The position numbers were made by a program, and so were the translations under genes. A stretch of DNA of 64,000 nt, from assembly GCA_030704615.1 (NCBI GenBank), contig CM060732.1, positions 64,170,001 to 64,234,000 of the forward strand. The letters are read 5' to 3'. The stretch comes from Takakia lepidozioides (lineage: Eukaryota; Plantae; Bryophyta). Below are positions 1 through 64,000 of this stretch, one piece after another. The notes beneath the pieces are model-generated. The model was not told where the DNA came from, did not search any database, and worked only from the letters and a program-made list of their open reading frames with translations. The number at the start of each line of letters is the position of its first letter. The first letter of the stretch is position 1.

Positions 1-109
1 GTCTCTGTCCTCCGGTGACAATGGGTCCAATGTCAGGCTCCCAATTGTCCTCCGTAACTGCAACCTTAAGTCTAGTGGGCTTAGAGGTAGAGGATGCGTC
101 CCGTGGTTG

Positions 110-1486
110 CTATGCCGCAACCTCTTGAGCAGTACTCCCTGCCTGCTCAGTCAATGACAAAGCCTCATCCTGCCCCATCATCTCATTCTTGAGGACCTCA
201 TCAACCCGAGAAGAATCCCCAACCTCATCCATCACAGCTGCCTTGGTTGCCAACTCCCTCTGAACCTCGAGCACCTCCCACGTGTGCCATGGATGTCTAC
301 ACCCCGTGGTCCTCGCCGGCTTGCCCCCACTAGCTGCCTGTACCGTCTTGGTAGACAGAGAGACCGTCAAGGGAAGTGCACTCCGCACTCTACGTTGCTC
401 AGCCATAGCGAAGCTGATAATCCAGGTCAAGCAATTGAGATCCATTGCTTGCCCCAACACCTGACGACGTGATGCCTCAGAAAGAGAAGGCACCGTCGTG
501 GTCCCAGTGGAAAACCCCATAGCCCGCTCTCGCTCGTCGGCATTAGGCTCCACTAACTGCTGCAACTGATCATCCCACAGGAGGCCAGGTCCACCATCCC
601 GAAAAGCATGGGATCCTGGGAAGCTGAGCAGTGTAGGTAATGCTGCTCGTGGTTGACCCACCCTGTTGACCACTGCCAAAGGCGAACGGTCATCGTGTCT
701 CACACGTTGAGACTGCCTCCCTGTGTCCAAAATATTGTCCACTGTGAGATGTGTTGGCCGCTGCACCCCATCAAATGCACGCTTGAGCAGTGCGGGTGGC
801 ATCAAGTTAGTCCACCATAGCCGTGGATGATGAGCCCGTGATCCCACTGCAGCTGCATCCAGCAGCACTGCTGACCCAAGCCACGACCGGACTTGATGCA
901 CACTGGCCATCACCCTGGCCCGAGAATCGCCCATCAGTGGCACATTCTCCAAGATGTATGCTGGAGATACAGCTTGATGAAGCTGCAAGTGGCGCAAAAT
1001 CCGTACCATCTCCCAAAACAGACCCGTCCTCGAGTCTCGCAATCCATTGTCATGCCCGGCTGATGAATGCCCTTGGCAGGGCCAACCTGCCACTACCAGA
1101 TCAATGGAGCCAACCTGCTCCAAATCCTGCGCCCCCAGCAACGAAATGTCTGCTGGCAAGGCTTGTTGGTATCCACGAACTGCAGACACTGACAACAAAT
1201 CAGGGTACTGTTGTACCAATTGAGCAACATGGCGCAGTGAGACGCATTGTGCAGTCTCATCTTTCTCCACATACAGGTAACGCCTTACCCGCACACCTGC
1301 CTATAGCACAGCAGCCAATCCGGTGCTGATCCCGCCAAACAAGTCCAGAAGGCAAATGTCTTCATCCGGATACTGCCACACAATAGGTGTGGTATCCAAT
1401 GGTGACAACTGAGGTGGTCCTAGTGCAATACCCGCACTCTCCTCCTCTCCTGACGGTACAAAAGCCTCTACCCAGGCTTGTTGCAC
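110..1486 (-). pseudogene. C5-cytosine DNA methyltransferase domain (DNMT3/DNMT6-like) embedded in the retrotransposon polyprotein
   Basis: Motifs in canonical order: I LLDLFGGISTG, II YLYVEKD, IV DLVVAGWPCQGHS (catalytic PC), VI YILENV, VIII RAHHPRLWWTN, IX ERERAMGF, X RRQVLGQAMD. There is an in-frame TAG at 1301-1303. Confidence 0.93.
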
Positions 1487-1501
1487 CCGTTGATCAGCAA
1501 C

Positions 1502-2209
1502 CTACTGCAAATCCTTGCTCGTACCCCACAATGGAGTGTGAGCAACCATGGCAGGCAACTCCGCCATACCATGCATGTCATCCTGCTCTGTTGGAGGTGG
1601 CACATCCTCTGCATGGGCATTGCCTTCCAGCAACTCTCCAGGCCAACTAACTGCAGCTGTAAAGGCGGCTAGTGTTGGCATCTTGCCCCGTTGGGCAGCC
1701 GCAATACCCCCAATGAATGTCACAGGGAGCTGTGCACGACAACCATCCCCTGATTGCCATCCAGGCCTGTAGGATGCTGACTCCTCCCAAAAGTCCAGGA
1801 TGAAGCCCATGGGATATAACACTGCCCCACCAATGAGGACATCATAAGAGACCGCGTCTGTCACAATGGCCTTGGCTCGCATCATTGAGCCATCTATAGG
1901 ATGATCCGGCTGCAGTCTAATGGCCAACTGATGTCATGTCATGCCCCGAGCCGGCTTTGATCCTCCCAGAGATGTTTGTATCTGGAAAGGACAAGGCTTC
2001 ATATCCGCCTCCATGAGGCCCAAACCTGCAATAGCAGCTTTGCCCAACATTACTGGCTGAGCTCCCGAGTCCAACAAGACCCGAAGTGGCCGGTACTTCT
2101 TGCCTGCCGGTCCACTCAATGAGAAAATGCCTCCCTGGTTGTCTAACAAGACAACTCCAGGTGTCACCATGGCACGCTCAAAAGCTGGCCTAGCTGGCAG
2201 CTCCGTCAA
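1502..2209 (-). pseudogene. Retropepsin-like aspartic protease of copy A
   Basis: RVLLDSGAQ active site and YDVLIGGAVL C-terminal motif; in-frame TGA at 1934-1936. Confidence 0.88.
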
Positions 2210-2224
2210 CTTGGCAGCTGCAGC

Positions 2225-4312
2225 TTACCATGACGCAGCCGTGGCAGTCTTGACCCTCAAATCCGAGGATCCCCCTGCCACTACACCTTCTACTAACTCC
2301 GCAGAAGATGAAGTGACCTCCCCACTCTCACAGAGTGTTGCTGCTAGTCTGAACACTCCAGCTGGTCTTACTTCCGGCGTCGCAATCATGGTCGCCGAGA
2401 ACAGTGGGGCTTGATACACAGAGGTGGCTGCCCCCAACAACACCCCGGCTGCGCTAGCCTTGGCAGCAGGTGTCAGTGCTGCACGTGTAGCTCTCCCCAA
2501 TGACATAGTAACCTCCGCCTCGGTAACAGTCGGGCGAGAACTAGGTGCCATGGATGGCGTCGACACTGTCTCCGCCAATGTGAATGACTGAGGAAGCCTC
2601 GCCTGACGGCTTGCCTCCCCACGCTGTGGATCCAATTCCACCTCTGCACCTCGTGGCTCAGGAATTCGTGCTGCTCCTCGAGTCACGGCTGCAGCAGACT
2701 CCACCTGCACTAGTGGTAGTGCTGCTCCGCACATGAATCCCATGCCTCCCATATCTCCTCCCTCAGGAGCAGGAGGCGGACCATCCCGCCTGGGAGCCGG
2801 TACCACCTGAGCTGTAGCCATGGCAGCGAGCCTCTGCTCTAGCTGCTGAAGCCGGTTGGCCATGCCTTGGTCAACACCCTGACCTCCGCGTCCTTGGCCA
2901 TGTTGAGCTTGCCCTTGGCCTGCACCTCGTGCTCGACCACCTCGTCCTCTCTGGGCTGGTCCACCTCGCCCCCGGCCACCATTGTTCCCTTGGAACTGGC
3001 CTGGGCGCAACTCAAGATGCAAGTCATAACACTGGGCATCTCCATGCCCATACTTGCCACAATGCCCACACTGCAACTGTGCAGGCTGTGCTTGTGCCGG
3101 CCTTCTGCCACTCTCTGGGCAATCTTTCTTGACATGGGGTCCTCCACATGTCCAACATACCACCCCTGGTTGCTGTTGGCCTGCAAAAGATGCCACGGGC
3201 CTCTGCACCTGAGGTCCCCTGTAAGCTCCATGGAACTTGGGTTGGGAAACCTTGCCCCTCTGACCACGCTGTTGGGTAGTACCTTGTGCCTGTGGGCTGG
3301 CAGCTGCGCCTCGTGCAGGCATGTCCTTGCCAAATCCAATGGTAACAACCCGCTCCTCCACCATGTTGAGCTCAATCTGCTCAGCCAACAGAAACACATC
3401 TGCTAATGTGGGTTGGGCTGCTTGTAACAGGGTTGCATCTTGCACCCTTCTCTTGAGCTCCTTGTCCAGAATTCCATACCAAAACTGTATTGCCAGAGCT
3501 TCAGTAACCCCTTGGGTCACACTTATCAAGCGCCTCATACGAGTGTACGCCTCTCGTAGGCTCTCACTGGGTTTGCGCTGGAAGTCTTGCAAACTTCGCA
3601 GCTTCTCAGTCCGTACACCTTGGTAGTTCCTCCGCAACTCTTGGAAGAACTCCACCACCGGGTTGAATCTAGGCACATGTGTTGTAGTCGTGGCAGGAGG
3701 AGTAGTAGCACCTTTTGAACTGGTACCACCTGCAGAAGTACCGGCACTACTTGTTCCACTACTAGTGCTGGCAGTGGGAGATATTGGTACTGATGCAGCT
3801 ACTGGTCGCGTCGTGCCTCAAGTAATGGAGACATAGTCAGGTGACCAATACATCCTCCACTCCTCAATCTCTGCGTCATGTCCTCGCATGAACTCGTGGT
3901 AATCGTCCATAGGCAGGCCTTCCAAATGCTGGAACAGTCTCTTCCACGCCATGAATGGGGTGAATAGCTGTGGATTGCGCATCTGCTGCAAATCACACCA
4001 GCTGTCGAACTCCTGGATAAAGTCATCCAACTCGATTGTGCCCACAGCTCCAGAGTACCTACGAGGCCCCTTGGTAGCTCCATACATCTCCTCCATGTCG
4101 TCCCACAACAATGGCGAATGAAACTGCACACCTGTTGATGAAGCCTCCGAATCTATGTCTGACTCTACAGTAGTTGAGGGTGGAGGTGAAGGTGGTCTGA
4201 ACCAAATACCTCGTCTTGTGAACCCACTCTCACTGTTACTACCTGTAGCCGTACTCCCCTCAAAACCCTTGGGTAACTCCGTGATGACACTCACAATGTG
4301 CACCTCCCCCAC
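2225..4312 (-). pseudogene. Gag with two CCHC zinc knuckles (copy A)
   Basis: Capsid-like PRRYSG..LDDFIQEFDSW and LQDFQRKPSESLREAYTRM; knuckles CWTCGGPHVKKDC and CGHCGKYGHGDAQC; RGG-rich tract. One in-frame TGA at 3818-3820; 3677-3817 is open. Confidence 0.88.
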
Positions 4313-4829
4313 GTGACACTATAATGCTCTAGTACTAATTCTAATAGTGACACGGGTGGGCAACTGTTGCAGTTTAAGGGTCATATCCCAGTGGCTCAGG
4401 GCACCTGCACCTGCATCCACCGCAAGAACTCATATGGTTGGCTGGTCATCAACCCAGTCTCACCATAGGAGAAACACTAGTGGTCTTGTTGGTCATCACT
4501 CCAGCCTCACCGACAGCATACTCTAGGATTGACCGGTGATCAAATCCGGCCTAATCCCTATGAAAGCAAGCGCCCACACAAAACCAACATGGCGCACAGT
4601 CAAGCATGCAGGTGTTGGGGGGGATCCAAACACAAGAAATCAAAACATCAACACCCCCACACCAAAATCCATCTGCAATGCGGATCCTGCAGAATATCCC
4701 AGCCCAAAACCCCGGACTGATTGGCCTCCACCAAGAGAGGCTTTGGCAACTACAAGTACAAAGTAATGAAAATAGTAAAGAGAGAGAGGGGAAGAATAGA
4801 AGCCCGACCAAGGAAGATCTAATCCTGAT

Positions 4830-5579
4830 CTATGCTATCAACTGCCAGACTTCTCTCAAAGTGCCTCGCTCTGCATGATGGTAAGGTGTAGGAGGTATAT
4901 CTATGTCCAGAAACCTGCCACTAACCTTGTCCCAAGCTACAGTAGCGCGCTCTAACCAACCCTCTTCCTCTTTCTGCCAGGTAGAGACAAAGCAATACTC
5001 CCCTATCTCCCGCTCACTGAACACTAAAGAAAACAAAGGTAGGGTCTGATAGTCTCTCAACTCGAAAGCTTTGAGACGGTTGCGGGTGTCCTCATTGCGA
5101 ATGACTGCATCTCCTTCACGCAGAACAAACTTGTCATTGCTAATGAACCCCCGCTCGTGGTTGCCTTGTGCAGAGCGTGTCCGACTGCAACCATGTCTGA
5201 TTGCACAAACTTGTGTCGCTCCTGCTCCTCTGCTCCAGTACACCACGGCCTTGTGGCTGAACACCTTGGTCCCCGGGGCTGTCTTTGGTTGTGTTCCAAG
5301 CCTAGCTTTCACCCACTTTGGTATTTCACCTACAGCTGCAGAACTGCTGGCTCCAACAGAGTTCTGACTGTCCAAGGCAATATTGAGGTCCTCAACGCCA
5401 ACTACAGCAGTGTGTTGTCCACTGCTAACGCCTGACTCCCAGTATGCAATCAACTCGTCCAACTGTTCTCCACTCAAATCAGTCTGAGTTCCTTGGGAAA
5501 CATAAACCTTGTCCCATTGTGTGCACAGGCTAAGAGACGAGACCTGCCCTTCAATTACGTCCTCATTTCCCCCAGCCAT
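4830..5579 (-). CDS. 249-aa ORF of unknown function upstream of gag; probable accessory ORF of the DNMT retroelement
   Basis: ATG-started, uninterrupted, same strand as gag and ~500 bp upstream of it; no domain recognised. Confidence 0.45.
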   Translation of the reverse strand: MAGGNEDVIEGQVSSLSLCTQWDKVYVSQGTQTDLSGEQLDELIAYWESGVSSGQHTAVVGVEDLNIALDSQNSVGASSSAAVGEIPKWVKARLGTQPKTAPGTKVFSHKAVVYWSRGAGATQVCAIRHGCSRTRSAQGNHERGFISNDKFVLREGDAVIRNEDTRNRLKAFELRDYQTLPLFSLVFSEREIGEYCFVSTWQKEEEGWLERATVAWDKVSGRFLDIDIPPTPYHHAERGTLREVWQLIA

Positions 5580-5806
5580 ACAAGGAGGACATCCACAGAT
5601 TTGTCTCTCATATAGACCAGAACAGGTTCTAGAAACAGAATTGTGGATCTTTCACGGCACACTCACACTCTAAAAATTCCATAGATTTTTAGCAGATTCC
5701 CAAAAACAAAAACCAGGTCTAGACAGGTAGATTTCCCCTTTCTGCAGCTGTCCCCTCAAAAATTGAGTCAAACGGAGCTCATTTGACAAAGATATGACCA
5801 ACCAGG

Positions 5807-5807
<1 letters not shown>

Positions 5808-5838
<31 letters not shown>
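5808..5838. repeat. Poly(T) tract (31 nt)
   Basis: Seen directly. Confidence 0.9.
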
Positions 5839-5842
<4 letters not shown>

Positions 5843-6589
5843 AGACAAAACAAATACAAAGAAAACTCCTTTGTTTTTTATTTTTTTCAATACTTGTCTT
5901 GGTTCCCTGTTCCCTGGTTATCTACGGGTTCCCGAGCAGGTAGTTCTATGCTGTTTTGGGGTCGCCTCGCCATTACCATGGAGCAGCTCGATTTGTTAAA
6001 CTCCAATCGGCTTCTCCTCCATGATGGACCGCGTTGCCGCTTCGTCATCCCTCAGCTGCATTTGTTCAGTTATCCGTCCCATGTACTTATCACTGCTGAC
6101 TCTCAGGTCGTTTCCTGTAAGTTCCAGCTCGCATGGAGGGAGATTGGTGGCAGCCTGCACTTCAACTCGATTGCCAGACCATGTCTTGAGGTCTCTGTTA
6201 CACTCTCCACCCTTTCTTCCACTGATTACTTTGATGCTTGATTTCAATGATTGATCACGCATCCAATCCGTCCGTTGCTCTGTGACCAGTATGGGGCCGA
6301 CTGCTCTTGTTTCCTCCTGAATCGCTCATATATCTCCGAAACCCAAACTTAATCCACTCTCAGCCTTGATCTGTTGATGTGACCTTTTGTGTGCCGTATC
6401 TGTAGGTCATTTGTTCCTCCAAAAATCGTGCAGTTGAGTAATCTGTGTGATCTGCAACTGGTCTGATTTCCACACACTTGGAGCATTGGCCAATTAGAGC
6501 ATGACGAGTTCCTTCAGCCCTTCTTCACGGAAACAAGAACAACGGCAGAGCTTCAGAAGTTGGGCCTTCGGGCCTCAGAAATTCACGAA

Positions 6590-6960
6590 ATGCGCCACTG
6601 CCGTTTAGCAAGACAAAGTTCCCAGAGTCCAAGAGACTGGCCCCAACAACCCCTAGCTGGCTTGTGTTGCTAGACCAAATCACAGCTTGCGAGGAATTCT
6701 GAATCAACACTAGGTCACCATCCGATTTAAGCTCCAACGCACCCGTCGTATCCACCGGATATGTTGCGTTCAGGGTCCACACGATAGTTTGAAGCGAGAG
6801 CTGTGCATACCGGATGCCAAGATTGTAGGCAGTATCTACCGTGCCAGGGGCATAGAACCCTGGTGCCATTAGGAGATGAAATCCAGGGGTTCTGACCAGG
6901 GACAAGGCTTGCACCCAATCGAAATTATGCTTGGGTCTGATTGGTCGCCTGATTACCTGC
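6590..6960 (-). pseudogene. Bulb-type (G-type) mannose-binding lectin domain fragment, S-domain RLK-like N-terminus
   Basis: SLVPGQNPWISSPNG, then a frameshift, then GFY..YNLGIRYAQ..TIVWTLN..LELKSDGDLVL..IWSSNTSQLGVVGASLLDSGNFVL. Truncated, with no downstream kinase. Confidence 0.75.
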
Positions 6961-7460
6961 AAATAGACAGGCTGCCAAAATGAAGACTATCGTCGCTCGC
7001 GAACATAGTGCTGCACAGTAGTTCATCTCATCTCATGTTTAAAGAATACTCCTTCACTACACAGATTTGATCACCTGCGAGCTCATTTCCTCCAGAAACT
7101 CGCACTCTGTTCTCTGGAAAAAGTTGAAGAAGTTCTGGGGGTGATTATTGTCTCAGGGAGCTCTATTCCCGAAAGCTTGACTGAACGAGGGAAAGTGGTC
7201 CGGCGCAAAATCTCAGCGACATCAGCATTCCTCCGAAGTTCGTCTCCTTCATTGTGACCGGAAGTCAAATGCGTACACACAAAGCAAAAGCTGGTTTGAT
7301 GGATAGACAGGCTGACAGAGACAGCCCCTCATGTGCCATTGAGGGCGATTATTGTCGGCTTTGAACTGCTGCAGCGACACTTCGAGTGGTTCCCGCCTTC
7401 CTGTTATGCTCCACTAGGCACACATAGCCAGTCTAACTGCAGGCTCCCGTGACCAAGCTA

Positions 7461-7892
7461 TATTATAATAGTGCTTAAAAACAAAAACGTCACATCTAGC
7501 TTAGCACTAGAAAACTAGATACAGCGCATCTCTCTCGAGTGATAAGAAAGCTAAGAACACACTGTTCACACAAGAAACAACATGAATCCAACAGCATCAC
7601 TCTTTAAGATAATAGTCGAGCCAGGGGCACCCCAAGCTATGGGGACTCCACCCCACAACAACCTATACCCCTACATAAGCACACTCAGATCTGAAGCGAT
7701 GAAGGAGCTCGGTCGCGCAGGCTCAACTCGAGAGAGATGAGCTGCGCGACTGACGCTCTCGTGAAGATAAGACAGTTCAGGTGTCAAACTAAACTTGACA
7801 CCTGATTTAACACTTGACCTAAATCCAAGTGTTAAATACAAATAACTAGCTTTATTCTAGTTAGTTTCACACTGTGTTTATTTAACTTGACA
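7461..7892. repeat. Possible solo-LTR or other TE fragment containing three consecutive short hairpins
   Basis: Ends ...TTGACA exactly where hAT coding sequence begins; inverted repeats at 7777-7805, 7805-7837 and 7843-7863. No TSD seen. Confidence 0.3.
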
Positions 7893-9033
7893 ACACATTG
7901 TCATCCGAGAGTTGGCTTTGTTCCGACGTTTTGCAGTTGATGTACAGAATTGCAGTAACCCTCTGACTTGGTGGAGGTCTCATGAACTAAAGTTTCCAAC
8001 TATTGGTCATCTGGCTCGGCAGATATTGGGAATTGCTGGCAGCCAAATTGAGACAAAATGAATATTTTCTATTGCTGGAATCCTCACTGCTTTACGTCGT
8101 TGTCGTTTGCAAACAAGCAATCTTGACAAGATGATCTTTGTTGCAAAAAATTGGCCTAATGATCCGAGAGAGGGTTGCAAGAGTTTCAAAGTATTGGCTG
8201 ATATGAAGGAGCTTGAGGATGAATTGGAAGAGCAGCTTGACGAGGAATTTGATGATGAAGTTGAACCAGAGGAATTTCCCGAGGGCGATGAGACTTTCTA
8301 GTGTTGTGCTTCTAGTTTACAATGTTGTTTAGCAATCTATCCATTTATATTAAAATTATATGTGCTGATTGGGTTTTTTTGGCTGCTTTGTCTTGACAAA
8401 AATCTGAAGCAACAAGAAGGGCTCTACAATGAAAATCCTTGCCATGGGATTATGGTAGCTGCCTAGAGTGTGTAGGATATACAAAAATCAGTGTATGTGA
8501 AGAAGGTATTGATGGATGCCGTAATATTTCTTCAAATCATTGAATAACTTACCCTACATAATGAAAAAATCTATATGAAACCAATCTGGTAACTAGGATG
8601 TCCATTATTGATCATCTGGATGATCCAGTTTCAAGGGCTAACCATCTTGCATGGCTGGTCAATCCCTGCTTGGCATTTATTTAAGTTTTTTTTTTTAAAA
8701 AATTCATCATTTCAATATATGTAAATTTTTATTTTATTAATAGTTCATTTACATGACCGCAATATAACCGTTTTAAGGACCGCCGGTTATCTACCGGTTA
8801 TGAAGTATATTGAACTTCCAGAACCGGTTCAAAAAACCACTTGTGCAAAGGTATTTAATAACCGGAATTGAATTTAACCGGGTTTTTTTGAAAACATCAA
8901 AGAACCGCCTCCGGCAGGTTATTTAATTTTTTCTTTTGTCCATTTAACCGCCTCCGGAGGTTCTAAAGAAGGGGCAATTGGCAAAGAACCTACACCGGAG
9001 GAGCTCATGAAACCTGATAACCGCCCAACATTG
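7893..9033 (+). mobile_element. hAT DNA transposon 3' remnant (C-terminal dimerisation domain, subterminal repeats, probable TIR)
   Basis: Frame 7891-8301 reads NPLTWWRSHELKFPTIGHLARQILGIAGSQIETK*IFSIAG..RRCRLQTSNLDKMIFVAKNW. ACCGG/AACCGCC repeats at 8755-9025; terminus ...CCGCCCAACATTG at 9033. Confidence 0.8.
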
Positions 9034-9240
9034 GAAACAACCTCTACATTCCAAATCAAAAACAAAAAAAACCAAGCAAGTCAGGGGCTAAGAGCAGCAA
9101 GTGCTCGGGGTCTCGAGAGGGGGCAAGAAAGAGAAAAGAAAAAGGTTGGGGGGGGGAGTGACTAAGCACCACCACCAAATGCTGAGCACCACGAGCTCAC
9201 TCATTCCCCCTCCACATTTTTATTTTTTTTGGTTTCCTGA

Positions 9241-9308
9241 TCTCTCCCTCTCTTTGTCCCTCTTTGTCCCTCTCTCCCTCTCCCTCTCTCTCTCTCTCCC
9301 TCTCTTTT
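9241..9308. repeat. CT-rich microsatellite
   Basis: (CT)n/(CTCCCT)n seen directly. Confidence 0.8.
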
Positions 9309-9859
9309 TTGCTGCTCACAAAAATAAACAAACCACAAGGGAGAGAGAGTGCAGAAAAAGTTAAAAAGATTGTACTCATAAGACGTTGTTTGTCGTAGTC
9401 TCACTAGAAGCATTCGTGTCTTTTCCGAATCGACTGGGTGTCCGCCAACCACTCTGGGAACCATTTGGCAGTAAGCGGGACTACTGGAGAGTCGAAACGG
9501 ACAATGTGGGCCCACGGGGGCATTTCAGATGGTGGGCAGAAGTGGGGTCAACGACTCCGGAGTCGTAGCAAAAATTCGGGCTATTTAATTAATTGCGTAA
9601 ATACATAAAATTTGAAAAAGCGGAAATTACAAGTGGTCTAATTACTGCACATGCGACTAGAAATTTTTCATTCATAATTTGATTAATGGAATAAAGATAT
9701 TTATTCATTAAAGTGAATATGTAGTCGACTCAACGACTCCATGAACCACTGCGCATTGATTGCACCCATGATTCGGGGCCACATTTGCTGACGTGTGTTT
9801 CACAAAAACAGGTTAAGAAAATGTGGCCTTGGACAATAGATATTTTAATATGTACTGCC

Positions 9860-12800
9860 TCCACCTGGAAGTGACATGGAAGGTCCATGGTGACATCGTG
9901 AAAGCTGGAATTGTAGGGTTTGTCGTTCTGAACACCGCCCTAGTGGACATGTATGCCAAATGCGGTCGCATTGAAGATGCGAAGGTAGTGTTCGACTGTG
10001 GTTCAACGAGATGTGGTGTCGTGGAGTGCGATGATTGCATTGGCAACAAGGCAAGGATGTATGCATGATTGTGTAGAGGCAGTGATAGCTGAAGGAGCAG
10101 GATAGAGTGTGGGTCCATATTCATCCAAGAGGGTCGGATTTCAAGCTCCAAATTACCTATGGATCCCTGTGAATGATAGCTACAAAAAACCTCCAGGGGT
10201 AGATGGTTAGCTGGAAGCGGCAGCTGTAGCGGCACAGTTGATAAAATCAGGCACCTCAACCATGACCACAACTTCTGGAAGAGGATCAAGCGAGGGAGTC
10301 CACAATGCCTCTTCTGGCACTTATGGGCATGTGAAGATGCTTTATGAGGCAGGCAGACTGAAAGAGGCTCTACAAACTTTAAACCAAAGAGGCATTTCAG
10401 CAGATGTAGATACGTATGTGTGTCTCTTGCATAAGTGCATCAAGATGAAAGGCCTAGAAGTTGGAAAGCAGGTGCACATTCACATTGTCCAAAGTGGATT
10501 CATGCCGAGCGTTTTTCTACTCAACAACCTTGTCAACATGTATGTTAAGGGGAGCATCATGGATGATCACCAAGTGTTCAACACAGAATGCCTCAACGAT
10601 CTTTGATCACGTGGAATATAATGTTGGCAGGATTACCAAGCATGGGCGTGGTACGAATGCTTTGGAGACCTGTGAGCAAATGATGCGCGAAGGGGTGGAG
10701 CCCAACCACATCGCGTTTGTATGTGTTTGAAATGCGTGTGCAAGCCTGGAAAAGGGGAACGAGGTCCATGGTGACATCGGTCAAAGCTGGAATTGCACCG
10801 GATGTCATTCTGAACACTGCCCTGACCTGGACATGTATGCCAAATGTGGATGCATTGGAGGATGCAAAGGGAGTTTTTGACACTATGGCTGAACGAGATG
10901 TGGTGTTGTGGAGTGCGATGCTTGCAGGGTATGCACAACAGGGACGTGGGATGGAGGCTTTGGAGACCTATGATCCAATAATGGGGGAGGGGGTGAAGCC
11001 CGACCACTTTGTGTGCATTTGCAATGTTTGTGCAAGCCTGGCAGCCCTGGACAAGGGTAAAGAGGTGCATGGGGTTATCATCAAAGCTGGAATTGTACCA
11101 AATGTCATTCTAAACACCTCTGGAAAAGGGGAAAGAGGTCCATGGCGACACCTTCAGAGCTGGAATGGTACCAAATGTCAGTATGAACCATACCCCGGTG
11201 GACATGTATGCGAAATGTGGGTGCATCGAGCCTGGACGAGGGCAAAGAGGTGCATGGGGTATCATCAAAGCTGGAATTGTACCAAATGTCATTATGAACA
11301 CTACTCTGGCAGCTCTGGAAAAGGGGAAAGAGGTCCATGGCGACATCTTCAGAGCTGGAATTGTACCAAATGTCATTCTGAACCATACCCTGGTGGACAT
11401 GTTTGCAAAATGTGGGTGCAAAGGGATCTAGGATCTAGGATGCAAAGGGAGTGTTCGACACTATGGCTGAACGAGATGTGGTGTCGTGAAGTGCAATGCT
11501 TGCAAGGTATGCACGGCAGGGACGTGGGATGGAGATTTTGGAGACCTATGAGCAAAGGATGGGGGAAACACATCATGTTTGTGTGCATTTGCAATGCTTG
11601 TGCAAGCCTGGCAGCCCTGGAGAAGGGCAAGAGGTGCATGGGGATATCATCAAAGCTAGAATTGTGCCAAATGTCAATCTGAACACTGCCCTAGCAGCTT
11701 TGGAAAAGGGGAAAGAGGTCCATGGCGACATCTTCAGAGCTGGAATTGTACCAGATGTCATTCTGAACAATACCCTAGTGAACATGTTTGCAAAATGTGG
11801 GTGCATCTAGGATGCAAAGGGAGTGTTCGACACTATGGCTGAACGAGATGTGGTATCGTGGAGTGCGATGCTTGCAGGGTATGCACGGCAAGGACATGGG
11901 ATGGAGGCTTTGGAGAGCTTTGAGCAAATGATGGGGGAATCACATCATGTTTGTGTGCATTTGCAATGCTTGTGCAAGCCTGGCAGCCGGCCTGGAGAAG
12001 GGCAAGAGATGCATGGGGATATCATCAAAGCTGGAATTGTGCCAAATGTCAATCTAAACACTGCCCTGGCAGCTTTGGAAAAGGGGAAAGAGGTCCATGG
12101 TGACATCTTCAGAGTTGGAATTGTACCAGATGTCATTCTGAACAAAACCCTGGTGAACATGTTTGCAAAATGTGGGTGCATCTAGGATGCAAAGGGAGTG
12201 TTCGACACTATGGCTGAACGAGATGTGGTGTGCATTTGCAATGTGCGTGCAAGCCTGGCAGCCCTGGAGAAGGGCAAGAGATGCATGAGGATATCATCAA
12301 AGCTGGAATTGTGCCAAATGTCAATCTGAACACTGCCCTTGCAGCTTTGGAAATGGAGAAAGATGTGCATGGCGACATCTTCAGAGCTGGAATTGTACTA
12401 GATGACATTCTGAACAATACCCTGGTGAACATGTTTGCAAAATGTGGGTGCATCTAGGATTCAAAGGGAGTGTTTGACACTATGGCTGAACGACATGTGG
12501 TGTCGTGGAGTGCGATATGATGTGCTTGCAGGGTATGCACAGCAGGGATGTGGAATGGAGGCTTTGGAGACCTATGAGCAATGGAAGCACATCATGTTTG
12601 TGTGCATTTGCAATGCTTGTGCAAGCCTAGCAGCCGACCTGGAGATGGGCAAAGAGGTGCATGGGGATATCATCAAAGCTGGAATTGTACCAAATGTCAA
12701 TCTGAACACTGCCCCGGCAGCTTTGGAAAAGGGGAAAGAGGTCCACATGGTGACATCTTCAGAGCTGGAATTGTACCAAGGTGAATGCCTGTTAGATTAC

Positions 12801-15800
12801 CAGATGCAAAGAGGTGCATGGTTGCATCGCCAAAGGCAGCAGCTGCAGCGGCACAGTTGATAAAGTCAGGCACCTCAACCATGACCACAACTTCTGGAAG
12901 AGGATCAAGAGAGGGAGTCCACAATGCCTCTTCTGGCACTTAGGCATGTGAAGATGCTTTGGCAGGTAGACTGAAAGAGGCTCTACTGACTTTAAACCAA
13001 GGAGGCATTTCAGCAGATTCAGATACGTATGTCTGTCTCTTGCATAAGTGCATCAAGATGAAAGGCCAAGTGAAGCTAGAAAGCAGGTGCACACTCACAT
13101 TATCCAAAGTGCACGCCAGATATTTTTCTACTCAACACCCTTGTCAACATATATGTTATGTGCGGGAGCATCATGGATGCTCACCAAGTGTTCAACAGAA
13201 TGCCTCAACGATATTTCATCACATGGAACACGATGCTTGCAGGGTGTGCACAACAGGGGCGTGGTATGGAGGCCTTGGAGAATGTGGTGAGGGCACCTTC
13301 TTCTTCGACCTATTTCAGCCTGTTTTTCCCTCTCATCAGACTCGGCCCTGAATTTACATATTGAATCGTCAAGGACAATGTGGTGAGGGCACCTTCTTCT
13401 TCGACCTATTTTAGCCTGTTTTGCCCTCTCATCAGACTCGGCCCTGAGATGTATATTGAATTCTGTAAGTTTTGGGTGGATCTGTGGTGGTTTGGAATGA
13501 CTATGACAAGTAACTGCCGATGTGGCAGCATGAAAGTATCCAAAACAGATAACAGAGATGAGGAGTAGGTGTGGAATGAATACTTTGTTGACCCCAGTGA
13601 ACGGTGGAACAACCGAGGCAAAAAGTTGAATGCCTATTAGATGACAGAGAGTAGCAGACGTAATTCAGCATAGGAACTAGTGTGATTGGGTGTTTCCTAG
13701 GTTGTCATTGTCAGCTGCTAGCAGCAAGGGCAAAGATGAATGCGTGATTTGTGCAGAGGCATGGATAGCTGAAGGAGAAGGGATAGAGTGTGGGTCCAGA
13801 TTCATCCAAGAGGGCCGGACTTCAAGCTCTAGATTACCTGTGATTCCATGTGGATCAATAGCTACAAGAAACCTAAATGGGTACATGGTCAACTAAAGGC
13901 AATAGCTGCAGCGGCACAGTTGATAAAATCAGGCACGTCCTTAACCATGACCGCAGCTTCTGAAAGAGGATCAAGAGAGGGCACAATGCCTTTTCTGCGG
14001 GGCATGTGAAGATGCTTTGTGAGGCAGGCAGACTGACAAAGGCTCTAGGTCTGGAAGCTGGAATCAGATGCACACTCACATTATCCAAAGTGGATTCATG
14101 CCAAATGTTTTTTCTACTCAACACCCTTGTCAACATGTATGTTAAGTGCGGGAGCATCATGGATGCTTGCCAAGATTTCTACAGAATGCCTCAGCGATCT
14201 TTGATCATGTGGAATATAATGTTGGTAGGATTTACCAAACATGGGTGTGGTAGGAATGCTTTGGCGACCTATGAGCAAATGTTGCGCAAAGGGGTGAAGC
14301 CCAACCACATCACGCTTCCGCATGTTTGCAATGCGTGTGCAAGCCTGGGACCTCTGGAAAAGGGGAAAGAGGTCCATGGTGACATCATCAAAGCTAGAAT
14401 TGTACCAGATGTCATCTTGAACACTCCCCTGGTCGACGTCTATGCCAAATGTGGGTGCATTAAGGATGCGAAGGGAGTTTTCAACACTATGGCTGAACCA
14501 AATGTGGTGTCATGGAACGCGATGCTTGCAGGGTATGCACAGCAGGGACATGGTATGCAGGCTTTGGAGACCTATGATCAAATGATGGGGGAAGGGGGGG
14601 CACCTTCTTCAATAGCACAACGGCTACAAGTGGGTAGATGGTCAACTGGAAACAGCAATGGCAGCAGCACAATTGATAGAACAAGGCCCACTGCTAATGA
14701 AGGTACCTTCTTCAACATATTTCACCTTGTTTTCCCCTGCTGTCAGAGTCGTCCCTAAATTTTCATGTTGAATTCTACAAGTTAGCTCATTGGTGGATCT
14801 ATTGTGGTGTTGGAGTGATTTTGACATGTTACTGCCAATGTGGTTGACAGGAAAGTATCGAAAAACAGATAATAGAGATGTGGAGAAGCTCTGGAATGAA
14901 TACGGTTCTGACCCTAGTCAATGGTGGAACAATCCAGGCAAAAAGGTGAATGCCTGTTGGAAACAGATGCAAGTCAGCATAGGAACTAGTGTGATAAGTA
15001 GGGTTGGGGTGTTTGCTGGAACAATTCTAGAGTGTTATTGTCAGCTGCTAGCATCAAGGCAAGGATGTATGCATGATCTGTTCAGAGGCATGGATGGCTG
15101 ACGGAGTAGGGAGCAGTGTGGGTCTAGATTCATCCAAGAGGGCCGGATTTCAAGCTCCAGATCGCCTACAATTCCCTGTGGAAGCAGCACACACCTCGCA
15201 CACACAAGAGGTCCTCTTGGGTGCATGGTCAGTCAAATCCTCCATGGGTCATGACACAAGGTCGAGGACAATGTGGTGAGGGCACCTTCTTCTTCGACCT
15301 ATTTCAGCCTATTTTTCCCTCTCATCAGACCCAGCCCTGAATTTGCATATTGAATGCTGTAAGTTAGCTCATTGGGTGGATGTGGGGTGGTTTGGAGTGA
15401 CTTTGACAAGTTACTGCTGATGTGGCAGCAGGAAAATACCCAAAAATAGATAACAAGATGAAGAGAAGCTTTGGGATGAACACTTTCCGACCCCATTCAG
15501 TGGGGGGACAATGGAGAGAAAAAGGTGAGTGCTTGTTCGACTGCAGAGAGAAGCAGTTGCAATTCAAAATTGGAACTACTGTTAAGTCCTAGGTTGGGGT
15601 ATTTTTCTGGAAGAACTTCACGCCGTCATTGTCAGCTGCTAGCAGCAAGGTTGAGGGATGTATTCATGATCTGTACACGGGCAGGGATAGCTGAGGGACC
15701 AGGGATAGAGGTCCATATTCATGTTCAGGTGCAGGCTGAGGGATCAATAGCTAAAAGAAATCAGCTGCAGTAGATGGTCAATTGTTGCAAGTGCAAACAG

Positions 15801-16140
15801 TAGCGGTAGCACAATTGATAGAATGAGGTGTTGCACCTTCCTCAACACATTTCAGCCTGTTTTTCCAAATAGGGTTGGGGTGTAAGAACAAATCTAGGCT
15901 GTCATCATCAGCTGCTAGCAGCAAGACAATGATATATGCATGATTTGTGCTGAGGCATAGATAGTTGAAGGAGCAGGGATAGAGTGTGGGTGCAGATTCA
16001 CCCAAGAGGGCCGGGTTTCAAGCTCCAGATTGACGCTATAGCTACAACAAACCTGCAGATGGTCAACTGGCAGCAGCGGCACAATTTATAAAATCAGACA
16101 CTGCTAATGAAGGCATCTTATTCAACACATTTCACCTATT
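9860..16140 (+). pseudogene. Tandem array of decayed PLS-class PPR repeats interleaved with OSB-type PDF-motif exons
   Basis: Repeated ALEKGKEVHGDI.KAGIVPNV.LNTLV.MYAKCG.I.DAKGVFDTMAERDVVSW..MLAGYAQQG units with many stops and frameshifts. The block 10215-10600 recurs at ~12830-13240 and ~13900-14250. PDF exons at 10119, 13550, 13800, 14860, 15128, 15450 and 15996. Confidence 0.88.
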
Positions 16141-16599
16141 TTGTTTGGGTTTGAAACTTTGCATGCGTGTACGTTGCGCACAAACATGTAATTATTGAAT
16201 GACATATTTGATGAAGGTTGTTGTTTGCATTTCGCTTATAATGAGTTGTATGGTTGCAAGGACACATTATAATATATGTCCCTATGTTCATTTGTTCGTA
16301 TTAGGACTTTGTCCATCATTTCCCGGTCCTTTCTCTTGGCACCCCATCCGAAAACAACCCAAGTACTTCAGGCGGGAATCGTGGGCAAGACGCCGCCCCC
16401 ACGGTACCGGATGATGATGATGATGACAGTGACAGTGATAGTGACAGCAACAATGAGCATGGAATTAACCAGGAGGATGTGCAAGCCATGGAGGATCTCT
16501 TAATGCATCATGTGGGCGCTGATGCATCCTATGAAGAGGGAACCCGACCAATCGATGATCCTGAAATGGCCCCTTCAAATGACATGGAGAGGGAGGCGA

Positions 16600-17905
16600 G
16601 AACCCCTTGTACGAAGGAGCGAAAATGAGTCGACTTTCAACAATCTTACTTTTGCTCAATCTTCAAATTGGATTTGGTATAAGTAATGTTGGGATGTCTG
16701 CCATAATGCGAACTATTGCAGACTATATCCTTGCTCCACACTTGAAACCCAAGATGCCACGGTCGCGGAAAGAGGCCCGCAAAGTCTTGGACTCTGTGGG
16801 GATGGGCTATAAGATTTTTCATGCATGTCCATGTGATAAAACCCTATACTACGGAGAGGATTCGCGTCTCACCAAGTGCCCAGAGTGCAAGAAAGACCGA
16901 TATTGGGATGATGTCCAAGGGAAAAAAGTACCACGCAAGGTATGAGCGTCATTCCCCCTCGCATGGAGATTACTTTCTTTAATCTTCTCAATGCATGTAA
17001 AGTGTATTCCACAAAGTTTAGGGTTTAGAGAGTAGTACTCATGCAAGATCTGATTGTGGTTTTGGAAGGAGTGAGGGAGGAGTGGAAGGAGCGACGTTTG
17101 GTTTTGACCATTCACGCCCAAATGAGGGAGAGGTTGCATAAAGGGAAAGACATAAGGGTGTTGTATTATGTGTGCTAATGGGATCATGATTACATGTGGG
17201 GGGCGTGGGGTATTTCATCCTAGAAAATGCATTACTTTCCGATCATCCCGCGATTGAGGGCACAGTACCGAAGCCCCGAATTGGCCAGACTCATGAGATG
17301 ACATGTCTCGCATCGGAGCCCCCCGGGATAGGTGTGCGGGCCACAAGATTCACAAGCATGGAGGCATATTGAAGAGATGTGGCCTTTTCTTTTGGAGGAC
17401 CCACGACATGTCCACCTCGGCTTCTCCTCGGATGGGGTCAACCAATTATCTGTCCAGTCATGTAGTCATTCCACTTGACCGGTGACCATGGTGAATTACA
17501 ACATCCCTCCGTATCTTTCAATTAAAAAAGACCATATCATGTTGGCTGCCATTGTGTCAGGTGAGTGTACTCATTTCATGTTTATTATTGCCTTGGACTT
17601 TACATTAAACTTCTGATTTCTGACGCAATTTGGATGCAAGATTGATGAGTGACATAATCATGGAGTAACACGTGTAATTCATTTTGTAGTATAATTTGCA
17701 TATTGGTGGAGCATTGAAATAATGATGTGAATGTCTTATATGGAAAAAACAAGTGGCAAACATGGACACGTACTTGCAACCTCTTGTTGATGAACTTAAG
17801 GAGCTATGGAGGGGGGTCCCGGCATTGGATGCTTCACTTGACCCTATGGCCGGGCAATCTTTTCAGATGAGAGACATCTTGCTTTGGACAATGCATGATT
17901 ATCCA
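16600..17905 (+). pseudogene. CACTA transposase (Transposase_21-type) 5' exons
   Basis: ORF 16607-16945, exon ~17230-17560 (YFPIIPRL..DSQAWRHI..NYNIPP) with in-frame stops, and exon ~17740-17905; GT donors after ...RK, ...VSG and ...DYPG. Confidence 0.8.
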
Positions 17906-17920
17906 GGTATATTATGTTCC

Positions 17921-19018
17921 TGTTAGAGGACTGTAGGGGACTTAGACACTTATACGGGATCTGTAGGGTACCCTTAATTTTTGCACAGACTGAGACAAAC
18001 AGGAACCTTAGGGGTGACAGCAGCGCACTGTAGAGGGGGGTTACATAGCCCACACAGCCGACACAGCAGTCACAGCCCACACAGCCAACACAGCCCGTCA
18101 CAGTCGTCACAGCCCACACAGCCCACACAGCCGTCACAGCCCACACAGCCCACACAGCCTGTCACAGTCGTCACAGCCCACACAGCCCACACAGCCCGTC
18201 ACAGTCGTCACAGCCCACACAACCCACACAGCCGTCACAGCCCGTCACAGTCGTCACAGCCCACACAGCCCACACAGCCCGTCACAGTCGTCACAGCAGA
18301 CACAGCCCACACAGCCAGTCACAGCCCGGCACAGCCACACAGCCAGTCACAGCCTGACACAGCCAAACACAGCCAGTCACCGCTTGACACAGCTGTCACG
18401 ATAATAGGGAACGAAGAGTAGGACAGGGAACGACTGTGGGGAACAACACCTGTGAAGGGAACATGTTAATTCACATACGACGGTTAGAGAGGGAAACGGT
18501 TAGAACCGCGGATAGGAGGATAAAGGGAGAAACGGGGAATGAAGAAGGGATTATGATTCGGGGGAGGAGGATTTCGGAGAGAGACGGGAGCGGAAGTCGG
18601 TGAGCACGATGAAGGAGGAAAGAGGATTAGTAGATGCTTGTTATATGCAAAGCTGTAGGGATATTGTAGAGGAGAATAGAGACACAATGGCTTCGGCCTG
18701 ATACCTGATAAATCATAATCTGATACTTATACGATACAATCACAATGTGTAGAGAGATCTGAGTGAAGCTGTGGATTGAATGGAGGAGTGAAGGAAACCG
18801 ATAAATTGATGAAGCAAACTGATACTTAATTATCAATGGTAAGGTAGCTAAGATGAATGCGGAAAAGGAAACAAATAGGAAACACCCCCATGATACACTA
18901 GCTGTAGGTCATGACTGATTGTTCTGCGCGGGCTGAGTACTTAGAGATTTCCAACTCTTCTATCTTGGAGTTTCCGCCTCGGATAGCGAAGGGATGGGTG
19001 AGTAAAAGCCGCGCGACA
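17921..19018 (+). repeat. 5' LTR (1098 bp)
   Basis: TGTTAG...GCGACA; by eye identical to the 3' LTR apart from the internal repeat array and a 1-bp indel. Confidence 0.97.
18047..18400. repeat. LTR-internal tandem array of 9-10 bp CACAGCC(CA/GT) units (shorter copy at 30383-30663)
   Basis: Seen directly. Confidence 0.92.
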
Positions 19019-19606
19019 TTTGGCGACCATACTGGGGACCTGGGACATGAACAACCAGATGTGACAGGCATTTGGTGGGATCATGGTGGTTGGACCATTA
19101 AAGAATTTGAAGTGAATCAAATTCCCTGTGGAACGAAGGAAGAAAGATTGTCCAAACAATTCTTTCAAAGGTTCTTGGAATTGCCAGACGGATGTAAAGA
19201 AAATATTCTTAAACGAGTGCATGATGCTGATCCAGAATGGGGTCTGGAGAAAGGAGTGATAAAGATTTATCAGGTAGCCTGTAGAGGAAGAGCACGTTGG
19301 TTACCAACATTAGTTTATGTGATAGCGTTGCTATCCATTAAACGAGTAGAGTTTGAAGGCTGGGAAGAAAGAAAGGTGAATGTTTATACTCATATGCATG
19401 AAGAGCTTGTACTGGTAAAGAATTGGATTCCAAAGGATATTTTGTGGATCAAACTCACACCAAGAACAGTTTTTCAGACTTGTTTGCCATATGGTTATAT
19501 GGTAACGGAGACTTCAAGTATAGCCAAGGGTGCATTGAAGCTTGAAAGAAATCCAGGCATATACGAGAGATATTACAGAAGAGAGTTTTGGTTATTGCCA
19601 CATTAA
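18911..19606 (+). CDS. 231-aa extra ORF upstream of gag (starts in the LTR, crosses the PBS); unknown function
   Basis: Open frame ending 21 nt before the gag ATG; no domain recognised. Confidence 0.5.
   Translation: MTDCSARAEYLEISNSSILEFPPRIAKGWVSKSRATFGDHTGDLGHEQPDVTGIWWDHGGWTIKEFEVNQIPCGTKEERLSKQFFQRFLELPDGCKENILKRVHDADPEWGLEKGVIKIYQVACRGRARWLPTLVYVIALLSIKRVEFEGWEERKVNVYTHMHEELVLVKNWIPKDILWIKLTPRTVFQTCLPYGYMVTETSSIAKGALKLERNPGIYERYYRREFWLLPH
19021..19038 (+). promoter_or_regulatory. Primer binding site, probably tRNA-Arg(ACG)
   Basis: TGGCGACCATACTGGGGA, 2 nt after the 5' LTR; resembles the plant tRNA-Arg PBS TGGCGACTCCACTGGGGA. Confidence 0.8.
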
Positions 19607-19627
19607 AAGAAATGAAAGACATGGGAC

Positions 19628-22600
19628 ATGAGTGATGAAAGAGAAGCTAGACGACAAAGATATTCATCAAAAAGAGAAAGCTATCTGAAAGCTAATTATC
19701 CATATCTTTGGGAGAGAGGAATAGACATAGGGGAATCATCTAGACCTCTCACACCATCAAGATCAAAAAGTGCATCACCTATACCGGAAGAACTAGAGTT
19801 GGATGCCACTCCTTCTGTTTCTTTGCAAGAAAGATTAAGGGAATTGGTACAGGAAGAAGATCAATCACGAGGTGAAAGATCTGAGGTACATCCTTGGATA
19901 AAAGACTTGACAGAAATCTTTGATAAGAGTTGGCATGGAACACCAAAAGCAGGAACTCCAGTTTCTGAAGCAGAAGATGAAGAAGGAGATGAGGATGTGG
20001 CAGAGCCAACGGAGAGTTCAGACTCTCCAACACCATTACAGTTGAGTTACATGAGTGAAGAAGAAACCCAAGGGCAGAACTTGGAGGATGAAAACAGAGA
20101 GAAGAAATTAGAAGAGGAAGAATATGAAGAAGTAGACCCAACAGCTGAGGTTGAGACTACAACCAGGACATCCCAACCCGTTGGACCTGGATCAAGTGGA
20201 GCACTTGGATCACAGGCCAACGAAGGTGTCGGCTCAGGGGGATCAGGCGGGCTGCCTGGATCTGGCTCTGGGGGGACAGGGAGTGTGGGAAGTAGTGCAA
20301 CTGAAGCTGGGAATACTGTGAATATCGTGGGACCAGAAGCAAGGAGTGTTCAAGGGCCACCACTTGGTGGAAGATCCACCACAAAAACAACAGGTCCAGA
20401 AGGACCAGCACCAGCAAGGGTGCCAGCACCTGTCAGTGGGCAGAAGGTAGGGCCACAGATGGCGTTACAACCAACACGGGCAAAACCACCCTTTCCAATA
20501 TATTCAGGAAAAGGGGATCCCGATGTACACATTAGCCAATTTGAGCACATGTGTATAGTGAACAATGAGAATGGCGATGATGCCAAGATGAGACTGTTTC
20601 CTTGTTCACTTATCAAGAAAGCAAGTGAATGGTATGCAAGATTCCCTGATAATCATTTCCTAACCTGGAATGGCTTGAATACAGCATTTCGAAATAGGTT
20701 CAGGACAAGTAAAACTGAGGATGAAGTGTATGGAAGTTTACAACAGCTGAAGCAGAAGAAGCATGAAACTGTTGAAGAGTATATGGAGAAGATGGAATTG
20801 ATGATGAAAAAGCTGGCTGCAGTACCAGCACCCGGTTTACAGAAGACTTGGTTTGTGAGTGGACTAAGACCAGAGTTGCAGAAGAAAGTGGATATGTTAC
20901 CCCATAATACAGTGGAGGAGGCATTTGAAACTGCAAATAGAATTGAGCAATTGGGAATGCTCAGGAGAGAGAAAAAGGAAGATGAGGACTCTGAAGATGA
21001 GTCAGATGAAGAAGAAGAGCAAGAACTAAAAAGAAAGAGTAAGAGAAAGGAAAAGTTGAAGAGGGATAACTATGAGAAAAGATTGGAAGAAATCTTGAAG
21101 AAGTATGCCACAGAGGCTGCAACACATTGGAGGAAGGGTGTATGGTGTGCAAAGTGCCAGAATGAAGGCCATACCACTACAGAATGCCACATGAAGGAGA
21201 AACACTGTACTATCTGTAAAATGGATAACCATTCTACTGAGAATTGTTACTACAACAGAAGGACAGCTGCAAGAGAACCTAGGCAAGTGAGGGTGCATCA
21301 GGTGCAGCCCCAGCCAAGAAGAAGCAATGATCAGGACCACTATGGTAGGTCTGGTGGTTATAACAATGGCATGGAAGGGAGAGGTAATTCAAGAGGGAAT
21401 TACCAAGGAAATTCCAGAGGCAACTATCAGGGTAATCCAAGGGGGAATTACCAGCCCGGGAATCAGGATTATAGAAATAATCCAAGAACAGACCAAGGGC
21501 GAGGACCCAATGGTGAAGAGTTATGTTACTATTGTAATCAGCCAGGACATCGCAAGGCAGCCTGTTCATTCTGGATAAGACACCAGAATGAGATGAGAGC
21601 TCCTGTGAATGAGGGCCCAGTGGTGGCAGCTCACATGGTTAGGCCATGTGTTGTACCAGAAGTAAGTACAATGATAGTAACAAGAAGTAAAGCCAAACTA
21701 ATACCTCCAGTAGAAGAGGAAGAAGATGAGACTGGAAGTGGCAATGATATGCCTGAAGATGAAGAGACTTGGAAAGATGAGAAGGAACTGCACAAGGAAG
21801 TGGCAGATACTATAAGGGAAATGCAAAAGAGTACGGATATTCCTGTGGCAGATTCCTCTGATTCGGATGGAGAAAAAGAGGGGAGTGAGGAAGAAAGGAA
21901 AAAAGAAGATGCAGACATGCAAAGTAATGAAGAGACTTTGGCTGAAGTAATATGTCAGACCAAAGCAGAAATTACCATTGGACAGCTATTAGCTGTGGCA
22001 CCTTATTGTAGGCACAGGCTGTATCAGGCAATCAATCGAATTGCCCAAGAGACAGGAAACACAGACCTGAACAGCAAGGTGACCAGTTATAATGTGAAGC
22101 CGGAAGGGCGAGAACCAGTCATGGACTTTGATGATTCTATGCCAGTAATCCAATTGAGAATTGGAAGCACAGAACTAACTGATGTACTGATAGATGGTGG
22201 TTCTGGAGTAAATATCATGACAGACCAATTAAGGAAGAAGCTTGGTCTAAGTAACATGAAACCAGCCCCATTTACAGTAACAATGGCAGATCAAAGAAGT
22301 GTACAGCCATTGGGATTAATAAGAGGAGTTAAGATACAGATACAGAAAATGATCTTTATGATCACAGTAACTGTATTAAAAATGGATGAAGTCATGGAGG
22401 CTTACTCCTTATTATTGGGACGTCCGTGGCTGAAACAGGCCAGGGTATTCCATGACTGGAATTCTCAGTTACTAACTGTGCATAATGGGATGCACGAGAT
22501 ACAAATTACCACAAAGAAATCTAGTAGATTACCTGCTACAAGAAGACCTCGAGGAGTCAGAGAGTATGACTGGAGGGGAGGACTGGATGAGGAGCAGGAA

Positions 22601-22768
22601 GCTACCCTATTTGCTGCACACCCAGAATGGGAGCAGGTTGCAGAGATGCGGCTGGAAAGCCTAAGTTGTTTGAGAGGTATCTGCTGTGGTGTAGTGACAG
22701 CAACACCAACTGAAGAGAAACCAGCATTTACCCATCACATTTCTATGAAGAAAGAGAAGGAGAAATAG
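19628..22768 (+). CDS. Gag-protease polyprotein (1046 aa)
   Basis: FPIYSGKGDPDVHISQF capsid, LKQKKHETVEEY, three CCHC knuckles (CAKCQNEGHTTTEC, CTICKMDNHSTENC, CYYCNQPGHRKAAC), VLIDGGSGVN protease, YSLLLGRPWL. Confidence 0.95.
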   Translation: MSDEREARRQRYSSKRESYLKANYPYLWERGIDIGESSRPLTPSRSKSASPIPEELELDATPSVSLQERLRELVQEEDQSRGERSEVHPWIKDLTEIFDKSWHGTPKAGTPVSEAEDEEGDEDVAEPTESSDSPTPLQLSYMSEEETQGQNLEDENREKKLEEEEYEEVDPTAEVETTTRTSQPVGPGSSGALGSQANEGVGSGGSGGLPGSGSGGTGSVGSSATEAGNTVNIVGPEARSVQGPPLGGRSTTKTTGPEGPAPARVPAPVSGQKVGPQMALQPTRAKPPFPIYSGKGDPDVHISQFEHMCIVNNENGDDAKMRLFPCSLIKKASEWYARFPDNHFLTWNGLNTAFRNRFRTSKTEDEVYGSLQQLKQKKHETVEEYMEKMELMMKKLAAVPAPGLQKTWFVSGLRPELQKKVDMLPHNTVEEAFETANRIEQLGMLRREKKEDEDSEDESDEEEEQELKRKSKRKEKLKRDNYEKRLEEILKKYATEAATHWRKGVWCAKCQNEGHTTTECHMKEKHCTICKMDNHSTENCYYNRRTAAREPRQVRVHQVQPQPRRSNDQDHYGRSGGYNNGMEGRGNSRGNYQGNSRGNYQGNPRGNYQPGNQDYRNNPRTDQGRGPNGEELCYYCNQPGHRKAACSFWIRHQNEMRAPVNEGPVVAAHMVRPCVVPEVSTMIVTRSKAKLIPPVEEEEDETGSGNDMPEDEETWKDEKELHKEVADTIREMQKSTDIPVADSSDSDGEKEGSEEERKKEDADMQSNEETLAEVICQTKAEITIGQLLAVAPYCRHRLYQAINRIAQETGNTDLNSKVTSYNVKPEGREPVMDFDDSMPVIQLRIGSTELTDVLIDGGSGVNIMTDQLRKKLGLSNMKPAPFTVTMADQRSVQPLGLIRGVKIQIQKMIFMITVTVLKMDEVMEAYSLLLGRPWLKQARVFHDWNSQLLTVHNGMHEIQITTKKSSRLPATRRPRGVREYDWRGGLDEEQEATLFAAHPEWEQVAEMRLESLSCLRGICCGVVTATPTEEKPAFTHHISMKKEKEK

Positions 22769-22791
22769 AAATCCTAGAAGAACCAGCCACT

Positions 22792-25700
22792 GTGAGCTTA
22801 CAGGATGAAGTGGTGACCGGTTGGACAATCACAGCTGATGAGCAGGTGCGAGAAGTAAATGTGGGAACTCAGGAGGAACCGAGGATGGTGAAAGTAGGAG
22901 CTGATTTGGAGCCGGAATTCTTCGAAGAAGCAAAAAGCTTGTTCATCAAATACAGAGATGTATTTGCTTGGAGCTATGAGGATCTAAAATGGATACCACC
23001 TGAAGTCTGTCAGCATAAAATTGAACTGGAACCAGGGTCAGTACCAATCAAGCAGGCGAGGTATAGAATGAATCCCAACTACGCACAGAAGGTTGGAGAA
23101 GAGATAAAGAAGTTGGCTGAGGCTAAGTTTATATACCCAATAGAATATACAACTTGGTTGTCACCCATTGTTATAGTTCCCAAGAAGAATGGCAAACTAA
23201 GAGTATGTGTGAACTATAAGAAGCTGAATGCTTGTACGAAGAAAGATCCTTTCCCTTTGCCATTCACAGAAGCAGTATTAGACACTGTGGCAGGCCATGA
23301 GATGTACTCATTCATGGATGGCTTCAGTGGTTATAATCAAGTGCAAGTGGCAGAAGAAGACCAAGGGAAAACAGCTTTCATCACAGACTGGGGGGCTTAT
23401 GCATACAAAGTCATGCCCTTTGGACTTTGTAATGCACCAGCGACCTTTCAGAGAGTGATAAGTGAATCTTTTCATGAGTATCTGGATGATTTCATGCAGG
23501 TATTCTTGGATGATTTCAGTGTGTACAGCTCTAAGAATGAGCACTTGCATAAATTGGAGTTATGCCTGGCCAGATCCAGGATGAGAGGTCTGGGCTTGAA
23601 TCCAGAGAAGTGTACTTTCTGTGTGAACTCATGGGTGCTTCTGGGACACATAGTGTGTAAGAAGGGACTTCTTGTGGATCCCAGGAAGACAGAGTCCATT
23701 AAAGTCTCTCCACCACCAGTGAATGTTAAGAGTTTAAGGAGATTCCTTGGGCAAACCAGTTATTACAGAAGATTTGTCAAAAGGTATGCACAAATAGCAG
23801 CACCATTGAGCAAGCTTCTGAAGAAAGATGCAGTGTTTGCATGGACAGCTGAATGTCAACAGGCGTTTGAGGAACTTACACTGTCAGTAACAACTACACC
23901 TGTGCTGATTAACCCTCACTGGCATGTAGTATTTCATGTTCACTGCGATGCATCAGGAGAAGCGTTGGGAGCGGTGTTAGCCCAGAATGTTACAGGGAAT
24001 ATAGATTCACCTGTGTACTATGCTAGCCGGTTGATGAACAGTGCTGAGAGGAACTATAGCACAACGGAAAGAGAAGCATTGGCAATGATCTATGCAGTGA
24101 AGAAATTCAGGCATTACCTATTGGGAAGAAAGTTTATGTTTTATGTGGATCACCAGGCTCTGATATATCTGGTGAACAAACCTTTGATAAGTGGAAGGAT
24201 AGCGAGGTGGTTAATAATCTTGCATGAGTTTGAGTTCGAGGTTGTTTACAAGCCTGGCCGTTTGCATCTTGTGGCAGATCATTTGTCACGACTAACAACA
24301 GGAGAGGCCGCCACAGGAGTGGACGATCAGTTACCTGATGCGAGTTTATTTGTAATGGAGGTGCAAGGAAGTGCAGATGAATGGTTAGATTGGCAGTGGC
24401 CAATCAGATACTACCTTGCTCATGGTCAGTGCCCACCTAGTTATGGTAAGGAGCAGAGGAAGAGAATCGCTATCAAAGCTTTACCTTATACTATGGTAGG
24501 AAGCAGAATGTATAAGTTAGGACCTGATGGAGTACTAAAACGATGCTTGTACCACCATGAAGTAAATAAAGTCTTGGAGGAAGTTCATAAAGGAGTGGCT
24601 GGAGGTCATTTTGGAGAAGAGACTACCAGTAGAAAGATACTACTCGCAGGATACTGGTGGCCTACTTTGTTCAAAGATGTACATGAGTATTGTCAGAAGT
24701 GTGATGAATGTCAGAGGCTAGGACCTTTGCAGAGATCTGGAAGAATGGCCTTGCATCCTACAATGCCTACGGAACCATTTCAGAAATGGGGACTAGACTT
24801 TGTTGGACCAATTAGTCCACCATCCAAGAATACACAAAACAGGTACATAATTACAGCCACTGATTATACTACAAAGTGGGTGGAAGCTAAAGCTTTGAGG
24901 GACAACACAGCCAAGTCCACAGCAAGGTTCCTGTACGAGAACATACTTACACGATTTGGATGTCCCTTAGAATTTATCAGTGATCAAGGAAGTCACTTCA
25001 TGAATGAGACCATTGAGTTATTGACTAAAGAGTTTATGATTGTGCATAGAAAGAGTACAACATATTACCCACAGGGTAATGGACAGGCAGAGGCTACCAA
25101 CAAAATACTATGTACTATCTTGGCTAAGATAGTCAATGCAAACAGAACGGATTGGGATACAAAGCTGCTGACAGCTTTATGGTCATACAGGACTTCGTAT
25201 AAAGTCACCACAAAGTATACACCATTCCAATTAGTTTATGGTATGGAAGCCTTACTTCCAGTGGAATTCCTGTTACCTACCATGAGAACGGAGTGGGGAA
25301 AAAGAATGGAATTGCAAGACTCCATCAAGGTCAGGAAACATGAATTATACCATGTGGAAGAAATACGTGCTGATGCAGCTGATAATATGACCAGAATTCA
25401 GATGAAGAGAAAGGAACAGTTTGATGAAGGCAAGTTAAAGACTTTTAAGACGGGGGATTTGGTTCTATGGTTGCAAAAGAAAGGAAAGATTCAAGCTTCT
25501 AAGCTTAAATCACCATGGAAAGGACCTTATGTCATACAAAAGATGTATGATAACAACACAGCCATGTTACAAACCATTAACAAAGAAATGCTGGGAAGAG
25601 TCAATGCAAATAAGTTGAAGGGGTACAGTGGTATCCATGACAAACCCCTGCAGCATGATTTGCATGTTGAACCGCAAGAGCAGTCACGGGCTGCACCAGT

Positions 25701-26046
25701 GTTACGAACGGAGTATGGAACACTTGTCGCTAGGCCCAGTATATATGACCGGGGTGGGCAAAACAAACGTGACACAGCCTATCACAGCCCATCACGGCGT
25801 GACACAGCCTATCACAGCCCAGCACGGCGCAACACAGCCTATCACAGCCCATCACGGAGTGACACAGCCTATCACAACCTACCGCAGCGTGTCACAGCCT
25901 ATCACAGCTTACCACAATGCAACACAGCCTATCACAGCGTAACACAGTATGACACAGCCTGTCACAGCTCAACACAGCCTACTAAAGTTACACGATCCAT
26001 AGAATCAGTGACAAGTGGACACATAAAAACTTCAGAAAATGGCTGA
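22792..26046 (+). CDS. Pol: reverse transcriptase-RNase H-integrase (frame open from ~22714, -1 relative to gag)
   Basis: MDGFSGYNQ, MPFGLCNAPATFQR, VFLDD; RH HCDASG..TEREALA..VDHQAL; INT H..H..CQKCDEC, WGLDFVGP, SDQGSHF, QAEATNK, WKGPY. No chromodomain. Confidence 0.95.
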   Translation: MSLQDEVVTGWTITADEQVREVNVGTQEEPRMVKVGADLEPEFFEEAKSLFIKYRDVFAWSYEDLKWIPPEVCQHKIELEPGSVPIKQARYRMNPNYAQKVGEEIKKLAEAKFIYPIEYTTWLSPIVIVPKKNGKLRVCVNYKKLNACTKKDPFPLPFTEAVLDTVAGHEMYSFMDGFSGYNQVQVAEEDQGKTAFITDWGAYAYKVMPFGLCNAPATFQRVISESFHEYLDDFMQVFLDDFSVYSSKNEHLHKLELCLARSRMRGLGLNPEKCTFCVNSWVLLGHIVCKKGLLVDPRKTESIKVSPPPVNVKSLRRFLGQTSYYRRFVKRYAQIAAPLSKLLKKDAVFAWTAECQQAFEELTLSVTTTPVLINPHWHVVFHVHCDASGEALGAVLAQNVTGNIDSPVYYASRLMNSAERNYSTTEREALAMIYAVKKFRHYLLGRKFMFYVDHQALIYLVNKPLISGRIARWLIILHEFEFEVVYKPGRLHLVADHLSRLTTGEAATGVDDQLPDASLFVMEVQGSADEWLDWQWPIRYYLAHGQCPPSYGKEQRKRIAIKALPYTMVGSRMYKLGPDGVLKRCLYHHEVNKVLEEVHKGVAGGHFGEETTSRKILLAGYWWPTLFKDVHEYCQKCDECQRLGPLQRSGRMALHPTMPTEPFQKWGLDFVGPISPPSKNTQNRYIITATDYTTKWVEAKALRDNTAKSTARFLYENILTRFGCPLEFISDQGSHFMNETIELLTKEFMIVHRKSTTYYPQGNGQAEATNKILCTILAKIVNANRTDWDTKLLTALWSYRTSYKVTTKYTPFQLVYGMEALLPVEFLLPTMRTEWGKRMELQDSIKVRKHELYHVEEIRADAADNMTRIQMKRKEQFDEGKLKTFKTGDLVLWLQKKGKIQASKLKSPWKGPYVIQKMYDNNTAMLQTINKEMLGRVNANKLKGYSGIHDKPLQHDLHVEPQEQSRAAPVLRTEYGTLVARPSIYDRGGQNKRDTAYHSPSRRDTAYHSPARRNTAYHSPSRSDTAYHNLPQRVTAYHSLPQCNTAYHSVTQYDTACHSSTQPTKVTRSIESVTSGHIKTSENG
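25771..25980 (+). repeat. 30-bp tandem repeat (GACACAGCCTATCACAGCCCATCACGGCGT-like, ~7 units) in the pol 3' end
   Basis: Translates as repeated RRDTAYHSPS-like decapeptides. Confidence 0.9.
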
Positions 26047-26374
26047 AGGAAGAAGAAACGGAAATTAATTTAAAAATAGACACGTGGAGGTCAGGGTGCG
26101 ACACACAGCAGAGAATGAAGTGCAAGGACAGGTGTCAAAAAGAAAAAGGACAAGAACGGCCGTCAAAAGGGATGAAAGGCGGGCCCATTAATGAATACGG
26201 AAAAAGGGAAACGGAACGAACGGCAAGTACAGAAAAGCCGAATTCATGTCGCATGTGTGATCCTAGTGGACTATCCAACAGGGAAAGTCCACTAAAGAAG
26301 ATAAAAGTTAAAATCCAGTCACAGCGGATACAGCCAATAGAAAACCAGAAAATGATCAAGAAAATGGAGGGAAA

Positions 26375-29300
26375 TTGAGCGCAAGAGGCGGCGTCGTTCT
26401 GAGTAACGGGCGTCTCGACAGGACAGGCCATAAATGCTATAACTTGGAAACTATGGAGGAACTAACAGACTATACGCTCGCAATATTACTTACGCAGTGG
26501 CATAGACACGAAACGACAGAGCAGAGCTTTTCTCTTGAGCAATGCTTGCAAGCCCCGCAGGCTTACAAGAGATTACCCATAGCTTTCTGCGGCAACCATA
26601 CGTTTATGCTTTGTGCACTACAGGCATTCCTGCAGTTGTTACAGCCAAAGCAGTTCTGTGAGTCTAAGATGAAGAGAGTGAGAGGAATGGAGGAAATCAG
26701 GGTGAAGAGCACCACAATTCTGCAGAAACAAACGATGGCTACCCCACAGGCGATAAAGATACTGAAGGAGCTGAGATTGGAAGGATTGCAAAGCATGGAT
26801 TGGACACTACACCATAGACAGTACATGTTACAATTTTTGCAGAACTTTGAGCCAAAGACAGGAACAACAACGGTGAAGGGAGTTGAATTAATGATTACTC
26901 CCCTATACCTCCAGCAATTGTTTCGATTGCCAGCAGGTCATGTGTATGTGGAGGAACACAGGGAAAGACTGCAAATAGGGGATTTATTCCAAGAAGGGAG
27001 TTTCTTTAAAACTCAGGGTTATGCTTGTACCAAAGCTGTGTACCCAGGGTTAAAAGACATAGGCCAAGTATTGAACGTTCTGATTGCCCTGAAACAGAAC
27101 CAACAATATTTGAGCAGATCCTTCACAGAGGAAATCCTCAAAGGCTTGAAGGGACAAGAGGTACAATGGGCGGACATAATGTACAACGCACTGGTAGAGG
27201 AGATGAAAAGATTACAAGGTACTACCGCAAAATCTCCTATCATAGTGTCTGGCCCAATCATTGCTCAAATAATCCTTGATTCTGGCATACTTAATGCACA
27301 AGAAAGGAAGGAAATGGGAGTGTTTGAGCCAGAAACAACTGCAATGGAAGAGCAAGGCTCTTCACACAGTGAGGGTGGACTAGCAGCACAACCCGAGACT
27401 AAGAGGCAGAGAAGGGGAAAGACTGTAGTGGCAGATCCACTGGCTTCACGGATTCCGCATGATAATGTTTCCCAAGCTCATAACCAGGAAGGGGCACAGC
27501 AACAAAAAATGTTATTACTGGAAGCAGGACCTTCAGAGAGGGAGGAAGAAGTTACTTCTGCATCACAACCAACACAGCCACTTGAACGACTTGTCACAAG
27601 GTCACAAGTTATCCATGCAGCTCAACCCGAAATAATTGATTTGGAAAGTGAAGGGATAGATATTCCAACTACAGAACAGATAGTGGCAGAAATAGAGAAA
27701 GGGGACCTTCTCTATGAATATTCTGGTCTGGTCAAGGAGACAGAAATCCCAGAGGTGCAACAGTTGCCCAAGAGAAATCCTGAGGTACATATAATGCACA
27801 CACCTGTGTCGGAGGTACCACAGGCGGAAGGCCATGACACTGTAGCACCGGTCATAAATGAAGTAGTTCAGGAAGAAAATCCGGTGGGACAATGGTCTGA
27901 ATGGTTAGTGAGACATCATACTGTTGAAGATCAGGAGGAACAGCAGCAACCTCACCATGATGACCCTCAACAGGCAATGCTGATGAGTTCCATAGGCATG
28001 ACACTTAATTTGTTGGGGACTTATGTCAAAACCCATGTTCCAATTACCCAATTGACAGCCTTGAAAGAAGAACTCAGGAAGGAGTTTGAGGCTCGACTTG
28101 CCACTGAGTGTGCAAACAAGGTCGATGAAGAGGTCACTCTCAAGATGAAGCAGGACTTGGCCAATACAGAAATGGCTTTGCAATTGGCCAAGCAACAATT
28201 GATTGAGGCAGGCCTCGCGCAAGACCAGTTGCACGAAGCACATAAGCAACAGCTATACCAAATGCAGGTGCAGCATGAAAGCAAGTTGCAAGAACTGAAT
28301 GCACTACATACGGAGTTGCAGACAGTGCATAACAGGATGGCGATACAATGCGCTACATTTACAACTATGCTTGACCAATCAACAAAAGAAATAAACAGTC
28401 AAGCGGAAAAATGTACGAAGGCAGAAGAAGAGAATGTGGAGCACATGAAGCTCATTGTCGATATGAAGAATACAATCTGTCGCAATGAAGATACTTTCAA
28501 GCAATACAGGCAGATGGAAGCTGAGCAAGAGAAATACATCGTGGAGTTGCAACAAACCATCGTGGCCAATAGAAATGAAATCGCGGTCAGTAACAAGGCT
28601 TCGAAGGAAGCCAATAATCTACTTGCTGCCTATGCGCAATTGGTTGAGCCACAGGCGAAGCGCATGGAGGCTTTACAACAGCAGTTGGAATTGTACAAGC
28701 TAAGAGAAGAGCAAACTCTCAGGGGAACCACAAGCAGCTTGGTGGATAACAGCCTTATGCAGGTCTGGTTAGCACAAGGGCCAGTAGAGGGCAAAAGCCC
28801 ACGGAAGCTCACCCAAAGCGAGATGAATGAGCTCAGACTGCAGGTGCAGAACATTGCCACAACTACTATAGACAATGTCTATAGTAGGATAGCAGAGTTA
28901 CAAGAGGATGTAGACGGACTCCAGACTCAAGTGGAAGACCTCACTTCAAACATCGACCAAAGAGTCTATATCCCTCAGGAACAGCTAATGGCTTCTTATT
29001 TGCAAGCCAGAACTCTGGCTTTTCAGTCTTCACAGGAGGTGCAGGAGATGCCAATGGTACAGGAACCAGTACCACCACCACCACAACAGGTCAGTGTACC
29101 AGTAGCTGAACCTGTGGTTACTACAACCACACCACAGCCACCACAGCCGGAGGTATGGGGCAATGCAGCTTTTAACCCACCTAAAACTCCAGCTGCCAGG
29201 GAGTACAGTAGGGCTATGATTATGCCCTTCAACCAAATTCCCATCATGTTGGATTTGGCTTGGAAAGAATTTAGTCCTCCGCAGTCATTCGCACATTACT

Positions 29301-30217
29301 ACCAAATCATGCGTATTTGGCTGCCAGTGGCAACCAGGACTAAAGTTCTTCCAAACAATCGACATATTGAAGATCATCACTTTGCACAATACTGGCACGA
29401 GGCAGGTACCATGTTGAGGGAATTGGTTGCTTTCCAGGTTGTACATGGACTCATTTATACCAAGACCAAGGAGATAGCAAGTATTGTCATGGGGTGCGGG
29501 CTATACTACGCTGCTTGTTTTCTGATACGTTACCACATTGAGCAACAAAAGATGCAAGCACGCTTTCAAAGTTACTCCAGTGGAGATCATTGGGTATTAC
29601 CTTCGGTGCCACCTCATATGTACCTATATGACCCAAAAGTTATGATACAGAAGGATTCTCAAATTCGTTCATGGTTTCAAGCAGCCTGCAACAATTTGTC
29701 AACACAGAAATTCGGACTTGATGACATTTTCTATAAGGGACATATCGCATGGAAATACTTGCACGCTGCACCAGTAATTGGTACCCCACTCATTTGGACA
29801 GACAAGGAGCTCAGTGTCTACACCAATTTTGCTGTTCAACGGTTACACCAGGTCGTAAAATGCAAACTTCCAGACATGGTAGGACAGCATTGTATGCCCA
29901 AGATGATTCCACAAAAAGTTCGAAAATTAAAACACCTGAGAGGCGATGAGGATTCTGATACAACTGTTTCTTCACAGAATTCTTTTGACATGGAAGAAGA
30001 CTATGCAATTCAGATGGAAGAGAAGAAGCAAAGGGGATCTCCTATGCCGGAACGATTACCTCGATATCAGCCTCCAGAAGGCCTCACTTATCCAGGTAGT
30101 GATCAACCATCTCCGTCAACCAGAGACAGACCTCGGGCTCGTACACACAGCCCGCCACGAAACTCTCAACGTCAACAAGGTGCTCACTCACAAAGGGTTG
30201 CTACTCAGAAACAGTAA
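26375..30217 (+). CDS. Large 3' accessory ('env-like' position) ORF, ~1250 aa, with a plant-transposon-protein/PMD-like N-terminal region and a long coiled coil
   Basis: Uninterrupted frame between INT and the PPT; LQFLQNF..TVKGVELMITPLYLQQLFRLPAG..VQWADIMY resembles Athila/Tat accessory proteins; Q/E/L heptad region ~28050-28950. True start uncertain (first ATG ~26453). Confidence 0.8.
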   Translation: MSARGGVVLSNGRLDRTGHKCYNLETMEELTDYTLAILLTQWHRHETTEQSFSLEQCLQAPQAYKRLPIAFCGNHTFMLCALQAFLQLLQPKQFCESKMKRVRGMEEIRVKSTTILQKQTMATPQAIKILKELRLEGLQSMDWTLHHRQYMLQFLQNFEPKTGTTTVKGVELMITPLYLQQLFRLPAGHVYVEEHRERLQIGDLFQEGSFFKTQGYACTKAVYPGLKDIGQVLNVLIALKQNQQYLSRSFTEEILKGLKGQEVQWADIMYNALVEEMKRLQGTTAKSPIIVSGPIIAQIILDSGILNAQERKEMGVFEPETTAMEEQGSSHSEGGLAAQPETKRQRRGKTVVADPLASRIPHDNVSQAHNQEGAQQQKMLLLEAGPSEREEEVTSASQPTQPLERLVTRSQVIHAAQPEIIDLESEGIDIPTTEQIVAEIEKGDLLYEYSGLVKETEIPEVQQLPKRNPEVHIMHTPVSEVPQAEGHDTVAPVINEVVQEENPVGQWSEWLVRHHTVEDQEEQQQPHHDDPQQAMLMSSIGMTLNLLGTYVKTHVPITQLTALKEELRKEFEARLATECANKVDEEVTLKMKQDLANTEMALQLAKQQLIEAGLAQDQLHEAHKQQLYQMQVQHESKLQELNALHTELQTVHNRMAIQCATFTTMLDQSTKEINSQAEKCTKAEEENVEHMKLIVDMKNTICRNEDTFKQYRQMEAEQEKYIVELQQTIVANRNEIAVSNKASKEANNLLAAYAQLVEPQAKRMEALQQQLELYKLREEQTLRGTTSSLVDNSLMQVWLAQGPVEGKSPRKLTQSEMNELRLQVQNIATTTIDNVYSRIAELQEDVDGLQTQVEDLTSNIDQRVYIPQEQLMASYLQARTLAFQSSQEVQEMPMVQEPVPPPPQQVSVPVAEPVVTTTTPQPPQPEVWGNAAFNPPKTPAAREYSRAMIMPFNQIPIMLDLAWKEFSPPQSFAHYYQIMRIWLPVATRTKVLPNNRHIEDHHFAQYWHEAGTMLRELVAFQVVHGLIYTKTKEIASIVMGCGLYYAACFLIRYHIEQQKMQARFQSYSSGDHWVLPSVPPHMYLYDPKVMIQKDSQIRSWFQAACNNLSTQKFGLDDIFYKGHIAWKYLHAAPVIGTPLIWTDKELSVYTNFAVQRLHQVVKCKLPDMVGQHCMPKMIPQKVRKLKHLRGDEDSDTTVSSQNSFDMEEDYAIQMEEKKQRGSPMPERLPRYQPPEGLTYPGSDQPSPSTRDRPRARTHSPPRNSQRQQGAHSQRVATQKQ

Positions 30218-30238
30218 ACCGTGAGGACACGGCTTTTT

Positions 30239-30252
30239 GAGGGAGGAAGGGG
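30239..30252 (+). promoter_or_regulatory. Polypurine tract
   Basis: GAGGGAGGAAGGGG just before the 3' LTR, preceded by a CCGTG-AGGA-CACGG hairpin (30219-30232). Confidence 0.88.
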
Positions 30253-30256
30253 TAAA

Positions 30257-31281
30257 TGTTAGAGGACTGTAGGGGACTTAGACACTTATACGGGATCTGT
30301 AGGGTACCCTTAATTTTTGCACAGACTGAGACAAACAGGAACCTTAGGGGTGACAGCAGCGCACTGTAGAGGGGGGTTACATAGCCCACACAGCCGACAC
30401 AGCAGTCACAGCCCACACAGCCAACACAGCCCGTCACAGTCGTCACAGCCCACACAGCCCACACAGCCCGTCACAGTCGTCACAGCCCACACAGCCCACA
30501 CAGCCGTCACAGCCCGTCACAGTCGTCACAGCCCACACAGCCCACACAGCCCGTCACAGCAGACACAGCCCACACAGCCAGTCACAGCCCGGCACAGCCA
30601 CACAGCCAGTCACAGCCCGACACAGCCAAACACAGCCAGTCACCGCTTGACACAGCTGTCACGATAATAGGGAACGAAGAGTAGGACAGGGAACGACTGT
30701 GGGGAACAACACCTGTGAAGGGAACATGTTAATTCACATACGACGGTTAGAGAGGGAAACGGTTAGAACCGCGGATAGGAGGATAAAGGGAGAAACGGGG
30801 AATGAAGAAGGGATTATGATTCGGGGGAGGAGGATTTCGGAGAGAGACGGGAGCGGAAGTCGGTGAGCACGATGAAGGAGGAAAGAGGATTAGTAGATGC
30901 TTGTTATATGCAAAGCTGTAGGGATATTGTAGAGGAGAATAGAGACACAATGGCTTCGGCCTGATACCTGATAAATCATAATCTGATACTTATACGATAC
31001 AATCACAATGTGTAGAGAGATCTGAGTGAAGCTGTGGATTGAATGGAGGAGTGAAGGAAACCGATAAATTGATGAAGCAAACTGATACTTAATTATCAAT
31101 GGTAAGGTAGCTAAGATGAATGCGGAAAAGGAAACAAATAGGAAACACCCCCATGATACACTAGCTGTAGGTCATGACTGATTGTTCTGCGCGGGCTGAG
31201 TACTTAGAGATTTCCAACTCTTCTATCTTGGAGTTTCCGCCTCGGATAGCGAAGGGATGGGTGAGTAAAAGCCGCGCGACA
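30257..31281 (+). repeat. 3' LTR (1025 bp)
   Basis: Direct repeat of 17921-19018, followed by the TSD GTTCC. Confidence 0.97.
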
Positions 31282-31449
31282 GTTCCCCATGAACAACCCA
31301 CGTACATTCACTTGTCAATGCCGGATAATATCGATGAGGATTGGGATTGATTGAAGTAGCGGCGACAGTCTTGTGCACCGTAATGGGGTAGATGGCATTA
31401 TGGGCCATGCACATGACAATTTTTTATTTTTGCTAATATGGCGGGATGT

Positions 31450-33888
31450 GTAGTACAAGACTAACTGTTTGCTCGGGGCTAAGCACCAAAGGGTACCATG
31501 CATGCTTGCATTGTGGTGATAATCTCAATGCACATAGCTCCCGCCATCTTCACAAGATGATGTATCCCAACTACCGCAAATTTCTTCTTATGAGCCATCG
31601 ATGGAGAAGAAGAGAGAAACACTTGTTTGATGGCAAAGAGGAAGTACGTCCCCCCCCTATGACACCGTCCGGGCAGTTTTGGGAGGACCGATGGAAGAAG
31701 GCCCATGCGGGCACGGACGGTGAAGTGGACGTGCCCGACATGAAACGACTTTCAATCTTCTACGAGTTGCCATATTGGGCGGTACATATTCCACAAAAAC
31801 ACCGTCAATATCCCTATGCATGCATGTGATATTGTACATTTGGTATGCGTTGCATTGTCACTTTCACGTAAAAAAAATTGTGTAAGTATTTGTGGGTGGG
31901 GATATATGTAGGACCTGAAGATTCGCCATCTTCTAAATCCCATGCATATTGAGAAGAATGTCTGCTCGTCTTTTTTTCGGGTTTTTCATGGCACGCCGGC
32001 AAAGAAGGGAGTGGCTGCAAAAGGAGATTCTCTCGGTGTTAGAAAGGAGCTCGAGGAGCAGGGTCGCATGCGCCATCTATGGGCCGAACAAAATGGTGTG
32101 GACCCAAAGGGTGTTGTACGGTGGAAGTATAGGCGCACATCTTGGCAATGGACAAAGGAGGAATACAAGAAAGTGTTAGCCACCATAAGTGTTGTCCGAA
32201 CACCAACTGGTTATGGGTCATCCCTCCGTACGAAGTTCAGCGAAGAAGACGGGGTCCATGGTTTGAAGTCTTATGACTACCATAATCTATTGCAAGACAT
32301 CTTGCCCATTGCAGTATGTGGGACATTGACTCCCGAGGTTCGTGAGACAATCTATAGATTGGGAGGCTTGTTCCGGTGGATTTGCTCCAAAGAGTTGGAG
32401 GAAGCGGATTTTTCACGTATGAAGAAAGAGGCGGCGGAGGTAATGTGTATGCTGGAGATGCAGGTCTTCATCCCTCCTTCTTTGATATCCAAGTGCATTT
32501 GGTAGTGCACTTAGTAGAAGAGGCTTTGATTGCCGGCTCCGTTCATTCTCGGTGGATGTACTTCCTTGAGCGTTATATGAAGATTTTGAAAGGATTTGTA
32601 AGCCAAATGGCGCACCCGGAGGGTAGCATGGCGGAGGGGTATACATTTGCAAGAAGCTATGTTCTATTGCACGGAGTACATGACAAGGGTGGATGAGGAA
32701 GCCCCTCGGCTGTGGAAGGAAGATGAGGATGCACAAACCAAGGACATCGTTTAGCCCAAAAAATCGAAGAGGGTAAAATTGCCGACCTTGGTGATTGAGC
32801 AAGCGCATGACTTTATACCGAAGAACATCCCATCCATACATGAGTGGGAGGCAAGATACAATAATCTTGTTCAACAACGAGAGGAGGAGACGCTGGCATG
32901 GAGGCGGAACCATCCAAGGCTGGTTACGAGACGCCCACGACGAGGAGCGGGCCGCCGGAATGTTCATTCACAAAATTTGCCCATGGAATTGCAGCCTCTA
33001 AGTTCATTCCAGCAGTGGCTTCGGACTTCAGTTTATGACGCCGTTGCTTAAGGAGAGGTGGTTTCAGATTTGGTGCAAGACATTGCAAGGGGCCCCTCTC
33101 AATTCACGACCTCATACACGGCGGTTTGGGTTCACAATCGTCATTTCCGCATTCGTGCTCTTGACATGAAGCGCAAAACAACCTTTGATTCTGGCTTGTG
33201 TGCCACATATTGGCAAGACTCCGTGTGGGGCAAGGGAGATACACGACTTGCTATGAGCAAACTTGAGTACATTGGAGAGCTTGAGAGCATACTCCAACTT
33301 CAGTATACAAGGTACCGGCCTCTTCTCTTCAAGGGAAGGTGGTTCCAGCCACATCTTGTGGGGCCCTCCGCAACACTAGTGCAAGATGATTGTGGTTTCA
33401 TGCGCGTCAATGCAGATAGGCTCAACCCTACTCATGGTCTCTCCGATGCGCCTTTTTCACGCCCTTTAGACATGTAGCAAGTTTTCTTCTCCGATGACAA
33501 AACAAGAGGGGGGAATTGGAAGGTGGTTGTGCATGCTCAGCCAAGAGGAAGACGTATCTATCATGGTCTCGGATCTCCATGGGGTGAGGCAATTGCGGTG
33601 GACAGAGAGACTGGTGATAATGATGCTAATGATGGAGGTTGGGTAGAGGGGGTAGAAGAGGATGATGACGCCGCAGACAATGCATCCCGGACCCTATATG
33701 ATGAAGCTCCAGAAGATACGGATGTTGGAGAAGGAGACGAAGACACGGCCATTGACAACGAGGTGGAGGATGATTTGGAGGTGCCTTTTGAGGGCCGGGC
33801 CATTTATGACGATGACTCCGATGACCAAGAAGACTTGCAGCTTGATGAGGATGAAGAAGCTCCGGATGATAATGTTCAAGTTGATTAG
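31450..33888 (+). pseudogene. CACTA transposase 3' exons (DUF4218/DUF4216-like regions) with acidic tail
   Basis: ORFs 31446-31829, 31942-32505, 32376-32696, 33058-33477 and 33523-33888, with stops and frameshifts. Confidence 0.8.
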
Positions 33889-34239
33889 ACACAAAATCAA
33901 AGCTACATAACAATTCTCGCACCGAACTGTACCCATCCCTTCGATTGATTGTACATGTACATGCATATTGTAGCTTATTTCTATGATTGATCAAATATGG
34001 CTGTGGCTGGTAGTCTTTCAAGAAAGAAGGCAGAGACAATGAATATGTTGGAGAACCACAGATAGATGTGGTATCAAGAGAATTATCAAAATGAATGTCA
34101 CAATCTACAAGAAGGTCCACAACAACAAGCTAACTTAACTATAAAGAGAAAAAAAACACCTTACCCCAGTACCATATGAAAAAAAAAAAAAAAAAACTAA
34201 GAACCCCCAAAGGCCCTAAACCTAAACCTAGAAAGCACT

Positions 34240-34795
34240 GCTGTCGCTGCCTGCGACCCCCACGCGTCGCAACCTGCGACGCGTTTTTTTGGATTTATGA
34301 GGCCGGGGGTCGCAAACGGCGACGGCAAGCCATTGCAAACTGTGACCTGCTTTTTTGTTTTGAAAGAATAGGGCAGCCGGACAGTGTGCGACGCCGGGCC
34401 GTCGCAGGGGCCTTTTGCTCTTCATGCCACTATGCAACGGCCTGGCGTCGCAAGAAAAGGCTGCGATGAAAGAAAGAGAAAGAAAGGGAAAGAAAGGGTT
34501 TTTTTTTTGGCGTGCGACGACCGGCAAAGAAAGGGCTGCCTTCTGCCCTTCGTTGGGGGGTGATGCTTGGGCGTCGCACGGAAGGGCTGCTTTTTGCCCT
34601 TCATCCGCCCATGCGACGGCCAGGCGTCGCCACCTGGCCCCGGCGCCAGGTGGCGACCCGCGGGGTTTGGTTGCGACGGTCGGGCGTCGCAAACAGGCTC
34701 CGCGGGGTTGGCGTCGCACGCTCGTTGCCGCGCGGGGCGTGGGGCGCAGCTGGCGTCGCAAAACCCCCCCCCCCCCCCCCCCATTTGCTATAGTG
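34240..34795. repeat. CACTA 3' subterminal repeats (GCGTCGCA / TGCGACG in both orientations) and TIR
   Basis: Many GTCGCA/TGCGAC copies clustered before the ...CTATAGTG end. Confidence 0.85.
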
Positions 34796-37700
34796 ATCTT
34801 CGAACAACTCCATAGTCCGTGACTGGATCAATGATATCTCCATGTCACTATACTGGTAGGGCCTTTAAAAGATTGACGTGTCACTTGCCAAATCAATACG
34901 AATCTTTTTGCCCTTCAAACTCCCCAAATCCTTCAAACCGAAGGCAAAGCGATTTCTCTAAGCTTTTAGAAATCGATGGATCCTCCGTCTCTCTCCTCCG
35001 GTGACTGTAGGTCCAAGATCTGGTTCCCAATTGTCCTCAATGACTGTAACCTTGGGTACACCGGGCTTGGAGGTAGGAGACAAATCCTTTGGTTGCTAGA
35101 TAGCAATCTCTTGGGCCTTGTCCGCCCAATCTGACTGTGGCGTAGCCTCCACTTGCTCCGCCATAGCCACCTTGAGAACATCCTCTGAGCAAGAAACATT
35201 CTCAACCTCTTAAAAAACCTTGGCTACCTTGGCCTCCAACTGATCCTCAGTCCATGGCTCTCCCCACTCCTCATACTGCTGCTTGAGAGATCCAATGACT
35301 CTCTTTTTGCGCATCTCATCCCACATCTGCCATTGGTGTTTGCAACCCACGATCCTGTGCTCGCCCCCACTCACTGCTGCAATCGTCCCGGTTGGCAGGG
35401 AGGATGCACCATCCAATGGAAGTGCCGAAGTAGCCACCACTCCTTGCAATCTCCGTTGCTCAGCCATGCACAAGGCAATGATCCATGTCAAGCAATTTAG
35501 ATCCATTGCCTGACCCAACACTTGACGACGTGATACCTCCGACAGACTGTCTCCCTCCCTCCTTGGAATTGGCCGGTTTTATCAGTGTTAATTTCCTGTT
35601 TTTCCATCTATACCGGATGGATCCATTGTCTCAAAAAGCATGAGACGAGGGAAAGCTCATGAGCGTAGGCAAAGCCAAACGTGGCTGCCCCACTCGATTG
35701 ACCACCGCCAGAGGTGGACGGTCATCATGTCGCACCATCCCTTTAGTCCAAAATGCCCTCAACCGTGAGATTGGGTGGTAGTTGAATGGAATTGTATGCT
35801 CTCTTGAGCAGCTCTGGTGGTGCAAGATTGGTCCACCACAATCGAGGTCGATGCGCGCGTGATCCCACCGCTGCTGCATCCAATAACACCGCCGATCCAA
35901 TCCAAGACCGCACTTGATGCACACTGGCCATAACCCTGGCCCGAGAATCCCCCATAAGAGGAACATTCTCCAAGATATAGCCTAGAGGTTGCACTTGCCC
36001 CGTCTCCAAGTCCCGCAACACTCGCAACATCTCCCAAAACAAATGCGATCGTGCATCATGCAAGTCATTCCCATGACCTGCGGGAGAGTGTCCTTGGCAA
36101 GACCATCCAGCTATCACCAAGTCAATGGCACCATGCCGGTCCAAATCATCCGCCCCCAACAAGGTAATGTCTGCTGGCAAGGCCTTTTGATACCCTTGAA
36201 TTGCTGAGAGAGGCAACAACTCAGGATACTGGTGTGTGAGCAAGACGATGTGGCGCATAGAAATATGCCGAGCTATCTCATCCTTCTCCACGTACAAGTA
36301 CTTGTGTACTTTAATCCCTGCTTGCAACACTCCTGCAAGCCCAGTGCTCATGCCTCCAAACAGGTCTAGCAAACAAATCCCTGAGTCAGGTGGTTGCCAG
36401 ATAATGGGCACTGTGTCCAAAGGAGCTAACTGAGGAGGTCTAGGTGGTGTCACTGAACTCCCCTCACCCACCGATGGAAAGGCCTCCTGTCATGCTTGTT
36501 GCACACACTCACCTACTACTCGTTGCAAATTCCCAACCGTACCCCACAGTGGAATATGCACAGGCACATGAGGAAGCAAATCAGCCTTGTATGCCAATTG
36601 TTTGTCCTCATCAGGTGATGGCCTATCATCTGCATGGCTATTGCCCTCCAAGAGCTCACCACCCCAAGCCACTACCCCTGAGAATGCAGCCAATGTGGGC
36701 ATCATGTTCCTATGATCCACCGCTACATTCCCAATAAACCGCACTGGGAGCAGTGCACATCGGCCATCTCCTGACTGCCATTCCGGTCTATAGGATGTCG
36801 TTTCTTCCAAAAAGTCCAGAGTGAATCCTATGGGGTATAACACCGCCCCACCAACAAGCACATCATAAGACATCGCGTCCGTAACAATGACTTTAGCTCT
36901 CATGACTGAGCCTTCCGTAGGATGATCCGGCTGCAATCGAATGAAGAGCTCATGACATGTAATCCCTCGTGCCTTCTCTGAACCGCCCAAAGATGTTTGA
37001 ATTTGGAAATGACAAGGCTCCAAATTCGCCTTTGTAAGGCCCAAGCCTGCAATTGTTGCTCTTCCCAACATCAATGGCTGTGTTCCCGAGTCCAACAAGA
37101 CCCGCAGTGGCCTATACCTCCTCCCGGCTGGGCCACCCAACTGAAACACACCATCCTGATTGTCCACCAGGATTACCCCATGAGTCACCATACTACGCTC
37201 AATGGCTAGCCTAGCTTGCAACTCCTGCAACCTTGCAGCTGCCGTTTGCCATGGCGCAGCTGTGGCTATCTTCACCCTTGAATCCAGAGCATCCATGCAC
37301 TGCACCTTATCCGCTATCCCCGCAGATAGTGCCGATGCATCACCACTGTCACAGAGTGCAACTGCCAATCTAAACACTGCAGCTAGCCGCATCCCCGACA
37401 TTGCAATTGTCGTGGCAGAAAACAATGGAGCTTGGCAAATTGCCGTAGCCGCCCCCAACAATGTACTGGCTGCACCTTGCTTTGCAGCACCACCCACTGG
37501 CATTTCCCGAGCTACACCAACTCTCCCCAATGGCAATCGTGGCTCTACCTCTGACATACTTAGGCGAGCGGGTGCCATCGATGACGTAATTGGCACTGTC
37601 TTAGCCAATGTGAAAGACTGTGGAAGCTTTGTCTGTCAACTTGCTTCCCCCTTTTGTGGATCAAAATCCACATCCGCTTCTCTTGGCTCAGAAGCACGAG

Positions 37701-37900
37701 TTGTTGCTCGAGTGATAGCAGCTGTAGCGTCCACATGTAATGGTCCTGCAAGTGCGGCTCCACACATGAAGCCCATACCAATCTGGTCTTCCCTAGGCAT
37801 CGGAGGTTGTGCAGGTGGGGCTTGAACCTCAGGCCTTGGAGTTGGCGCCACATTAGTAGTGGCCATGGCAGCAAAACGTTGCTCTAGCTGGGCAAACCTA
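34796..37900 (-). mobile_element. Second, more decayed copy (B) of the DNMT-carrying Ty3/Gypsy element: late Gag-PR-DNMT-RT N-terminus, cut by the CACTA insertion
   Basis: Colinear with copy A (RVLLDSGTQ; LLDLFGGMSTG; IAGWSCQGH; YILENV; RAHRPRLWWTN; LGQAMD). 34800-34985 reads ...RFAFGLKDLGSLKGKKIRIDLASDTSIF*RPYQYSDMEISLIQSRTMELFE, i.e. the start of a Gypsy RT. Confidence 0.9.
35440..36471 (-). pseudogene. C5-DNA methyltransferase domain of copy B (PC changed to SC, frameshifted, short foreign patch at ~35550-35625)
   Basis: ORFs 35743-36471, 35631-35966 and 35210-35521. Confidence 0.9.
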
Positions 37901-40900
37901 TTCCTAGTACTCCAGTCCAGTTCCCAGTACCCTAGCCCAGTTTCCAGTATCTGGTAATCCAGTCCAGTTTCCAGCATTCCAGTATTCAAGTCGTGTTCCA
38001 ATATCTTGTACCCTTGTTCATTGTTATAAAGATCGCATTGATTCATATTTACTCATCGTGCATACGGCCACGCCGACCTTGACTTCTTGTCTAGTCTTGT
38101 ACCTCTAGTTTGATCTCTTGTTTGTGTTCAGTCATGCTCTCGTCCTTGACAACATATACAATTTTTTGAAAGCTCTGCTCGCAGACATCAGTGTGCTCAT
38201 TTTGGGTATGCACAGGCGCATACAGGTTTTCATGGCTAGATCCTTACACTCAAACTTGCGTCTTGTTTTGCAGGCTATGCAGGCGTATAAGGGTTTTGCA
38301 GTCATGGTATTGAATATCTCAATCAGCGCGAGTGTGTTCTATCATGGTATGCGTAGGCGCATAAGCATATTGAACAATAAAGCTACTCTCTGCAGACCTG
38401 TAAGCCGTGGGCATTTTACCATATGCGCAGGCACATATGCATTATGGACTCATGAACCGGATTCTTGCAAACAGTAGAGGCACAGATAGTGAACATACCT
38501 TATGTTTTCTGCCTCTTCCGCGATTTCTTCATGTAGCTCCCGAACCTTCATCATCCATAAAGCCAGCTTGCGCATTCATCCTTTCTATCACCGTAACGGT
38601 TCGCTGTCGAAGCGTTGTGTAATACAATTTTTTTTGTCTTCTTCTAGCTGTGTATGTCTCCAGGCTCTTCAACTATCACGAAACTGTTTGCAAGGACCTT
38701 AGATTTGTAGGGTAGACGTCGTTGCCGGTGAAGTCCTCATGTGCGGTGTACTATGGCATACAGGTGCAGCGAGTGTGAATGTCGTGATGGGCTATGACGT
38801 GAAGATGACATTGAAGTGCCCATGTAGAACCTTAGTTTTGAATTTTGGGGTGGATGAATGTATTTAGTGTAGATGAATGCATGATGATAGGTCTGGATGG
38901 TGTTGTGAATATTGGATGTACCATGATTGATATAATTAGATAGATAGTTCTGGTTTTTCAACTTATGAGTTATAGCTTGGTGGTTGGTACACTACACATT
39001 ACTCATGAAGTTTTGAGTTTGAGCCTAGGCCGAGATGAGCGGGGGAAAGGTGTACATAATGCTTCATATATATAATTTCATCCCATCGCTGTTCGATTTG
39101 GATGTGTGGTAAGGTATATGAGATATCTCTATCTGGATTGTACTCACTGTTGATAAAGATTTTTAGGTTTATTATCCTCGGCGAGTGCATATATGTGTTG
39201 TCTAATGGTTGCTGTTCTTTCGTATGTTGCTAATGGAAATGTGCAAATGTAGATTGAATTGGTTCAAATGTAGTAGTCAGCTACCAGCTGGATATTAAAA
39301 TTTTCATGATGGTTATCAAAGAGGTTCTTAAATTCCAATTCCCAAGTGTTATATTCATAAAAATAAAATTGAATTTGAAAAGCATTATGGTCGTCACATC
39401 ATCCTTAACCACGTCATTGTTGTCATTTTAAGTTGCCCAGACAAAATAAAACAGAATTTTTAGGATGCCAGCTAGTGCTCAAAAAAAATTTCTTGGCAGG
39501 ACAATAGGCCACGTCGATGGTTTTGGCTAAACCTCAATACCGTTCTAGCCAAGGCAATGGCAAGAGATATCGGCAAAACCTTAAAACTATTTTAGGCAAA
39601 AAAAAAAAAAAAACACGTTAATAGGTATTATTTATTTAAACCTAAATATCATTCAATTACCCAAATAGCCATATTGTTAATAGATAAAATTGAATATTAT
39701 TTTTTAATATAAATTCAAAACAATTTGGTACCTCGGTTAGAGGGTGTTGTAATGTTCAGTTGTTACGTTTCTTCATTGCCACCCAAGTGATTGTCACCTA
39801 TATCTTTATATTTTCATGGCCTTACAAGATTATTTCTTCATTCTTTTTTGTGATTTGTTCATATAATTTAATTAATCATTAGAATAGCTTAGAATTGCGT
39901 GAATAATTTTGGGTTCAAATCTTGTCACTATTACCTTTATATTTGTTTTCATGGCTTTACAAGGTTTTTTTTTTTTTTTTTTTTTCTTTCTTTCTTTCTG
40001 GAATTTGATTAGAATAGCTCAAAATTACATTAAAATAAATAAATAAATAAAATTTGTACACTTGGTGGTTCATAATCGAGATTTTTTTTTTCTATTATAC
40101 AGAATACATATCTATCACATTGATTACAAATAGTTTACAGTAAAGCATGGTTTTTAGAATGAGATAATAAGGTGAGCATCCACCATTGATAATATCAGCT
40201 TTGGTATTCACAATAACTTTATTTTTGTACAGGGGTTCGAACCCTCATAGGTATCCACTATAGCACACAAAATTATGGCCCAAAGGCCTTTAATATTAAC
40301 CAAAAATGATTAAAAATAATGGAGTTTTGGAAATGTAATATAATAAATAATTCGATTGAATAGATTTTGAACTTATTGGAATGATGAAATCTGAGTTGAA
40401 AACTTGATATAAGATAGTGGTATATTATTATAAACAAATATTTTAATTTTTTCTTTAAGTTATAGATAAATATAACATATTTATTCTGATAATAATAATA
40501 AAAACTTTGCTTACATAAATATCATATTTAACATATTTATAGTTTTTGAGATGTAATATGACAAATAACTTGATTGATTGGATTTGAATTGGAGAGCATG
40601 ATACAATATGATAATATGTTGTTTTATTATTATATAATATATAAAGATTAATATTTATATAATATTTATTATAATTACGAACATATAAATTAATAAATTT
40701 AAATAAACAAGTAAATAATTTTTATATATGTTTGAAATATGAAGATGTAATAGTAAAATATATGTTGATATATTTGAAATAGGTAAATAAATATGTAGAA
40801 AAAAATAAAATAAAACATGATTGATTCAAATTGGATATTTATTGATCGATGATGGATAGAATGATAATTGATTTATATAGATGATAGGTGATTAATGTCG

Positions 40901-42519
40901 TTGATTATTGTTTGCTGGAAAATATTTATAACTTAGTTATATTTAGAATTTACAGTTATATTTATATTTATATGTTTAGCTTATATACTTAAATTATAAT
41001 ATTTTTATATAGTATTTGTTATAATTTAATATTTAATATTTAGGTTACATATATTATATTTATATCATATTTGAATATTATATATATAATAGATTTGATA
41101 AAATAGTTAAAATGATGTAACATTAAAGTGACATGATAATAGTGTAATAAATTTTGGTATTCTCTTGGAAATTTGAGAAAATATGTCTGATAATTTTGAG
41201 AGTAAAAAATAAATTGTTTATTTGAAAAGTAGTAATATTACACAACATTGTCTAAATATGATGCAAAAAAAAATCATATATTTTTATTATATTTAAAAAA
41301 AATATTTTTTAACATCATGTTGGACGACTTGAAACTCCTGTAACCATTATTATATGTATCTAGACTTTAAATATGTCAAGCTTCTAATCTATTGGCTTGG
41401 TTATCATCTTTTGTGCTAACAAGTACTTACAATAAAATTATCAATAAAAAGTGTAAAAATTCAAAACATCATATTTCATTTTGCTAAGTGCGGTGTTGTA
41501 AAAACCTTTTAGAAGGGTTTACACTTTGACCAACATAAACTTTTCTATTTTCCAAACACGTAATCTTATAGATAAAATTTTTCAGGTTAGGTCATGTTTT
41601 TATTTTTCAGTATGAGAACCTTTTGGAGCATACAGTGAACTAGGATTTTGAGTTGATGTTTTTGGTAAGTCCCGTGATTCATTAACATATATCTGAAAAA
41701 TTTCAGATATGCAGGTGTGATCGTTTTGAACTTTAGAACAATCTCGTTTGGATCGAGCTTTATTGACTACTTTATCAACATCATTGTACGTAAAATTCTT
41801 CATGTAAACGAGGTCAATGCCATAATGAAGCTCACCACCTTGGAAGTGGTTGTGGTCGATTGATATCATAAATGTGTCCAGCGTCCACTTTCGTGCCGGA
41901 AGGCAATAGCCCTTCAGGGCCAAGAGACACCATAGTTTATGCCTTGGAGAGGTGTCATACTTTACTTTTGGTACAGAGTAGTAATGCATAATATTCCATA
42001 TTTGTCTAAACATGTTGCATGGGCAACACCTAGTATTTCTCCAAATATATAGGCTTTGATGTATGAGTGTAGGCAGAGTATGTAGTTGATGTGGCATTGT
42101 GGTCTGATATTTATGTATGTGTATTAGGAATAGTTGTAGGACGTCTTTGAGTGGTAGGGGGTCTGAAAAAAATATTGATGAGTGTGTGTAATGGTTCAGA
42201 ATGGAATTGTGGTAGTAACAAACAACTGTTGGACTGCCTCATGGCCTACTATCCAACTATGTGACAACTACTAAGACCCAACCCCCGTCATATAATGGTT
42301 TTTTTTTTGGAATAATAAAATATTCAAACATATATAAACATATTGTTGTTGTTCTTTTTGTGGAAAAAACATTTTCATAAAGCATTTTTGGTTAGACTAA
42401 GAAAAAGATTCAAATGTTGGTTAAAGAAATAAAATAAAACAAATATGACCCAGATGACGCCTTTCCCCAAAGGAAGCCTAAATTATACTGTCTCTTCATC
42501 CCCTGGACCACAACCTTCC

Positions 42520-42692
42520 ATTGAACCCTAGATCAACTAGGTTATACCTTGGTTCAATGCGGAGGAAGGCACAAACTTGCTTCCTTGTGGGGTGTGGTAT
42601 GATCTTTGCAATGCATCTACCCTATTGAGCCAAGGGAGCAGGATTTGAACCCAGAAGCACTTGGGTGGCACTCAGTGCACTATGCTACTGTG
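42520..42692 (-). mobile_element. tRNA-derived SINE-like remnant(s)
   Basis: B-box GGTTCAAATCC on minus at ~42641-42653; 42520-42547 resembles 59030-59056. Confidence 0.35.
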
Positions 42693-43379
42693 ATGAATAC
42701 TATTTAATTAGAAAGGGCGGATAGTTATTTTAATACAATAGATGGATGGAAGTACGAGCTGTAGATGAAAGTACAGACTATGGATGGAATGAACATATTG
42801 GATGAAAGTTCAGTGAGGTGTGCTGAGGAAGCTGAGCAAACGGCTACAATGAGGAAGCCTCTCTTGGCGCCATGTCTGTCTCTCTCTTTCTCTCTCGACC
42901 GATCGATCTTGTGTTTCTTTCGTTAGGAAATTTGTGCAGGTAGGTGTGCATTCCAATTACTTCGCTTTTCCCCGGTCGATTTTATGATATTCTGTTTTCT
43001 ATCTGTGACCTCGTGCTCTATTCAAACCGGTAAGAACTTTTTCTCTCACGATAATCTCTCGATATTGCATTTCGATTTCCACTTCAAAGTCTAATCTGTG
43101 TGTTATCTCTGTTGTATTGGCCTTTCTCGATTCACTATACTTATCTTTCCTGTTTCTTCGTCCTCGCCTACCTTCTTGGCTATGCCAACCAGCTTGTACG
43201 CTTGTGGAAACGTTGTATCTGATCTGCAGCTCTCTTTGAAATTACACTTATATGGAAACACCGCAATCAGTGCTGTACGGCTGTGTTTCTGTGGACGATT
43301 CTTGAAAAGCGTGGAGGGATCCTTCCTATCTACATTGAGACTTTCCTACAAGCGACATTCGATTTCCTTGTGCACGTCA

Positions 43380-46300
43380 ATGGAACCCCCAGCATCGCTT
43401 CCGGGTGCGGATATGTTTGATTTCAAACTTAGCTCAAGGACTTCTTACGTAACAATCATGCATGTCTTGTTCTTGTTTTGTTTTTGTCAAAACTCAAAAT
43501 AACAAAGTAAACTGGAGTACCTATTACTGAGTAGAGCTGTTCCACTCTTTTCTTAGTCTTCCTCAATTTTAGAGTCCCGAATCTGCCCGTGCATTTCAAT
43601 TGAGTTTTCCATATTTTCCGAAGCAGGTCCCGAATCATGCCAAACGGCCACCTCCGAAGACGACAGAGCCTTGAAGGAGATCAACAATTCTGTCAAGCCA
43701 AGGTACGAGACTTTCTAAAGCAACTCAAATGCAACCCGAATTTAAATTGTAGATGCTCGGTTGTCTAATATTGGAACAGCATTTTGACATATGGTATGAG
43801 GAACTGCTTAAATAGACTTGCATAATAACTTTTTTGCCCTCCAGGCAGGATCTCGACACATCAAAGACGAGGGATGATATCCCGGTAACACCAAACTCCA
43901 CGAGACCAACTCGTCAAATTGTTGTAGCTTCCAGATACGCCTCCACTTGTGTGCCTAGAATTCCTAAAGAATTGTCGCCTACATCGGATGATGCATCACC
44001 GAGGGTAAGAAGCATGACCAAGCCAGTCCCCAGGACTGTAGATAAGGCACGTCGACAAGAACGGAAGTCCCCCTTGAGTGGCTTGAAATCCATTCGGGTT
44101 CCAATTTTTGGAAAAGCATGTGCTCGGATAGCATTGGATCATGGGGCAGCAACAACGGTGAGAGACCCGCCTAACACTACCGGAAAACTAACAAGCCCTT
44201 TGAGGGCAAGAGGTTCAACTCAAAAAGGCAAGAGTTCACAAAAGCAGGAATCCTCACGAGTTTTGTTGCTGAACGGAGCTAAGAGTTCCTCTTCTCAGGA
44301 AAGCTCCAAACAAATAGGGCTTCCTACCAATGGAAAATTTGCAGACAACTTGCTGAAGTCAGCTACACATTGGCTGTCCTTAATTGAACTTGCTGAAGCC
44401 GAGAAGCAGCATGAGCTTGTGATCAACCTGTTTAGTATTGCCATCAGATGTGGAGCAAAGGTACAAAACATCAAGCAAGTTATCCCTTCAACTGGACCTT
44501 GATGTCTTGATAGGAAATTTGTATTCATTTGAAGTTGTAAAGTTACTTTAAATTAGAAGTCACTCACATGGTTGACTTTCAAATCTTTTGACTCGCACAT
44601 GCATGTTTTTTTGTGAGAAGCCAATCGAGCAGATTGGAATCAATTTAAGGCTCTACAAGGAGGCATATGCTATCAGTGATAAGAGCATTCAGGAAATGCT
44701 GCAACAATGCGGGGATGTTGGGAGTGAAGCAGGGACTCCTACGACTGATTTGTCAGACATAGGGAGTGGTGAGGGACACAAACTTGGTGATGCTCCTTGT
44801 TGTCATGTCTTTGCTAATGATTTGACTGACGACACTTGTGGGAACCCCCATGGCCATACCTTTTCAATCATATGCAGCAATGTCTTGGGTGCTGCGGGCT
44901 GCTTACCTGCCAGCGTCCGTACATTTGCATCTTTCGGAATGGAAGCCTAAGCATTGATCAACATTGCAAATGATAGCTGTAAGCAAGCTGACAAGATACC
45001 CGGGAACCCTGGTTGGAGATACTGATTGGTCGTGATCATTTGTTGATCAATGCTTGGGCTTCCGCAATTCCCACTCCACTTCCGCTATCCCTCATTAAGA
45101 GCCCTTAATGATGAGTTGGCATGATTTGTAAAATGGATGTTGTCACCATTTCTTGAATGCAGTCTCAGTTGAAAGTACGTATGGATGACAAGTTAGCTGA
45201 GAGCAGTTCTTGTGAGGTTCTTGTAGTGAAAGTGGGCAATTGGTTTCTTTGATTATTCAGGGAAGTGGGCTTGTTGTCACGGTTACAGTGTGTTTTTCAA
45301 TGTGAACTGGAAACATGGAAACCTTTTGCCTCATCATCAGCGGGGATGGTGATTTACAACTGGAGGTTGAATGTACTGAGCTAACAGCAATAAATCATTT
45401 CCACAGATCTTCAGAGCTCGAGGTTGGCTAATGGTACTAAAACCAATTTCTGCATATTGGAGACTGGGCCAACTTCAGACCACGCTGATGACTTGTCACA
45501 GGTGTGTCTTTGGCTGGAAGCCTGTCTTATTGCAAGTCATTATCGGTCTACTCGTACATTTCTTCAAGCAGATAGTTGGGTGAGAAAGTAGAGGTTCTAT
45601 AGATACATGGAATATGCACATAGAATGTGCTAAGCATTAGATATACATATATGCAGAAGATGAACAAATGAGAGGGAATTTGTATGGAAACAAGCAGAGA
45701 CTTGGTTGGAGCTCTTTTACAAAACCTATTGTAGTTCCTTATTGTGTTTGATGCAGGTCTCCATCATAAGGCTACCATCCTCTCCCCAAACCGCGAATGT
45801 TTTTGAAGCCAGCCAAATTGGGGAGGATGATCGTGCATCAGGGAGCACCGATGGTAGAAAGTCTGGCACTACCCAGAATCTCTATGAGGTTGATTACAGT
45901 CAACTTTCGACCCCAGGGTGCACTGCTAACAAGCCTCTTCCTTCTTCAGTGGGTAGTGAGCTAGGATTACTTGAGCCTATGGCTAAGGGCCCGGATGAAC
46001 AAGCCACACCAGCATTGAATAGGACAAGACCTCCTGTGTGTAATCAGAGCACCCGCGTTGCTAACACACTGCCGTTGAAGCCCTCTGCGTGTCTGGATTC
46101 TGTGGCTGCGGACAGTTCAGACAGACCTGTGGGCTCCCTCTCGGAGTGGTTGCTTCACGAGTCTGAAGAAAATGCTGTTGAATGCCAGTCAGGGCCGTCG
46201 GATGGCCTGCCGCTATCCACCAATGGTGAGTTCTGCCTACAGTATTTGCTCATGATAGTTTCTTACTACTTTGTCAGCAAATCTTACATGATTGATCGTG

Positions 46301-49300
46301 CTTCTATGTTCAGGTGGCTGCAGAAGTCAAAATGATGAATTGAAGCACATGAATATAAATTCTTTGGTGCAAGAGGTGGAGGAGGGAGAAGGTAGAGGAG
46401 ACTGTCTTGTATCTGTCAAAGATCCGATGCTTTCGGTGGAGGCAATGGACCGTCCATTGGCTCGTGACTTCTACGTGAAGCGGAAGCCTAGAGAGTTGTG
46501 CAAGGTAGACACCAATTGCAGCATCAGCGTGGCAACGCATTTGAGGAGAAAGGGGCAAACTCCCTCAGATTTGGAGCTCTCTGTAGGAGGTACAGATTGT
46601 GGTTCATCAGTTTGCGAAGGGAGGGATGAGATAGAACAGTGGGTGGAAGAGACCAGTCCACTGCAGCAGCAATTTGTGAAGACAAATGGTGCTGACATGG
46701 GGTCTTCAAATTTTGAAATCATTCAGACTGCATTAGCAAGAGAAACTTCCAGTCCTGACACAGGTATTGATCACTGGCATAAAATGGAGAAATTTCTGCA
46801 TAGGAGCCTAAATGAACAGCATGCTACTGTATATATCTCAAATCAGAGGAGGTGGAATTCAAGAAGATTTAAATTTTTCTGCTCAATACAGCATATTTGG
46901 CTTGGGATAGCTTTGCAGTGAGGGTGTTTTGGTGCTAGTAGCTCTCCATCATAAATCAAATCAGAGGAGGTGGAAATTCAAGAAGATTTAAAATGTTGCT
47001 GAATAGAGCATATTTGGCGTTCAGTGAGGGTGTTTTGGTGCTCGACCATGTAAAGAATTTGGTTGCTGTACAGACCAAGCAAACGCCCCAGACAACACCA
47101 CCCAGGTTGAAGAGAGGGAAAAGCCAAGCTCTGAGCCCAAGGTCTATGTGCAGCGGAAATCTACCAAAGGTGTGAAGTTTGATGACATGCCCACTGTAAT
47201 CAAAAGTGCCTCACCATGCACTGAACCTTTAAGCAGCAGGGAAGGCGCACACAGTCTTGAGGGAAAGTTTGAGACAACGAGTGGGAATGAATCATCAGAG
47301 CTACAAGAAATCGGGCCTTGTTTGGTAGACAGGAAGGAGGAGAGTTTTTGGACAGATAGTTTGCCTGTGACAGTCTCAAAGGGTAAGCGTGTGGTAAGAG
47401 GCAAAAGACAGTGCACCCCAAGGTTCAAACTCAGCACTCCAGTCTGGAAAGCTGTGGAGAGAGAGTTGAATGGGGCTGGAGTTTCTGTGTCTGACACAGC
47501 CATAGGGTCTTGCGGGCTAGCTTGCTTTCTCACAGGCCTGGAAAGCCAGGCAATGGATCGTCATGAGGATACAGGAAACATGGATGGGTCATTGGACATG
47601 AAGAGGGACTCACTGAGGTTCCAGCAGGCCGATCTGGGTTCCTTGCAGAGAGGTCCATCTAGTCCTGTGATGGATTTCAAGAAAAGTAAGCTGCTATATT
47701 GACTATGTACCTTATGTTACTAACAGGCTAACAAGTTGTTGGCCACTTACTACATTTAAATACGGTTTCCAACTTTGTTCTGATGATATTATCATGCTGG
47801 GGTGATTTCAATGCTCTCGTGGTTGGCAAAACAGAAGGCAAGGGGAGCTCTGTGAAAGTGCCAAGATCTGCTGCCAAGAGGGGCACACAACAGGCAAAGG
47901 GCCAAGCAGCTGTTGAAACTGGAGCCCATGGTGAAGAGCGCAGTGGAGGTAATGGCCAGGTCCGTGGGCATAAGCCATGGAAGAGTTTTCAGGTATTGCT
48001 CAACCTCTTTCCTTATCTCAGAATGTCAAAGAATCTCACCCTTTCGGATGGGGAGCTATATCGCAAAAATTATTTGGGAGTCCATTGATGCAATCAAGGT
48101 TCCCTGACTTTCGCCATTCCTCAAAATTTATTCCAATGAAAAGCTGAATTGAAGCTACATGAGTGTCATACATACATGAATAGGAAAGCGCAGGAAGAGA
48201 ATGGCCCAACTTTCAAACAAATGTGTGGCTTCCCATGTGACATCCTCTTAAACCCTCACTTCTCAAGATCAGTGTCATTGATGTTACAATTGAGCCCACA
48301 TGAAACTGAAAGCTCAGAAGAAAATGGTCAGGATTGTAATGAGAGATTCCAACCAGCTTGGCTGGTACAATAGTGTACAGTGTACAGTGTAAGATGATAA
48401 GATGAGCATCATCTGCTGTTTGTGTTTGAAAAGTCAGACTCTAAAGTTTTGCTTTTATAAACAATAACAAAATATGTTTGAAGTACATAAATCTTCATTT
48501 CTGGATTAGTCAGCCAACAAAATGTATTGGCAGTGAACAAGAAAGCAGTTGTGAGAAATATAATGTGATAAATAAACGATAGAATGAGTTGGAACCCCAA
48601 AGCAGCTGTGGAAAATCTAATGTAACAAGAGAAACATTGTGTAACTCCTTTAACGAGACACCTGCTGCAAATTTCAATGTGTAACTGGCCAGCATAAACC
48701 AGATATTGAAGAATTAAAGTTTTACCCTTCTACTCGGAACATTGGAGAAAGACCATAGGGCCACATCCAAGGGTGCAGGCAGGCATGCACTTGGGAAACA
48801 TTCGTCAGCCTTATCACGCTGCTGGCTCTCTGACTGCTTCAGTAGCTCACGAGGTTGTGTTGATCTTTACCTTTCTGGATTCATCTTTCATATCCTTACT
48901 TAAAAGTAATCTTTGCAGAAGCTTGGTGCACATCATTAACAAGAACTGATGGACAGGTTGGGGTTGCTGCTGATGGAGCATGCAATTAACTGTCAACTTT
49001 TATAAACTAAGTCAACCTCCTTCATACCAACATACCTTGTATAAAACAGAGGTGGTACCCTCTACGAAGTGGGGAGGTCTGCAGGCTCTCTCCCACATCA
49101 GGTTTAAGGATGTTAATTATCATTGTGGGGAAATGTACTAAGCTATTGTATGAAGATAGTGATGAGAAGCGATACATTGATATTGTGGTCTACAGGGTCC
49201 CGTAGAGGGAGTGGAGGTAAGAGGAGAATGGGCTGCCACTGTCGGAGGTACAGCTGTTAGCACAACTCCTGGTAAGTACATTACAAATGAGTGTTGAAAA

Positions 49301-49799
49301 TCGTTGTACAGATTTGCATCGTTCTATCTTTGTGTCTGTTTCTGCTGGAGTGGTCTCTCTATGAATCCCTTCACGACCATGCCCTCTGCCTCTCCTTCTC
49401 TGCCCTTGCAACTTCTATGTCGCTTGGCACCAGGTAGAGTTGAGCTCAATCTTGCCCAAGGGGTGCCACTGGCTATGAGACAGACAGCAAATGCTTTTCA
49501 AATTAGATTGTCACTCAGATTTCTTTTGTTGTCCTTTGGGAGGCTGCCCAGCCCTGACAGTGCCAATTAATAATAAGGACCAAAAGTGCTTGGCAGCTCA
49601 ATGTCATGAGATGGTCCATCTTGAGCACTGGTTTTCTTTCTTTGTTTATCAGTGTTTGTAGATATTATCAACTAGGGATAGTGGCATCGCTGGAGATTTC
49701 AGTCCTTGAGGGTATGCTACGGTTGCAGGATCAGCTGGGCTGAGGCGTTCAGCGAGGATTCAGAGCAAAGTGCAACCACGGAAACAGACAAGAGAGTAG
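43380..49799 (+). CDS. Multi-exon gene for a large low-complexity protein with a CKAP2-C-like motif (putative microtubule-associated protein)
   Basis: Phase-consistent GT-AG exons 43380-43404, 43627-43702, 43845-44460 and 44621-...; internal ORFs at 45757-, 46313-, 47073- and 47835-47992; then 49196-49271 and 49729-49799 (TAG). Motifs WLSLIELAEAEKQHELVINLFSIAIRCGAK|PIEQI and TPGSAGLRRSARI. Internal exon borders only partly resolved. Confidence 0.7.
44934..45071. repeat. Long intronic inverted repeat (hairpin)
   Basis: GGAAGCCTAAGCATTGATCAACA (44941-44963) pairs with TGTTGATCAATGCTTGGGCTTCC (45041-45063), with one G:U. Confidence 0.85.
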
Positions 49800-50622
49800 A
49801 CTCTGTGAACTCATAATAGCTACATGGCGATGGCACAGATGAAAATGCTCAGTAGGAAGAAACTGACAATGGTCAAGTTTAACCCCCAGAGTGAGTTCGC
49901 AATGTTGCCTTTTTAGAAGACCCATTGCTGCACATAACAAGAGTTCAGAAGAGGTCAGTATATCAAAACGACAGAGTGACAGCTCAGGGTTTCAGTGTCC
50001 TCCATGGCCAGGTGCCATGCTCATCATACCATCAGACACAGGCATTCCCTCACTCTTGCTGAGTCCAGGTGGGAGGATCAACAAGGTTTCAGATTGAGCT
50101 TTTCCACCTTGCTCGCACACTACTTCAAGCCACTAATCTGGGTTTTTGCCCAACTCAAGACCACATCTCTCCAGATGGGGATGTATGTATATCAGTAGTC
50201 CTAGCTCTTCCATTGTTTTTGTGTAGTGAGAGATCAAAGATAATTGCATTTCATTTGTACACTACACAGTGACTCCTTCAGGCCAGTTTTGTTATCACTG
50301 CCGAAGTAGTTGTGTGTATTTCCTCATAGAGGTTTTGAGTGTAGGTTCTGTGACTTCCTGGTTTGAAACACTGAGAAAGGTTCTTGAGGCTGAATTTTGA
50401 CTTACAGGTGCAACACCAAGGGGCTTTTACCCTGGGATGCTAAGACCATCAGCAAGGCATAGCCTCTGCGAACCAAAAATCTGTACAGGAGTAATGATGC
50501 TTCTGCACCATAATAGTGAGTGTGAGGAGAGAGAAACAGAAACTCTCATTGTAGTTTCCTAGACACTGGCCAATAACCAATCATCAGAAAGAGTGTTTGT
50601 ATGTTGATTATTTTACTCAGGA

Positions 50623-53604
50623 TTACCAGTAATCCCCACATGAACACAAGCCATCCTTGAAGTGATGAAAGCAGGTGGCATCCCTTGCGATAATTTCACG
50701 CCCAACTATCTTTGAGATGAACTTGGTGGCAGTGTGGCAATCACCACATATTCGAAGGTTCTTGATTATGCGGATAGGTGACCCAGGGGGGGTGCTGATG
50801 AAACCAAAGGCAATAGCTAGCTTCTCACTATGGTGACAGAGAGTGATTTCTTTCATCTGCTCATCCACATCATGCAAGGTAAAGTGTGTCTCGGGACGGT
50901 ATCCCGCCTCCTTCATCTGTTTACTCAATCTCTCCAACTCAGCGTAGATCTCCTCTGTTCGTGGGTGGGATCTATCTTCTGCAATGAATGTATGGACCCT
51001 GTTCTTGACCTCAATCCAGCTGCGCCCTGCCTCCTTGTTCACGCATCGGTCCACCATTTCCTTCCTCACCTTTGCTACAGCATCCCACCTGCCAGCAGCC
51101 GCATATGTGTTTGAAAGGAGCACATATACACCTGCGTCTTGTGGTTCCAACACAAGGACACGGTCTGCCACATGTTCTGCTAGCTCCACATTGCCATGAA
51201 TCCTGCAGGCACCAAGCAAGGCCCGCCACACTGGAGAACCTGCTTCAAATGGCATTTGTTTGATGAAGTTATGTGCCTCATCCAGGCACCCTGCACGGCC
51301 AAGAATGTCAACCATGCAACCATAGTGCTTTTCTGTTGGTGCAATCCTGTGATCTCGACTCATAGAAAGGAAGTAATGGTGGCCTTCATCTACGAAGCCC
51401 ACATGGCTGCATGCAGAGAGAACGCCAATATATGTGACCTCATTCGGCTTCAGCCCTTCCTGTTTCATCTGCTCAAAAAATTGTAGGGCCTCCTTACCAT
51501 TCCCATGTTGGGCATATCCTATAATCATCGCATTCCATGAGACCACCTCTCGTACAAGAATTTTTTCAAAGACTTGCTTTGCGTCCTCCAGATTCCCACA
51601 CTTGGCGTACATGTCAACAAGGGCATTACCCACAGAGACATCTGACTCAAATCCAGATTTGATGGTCTCGGCATGAACCCATTTGCCCTCCTCCATTGCT
51701 CCTAGGCTTGCACAAGCATTGAGGATGCTGATAAAAGTGACTTTGTTTGGTTTGATACGTTCTCGTTGCATTTGCCCAAAGAGTTCTAAGGCCGCATCAC
51801 CTTGACCATTCTGAGCAGACCCTTCGATCATTGCAGTCCAAGAGACTACATTTCGTTCAGACATTTTGAAGAACACTCCGCGAGCATCCACCACACTCCC
51901 ACACTTGCAATACATGGCGACAATGGCAGTCCCCACAAATGGATCTGATGCAAACCCGGCCTCAATGATTGCCGCATGGATCTGCTTGCCCCGTTCCAGA
52001 GCTGCTGGGATGGTACATGCATTGAGGACGCTAACAAAAGTGATCTTGTTTGGTTTCAAGCCTTCTCGCTGCATTTGGCCAAACAGTTCAAATGCCTGCT
52101 CACCATGACCATGCTGAGCAGATCCTGCAATCATGGCAGTCCATGAGACCACATTTCGTTCAGGCATTTTTAAAAACAAGGCCCGCGCATTCGCAACACT
52201 CCCACACTTGCAGTACATGCTGACAAGGGCAGTCCCCACTCGCACATCCAACTCATACCCAGCTTTGATGATATCTGCATGGACCCTCTTGCCCTCTTCA
52301 AAGCCTAGTAGGCCGACACATGCATTGAGGACGCTCATGAAAGTGATCTTGTTTGGTTTCACTCCTTCTCGTTGCATCTGCTGGAAGATTTCAAATGCCT
52401 GTTCATCATGCCCTTGCTGGGCTAATCCTGCAATCATCGCATTCCATGAGATCACATCTCTCTTAGGAATCCCATCAAACACTTGGTGAGCATCCACCAC
52501 ACTCCCGCACTTGCAGTACATGCTGATTAGAGCATTGCTCACACGGACATCTGATTCAAATCCAGATTTCAGAATTTCAGCATGCACCCCCTTGCCCTCT
52601 TCCAGGTCTCTTAGGCTGCCACACGCAGTGAGGATGCTCACAAAAGTGGCTTTGTCAGGCTTCACCCCCTCTCGTTGCATAACGCCAAACAGGGCAACTG
52701 CGTCTGCCCCATGCCCTTGCTGAGAAAATCCTGCCATCATTGCATTCCACGAGACTACATTTCGTTCAGGCATTTCGAAAAACACTCGCCGTGCATCCAC
52801 TATACTGCCGCACTTGCAATACATGCTGAGAAGGGAAGTCCCAACTCGGACATCTGACTCCAACCCGGCTTCGATGATCATCTCGTGGAGCCGTCTGCCC
52901 TGCTCCAAGGCTGCTGGGGTAGCACATGCGTTGAGGATGCTCAAGAAGGTGATCTTGTTTGGTTTCGTGCCTTCCAGTTGCATCTGCGCAAGGAGCTCAA
53001 AAGCCTCTGCACCACGCCCTTCTTGAGCAAGTCCTGCAATCATCGCATTCCATGAGATTACACTCCGGCTGGGCATTCTCTCAAACACGTTTCGCGCATC
53101 CCAAATACTCCCACACTTAATATACATGCTCATAAGGTTGTTTCCTAGGAAGATGTCGAGCTCGAATCCACTTTTATTTATGTGGGCATGGACCTCCTTG
53201 CCGCCTGACAGGGCTTGCTTCTTAGCACACCCCTGCAAGAGACGAGCACAAGCCGCGGCATAAGCTTCAAATCCTTCTTTCTTCGTGAAATCCAGAATTT
53301 GCGATGCCTCCTCCTCCTTCCACACTGTGCTCACAGAGTCCCCACGTGCTCCCCAGATGTCCTTGTTTCCTTTCTGAATGCCTTCATCATCCCCTTGTTG
53401 TCGCCATCCATTAGAAGAACTGATGATGCTGACCGCGCCAAGACAAACACACCGACTCTGATGCCCAAGTAACAAGTGGGTCTCATTCCAGACTTGCAAC
53501 CGCACACTTCCGGATGATGATACCAAATATCTGGAGCACCTGGTCTTGGGGACTGAGTGTTCTGTGGGTTTGAGCATACTGCGGTCCATTTGGCCAGAAG
53601 GCAC
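50623..53604 (-). CDS. PLS-class pentatricopeptide repeat protein with E and DYW domains (organellar C-to-U RNA editing factor), 993 aa, intronless
   Basis: N-terminal targeting-like region, regular P-L-S triplets, E domain, PG-box-like EAGRSWIEV, HSEKLA, CGDCH, terminal CSCGDYW. Confidence 0.96.
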   Translation of the reverse strand: MPSGQMDRSMLKPTEHSVPKTRCSRYLVSSSGSVRLQVWNETHLLLGHQSRCVCLGAVSIISSSNGWRQQGDDEGIQKGNKDIWGARGDSVSTVWKEEEASQILDFTKKEGFEAYAAACARLLQGCAKKQALSGGKEVHAHINKSGFELDIFLGNNLMSMYIKCGSIWDARNVFERMPSRSVISWNAMIAGLAQEGRGAEAFELLAQMQLEGTKPNKITFLSILNACATPAALEQGRRLHEMIIEAGLESDVRVGTSLLSMYCKCGSIVDARRVFFEMPERNVVSWNAMMAGFSQQGHGADAVALFGVMQREGVKPDKATFVSILTACGSLRDLEEGKGVHAEILKSGFESDVRVSNALISMYCKCGSVVDAHQVFDGIPKRDVISWNAMIAGLAQQGHDEQAFEIFQQMQREGVKPNKITFMSVLNACVGLLGFEEGKRVHADIIKAGYELDVRVGTALVSMYCKCGSVANARALFLKMPERNVVSWTAMIAGSAQHGHGEQAFELFGQMQREGLKPNKITFVSVLNACTIPAALERGKQIHAAIIEAGFASDPFVGTAIVAMYCKCGSVVDARGVFFKMSERNVVSWTAMIEGSAQNGQGDAALELFGQMQRERIKPNKVTFISILNACASLGAMEEGKWVHAETIKSGFESDVSVGNALVDMYAKCGNLEDAKQVFEKILVREVVSWNAMIIGYAQHGNGKEALQFFEQMKQEGLKPNEVTYIGVLSACSHVGFVDEGHHYFLSMSRDHRIAPTEKHYGCMVDILGRAGCLDEAHNFIKQMPFEAGSPVWRALLGACRIHGNVELAEHVADRVLVLEPQDAGVYVLLSNTYAAAGRWDAVAKVRKEMVDRCVNKEAGRSWIEVKNRVHTFIAEDRSHPRTEEIYAELERLSKQMKEAGYRPETHFTLHDVDEQMKEITLCHHSEKLAIAFGFISTPPGSPIRIIKNLRICGDCHTATKFISKIVGREIIARDATCFHHFKDGLCSCGDYW

Positions 53605-56600
53605 TCAGACTAACTGAATCTCACACAATGCGCATTTGCTCGATTGAGCTGCATAATCGTTGAGACGAAAAATGCAGCAAATAAACAGAGAATCTCGGAG
53701 TATGCTTTGTAACCCATTTTCCACACATAGCAGCTTAGACGGATTCTTCAGGATACAGCAGAACACACCATGGCCGTCGCGGCCTGAATCTCTTGGCCTC
53801 CTCATCTCGCAGGTCCGAAATCCCGAGGACAAGCTGTGGAAAACAGGGACTTAGCAAAACTACATTTGAGAATATCAAAATCGCAGTGCGGGATCTGTGG
53901 GATGTCCTCGTTGAACCCTAGTAGATAAACGCGGGTGATTTGTCTCGAATCCATTCAAAATGTGTATTCCGCCAGAGCCACAACAGTGAACCCTGCTTCA
54001 CTAGGGTACAGTATCTGCCAGGAATCTTGGTGAGTCGGCGCCACAAGAACAAGAGGGTTGCTTGTTTATGAATTTGAACCCACGTCCACCTTGTCGGTGA
54101 CAAGACCTTCTTTTTGTTGTTTTTCATTCGATCTGTTTGGGAGAGGAAGGAAGGACTCTAGCAGCTTTTGCAGGGGACCCAATTTGTGGTGAAGTTCTGA
54201 AGATAGAGAGCCGGGGAGAGCGGGACAAAGAGGATCGACAGGTGGGTGTTGCTGTGAGACGACAACCAGAGTGGGTTCTGTTGCAGAAGGAAGGAAGAAA
54301 ATGTTTGGCAGTGTCATGGTAAGCAGGGGGACGGCGCGCAGGGTGGTGTATGTGTGCTTGGCACTGCCCGCCATAGCTCTCGCGGCTCGCCTGTACATCG
54401 ATCCTGCCCATCATGCCCTTTCTTCCCACAAGGACCAAGTAGATATTCCGCCCCATGTCCCTCCCCCCATACCTGCTCACACGACTGAACATCATCAGCC
54501 TGCGCAATCAAGCTGACTCTACATGATGTGATGCAAAAAGGTGATGTGTATCGTCCACTATCCTGAAAATTTTGGTATTTTTCTTAGGTGTTCTCCACTA
54601 TCTGGAAACCGCAAGCATGAGTTCAAATTTGAGCTGCAGCTGCAATCGATCAGTAAGTTTTGTAGTCCAGCGGTTGATACCGATCTGTTCCGCGGTAAGC
54701 ATATTAGTGCAAAGTATTCTGCATTTCTCATTGCTTATGTTTGGTATAAATAGAGACAGAGTCATCTGCACATTTCAGCTCTCTGCAAGAAGTTCTCCTC
54801 CGAATCTCTGGTGCTCAGGTCAATCTAACCCTAATTCGTTGGCACTCACCAATGTGTCCCACTAGTCAATCCTGGTCAGTGCATCAAACATGCAAACTCT
54901 AGATTACAGTCACGCAATATCGACTACTATCAAAGCTATTTTTAAACATGTTAGGTGTAGCATTTCATTTCAATTTTAAGAGTCATACAGACTGTAATTT
55001 CCCCTCCAGATTTTCTCAAATTGAGCAAACCAATTATCTGTACCATTTGGGGCCTTTGTCACTGGTTCAGTTACATAAATTCTGTAAAATATGCAGAAGG
55101 AAGAGAGCTGGATTGATTGGATCCTAACAGTACAGGTTACCTAGCAAAGTGTTGCATTCTCCCTGGTTACAACCTCAAACTGGGGTTAACTCGGGCTTGG
55201 GCTTGGATAGAGGCATTTCTGTCCATTGCTTCTCCTGAACTTCAAAATTCTTGATCTTAGTAGTATAATAGCTTTCTTTGCAACTCGCTAACAAATTTGA
55301 GTCTTATTACAGGTTGTATCATAATTTGTTCCTGGCATTGATAGTGCGATGGCTGTTGCATCATGGAATTGGCATGTAACTGGGAGGTCAATTACACGAG
55401 CTCCATACAATGTTCCTTCGGGACATGTATGACTAGAGTTTCTGACGGTCAAGATACTGTGGTTTAACTTGGGTGCACAGTAAGGGTCGCCATGGTTCAG
55501 GCTGGGCTGTGGGGTCCAAGTTTACAATACTGTGCTCATAGTTCATGCCCAAATTCCTTTTTCCTCTTGCAGATTTTGGGAGGAGCAGCCAGAACCAACA
55601 TTTGCTACTTTGGAGAGAATATTGAGGTCCATGAGATGTGGAAATTTTGGGAAAACCCATGTACCAATTTTAGTTCTTCCATTCAGTTCTTAGGTTGTTA
55701 TGAAAGTTTTGTCACCAAGTTATAGTTTCAAGTTTATGGGGTGCTGTTATTGAGAAATGCCCTTGCTGAATTTTCTCAACAGTAAGGGGGAAGTTTTTTC
55801 TGGGGGTGGGAGGGGAAGGCTTGAAATTTACCAGTCTGGCCACCATTACAAGCTTTCATGAAAATGGGAATGTGGTAGGCTGACACTGGGCTGCAGATTG
55901 CAAATGGAATCTCCTGGAATAGTGACTGGCACTTTAGTTTTTGGAATATTGAGAGTCACATGCTCATGTATCATGTAATGGTTGGATATGACAACCTATG
56001 CACCAACATTGATCATTGTGATTCATGTGAACTATTGAATTGAAGCTCTTGTTGAATTACATACATTGGTGTTCCAGTATCATGGTAAAATTTGTCTGTT
56101 TGTCTTACTCAAGCATGTAGGAATGCATTGTGATGGCACCAAGTTCACTGTAGGCACAAACTCCCCCCAGAAGTTTCCTAGCTTAGTTGGGAGCCACTCT
56201 TTGTGCACATCTCAGTTGAGGTTCGGCTTCCAATTTGACAATTGAGACTTCCCTTCTCTTCACCAGGAAGGTGTCATGGTGGGAGGCACATTCACAAGGA
56301 GGAGTGAACATTGAGAATGTGGGCATTGATCTGCTTCCAGAACCAGGACTAAGCTGGCATTTTCCCCAGACATCTCTTTCAGGAACCGAAATGTGTCTTT
56401 GCAAAGTAAAAATATTACATTGCTCTAGTGTTACAGTTGGTAGGACAGTCTCATTCATCTACTTTGAAGTTAAGCTGGTCTGAACAGCACCAAGCTTGGT
56501 CGTGTCCTCCATTTGGCATGTGGTTGTCTGTGATTTTGTTGTCATCCTTGAAGGCACATCCTGTCAACTTCTTTGGGAATTTCTGTACTTCAACTCAACT

Positions 56601-56682
56601 ACCCCCGGGAAGGGAGCCTCTTTCCTCCTTTGAAAACATATGAGATAGAAACTATTTTGGTTGGGATCTCCATTCCTCATGT

Positions 56683-58732
56683 TCATCTTCCCGATTTCTT
56701 TGCTTGATAGCCCAACTTCACTAACTCCTCCACCAACTTTGCTGAATGGTCACCCTACACAGTGCATCAGGGTTGATTCATCTGACATTTGCCTTCAATA
56801 GATCAATACATAGGAAGTCCATCCAAGCAGCCATTAGCACTAGTCCTTTACTACAAGAAATGGAAAAGAAAGGGGAGACTGCCAATGGTCAGGACCAGCC
56901 TACTTGTTAGACCCTTCTCAATCAACTGGGGTATCTGTTCAGCACTTTTGTAGCACTCATTATGCCACCAGTGAAATTACACAGCCATGAGTACCCATAT
57001 TGTGAGGTAATCAGGGTATACACAATCAGGAGAGTTCACTCAAGTACTGGCTAGTCTGGTTTGCTGGACTCTTGACCTAATGATATGTTCCACTGGGTGC
57101 AGGAAAAGCTTTCATCCAGCAAACAATTCATCTACACCCAAAGCTTACCTGTATTTCAATTTTACCCTCCTTAACAGCCCCACCCGTGCCAATTTTCACC
57201 TTCAAGTTTTTACAAAGAGCATCCAGCGATCCTTGTTGCAGCTGCAGTCCTTTGATGACTGTCACAGTTTTGCCCCCTCTTCCTCGTTTGGTGGCCTCAA
57301 CAATGGGCTTTTGCTGCTCCGGTGCTACGTCTATTCGAGACTGGAATACATACCCCACATAGACCCAATGAGAAATGTTAGCATCGGAGTCAATATTAGC
57401 CCTGGACTGTTAAGTCAGGTAAACTCTCTGCATTTAATTGCAGTCCAGTCAGGCCTCCCACTGGTATGGTCAGGTTTTGTCATTCACCGTGACACAAAAA
57501 ACATAGCCTTACCATTATGACACACTGTCTGAAATGGAAGGGCTTGGTGCACAATTGTCTGATTGAATGACAAATACTGGTCAACAACCCAATTTGCAGG
57601 AACTCCATTGCAGAGGAAACCAATTACCAGCATGGCAAACCTCAGCAAGAAGGGGTTGTGAGAGGGTCTATTTTTTTAGGTGCAGGACAAACCTGCTGGG
57701 ATGTTTTCTCAAGAGCTAGACCTCCTCAATCTTGCTTGAGACTACATCAGAAAAGTCAGAGACCACCAGTTCTTCTTCCTGAATGAGGGGAGAGAGAGCT
57801 GATCTCAGTGCTTGCACTTAGGGCTGCCCCGAATATGAAAGAATCAGACTCAGATGCTCACATCCTTGACGCAATTTTTTTCCCGTATGGCCCCTCTCGC
57901 TTTTCGACGTCAGAGGCATGAGTGAGGATTGCCCTAGCTCTCATAGAGCCGGCACTGTCCGCTTTGTGGGGTCAGGTGCCACTCTAGCTGCTCACACGGA
58001 TTTTACGTGGACGTGACGAGGTATTGCAGCTACCAACAGTATGACGGGGAGAGAGAGACAGAGAGACAGAAGTTGCCATCCTCGAAACCTGAACTTCTAC
58101 CGAATTCGAAACGGTATGGCTGGAATCATAATTTGTGCAGCTCAGCCTCTTCTCTTTGCCCTCGTCTAGTTAAAGGTCGCCACAACAAACTCGAGATACA
58201 GATGGACAAGGTTTTGGCTTTTGCTGCTGGAAATTTCACGCCAGCCGCAGATCCCTGCTGGGCAACGAGCTCTTGTAAGTAGCTTTAATCTACCCACTAA
58301 TTTGTTGGGTATGTCATGGGGATATACGGTTGAAGTTGAGACTCAGTTGAGATACCTTGCAAGGCAATTGTTGCAGTTCATTCAATCATACTGGAATCCC
58401 AAACTTACAAGAGGAGTGCGCGGGGGAGGAGTCGGCTTGGAAGGCTTCCGTTTCTTGGGCTCCAATGGCTGGCTGGTCCGCACCACCCGCACTTCATCCC
58501 ATCCCCCACGAGATGCTACTCCAATGTCTATGAAATTGGGTTCTCTCTCGCTCCGCGCGTACACCACCCCCCTCTGAAGCTTCCACCTGCCTACATTTCG
58601 ACCTCCATTCTCGAGCAAAGGCAAGAATGGAGCTGATGATTTAGCAAACGGGAGGGAGGACAGAGGCAGTTGTTGAGTAAGGGGTGTGGAGGCAGAGATG
58701 CAAGCGAGCTCAAGCCTGCACCTCAGCTTCAT
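56683..58732 (-). CDS. SUI1/eIF1-domain protein of the bacterial YciH type with an N-terminal transit-peptide-like extension (195 aa; exons 58732-58409, 57340-57149, 56754-56683)
   Basis: Phase-0 GT-AG introns; EATKRGRGGKTVTVIKGL..LKVKIGTGGAVKEGKIEIQ|GDHSAKLVEELVKLGYQAKKSGR*. Confidence 0.9.
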
Positions 58733-58959
58733 ACTGTGCCCCCTTCACCAACTCAGAGGGCTGCTGGACATGGCTGCTGGCTCACAATTCGGTTCATGAG
58801 GAGCGTGTGGGAGGGGATCATTATCCTTTCATGGCGTATAGGGAATTGAACCCCGGACCCACAGGTCAATGCAATTTTTTTAAATTATCGACCTAGATAA
58901 GCGCCTAAGTTACTATTTAGTACACACAAAAGAAGGGGGGTAGAGATAAGATAAAGTTT

Positions 58960-59105
58960 CTTTAACGTCCAGTTACAGAGCCTACTGCTCAACGCAGGCC
59001 ATCGAGGGCCCAATGGACGGTCTGAGAGGATTGAACCCAGGATCACCTAGGTTATGCACAGGCAAGGCACACACCCAACCACTCGCTACCTGCTCAAGAG
59101 AGAGA
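58960..59105 (-). mobile_element. tRNA-derived SINE-like element
   Basis: On minus: A-box-like TAGCGAGTGG and B-box GGTTCAATCC about 40 nt apart; no cloverleaf. Confidence 0.4.
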
Positions 59106-59289
59106 AAAAAAAAAAAGGTCTTTTGCGAAAAGAAGCATAAATTATGGTGTCTCCTGGACTAGCTACTCCTTCCTCCGTTGGAAGGTGGGCACTTCCAACG
59201 CCACAAAGCACTTTGGGATTTTCTCTTTGTTAAAATCGGCTCCTCACAAAGTAGATTGGCGCGCTTGGCCACGGCGGTGCAATCCACGC

Positions 59290-59530
59290 CCTGGTATGCG
59301 AGGGCGGTGCATTCCACTCGGTGGAATGCATTGCCATACCTTTTTTTTGTTGCACATGCTTTATGCCGGGAACACCCGAGTGGACGACATTCCTCGATAT
59401 TCGGGCATTCCCTCATGCGTAAAGCACGGGGAAGGCCCATGGTGTCGGGCATTCCTCAATATTCGGGCCTTCCCTCGGGGCAAGTGCCCTCGTATGGAGG
59501 AATGCCCTCCACATGGGGCCTTCCCCCATG
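59290..59530. repeat. Cluster of short direct/inverted repeats (CATTCCTC(G/A)ATATTCGGGC); probable DNA-transposon/MITE subterminal region
   Basis: The motif occurs at ~59388 and ~59450, with GGCATTCC/GGAATGCC variants around it. Confidence 0.45.
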
Positions 59531-60179
59531 CTATTATAATTAGTTAAATATACTTGCATGAGTCCAAGCTGTACTAGAGCAACATAATTCTTGATTACCC
59601 CGTTTTCACAATGCAAAGAAAAAAAAAAAAAAAAAAACTGAACCAATGTTGGAGAAGTATTCGTGGTCAGTTTTGGGTATGTGGTAAGGATATGTAAGAA
59701 CCATAGCCGTATGAAAGAACGTTATACCCAGACGCATAACCTACTGGGGTGGATATTGAGTTAAGGTTTTGCTCGTCGATAACAAACCAACCTAGTTTTC
59801 GCCGCTGTCATACAGCGTGCGATACCATTATTGAGGGGTTGCAAGCGGCGATGGAGCTCAGTAAGAGGGGGTTTGGCATCATGTGAGCACAGCGTGAGCA
59901 TGCTCACTGGAGCATGACATGAGTAAAACCCGCGGTCATAGGGGTTCAATGTTTTCAAACCGCGGTCATACTAGGAATTACATGTTTCTAGGCACGGTGC
60001 ATATATAGAGTACAAGTTGCAGCAAAACGATAAATTATCTTATCTATATATACATTCACGAACATTCAATACATTTCAAATTATTACTTGTAAGCCAGAA
60101 CGTCATGATGTATCCAGACGAAACTGTCGCTCCCTAAATTACTACTTTTAATTTTAATTTCTCAATGCGTTCTCACACC

Positions 60180-60331
60180 CAGCAGGAACCGCCGGTTCGG
60201 TTCTGCACCGATCCCCATTGGCAGGTTCCGGTTCCGAGTCAGGTTCTGCAGGAATGGGCCCGGTTCCGGTTAACTGGAACTTGAACCGGCGGTTAACCTG
60301 CGTCCCGGCGGGTAACCGCTTATCAGTGGTC
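60180..60331. mobile_element. hAT/MITE-like end with AACCGG/CCGGTT subterminal repeats, abutting a PPR fragment
   Basis: Dense ACCGG/CCGGTT repeats; junction with the PPR fragment at ~60331. Confidence 0.5.
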
Positions 60332-60420
60332 TGAACACCCTCTTCACCATACCCACATTGGGCATATCCTGCAATCATGATAGTCCAGGAGACCACATTT
60401 CGCTTGGCCATTTTGTCAGA
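60332..60420 (-). pseudogene. Isolated PPR motif fragment
   Basis: MAKRNVVSWTIMIAGYAQCGYGEEG. Confidence 0.7.
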
Positions 60421-60679
60421 AGGGCATCCTTAGTGCTCCCACCGAATTCCAATTCTGAATACAAGTTCAGGTATTGACAGTTTAAGGGGATAAAAAGAGG
60501 TACCGGTTCTTGAACCCTTGGTGGGCCCTTGGCATAACCCTAGATAGCTGGTGGCCCATGCTTCAGCGCCATGAGATCTTGGGTTCAATCTCCAGCTCCA
60601 TGAAAATTACACATTTCAAATCATGGTCGTCCACATACCACATTGCATAGTTGATGCTACCCATGTGTTGTATCCCGCT

Positions 60680-63600
60680 GCAAAAGAGTATTGACCTCGT
60701 TGAAACTCAGATTGGCCTGCTGGATGAAGTTGTCACGTTTGGGATCGCAAACCATCCTCTTCTAAAATATGAAATACAAATGTTTGCAGGATATGAATTT
60801 ACCTCTCTTGCCCAAACTAGTTGATAGCATATTCACAAAATCAGGACATGTGCAATTGGGGAAATTGGAAACCGTGATGTCGTAGGTCCTGTCATGAACA
60901 GCAGATGTGGAAGTGATGATTGTGAATACCCGACCATATCCTGGATCGGGTACTTCCGTGGTGCTTCCAACACGAGCTTGGAGCATTCTTGCGGACTCCA
61001 CTTTGCCAAAGTGTTCAGCGGTTGGAGGGAAACGCCGAACGAGCTTTCTATCTCGTTTGGTTGGCCACAAGTCAGGATTTGCCGGGGGGACCCGGGAGGA
61101 CGCAGAAATAGTAGCACATGCATGGAGTTGGGGTTGTCTCGCAAGGGAAAAACCTGCCTCCTCCAGCATTTCAATCTCCTGAAAGCTGAGATGTGTTCCC
61201 ACCTTCACGGGCCAAACGGTTGGAGGAGATGTCTTCATCACTACGGAAGGACGCACAGTTCCATGCACACATCTGGCACAATCATCTGTGCAGAACCAGA
61301 ACTTGTGGTTCTTGGCTTCTGGTTGACCGTATGGACGCATCAAGCCCGTGAAAGTCGGAGCAGGAGTTCGGGCACCACGTCTGGATATAGATGAAGTGCA
61401 CTTCTCGAAATTAGTTGCCCTGATCACTGTACATTTCACACGAGACCCTACACTTGTGCGTTCTATGTGCCAAATGTGGTCGGGGCATGCGGACTCAAGC
61501 ACATCAAGGGGGTTGTTTCTCTCCTGCACCATTTCAGTGGCACTGTTTGATGTTGGAGCTTGCCGTCGTGTTGGAGGTTCCTCCATAATGGAGGTTCCGG
61601 ACATGGAGCTGTCATGCTGGGGAACACGAGGCTTCGAGAAGTTATCACGGTCTGCCCTGTTGGAATCTGAATCCGAACCAGGTGGAGTGTTCAATTTCCT
61701 CTTACATGAGCCGAATCTCTCCTCCCCTTCAAGATGTGGAACTCTAGAAACAAGTGGCGTTCCCTGGGCATACATGCTCACCGTCCGTGCTATCTTGATT
61801 GGATCCCCAGATCTGTTTGCAGCACGCAACATCAACTCCCATTTGTCCGGACCCTTGCCACCAACCCCACCTCGTAAGAAATCACGGTATCGGGTTTGTT
61901 GTTGCAAGGCACGTATCAAATCATCTGTTGTTGCCACATACAAATCCCGACCTCGTTTCCCAGACTGCTGCAACCATGCGTTGTGCACAGTTTCTGCCAA
62001 ATTGCAAGATGACATGTCCGCCATTTCCTCAATGGACATGTTCTGCAAAGTGCAGAACCACACTTCAAAACAGTGAACAGAAAACAACATAAAGAAAGCG
62101 AGGACACAATAAAATGGAAAGCAAATGTATGAATAAAACAATAAATATAAGCCTCGTACCAATGGCATGGCTGCTCCCCACTGTCTATACCGGAAGTGCC
62201 AAAACGCCAGCCAATCTTCCAATGCTCTCATACTCTCAAGTGATGCAGCTCCAGAAGAGAACCACCAGACACGAATTGTCTGGAACAAAGTGTCTGCCTC
62301 CTTCATTGTTCTAGTATCTTTGTACTATTTGCACAATTTACGGTGCTGAGTCTGCATCTCTGGTTTGATGTCCGACTTTGTATATTTTTCCAGAGATTGT
62401 GTCCAATGGAATAGACATGTACGCTCTCTTCCTGGCATAGGCACTTTTGGGTCGCCCGATCCGAAGACAATACGAACAGCATTGAAATTTGCTTGAGTAC
62501 TATCCGCCATGAAACCTGCGAAATTTGGAGATGGCAGCCCATGACACGTATCAGGGAATTCCACATGAGCTTCTGGGATTCCGTATCCTCGGATTACATG
62601 TCACAAACTGCAATTGTCATAACTCGTTGGTACACTGGATCGTAGACATGACAAGCCATTGTCGTCCAATCCTTCACTCGTTTCACATGATCAAACATAA
62701 TAAAACAGTTCTGCAAGTCCCCAGTCTTTTGCATCCGCTTCACGAGGCTAACCCCACTGCCCTCCCCAACAGTCGACATTTTGAAAAGAAAAACTTTGAT
62801 GGCACCTTGACCTGGGAATACATTGTCCTGGATGTAATCGTACTTGCTCACTCGTTTCAATTCCAAAATGTTGCCTATGTAGCCTCTGATCCCAGAGCCC
62901 ATTCTCAATGCATTGATCTGATGCCGAATGTTCGATGAACTTAAAGTGGAGAAATGATCCATGACCAGGTCCAATGCTGCACCGTCAAGTTTAGTCCCCA
63001 CAGAATCCCCTTCACTCAAAATATGGCTTTCCAAGAAGGACTTGCTTGCGCCAAGAGCAATTGCAGATGTTGTTGCGGATGGGTTTCTCCCGAACTCCTG
63101 TTTAATCAACCTCGATACTGTCTCAACACTCTCCCTGTAATCCCCCTTCGAGACAGGATGGTTATGGAATCCGAAATGCACACAAGCTCTTGTCATTGTT
63201 TTCAAACGGTGGACAACATAGTACATTCTTGCTTCGCAGAGCACCAAGCATGATGGCACAAGTTTGCAGAATTTGCAGACGAAAGTGTTTGCCGGTGGAG
63301 GAGTAGTCCCAGGCTGAAATGGATTTTCTGCTAGACCCTCCCATTTGCTTTGATTATGAACCCCAGACTGAAGAAAGTGTCTGCAATTCAAATTATCACA
63401 CCTAAGGTGTCCATTGCAAACTGTCCTCCTGAAAACAAGCTTGTCATCATTCTGAATATTGGATGTTTTTGTTCTGCACCACGGGTGCCCGTCGTGTTTC
63501 TTGTCCATTCCATGCATCATGATTGTTACACCTCCAACTCGCGGAGGAGGAGGCAGCTCGAATAGGATATCGCCATCAAAAGTCTCCAGCAAGAACTTCA

Positions 63601-64000
63601 CAGGCACCTGCTTCAAAGATTCCCAATCAATTCCCCGCAACTCACTTTTGAATCCAGCCATTCCTCCCATCGCCCGCAATTTTGGAATGACACTACAAAT
63701 CTCTTCTTCATCAGCTTCTCCAACCACAGTAGGAAGGACTGGATTTGGAATTTCACTTATGTCATCATCGGAAGAATCCGAAAGCTCAACGATTGGAGTG
63801 GATGACGTCTGTTCTTTTTTCACCACCACCTCCCTCTTGTCTTCAACGACCGAAGCAGCAGTCTCGGGCGTCACATATGACCCAAGGGACTTTCGCCGAG
63901 GCTCTCCAAGTACTCTGTATCGACCAGGACGCACTCTCCACTAGCTGATATGAGCCGTCTCATCACGGTTTTGGAAAGAGTATTTCAACAACTTTCCTTT
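60680..64000 (-). mobile_element. Mutator-type (MULE) DDE transposase with WRKY/GCM-like zinc finger and SWIM finger; decayed
   Basis: DGHPW..CNGHLRC..CKFC..CEARMYY..HFGFHNHP; DDE: FIMFDH, FMADSTQA, CLFHW, LAETVH; SWIM YDITVSNFPNCTCPDF..CKHLYFI. Stops at 62594, 62325 and 60762; frameshift near 62540; in-frame intron 62043-62159. Confidence 0.8.

Follow-up and report, generated by a model that had tools for sequence, protein, structure and literature searches.

Retrotransposons that carry their own DNA methyltransferase (DNMT) have been described only from algae, as far as literature searches showed. According to the available text of the principal study (de Mendoza et al. 2018, PMC5890265), de novo CG methylation in yeast was obtained with two SymbioDIRS-Dnmt3 enzymes, and the Klebsormidium enzyme showed no activity there, a result that the authors call inconclusive. 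What use a retrotransposon makes of its DNMT was not settled in that text, the sole plant-lineage enzyme having given no activity. The searches, whose coverage most subscription papers lay outside, returned no Gypsy-DNMT3 element in land plants and no readthrough at a DNMT-RT junction, and the main text of the REXdb survey (PMC6317226) contains no mention of methyltransferase, PHD, or Marchantia. The available portions of PMC12344493 and bioRxiv 10.64898/2026.05.21.726589 speak of 'streptophytes' with reference to the 2018 paper, and land-plant copies could be among the sequences in their supplementary trees. As far as the sources are available, stop-codon readthrough in plants is driven by CAR-YYA, with the consensus UAG-CAR-YYA (PMC2754532), and separation of gag and pol by a stop is very rare in LTR elements (PMC3441728).

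The window analyzed here, a stretch of 64,000 nucleotides from Takakia lepidozioides (contig CM060732.1), holds two DNMT-bearing Gypsy copies, A and B, both on the minus strand, to which all element coordinates below refer. Our best explanation of the whole, with a probability of roughly 70%, is that these are decayed copies of a family encoding Gag, protease (PR), and DNMT, in which Pol would be reached by readthrough of a UAG, and a DNMT made at capsid levels would probably methylate the element's own new DNA.

Copy A (1..5788, 5' end approximate) extends past the left end of the window, so that its RT, RNase H, integrase, and 3' end lie beyond base 1 and the reading obtained from the window is Gag-PR-DNMT. 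Its frame (4318→2) comprises 1439 codons with six stops, at 3820, 2227, 1936, 1504, 1303, and 112, against at least 42 and on average 62 in 500 base shuffles. The motifs lie in one frame where the first-pass annotation had described them, in the order Gag capsid region (3353..4096; 64% to the Gag of Marchantia element P0004), two CCHC zinc knuckles (3029..3157; motifs at 3157-3119 and 3070-3029), aspartic protease (1748..2176; LLDSGA at 2077-2060; 56% to P0004), and a DNMT3-like C5 cytosine methyltransferase (392..1357; 73% to P0004). The Pfam check that the annotation had proposed succeeds for the DNMT (PF00145, 48–51 bits against a cut-off of 22), but in copy A Retrotrans_gag (E 0.009) and Asp_protease_2 (E 0.015) fall under their cut-offs despite the similarity to P0004; the homologous region of relative P0022 passes the Asp_protease_2 cut-off. 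The count of six stops also stands, though not the reading of all six as decay: the sixth (112–110) is a conserved feature of the family, a UAG in a TMV-type context, and this is what is new here. Beyond it, the spacer and first RT residues (2..109) that begin the Pol frame align with copy B and relatives just ahead of RT.

Copy A probably begins near 5788, where a TGTCA resembles the 5' terminus of relatives; family contig depth in run X1, which is summed contig depth and not copy number, is 0.35–1.2 million across 1-5642 and 1–4 thousand past 5860. A conserved 12-base block (4277..4288) with an in-frame ACG (4282-4280) recurs in the Sphagnum-type family, whose flanks are unalignable. At the aligned place the 14 covering loci (15 aligned) have ACG nine times, ATG twice, AGA twice, and ACA once, and P0276 starts with Met there; on this alignment the ACG is a somewhat better than even candidate for a non-AUG start of Gag. 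Farther upstream, a stop-free leader frame of 273 codons (4833..5651) lies within the high-depth zone, and one family contig bridges it to 4410. Neither Pfam nor PDB gave a match to this frame at E 10, and none of the seven relative leaders checked has a counterpart. A weak Fe/2OG-dioxygenase lead is all that emerged for it (Atlas score 0.86 with low recognition), and its fold model is unusable (pLDDT 34).

Copy B (34799..37938, truncated at both ends) consists of the end of the Gag region, protease, DNMT (36378-35453, frameshifted), linker, and RT start, and is 68% identical in DNA to copy A across 2.6 kb. The earlier claim that the same linker leads into RT in copy B is thus borne out: the first ~80 RT residues are present, 44% to the RT start of the intact metagenomic relative L030 (E 3e-20), before the copy is cut off at ~34799.

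The DNMT is DNMT3-like, as the first-pass annotation had proposed. Searches of the PDB by sequence and by fold place DNMT3A/B best, with DNMT3A on top, and the listed fold matches of its model (pLDDT 67, without motif I) are all DNMT3A/B. Motifs I, IV (PC), VI (EN), VIII (RxR), IX, and X occur in linear order family-wide, and the catalytic Cys and Glu are present in 28/28 and 31/31 covering rows of the stop-bearing clade. The domain had been called complete; these motifs are indeed present in copy A (I 1348-1319; IV, WPCQG, 1105-1070; VI, ENV, 955-941; VIII 838-806; IX 550-512; X 457-434), but it is fully intact in neither copy. In copy A a stop interrupts the domain and His replaces the first Arg of motif VIII, and in copy B Ser replaces the Pro of motif IV, in addition to the frameshifts; copy A itself is no longer able to make the protein. 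The DNMT is under purifying selection, with Ka/Ks of about 0.1 (0.12 for A versus B and 0.13 for L029 versus L030; protease similar, 0.16 and 0.11; several of the underlying Ks values are near saturation), and this selection argues for an old family and not a one-off capture.

In the proposed mechanism, the first frame would encode Gag, protease, and the DNMT3-like methyltransferase and end at the conserved UAG, giving Gag-PR-DNMT as the main product, whereas RT, RNase H, integrase, and PHD would be reached by readthrough. Because the DNMT lies ahead of the probably leaky UAG and in frame with Gag, its output would equal that of the capsid, and the placement of the stop predicts large excess over RT. 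The DNMT is likely to be released by the protease and packaged into the particle, where it would methylate the element's own new DNA; that methylation of cDNA is its job is a reading we favor slightly. CG depletion gives self-methylation no support, since CG observed/expected ratios in the DNMT-bearing copies (0.47 in copy A, 0.50 in copy B, 0.55 in L030) are not below that of an adjoining plain Gypsy element (0.26). The same absence of extra CG loss fits a less probable alternative that leaves the element and the readthrough unchanged but gives the DNMT a target other than its own cDNA: the insertion site, sister copies and host chromatin reached in trans, or element RNA. Bulk synthesis would then serve self-restraint or chromatin editing. 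The excess over RT would fit a role in trans as well as a packaged one, a PHD finger, which is a chromatin-reader fold, lies at the integrase end, and a slowdown benefiting the host is listed as an option in the available text of the 2018 study (PMC5890265). Fusion to Gag and protease should nevertheless, by established LTR-element biology, bring the domain into the particle that makes cDNA, and the modeled fold is that of DNMT3, a DNA enzyme.

The UAG on which this mechanism turns is followed by CAA CCA in copy A (104..112), where it ends the Gag-PR-DNMT frame, and in an identical context in copy B (35090..35098). Soybean SIRE1 uses TMV-type amber readthrough for its env-like ORF. A junction UAG is found in eight lineages (copy A, copy B, the Sphagnum-type group, L029/L030, L031, L033, L057, and L078), which are related, so that counts among them are not independent. 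CAR-YYA follows it exactly in six of the eight, namely both window copies and four of the six others, within a frame that is open to either side of the stop; the remaining two deviate from the motif at one position. The second codon after the UAG encodes Pro, Leu, or Ser; across lineages, variation is confined to degenerate positions of the motif although the encoded residues differ. The codon pair has a background frequency of 8/2405 and 9/1438, and the hexamer is absent at all seven other stops checked. Among 1078 (X1) and 978 (X2) family contigs, from two runs of one sample, no variant at or above 1% is listed at 104-112, whereas positions 92, 95, 102, 115, and 116 vary. In L030 a frame of ~2,400 codons spans Gag to PHD with exactly one stop, TAG CAG TTA, and the predicted metagenomic proteins P0018-P0024 and P0171-P0175 stop 114–134 residues past the DNMT; the junction of the Marchantia copies is judged only from where their proteins end.

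These patterns suggest that the junction UAG is very probably read through to make Pol. A distinctly less likely alternative is that it is a hard stop and that Pol comes from a spliced RNA, from an RNA with a start of its own, or from re-initiation, the CAR-YYA match being inherited baggage. This derives some force from the Sphagnum-type loci, the best-sampled lineage, in which 26/27 have a stop at the junction (20 TAG, 6 TAA) and 24/27 have the context CAA CCC, one base off consensus, with an ATG directly after it, two codons downstream of the stop, so that re-initiation would be possible in that lineage; moreover, some groups of plant LTR elements are known to be laid out as two ORFs, Gag-PR and Pol (PMC6317226). 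Yet the same frame runs on across the stop in all intact cases, and the restriction of variation to degenerate positions while residues change tells against this alternative. Past the stop, the earliest Met in L030 and copy B falls within RT, leaving no usable AUG before RT, so AUG re-initiation cannot yield a whole RT there. Calculated RNA structure 3' of the stop is not shared among lineages: the z score was -2.75 for the Sphagnum-type and -0.3, -1.0, and -1.2 for three others. The preferred reading of readthrough does not extend to a sister clade (L039-L081 minus L057, L058, and L078; P0187, P0255, and Closterium P0396) that keeps the DNMT but has no stop among the junctions listed, indicating that capsid-level DNMT is not needed in general.

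Relatives were found in Marchantia, Calypogeia, Sphagnum, Riccia, and Closterium, and include a chlorophyte with another domain order. The second part of L030 (Gag-PR-DNMT*RT-RH-IN-PHD) carries RT, RNase H, integrase (rve and Integrase_H2C2), and PHD. The Gag-PR-RT-RH-IN order is complete in L030 and many loci; the window itself shows Gag-PR (copy A) and PR to the RT start (copy B). The linkage to RT and integrase, whose absence would have told against the first-pass annotation, is therefore present. In the DNMT tree, elements with the stop fall into a single clade (31 rows, support 91), in which the window copies group with Calypogeia, Marchantia, and Sphagnum (support 95); these are FastTree trees with local support only, built from elements, without K. 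nitens and host DNMT3 sequences. No named K. nitens sequence was among the matches that the sequence searches listed. In relatives L036 (stop clade), L041, L045, L051, and L067 the repeats follow an A-coding-B-A-B pattern; relatives have TG...CA ends, exact 4-bp target duplications in 7/9 loci examined, and split repeats with a polypurine tract in place of two plain LTRs. Troyka (PMC12440569) was considered for the split repeats and rejected, since it has CG...CG ends and 3-bp duplications and is confined to animals; DIRS/YR elements, which use a tyrosine recombinase and no DDE integrase, were rejected given the integrase domains of L030.

That the contig is algal or a contaminant, and the element not from a land plant, is already largely refuted and very improbable: related elements do occur in Closterium and Monoraphidium, but the window carries an intronless PPR-E-E+-DYW (PLS-E-DYW) gene, whose C-terminal region is mostly 65–71% to Ginkgo, moss, and conifer proteins, and a B-lectin gene, the nearest named DNMTs are those of liverwort and peat-moss elements (64–69%), and independent copies lie on chromosome-scale contigs of Marchantia and Sphagnum. 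The land-plant setting and the extension of the Klebsormidium system into embryophytes, both proposed earlier, accordingly hold. Capture of a host DNMT3 or phage methyltransferase as a one-off by a dead element, to which the broken state of both window copies might point, is refuted by 453 clusters at 50% identity matching the DNMT at E up to 1e-30 (4 of the 20 top representatives carry an organism name, all Closterium), by retroelement domains adjoining the DNMT in 95/145 newly listed representatives, by RT and DNMT trees that group the same architectures together, by the lack of a DUF3444 Pfam match beside the DNMT in copy A and relatives, a domain that host plant DNMT3 carries, and by listed phage matches only 23–26% identical; the viral contigs searched yielded one unrelated phage DNMT and nothing further.

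It follows that genes of this kind annotated in Marchantia and Sphagnum as 'DNA (cytosine-5)-methyltransferase' are ORFs of transposons, whose models either terminate at the probably leaky stop or remove it by splicing. Since the family is present in Marchantia polymorpha, which serves as a genetic model and for which methylation mutants exist, the question of DNMT function becomes testable in a land plant. More tentatively, and as a combination that we consider doubtful in its entirety, an ancient green-plant lineage may have taken a DNMT3 from algae into land plants, and its land-plant-containing branch may have been recoded with an ACG start and amber readthrough, so that particles loaded with DNMT at capsid levels would deliver new copies already methylated; integration might use circles with one or two LTRs that are opened at a palindrome within the LTR, and where the element is very abundant the enzyme might help shape the host methylome.

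Compared with described systems, the window copies most resemble KnitGypsy-Dnmt3 of Klebsormidium nitens, which, in the available text of de Mendoza et al. (PMC5890265), is likewise a Gypsy element whose DNMT3-like domain is unrearranged and evolves under purifying selection, and has the DIRS-like A-coding-B-A-B repeats seen here in relatives. It differs in its algal rather than land-plant host and in placing the DNMT in one ORF with RT and RNase H, an arrangement found here only in the sister clade. Here, although the DNMT does lie between protease and RT as first annotated, it is not simply a Pol domain, since the conserved UAG separates Gag-PR-DNMT from RT. The same text takes the DNMT gain to be specific to the K. 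nitens lineage; here the relatives extend over liverworts, peat mosses, Closterium, and a chlorophyte, a range that speaks for an old lineage and not a Klebsormidium oddity. SymbioDIRS-Dnmt3 and SymbioLINE-Dnmt of Symbiodinium also bear C5 methyltransferases but on DIRS (tyrosine recombinase) or LINE backbones (PMC5890265), and the EpiLTRs of Cymbomonas and Euglena, as far as their description is available (bioRxiv 10.64898/2026.05.21.726589), carry a DNMT4-related enzyme with DAM and a chromodomain. Host plant DNMT3 (PpDNMT3a/b), in the available text of PMC6453930, shares the DNMT3-type catalytic domain, in non-flowering plants, but has a C-terminal DUF3444, whereas here the domain stands within a Gag polyprotein. 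Finally, TMV-type (type I) amber readthrough, in the available text of PMC2754532, has the same stop and hexamer, which are here placed between DNMT and RT.

The feature at the left end of the window is real, and the window copies are dead members of a conserved family. Copy A, the DNMT-bearing Ty3/Gypsy element at this end, translates from 4318 to 2 (minus strand) as a single 1439-codon frame interrupted by six stops, compared with at least 42 in base shuffles of this frame, consistent with the first-pass annotation, which had placed Gag, two CCHC knuckles, protease and DNMT in one frame. The domain order is Gag and two CCHC knuckles, then, after a Gly/Ala-rich spacer, an aspartic protease, which a linker joins to a C5 cytosine methyltransferase; the window edge falls ahead of the RT. 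The methyltransferase domain (1357–392, minus strand) scores above the cut-off for PF00145, the Pfam check that had been proposed, and contains motifs I, II, IV, VI, VIII, IX and X in linear order. Its suggested DNMT3-like identity is upheld by human DNMT3A and DNMT3B, which rank first among solved structures in both the sequence and the predicted-fold comparison (model pLDDT 67). Copy B, a truncated second copy (37938–34799, minus strand) that is 68% alike to copy A over 2.6 kb, comprises protease, DNMT, the same linker, as had been noted, and ∼80 residues of RT, where it breaks off; neither copy is intact. The leader of copy A contains an unannotated open frame of 273 codons (4833–5651, minus strand) with a weak Fe/2OG-dioxygenase lead and, in one contig of another sample, a one-base insertion.

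Judged by its gene content the window is land-plant DNA rather than an algal or contaminant contig, as the annotation had assumed: it carries an intronless PPR-E-E+-DYW gene (50623–53604, minus strand), the C-terminal region of which is mostly 65–71% identical to Ginkgo, moss and conifer proteins, and a B-lectin fragment detected by Pfam (6525–6986, minus strand) adjoins the 5′ side of the element. At 9800–16100, PPR-derived sequence forms a degenerate tandem array, which is followed by an ordinary Gypsy element without DNMT (17921–31284, plus strand; LTRs 92% alike) having open gag (19616–22768) and pol (22714–26046) frames on the plus strand and an extra 1301-codon ORF (26312–30217) with no Pfam match above cut-off. 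Open frames of 209–520 codons at 60762–62324 and 62594–63940 (minus strand) and 43816–47702 (plus strand) have no Pfam match at E 10.

The same domain order is found in Marchantia polymorpha (P0003, P0004, P0009 and more), Calypogeia fissa, Sphagnum fallax, S. troendelagicum, S. jensenii and Riccia sorocarpa, as well as in Closterium; judged by the nearest relatives of the element, the host is likely a bryophyte. Among the best 80 of 253 metagenomic loci, the order is Gag-CCHC-PR-DNMT-RT-RH-IN-PHD wherever the contig reaches; the metagenomic locus L030 is intact, with PR and DNMT in a first frame and RT, RH, IN and PHD in a second. In the DNMT tree (151 rows, thinned from 190, none of them from K. 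nitens or a host DNMT3), the window copies group with Calypogeia, Marchantia and Sphagnum elements (support 95) within a 31-row clade (support 91). The RT+RH tree (45 rows, likewise with none of these) groups elements by the same architectures, and one locus piece labelled plain Gypsy lands within the stop clade, the DNMT clade having UAG between DNMT and RT. Nei-Gojobori Ka/Ks for DNMT, with some Ks near saturation, is 0.12 between copies A and B and 0.13 between L029 and L030, similar to protease, compared with nearly 0.8 for the tail beyond the domain; two decayed Sphagnum-type copies give 0.40 for DNMT and 0.50 for RT. The catalytic Cys, Glu and Arg are retained almost throughout the DNMT family.

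By profile search, 453 clusters at 50% identity match the DNMT (E up to 1e-30). In 145 new representatives the domain lies between RH and IN (81), after Gag or PR or before RT (14), or is alone visible (50). The RH-DNMT-IN group (P0030–P0044, P0243–P0254 and most of P0293–P0433) forms one side of both trees, with one named relative from Monoraphidium, so that the DNMT occurs at two places across the wider lineage. A second DNMT-Gypsy clade from the same metagenomes (L039–L081 except L057, L058 and L078) lacks the junction stop, likely changes frame between Gag and protease, and has Glu replacing Pro in motif IV, as do 71 of 120 rows outside the stop clade.

The Gag-PR-DNMT frame ends at a conserved UAG, after which RT-RH-IN-PHD follows in frame. 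The sixth stop of copy A (112–104, minus strand) and the junction stop of copy B (35098–35090, minus strand) both read TAG CAA CCA with different flanking residues; the junction is TAG CAG TTA in L029/L030, TAG CAA CCA in L031, TAG CAA CTA in L033, TAG CAA TCA in L057, TAG TAA TCA in the decayed L078 and TAG CAA CCC in the Sphagnum-type group, the best-sampled lineage, where 26 of 27 aligned loci have a stop at this position. It is the sole stop in the L030 coding frame; no variant of at least 1% is listed at window 104–112 in the host family, while adjoining sites vary; and a dozen predicted metagenomic Gag-PR-DNMT proteins stop at a matching distance. Of the other five copy A stops, two are peculiar to it among the rows listed, and at the codons aligned with the remaining three relatives have no stop. 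UAG-CAR-YYA is described in PMC2754532 as the signal that drives TMV readthrough in plants, and it is exact in six of eight lineages, differing only at degenerate positions; the CAR-YYA pair has a background rate of 0.3–0.6% and occurs at none of seven other stops. Against readthrough, the lineages are kin, the Sphagnum-type group is one base off CAR-YYA and has an AUG close behind the stop, and the junction stop is absent from a sister clade. A 12-base block (4288–4277) with an in-frame ACG, which may be a non-AUG start, is common to copy A and the Sphagnum-type group, and its flanks do not align.

Most ribosomes would halt at the UAG, giving Gag-PR-DNMT, and a minority would read through to the full polyprotein; both would enter the particle, where the protease would release the domains, many DNMT copies would methylate the cDNA ahead of insertion by integrase, and the PHD finger perhaps guides integrase. 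Such methylation may serve to disguise the element as host DNA or to silence its new copies. The base composition of the elements gives no support for self-methylation, and the DNMT may instead act in trans or at the target site.

Relatives start with TGTCA and end with GACA, with 4-bp target duplications in seven of nine loci examined. Their repeat segments are arranged A-internal-B-nn-A-B, the layout described for KnitGypsy-Dnmt3 in PMC5890265, and some copies are A-internal-B only. Ends of the longer form, with a polypurine tract before the first B, occur in L036 (5799–15009), L041 (5565–14879), L051 (5202–14871), L067 (5250–14769), L045 (159–8728) and L030 (8656). To judge from these relatives, integration of 1-LTR and 2-LTR circles opened within the LTR at B-nn-A would yield both forms; the mirror arrangement, A-B-A-internal-B, did not turn up among their ends. 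Three divergent families share the palindrome-like sequence CACGACA-nn-TGTCA at the B-nn-A joint, and L017 stops at its first B, where it shows a 4-bp target duplication.

Window 1–5800 draws tens of thousands of contig records from a single run of the host, and depth drops more than 100-fold beyond about 5860, suggesting a copy A 5′ end near 5788. Sequencing run X1 has 47,976 records on a 6.5-kb stretch, with 31,817 reaching 95% identity or more, suggesting a very abundant, fairly young family, with summed contig depth not being copy number. The 22 near-fixed transition sites listed comprise 10 CHG, 9 CHH and 3 CG, against a CHG background of 22%, which hints weakly at CHG silencing by the host.

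The literature searches turned up no description of land-plant elements of this type, nor of readthrough at the DNMT/RT junction; land-plant copies could still appear in supplements to the papers of 2018, 2025 and 2026. The conserved leaky-stop layout was unexpected, the activity and target of the DNMT are putative, and the land-plant range allows what a retrotransposon does with its own DNMT to be tested in Marchantia. Of the systems already described, KnitGypsy-Dnmt3 of Klebsormidium nitens (de Mendoza et al., 2018) is closest, and the window family works like it but lacks its single ORF; for this reason, and as the trees are without K. nitens, the family is placed beside KnitGypsy-Dnmt3 rather than classed as a plain member.

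What the first reader, a model, noticed from the sequence alone, without database searches (positions are those of the whole stretch)
10119..16100. Fossil gene fusing OSB-type PDF ssDNA-binding motifs to a PLS-PPR tract
Seen: exon A (..EKLWNEY.SDPSQWWNN.GKK|GT; ~14860-14945, also ~13550 and ~15450) and exon B (AG|IHPRGPDFKL*ITCDSMWINSYKKPKWVHGQL at 13800; also 10119, 15128, 15996). They splice in phase 0 into a full LW..DP..WW.NR..K..P..PDFK..LW...P.WV motif, the PDF motif of organellar ssDNA-binding OSB proteins. At 10181-10606 the end of exon B is in frame with a linker and MLYEAGRLKEAL..PPR. Inference: the ancestor had one or several PDF repeats ahead of an editing-type PPR array, so it could bind both ssDNA and specific RNA. 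That might couple organellar RNA editing to nucleoids or R-loops.
Basis: partly seen in the sequence, partly recalled or inferred. Interest (0 to 1): 0.7.

Follow-up and report, generated by a model that had tools for sequence, protein, structure and literature searches.

The report
Dead cluster of PDF-PPR fusion genes
This is a scrambled, broken cluster of copies of a plant gene in which the short single-strand-binding "PDF" motif of organellar OSB proteins sits in front of RNA-editing-type PPR repeats; intact relatives occur in a moss, a clubmoss and ferns, and the motif likely gives these editing factors an extra grip on single-stranded nucleic acid, a pairing that my paper searches did not find described.

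Summary
Window 9.8-16.1 kb is a jumble of broken tandem copies. Exons A and B, joined at their phase-0 splice sites, score 67 and 44.5 bits on a PDF profile (shuffles at most 10.3). Three copies run from exon B through a linker into PLS-PPR repeats. None has an open frame, and no E or DYW remnant is present.

The fusion is real. Intact PDF-PLS(-E-DYW) proteins occur in Diphasiastrum, Adiantum and Pteridium. In 33 of 49 fetched moss-like loci the PDF shares an ORF with PPR repeats; most carry the same intron, three have spliced cDNA-like contigs, and dN/dS is 0.10-0.20.

New here: the window's PDF exons resemble an OSB gene's own last two exons more than other PDF-PPR genes, suggesting a second capture, though trees do not reject a single origin. 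Many paralogues are transcribed in this species, but the RNA seen often keeps the intron, so the fused protein is not shown. DNA binding and R-loop coupling are untested.

The scan noted this fusion five times before on other genomes. My paper searches found no description.

The parts
9860..10040 (+). PLS-PPR fragment, joined directly to the 3' part of the PDF intron
10119..10222 (+). PDF exon B, copy 1: acceptor mutated to AT, frameshift near 10170, TAG at 10208
10223..10345 (+). Ala/Ser/Thr/Gly-rich linker, in frame with the PPR start; bridged to the PPR start by RNA contigs of other copies
   Evidence: table 8 records 1-2
10346..12800 (+). Broken PLS-PPR array with nested internal duplications (about 84-nt and 270-385-nt spacings); no E or DYW
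   Evidence: Pfam PPR; repeats
12816..13280 (+). Second exon-B end + linker + PPR start (linker 96% identical to copy 1), broken
13296..13531 (+). Intron upstream of exon A, with its 5' part duplicated
   Evidence: (D8)
13532..13625 (+). PDF exon A, copy 1: both splice sites mutated, 1-nt deletion near 13541, TAG at 13566; other transcribed copies read WWDNR here
   Evidence: (13541, 13602, 13608)
13626..13799 (+). Phase-0 intron inside the PDF motif, same position as in OSB genes and other PDF-PPR genes; G-rich, 25% T
13800..14018 (+). PDF exon B, best copy (one TAG at 13830), running into the linker; frameshift before the PPR start
   Evidence: 76% DNA identity to OSB exon
14021..14600 (+). 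PLS-PPR fragment (Pfam PPR_2 87 bits)
14628..14702 (+). Exon-B end of the internal type, ending at a phase-1 GT donor: evidence for tandem PDF units
14703..14850 (+). Phase-1 GT..AG intron upstream of exon A
14851..14945 (+). PDF exon A, copy 2: open frame, AG and GT intact, 95 nt against 98 nt in the OSB gene, same phases
14946..15127 (+). Phase-0 GT..AG intron inside the PDF motif; bridged into exon B by an RNA contig of another copy
   Evidence: table 8 record 7
15128..15182 (+). 5' half of PDF exon B, copy 3
15199..15285 (+). 3' half of a second kind of PDF motif (NPPWV type), frameshifted, ending near a GC donor-like site
   Evidence: 13.9 bits; loose ends at 15198/15199 translate by eye to a PDY-R-H-K variant
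15432..15830 (+). PDF exon A copy 3 (two frameshifts), its intron and a decayed exon-B end
15867..16112 (+). 3' part of the PDF intron and exon B copy 4 (internal deletion), ending at a phase-1 GC donor-like site

Best explanation
The region is a dead, rearranged tandem cluster of a gene family whose intact members likely encode an organelle-imported PLS-PPR editing factor with one or more N-terminal OSB-derived PDF motifs, which would act as a weak, sequence-independent grip on single strands next to the PPR binding site. SHOWN: the cluster is broken; the motif is a PDF motif; the exon B-linker-PPR junction recurs three times and is bridged in RNA of other copies; intact PDF-PLS-E-DYW genes exist in other seed-free plants and keep the motif under purifying selection. 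INFERRED (about 0.65): this lineage got its PDF by copying the last two exons of an OSB gene, introns included, in front of a PPR exon, separately from the older 'MAPGT' fusion of moss and clubmoss; the cassette was then multiplied at DNA level. INFERRED (about 0.4): PPR arrays read RNA 5' to 3' from their N-terminus, so the PDF sits at the 5' flank of the target and most likely holds that flank single-stranded and raises occupancy, as a built-in helper domain. This locus itself makes no protein.
For: PDF identity. Intact fusions: P0093 PDF-PLS-E-DYW, P0092 and P0053 PDF-PLS-E (Diphasiastrum), P0027 (Adiantum), P0049 (Pteridium transcriptome protein), P0010 with 3 PDFs (unnamed). Of 49 metagenome loci, 33 have the PDF or its 3' half in one ORF with PPR repeats, about 10 gene groups; 6 loci in 2 groups end in DYW. 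16 of 17 loci examined have a GT..AG intron at the window's position. L009, L010 and L012 are intron-free contigs 99-100% identical to exons of L035, L032/L033 and L034/L046. Leaders rich in Arg/Ser/Ala precede the PDF in L011, L012 and L015 (no targeting predictor run). dN/dS in the PDF core is 0.17 against 0.27 in the first 100 PPR codons, 0.20 without the codons fixed by the search pattern and 0.10 in exon A. OSB origin: best match is OSB P0004 (35 of 59 identical, score 202) against 27 of 57 (156) for the best PPR-linked motif. blastn hits only OSB loci L001-L008, at 71-76%, and none of the other 41 loci. Exon A has the same length class and phases as in OSB. Paralogues in this species: runs X1 and X2 are RNA (three spliced joints, 0-2 differences on most long pieces); 7161 and 4083 contigs lay on the cluster, under a tenth at 99% or more; they mostly carry WWDNR and lack five of this copy's frameshifts. 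PDF binds ssDNA (PMC6963530, PMC6451138, passages); PPR 5'-3' orientation (PMC13041630, passages).
Against: No intact protein or DNA of the window's own subfamily was found. No A-to-B splice joint is among the 15 of 344 joints displayed, while contigs do run from exon A into the intron and from the intron into exon B. No displayed contig spans PDFK to the PPR start. The subfamily has lost conserved His/Lys after PDFK in all four B copies. AU tests do not reject one origin for all PPR-linked PDFs (p 0.25-0.65), and the tree holding the window with the MAPGT group had a higher likelihood than the quick free tree (only 63 columns). The fetched loci were found through PDF similarity, which biases dN/dS down, and the pairs are not independent. 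OSB1/2 prefer ssDNA over RNA (PMC4166229, passages), which argues against an RNA ligand. No E/DYW in the cluster.
Confidence: 0.7

Rival explanations
1. Nucleoid tether: the PDF binds ssDNA at transcription bubbles or R-loops and concentrates the editing factor on nascent RNA.
For: The only measured PDF ligand preference is ssDNA over dsDNA and RNA (PMC4166229, PMC6451138, passages). The motif is conserved in fusions. Tandem PDFs, as in the window, P0010, P0027 and P0092, mirror OSBs, where an extra PDF was linked to a longer binding site (PMC6451138, passage).
Against: No localisation or binding data. A single PDF without the OSB tetramer may bind weakly (inference). A paper search on PPR, ssDNA, nucleoid, R-loop and editing gave 2 papers, neither on such a link by title or abstract start.
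Confidence: 0.3
2. In this lineage the PDF is a vestige: the captured OSB exons ride along at the 5' end, the intron is usually kept, and translation starts in the linker or at the first PPR motif, giving ordinary PLS proteins.
For: Intron-retaining contigs and no displayed A-to-B joint. The intron is T-poor (25-26%) with a purine-rich acceptor region. Conserved His/Lys are lost. Copy-to-copy dN/dS is 0.48 on about 32 changes. In-frame ATGs lie in the linker.
Against: The OSB intron itself has only 26-31% T. Transcribed paralogues keep WWDNR and the frame of exon A. dN/dS against the OSB gene is 0.13, though near saturation. Only 15 of 344 joints were visible, and contigs drop variants.
Confidence: 0.3
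3. Structural cap: the PDF is kept as a small folded N-terminal cap that stabilises the first PPR repeat rather than binding nucleic acid.
For: In the MAPGT family the PDF sits at a fixed short distance from the first repeat (alignment).
Against: In the window, P0093 and P0010 a long flexible linker separates PDF and PPR. The basic and aromatic residues invariant in OSBs are kept in the fusions.
Confidence: 0.12
4. Local accident: OSB fragments and PPR fragments were thrown together at this locus, or inside a transposon, and no such gene ever existed.
For: The cluster is heavily rearranged and flanked by transposon remains.
Against: The same in-frame junction occurs three times, diverged paralogues in RNA bridge linker and PPR start, and the architecture is intact elsewhere. 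No terminal repeats enclose the cluster.
Confidence: 0.05

Closest known systems
[quoted passage not shown]
   Same: PDF motif, single or tandem; same two-exon coding and splice phases as the OSB genes L002-L008; closest sequence match is an OSB.
   Different: No OB/SSB fold (tblastn with a full OSB hits only the PDF part); the PDF is N-terminal to PPR repeats instead of C-terminal; His/Lys after PDFK are replaced.
PLS-class PPR RNA-editing factors (PLS-E-DYW)
   Same: P-L-S repeats; the array start is 48% identical to P0093 over 85 residues; relatives with PDF end in E or DYW.
   Different: Extra N-terminal PDF motif(s) and introns in the 5' part; no E/DYW left at this locus; pseudogene.
PPR proteins with added nucleic-acid-binding domains (RRM-PPR, MORF-PPR fusions; PMC13386178)
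   Same: A helper domain is fused to the PPR array.
   Different: That survey's main text has no mention of OSB or PDF (passages); the added domain here comes from organellar DNA metabolism.
'MAPGT'-type PDF-PLS-E/DYW genes of moss and clubmoss (P0033 cluster with Sphagnum proteins, P0053, P0092, L010-L046); not named in any paper I found
   Same: PDF ahead of PLS repeats; same intron inside the PDF.
   Different: They have a short fixed spacer; the window has a long Ala/Ser/Gly linker, internal tandem PDF units and an OSB-like motif; no blastn similarity to them.

Membership tests
PDF motif (OSB type) | About 50-residue motif with W..F..P..WWDNR..K.....PDFK.K......LW......P.WV pattern | tested here: met
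   67.0 and 44.5 bits against shuffles <=10.3; of 25 positions conserved in >=60% of 53 database motifs, the best copy keeps 15 and departs at 10, including W16, D18, N25, H33, K34; W16 and D18 are canonical in transcribed paralogues
OSB protein | OB/SSB-like fold upstream of the PDF | tested here: not met
   tblastn with full OSB P0088 hits only the PDF exons in the window
OSB protein | PDF motif(s) at the C-terminus | tested here: not met
   Exon B continues into linker and PPR repeats
OSB protein | ssDNA binding by the PDF | not testable with these tools
   Known for AtOSB1 (PMC6963530 passage); no assay here
PLS-class PPR | PPR repeats in P-L-S triplets | tested here: met
   Pfam PPR above cut-off at 13964-14755 and 11811-12182; PLS pattern by alignment to P0093 and by eye
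PPR-E/DYW editing deaminase | C-terminal E and DYW domains | tested here: not met
   None in 9.8-16.2 kb; met in relatives L011, L020, P0093
PPR-E/DYW editing deaminase | Organelle transit peptide | tested here: inconclusive
   The 5' end is missing from the cluster; relatives have Arg/Ser/Ala-rich leaders by composition only
Functional gene | Open reading frame with intact splice sites | tested here: not met
   78-84 stops per frame over 6.4 kb; every junction copy broken
Transposon-captured (Pack-type) gene fragment | Terminal inverted repeats enclosing the fragments | tested here: not met
   No 5' end matching the CACTA-like 3' end at 34795; no enclosing inverted repeat in 7.4-18 kb; Helitron ends not tested

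The most novel reading that the evidence does not exclude
Seed-free land plants repeatedly grafted the ssDNA-binding PDF motif of OSB proteins onto PLS-DYW deaminases, this lineage by a fresh capture and tandem multiplication of OSB exons, and the fusions work on DNA-associated single strands: they edit nascent RNA at the nucleoid, or even deaminate displaced organellar ssDNA at PPR-specified sites (designer PPRs bind ssDNA by the same code, PMC13041630 passages), which would link editing factors to gain and loss of editing sites in the organelle genome.
Probability: 0.15. Interest if true: 0.88.

Novelty: new variant of a known kind. Interest (0 to 1): 0.6.

Why it matters
PDF motifs are described as parts of OSB proteins, and PLS-DYW proteins as RNA factors. 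A conserved PDF on editing factors in a moss, a clubmoss and ferns means a common N-terminal domain has been missed, probably because it had no Pfam match here. It offers a testable answer to how editing factors in these plants gain affinity or reach their targets, and a possible physical link between organellar DNA maintenance and RNA editing. It could also be a useful add-on for designer PPR editors. This locus adds a likely second origin, which would point to selection for the combination. The locus itself is a pseudogene cluster and matters only as a record.

Tried and rejected
No whole genome is held, so copy number and intact paralogues could not be counted.

Word-based protein searches with the read-through of exon A, intron and exon B found nothing at 253-2000 aa (46 candidates) or 79-252 aa (1 candidate). 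A 24-nt exon-B pattern had 0 matches in metagenome contigs. These are weak negatives.

Pfam has no hit on the PDF pieces. PHROGs gave nothing on 6 of 7 proteins. No solved structure covers the PDF columns. The ESM Atlas gave no usable hit for exon A and only PPR clusters under 0.9 for P0093 135-290.

No RNA holder was listed as RNA on record; I tested the two guessed runs by laying them. My first reading, that they were DNA skims showing a high-copy repeat, was wrong: one search shows spliced joints. Summed contig depth is not used as copy number or expression level.

No structure model was obtained (the machine was busy), so PDF-PPR packing and fold relatives are untested. One tree run timed out and was repeated with 24 of 55 rows; OSB_P0016_1 was dropped as a long branch. 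L046 failed my motif pattern. Transposon capture was looked for and not found.

Paper searches for the fusion; none listed a paper describing it. Zaegel 2006 (PMC1785405) is not held, subscription journals are not searched, and I read no supplements; domain tables in the supplements of PMC13386178 or PMC13393729 could list such proteins.

Full report
WHAT IS THERE. Window 9.8-16.1 kb has 78-84 stops in each plus-strand frame and is built from a few modules copied over and over: exon A, an intron, exon B, a linker, PLS-PPR repeats, and a second intron upstream of exon A. Exon A occurs three times, the start of exon B four times, and the exon B-linker-PPR junction three times (10119-10350, 12816-12960, 13800-14020). 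Each copy is broken at different places. No E or DYW remnant is present. Transposon remains flank the cluster, but no terminal repeats enclose it.

IS IT A PDF MOTIF? Yes. A profile made only from the window's exon pieces returned 53 proteins from 1.84 billion. 49 of these 53 plus two later hits (55 in all) yielded 103 full PDF cores; the rest are half-motif fragments or a variant by eye. 12 of 53 carry Pfam SSB and so are OSB-type; 3 of 53 carry PPR. On an HMM of the database cores, the window's exons joined at their splice sites score 67.0 and 44.5 bits, against at most 10.3 for 1000 shuffles each. The test is mildly circular. The window's motif departs from the family at His33 and Lys34, which read Leu and Gln (the stop in the 13800 copy falls on that Gln codon).

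IS THE FUSION REAL? Yes, as a family. Named proteins: Diphasiastrum P0093 (PDF-PLS-E-DYW, 1123 aa), P0092 and P0053 (PDF-PLS-E), Adiantum P0027, Pteridium P0049, and a cluster with Sphagnum proteins. A scan of metagenome contigs with the closest OSB fetched 49 loci. 33 have the PDF or its 3' half in one ORF with PPR repeats, 6 have PPR within 1 kb in another ORF, 9 have none by my HMM (8 OSB loci and one short cDNA-like contig), and 1 has no PDF. The 33 fall into about 10 gene groups; two groups end in DYW. In 16 of 17 loci examined a GT..AG intron sits at exactly the window's phase-0 site, in OSB and PDF-PPR genes alike. Three intron-free contigs match the exons of genomic PDF-PPR loci at 99-100%, so these genes are transcribed and spliced. 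The PDF core in these fusions has dN/dS 0.17, against 0.27 for the following PPR codons, and 0.20 or 0.10 when the search-pattern codons are left out. Ascertainment by PDF similarity and non-independent pairs weaken these numbers but do not explain exon A.

WHERE DID THIS PDF COME FROM? Most likely straight from an OSB gene. The best match is the OSB P0004 (35 of 59 identical) against 27 of 57 for any PPR-linked motif. At DNA level the exons hit only OSB loci, at 71-76%. Exon A is 95 nt against 98 nt in the OSB gene and starts in phase 1 inside a Gly codon in both. Trees place the window with these OSBs (SH-aLRT 92 and 88). But the motif is only 63 columns: AU tests do not reject grouping with the MAPGT family or with all PPR-linked PDFs (p 0.25-0.65), and one constrained tree beat the quick free tree. 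A separate capture is therefore likely, not shown. Two exon-B ends stop at a phase-1 donor (14702, about 16112), which fits tandem PDF units. A half motif of another type at 15199-15285 suggests the parent gene carried two kinds of PDF.

IS THE SUBFAMILY ALIVE IN THIS SPECIES? Unresolved. Runs X1 and X2 are RNA of this or a nearly identical species: a control stretch shows three spliced joints and long pieces with 0-3 differences in 15 of 16 pieces. On the cluster, 7161 and 4083 contigs lay at 85% or more, only 562 and 330 at 99% or more, so many paralogues are transcribed; short conserved PPR words also attract other PPR genes, as on the control gene. Nearly all depth at 13602 and 13608 shows the letters that give WWDNR, and the common indels at 10632, 10779, 10825, 13541 and 14687 fall where this copy is out of step with its sisters. 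Contigs with 26-37 differences bridge linker and PPR start. Against a spliced product: contigs run from exon A into the intron (X2 record 14; X1 record 8) and from the intron into exon B (X1 record 7), and no A-to-B joint is among the 15 of 344 joints displayed. No protein of this subfamily is in the databases searched.

HOW IT MOST LIKELY WORKS. Known: the PDF carries ssDNA binding in OSBs (PMC6963530, PMC6451138), OSB1/2 prefer ssDNA to RNA (PMC4166229), and PPR arrays read 5' to 3' from the N-terminus and can bind ssDNA by the same code with lower affinity (PMC13041630); all seen as passages. Inferred: an N-terminal PDF lies at the 5' flank of the target and gives a weak, sequence-independent grip. 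I put holding the RNA flank at about 0.4, tethering to nucleoid ssDNA at about 0.3, a structural cap at about 0.12, and DNA deamination lower. Separately, there is about a 0.3 chance that in this lineage the PDF is no longer translated.

WHAT IS KNOWN. Eight paper searches listed no description of PDF-PPR proteins. The 2026 OSB survey has no occurrence of PPR in its main text (PMC13393729, passages). The 2026 survey of editing factors has none of OSB or PDF (PMC13386178, passages and section 6); it ascribes PPR expansion mainly to retroposition with intron loss, whereas this cluster kept its introns. PMC12733224 was seen as passages. Supplements were not read. Five earlier notes of this scan report the same fusion on other genomes; I used them as leads and tested the claim with my own calls. 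Their liverwort case I did not see.

VERDICT. A pseudogene cluster that records a real, conserved and apparently undescribed domain combination, with signs of a second OSB-exon capture. New variant of a known kind; interest 0.6.

Noticed in passing
window 16305-34795: CACTA-type element (Pfam Transposase_21, DUF4218) with a TAGTG end at 34795 and subterminal repeats; its 5' end was not found. It begins just right of the cluster and may have cut off the E/DYW end.
   Followed up: partly
window 17921-31284: Gypsy-type LTR retrotransposon nested in the CACTA element; LTRs 92% identical; gag and pol ORFs; an extra 1301-aa ORF at 26312-30217 has no Pfam hit.
   Followed up: no
window 50623-53604 (-): Intact PLS-E-E+-DYW gene; RNA contigs identical to it are present. 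No PDF motif found ahead of it.
   Followed up: partly
window 110-3800 and 35300-37900 (-): Two related (68%) retroelement-like stretches carrying a C-5 cytosine methylase domain.
   Followed up: no
window 15199-15285: Half of a second PDF type; RNA loose ends there read as a PDY variant by eye, so the parent gene may carry two different PDF motifs.
   Followed up: partly
proteins P0013, P0025, P0014, P0038, P0043, P0050: PDF motifs outside land plants: multi-PDF proteins in the dinoflagellates Cladocopium and Yihiella, in the alga Sanguina, and in short unnamed metagenome proteins that look prokaryotic or phage-like by eye. PMC4166229 calls the motif conserved only in green plants.
   Followed up: partly
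L011:3746-6361: Intronless PDF-PLS-E-DYW ORF (872 aa stop to stop) among relatives that carry the PDF intron; may be a retrocopy and is a convenient test protein.
   Followed up: partly
window about 7900-8300 and 60762-63940: A hAT-like C-terminal remnant and MULE/SWIM-like ORFs; both labels are recalled from motifs, and Pfam gave no hit on the latter.
   Followed up: no

Follow-up and report, generated by a model that had tools for sequence, protein, structure and literature searches.

We analyzed a 64,000-nucleotide stretch of Takakia lepidozioides DNA (hereafter the window), which contains an intact PLS-DYW PPR gene together with CACTA and Gypsy elements. This content points to a land plant as host, and the relatives described below suggest a non-seed plant. 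The PPR gene lies at 50623–53604 on the minus strand, and a cluster of decayed PPR fragments occupies 9800–15400. One Gypsy element (17921–31281, plus strand) is young and intact and sits in a CACTA element. Its LTRs are long and nearly identical, and its insertion left a target duplication of 5 bases. Gag overlaps pol in another reading frame, and ahead of the 3′ LTR lies an additional frame of 1301 codons (26312–30217), for which there was no Pfam match. Two long open frames at 60762–63940 (minus strand) had no Pfam match either; we take them to resemble a Mutator-like transposase region. Two further minus-strand copies, A and B, belong to a Gypsy family that carries a DNA methyltransferase (DNMT).

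Copy B (34796–37890) is a dead, doubly truncated fragment of a DNMT3-bearing Gypsy retrotransposon that runs from a gag-protease linker to the start of the reverse transcriptase (RT). Gag itself is absent. The linker (37191–37890) aligns to positions 2170–2845 of A and is followed by an aspartic protease (approximately 36740–37190), recognized in the translation by LLDSG with the Asp codon at 37092; Asp_protease Pfam matches are present in relatives. Next come a DNMT3-type C5 methyltransferase domain (35460–36378), an in-frame TAG that ends the Gag-protease-DNMT frame (35096–35098) and, immediately 3′ of it, CAA CCA (35090–35095). The RT leader and RT N-terminus (34797–35095) continue in frame with the stop and are cut at 34796. 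As the first-pass annotation had proposed, the cut is made by a CACTA end. The right end of that element (34265–34795, plus strand) adjoins 34796 with sub-terminal GCGACG repeats and a terminal repeat at 34789–34795, and a DUF4218 match lies on the CACTA side at 32490–32654. At 34798 there are loose ends, where contigs of other copies run on into RT. Neither the second CACTA end nor the remainder of B's RT is present within the 64-kb window. B has lost gag on one side, and its RT is cut by the CACTA end on the other.

The 5′ boundary of B is formed by a high-copy terminal piece (37901–38151, strand not assigned) that ends in TGACA at 38151, where a depth peak and heterogeneous loose ends occur. 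This piece could be the 5′ repeat that belongs to B, brought next to it by an internal deletion, or else the LTR of another element. It matches neither the DNA upstream of A nor any of the 80 relative loci described below, and it has a 12-base word in common with repeat B of one relative (L059). The copy has decayed: it carries six private stops, its frame shifts near 35745, and a stretch near 35625–35546 is deleted. The catalytic motifs had been read from B as kept except for a change of PC to SC, and this is the case: B reads GWSCQG, with the Ser codon at 36102–36100 and the catalytic Cys retained. Because the residue before that Cys is Pro in 59, Ser in 7 and Leu in 7 of the 75 loci that cover it, the SC of B looks like C-to-T decay.

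Copy A (1–4100) encodes gag, protease and DNMT and leaves the window just past the DNMT-RT junction. It has four private stops, has lost one Arg of motif VIII and, like B, is dead. Upstream of its gag, between gag and a possible 5′ end (TGTCAA at 5788), is an open frame of 273 codons (4830–5651, minus strand) with no match in Pfam or in the 80 loci. The two copies were described at first pass as colinear yet diverged, and the alignments agree: B 35319–37890 and A 276–2845 are 68% identical over 2639 columns, and the leader piece (B 34987–35116, A 1–130) is 75% identical. Their flanks share nothing and similarity ends with the element, which argues against a segmental duplication as the source of the pair; relatives also occur elsewhere in bryophytes. 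The description of A and B as differently aged is not supported, since what separates them is the divergence of two subfamilies rather than the dates of their insertion.

PF00145 matches in both copies, and the DNMT is under purifying selection, as had been suggested from its conservation relative to the linkers. Amino-acid identity between A and B is 74% in the DNMT and 45–58% in the linkers. With Nei-Gojobori counts on the A-B codon alignment (stop and gap codons excluded), dN/dS of the DNMT is 0.12 (274 codons, bootstrap 0.07–0.17), well short of 1, and raw pN/pS is 0.25. The value of 0.12 is rough because dS is about 1.6, near saturation. Among the other segments, the protease has a dN/dS of 0.17 and the two linkers upstream have 0.23 and 0.33 (the latter for the gag-protease linker); the tail that follows the DNMT reaches 0.60, and the RT leader has 0.32.

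The motifs of the domain follow the order I to X without rearrangement. The best PDB matches of a family profile were DNMT3A, DNMT3B and DNMT3C at 1e-18 to 1e-22 (DNMT3A at 1e-22), with DRM and HhaI at 1e-8 to 1e-10. An alignment-based structure model of the family domain reached a pLDDT of 86.7, against 33 for a single-sequence fold. From sequence comparison, we classify the domain as DNMT3-type. In a quick DNMT tree, A and B fall within a well-supported set of 22 rows together with liverwort and Sphagnum proteins. This tree (58 rows, midpoint-drawn, without host DNMT3) gives neither the donor nor the order of events.

According to the first-pass annotation, B continues from the DNMT into a Gypsy RT. 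The peptides on which this was based, WEPDLGPTVTGGERR and FAFGLKDLG..IRIDL..RPYQYSDME..IQSRTMEL, are present, but the frame between DNMT and RT is interrupted by the TAG at 35098–35096. A has TAG CAA CCA at the same aligned position (104–112, stop at 112–110), and this in-frame stop, 23 codons before a conserved Trp at the RT start, is the only one common to the two copies. A metagenome scan found 148 stretches with relatives, the best 80 of which were used as loci. At the subfamily 1 junction, 54 of 82 sequences covered the site and the other 28 were incomplete or too distant for alignment. The 51 non-redundant sequences comprised 37 TAG, 13 TAA, one GAG and no CAG. In subfamily 2, which is more distant, 16 loci were inspected, eight show the junction and seven of these have a stop. 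Only one locus per subfamily has a sense codon at the junction (L044, GAG; L061, GAA). In a distant relative (L139, with a DNMT about 50% identical), one TAG CAA TCA lies between an open frame of 1162 codons and one of 1047, and no other stop interrupts these roughly 2,200 codons. As the conserved stop sits there, a continuous DNMT-RT junction is wrong.

Many C-to-T stops occur in the copies (four in A, six in B), and the junction stop could be one of them, a methylated CAG or CAA mutated in dead copies, or a mark of a non-autonomous lineage. As a control, 16 ordinary Gln columns have stops in 13% of copies (maximum 23%), whereas the junction, with stops in 53 of 54, is the sole column among 499 to exceed 30%, and no CAG or CAA occurs at it in the 54 covering loci. 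Moreover, the same stop is the sole one in the intact L139, and the RT, RNase H and integrase behind it are 59–72% identical between distant lineages. The Gln-column control and L139 largely refute an origin by decay, which we consider highly improbable.

The sequence that follows the stop is also retained. Four lineages differ in the distance from stop to Trp (17, 23, 24 or 28 codons) and have RT leader peptides that are otherwise unalike, yet all of them remain in frame and keep CAA-YY. Tobacco mosaic virus uses UAG-CAR-YYA as its signal for readthrough, and plants decode the stop there as Tyr (PMC2754532, PMC3159437). A, B, L139 and subfamily 2 score 6/6 against CAR-YYA, and subfamily 1 scores 5/6. 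In subfamily 1, CAA CCC, one base off CAR-YYA, follows the stop in 47 of 51 sequences. The eight subfamily 2 junctions read TAA CAA TCA (three), TAA CAA TTA (one), a stop followed by AAA TCA (three) and GAA CAA TCA (one), so that 3/8 loci of this subfamily have AAA TCA. Across the window, TAR is followed by CARYYA in 5 of 2712 cases. A long-range stem is predicted 3′ of the stop in B (34970–35087, minus strand); the GGERR codons form its 3′ arm and about 35087–35066 its 5′ arm. The duplex has −24.8 kcal/mol, and compared with synonymous shuffles its z is −1.85 (p 0.053). The stem is strong in L139, with z values of −3.9 and −4.2, and weak elsewhere. Among the 19 sequences in this comparison, L139 was significant, three more had p<0.05, B was at 0.053 and the other 14 were not significant. 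No Rfam match was obtained in L139 or L059. In combination, the fixed frame and context suggest that the stop is probably read through.

Two other routes from the DNMT to the RT were considered. In the first, splicing would reach RT as in Ogre elements, for which an intron between GAG-PROT and RT has been described (PMC6317226), with the TAG serving as a 3′ splice acceptor or being removed in an intron. The DNA before the TAG is U-rich in subfamilies 1 and 2, where pyrimidines make up 70–75% of the last 20 bases, but only 45% are pyrimidines in A and B, and in L139 another AG lies two bases upstream. Five named gene models fuse DNMT to RT, and the three that we examined bypass the junction at three different joints; because the joints differ, as expected of prediction artefacts, we read them as such. 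Splicing leaves unexplained why the frame is fixed across the stop and why CAA-YY is kept, and we regard it as unlikely. In the second, RT and integrase would be translated separately, by reinitiation or from an internal transcript. An ATG occurs two codons past the stop in 50 of 51 subfamily 1 loci (GTG in the remaining one), and subfamily 2 also has a Met a few codons past the stop. Against this, the leader lacks a Met in B and in the 36 codons available from A, and in the second L139 frame no Met occurs before residue 117, which lies inside RT. In LTR elements, Pol is usually packaged as a fusion to Gag, which also argues against separate translation. This route is very unlikely, and we retain readthrough as the explanation for the junction.

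Full relatives encode gag, protease and DNMT, then RT, RNase H, integrase and a PHD finger. The Ty3/Gypsy order GAG-PR-RT-RH-INT with a DDE integrase is found in L139 and the subfamily 1 loci, and the window covers gag to the RT start. There is no chromodomain after the integrase, where Pfam gives the PHD finger instead, so the family is not a chromovirus. In place of two complete direct LTRs, relatives have split repeats arranged as repeat A (about 340 bases), coding region, repeat B (115 bases), two bases, A and B. Among 10 loci this arrangement is complete in three (L059, L048 and L054, with L059 and L054 being one insertion site), partial in three and absent in four. The CA-NN-TG junction between repeats B and A recurs in L139 and L141. 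TG and CA ends with 4-bp target duplications occur in L059/L054, L048, L071 and L014; no 4-bp duplication was found for L040. Two loci have the A-coding-B form with intact 4-base duplications (L071 1811–10544 and L014 1916–10555), and such copies likely arose by recombination between the two B repeats. Purine tracts lie ahead of repeat B (L059 10430–10556, L139 6935–7060), and no tRNA primer site is evident after the 5′ repeat A of L059.

Other element classes with unusual termini do not fit. Troyka elements have CG…CG ends and 3-bp duplications and are reported, in the available text, only from animals (PMC12440569), whereas the relatives have TG/CA ends and 4-bp duplications. DIRS and Ngaro elements use a tyrosine recombinase, and the relatives have rve and H2C2 integrase domains and target duplications. 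Separately, ACA-GC-TGTCA occurs at 18389 and 30652, in both LTRs of the young Gypsy element of the window; it follows the CA-NN-TG pattern and may be chance.

The first-pass annotation took A and B to represent an abundant family, and relatives were found across bryophytes. In a protein search with the DNMT of A, 105 matches were about as long as the query and 49 were longer. Named matches came from Sphagnum, Calypogeia, Marchantia and Riccia, most at 55–74% identity, and no protein labelled Klebsormidium was among the matches of the DNMT protein searches. The subfamily 1 DNMT is 88–90% identical to a named Sphagnum protein. Full-length frames occur in Marchantia (gene models Mp8g17980 and Mp4g09160). 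In a DNA run from the host species, summed contig depth was 56,000–345,000 over B versus 59 in the flank. As summed depth is not a copy number, this excess of about 1000-fold is only a sign of high copy number. A read comparison over 35066–35130 gave zero differences, although contigs there carry 1–7 other letters, and we do not take it as evidence on the stop in the host's copies.

The family profile matched 619 clusters at 1e-30 among 50%-identity representatives, and the position of the DNMT differs among them. In 137 new top profile proteins, RT or RNase H precedes the DNMT in 68 and RT follows it in three. Among 96 long proteins, the DNMT comes after RT in 37, a protease-DNMT protein ends before RT in 34 (a few of these incomplete), DNMT and RT share one chain in eight, and the remaining 17 are partial or other. 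The protease-DNMT proteins include Marchantia and Calypogeia models that end at about the same column, as protein models. Two intact relatives (L140 3061–9519 and L141 1–9045) have the same DNMT between RNase H and integrase. L139, L140 and L141 come from prokaryotic genome bins and are probably eukaryotic contaminants. In viral contigs we found 58 loci, all weak partial matches at 24–53% identity.

DNMT3-bearing Gypsy elements were described in 2018 from Klebsormidium nitens as KnitGypsy-Dnmt3 (de Mendoza et al., PMC5890265). Compared by published description, the two families share the Gypsy domain set and an unrearranged Dnmt3-type domain, and both are under purifying selection (Ka/Ks below 0.2 there, dN/dS 0.12 here). 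The DIRS-like split repeats A-coding-B-A-B are also described for KnitGypsy-Dnmt3, as we find them in L059, L048 and L054, so the kind of element is already known. They differ in the place of the DNMT. In KnitGypsy-Dnmt3, according to the main text and the authors' reply, it shares the Pol frame of RT and RNase H, whereas in the present family it is the last domain of the Gag-protease frame, set apart from RT by a conserved stop. In addition, the present family is high-copy and lives in land plants. In their available text, two later papers refer to such elements only as streptophyte (PMC12344493; bioRxiv 10.64898/2026.05.21.726589). SymbioDIRS-Dnmt3, SymbioLINE-Dnmt and EpiLTRs are likewise retrotransposons with a cytosine methyltransferase, but as described they are of other retrotransposon classes or have another DNMT lineage (PMC5890265; bioRxiv 10.64898/2026.05.21.726589). 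The EpiLTR DNMTs are reported as sister to DNMT4 and at the end of pol (bioRxiv 10.64898/2026.05.21.726589).

The stop also has precedents. In common with type I readthrough of tobacco mosaic virus, benyviruses and pomoviruses, the family has a UAG with CAA CCA, CAA UCA or CAA UUA behind it and a possible stem from about 8–11 bases past the stop. This candidate site differs in lying between the DNMT and RT of a retrotransposon and in the CAA CCC of subfamily 1. Single in-frame stops are reported at gag/pol in MuLV, Tca2 and Tj1/Tosmo and at pol/env in SIRE1 (PMC2194720; bioRxiv 2022.12.06.519325), where they set the ratio of structural to enzymatic product. Unlike in the MuLV type, the stop here comes after the protease and an added enzyme and not immediately behind gag, which would place protease and methylase on the abundant side. 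The Ogre arrangement, with a spliced spacer of about 274 bases (PMC6317226), also differs, as the frames here abut across one codon. By title and abstract, with subscription journals, Repbase and bioRxiv supplements outside the search, we found no report of DNMT-bearing Gypsy elements in land plants; at the same level, none was found of readthrough in DNMT-bearing Gypsy elements. Neither “methyltransferase” nor “PHD” appears in a survey of plant LTR elements (PMC6317226). What appears to be new is thus a land-plant DNMT3-Gypsy family with a conserved stop between DNMT and RT as a candidate recoding site.

Starting from the observed domain order, stop, frame, context and purifying selection, and from the split repeats and 4-bp duplications of relatives, we favor the following reading, with a probability of roughly 0.75. 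B is a dead member of a Gypsy family with a high copy number, in which the Gag-protease-DNMT frame ends at a conserved UAG that is read through for Pol, and the packaged methylase methylates the cDNA. Most ribosomes would stop at the UAG, making Gag-protease-DNMT the main product, and a few, aided by CAR-YYA and the 3′ stem, would continue into RT, RNase H, integrase and the PHD finger. Packaging would then give each particle capsid-level amounts of methylase, far more than of reverse transcriptase; the methylase may be freed by the element's own protease and could methylate new cDNA in or near the particle.

The last step depends on the DNMT being kept as a catalyst. It may instead be retained for DNA or RNA binding in the particle, or for methylation of host DNA in trans. 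CpG observed/expected is 0.48 in A and 0.51 in B, against 0.34 in a DNMT-less Gypsy element and 0.50 in the PPR gene. As A and B are not below the latter two, there is no element-specific CpG depletion and thus no footprint of self-methylation. The Klebsormidium DNMT was inactive in yeast, in an assay that its authors call inconclusive (PMC5890265), and capsid-level abundance seems above the need of one cDNA. On the other hand, despite decay, 65 of 75 covered loci keep the catalytic Cys and 78 of 82 keep the Glu of motif VI, and L139 is intact at each of the seven residues checked. A non-catalytic or off-cDNA role is therefore somewhat unlikely, and the conservation of these residues points to catalytic methylation of the cDNA as the probable function.

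For bryophyte genomes, one consequence is that many “DNA methyltransferase genes” in annotations are parts of transposons, and that gene predictors appear to invent introns to bypass the conserved stop. Why a transposon would carry an enzyme that silences transposons has been a question since 2018, with the known cases in algae that are hard to work with; given the full-length frames in Marchantia, it can now be tested in a model plant. By putting the methylase at capsid level and not at RT level, the conserved stop would narrow its possible roles. Taking all parts jointly, and at a little under even odds, we tentatively suggest that non-flowering land plants, including Marchantia, host an old and abundant lineage in which a DNMT3 moved to the capsid side of a programmed UAG-CAR-YYA readthrough site, within a wider clade with split repeats and a PHD integrase whose DNMT occupies at least three polyprotein positions. 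Many active de novo methylases per particle would pre-methylate the cDNA and, next to the host DNMT3, may be a source of de novo methylation that has gone uncounted.
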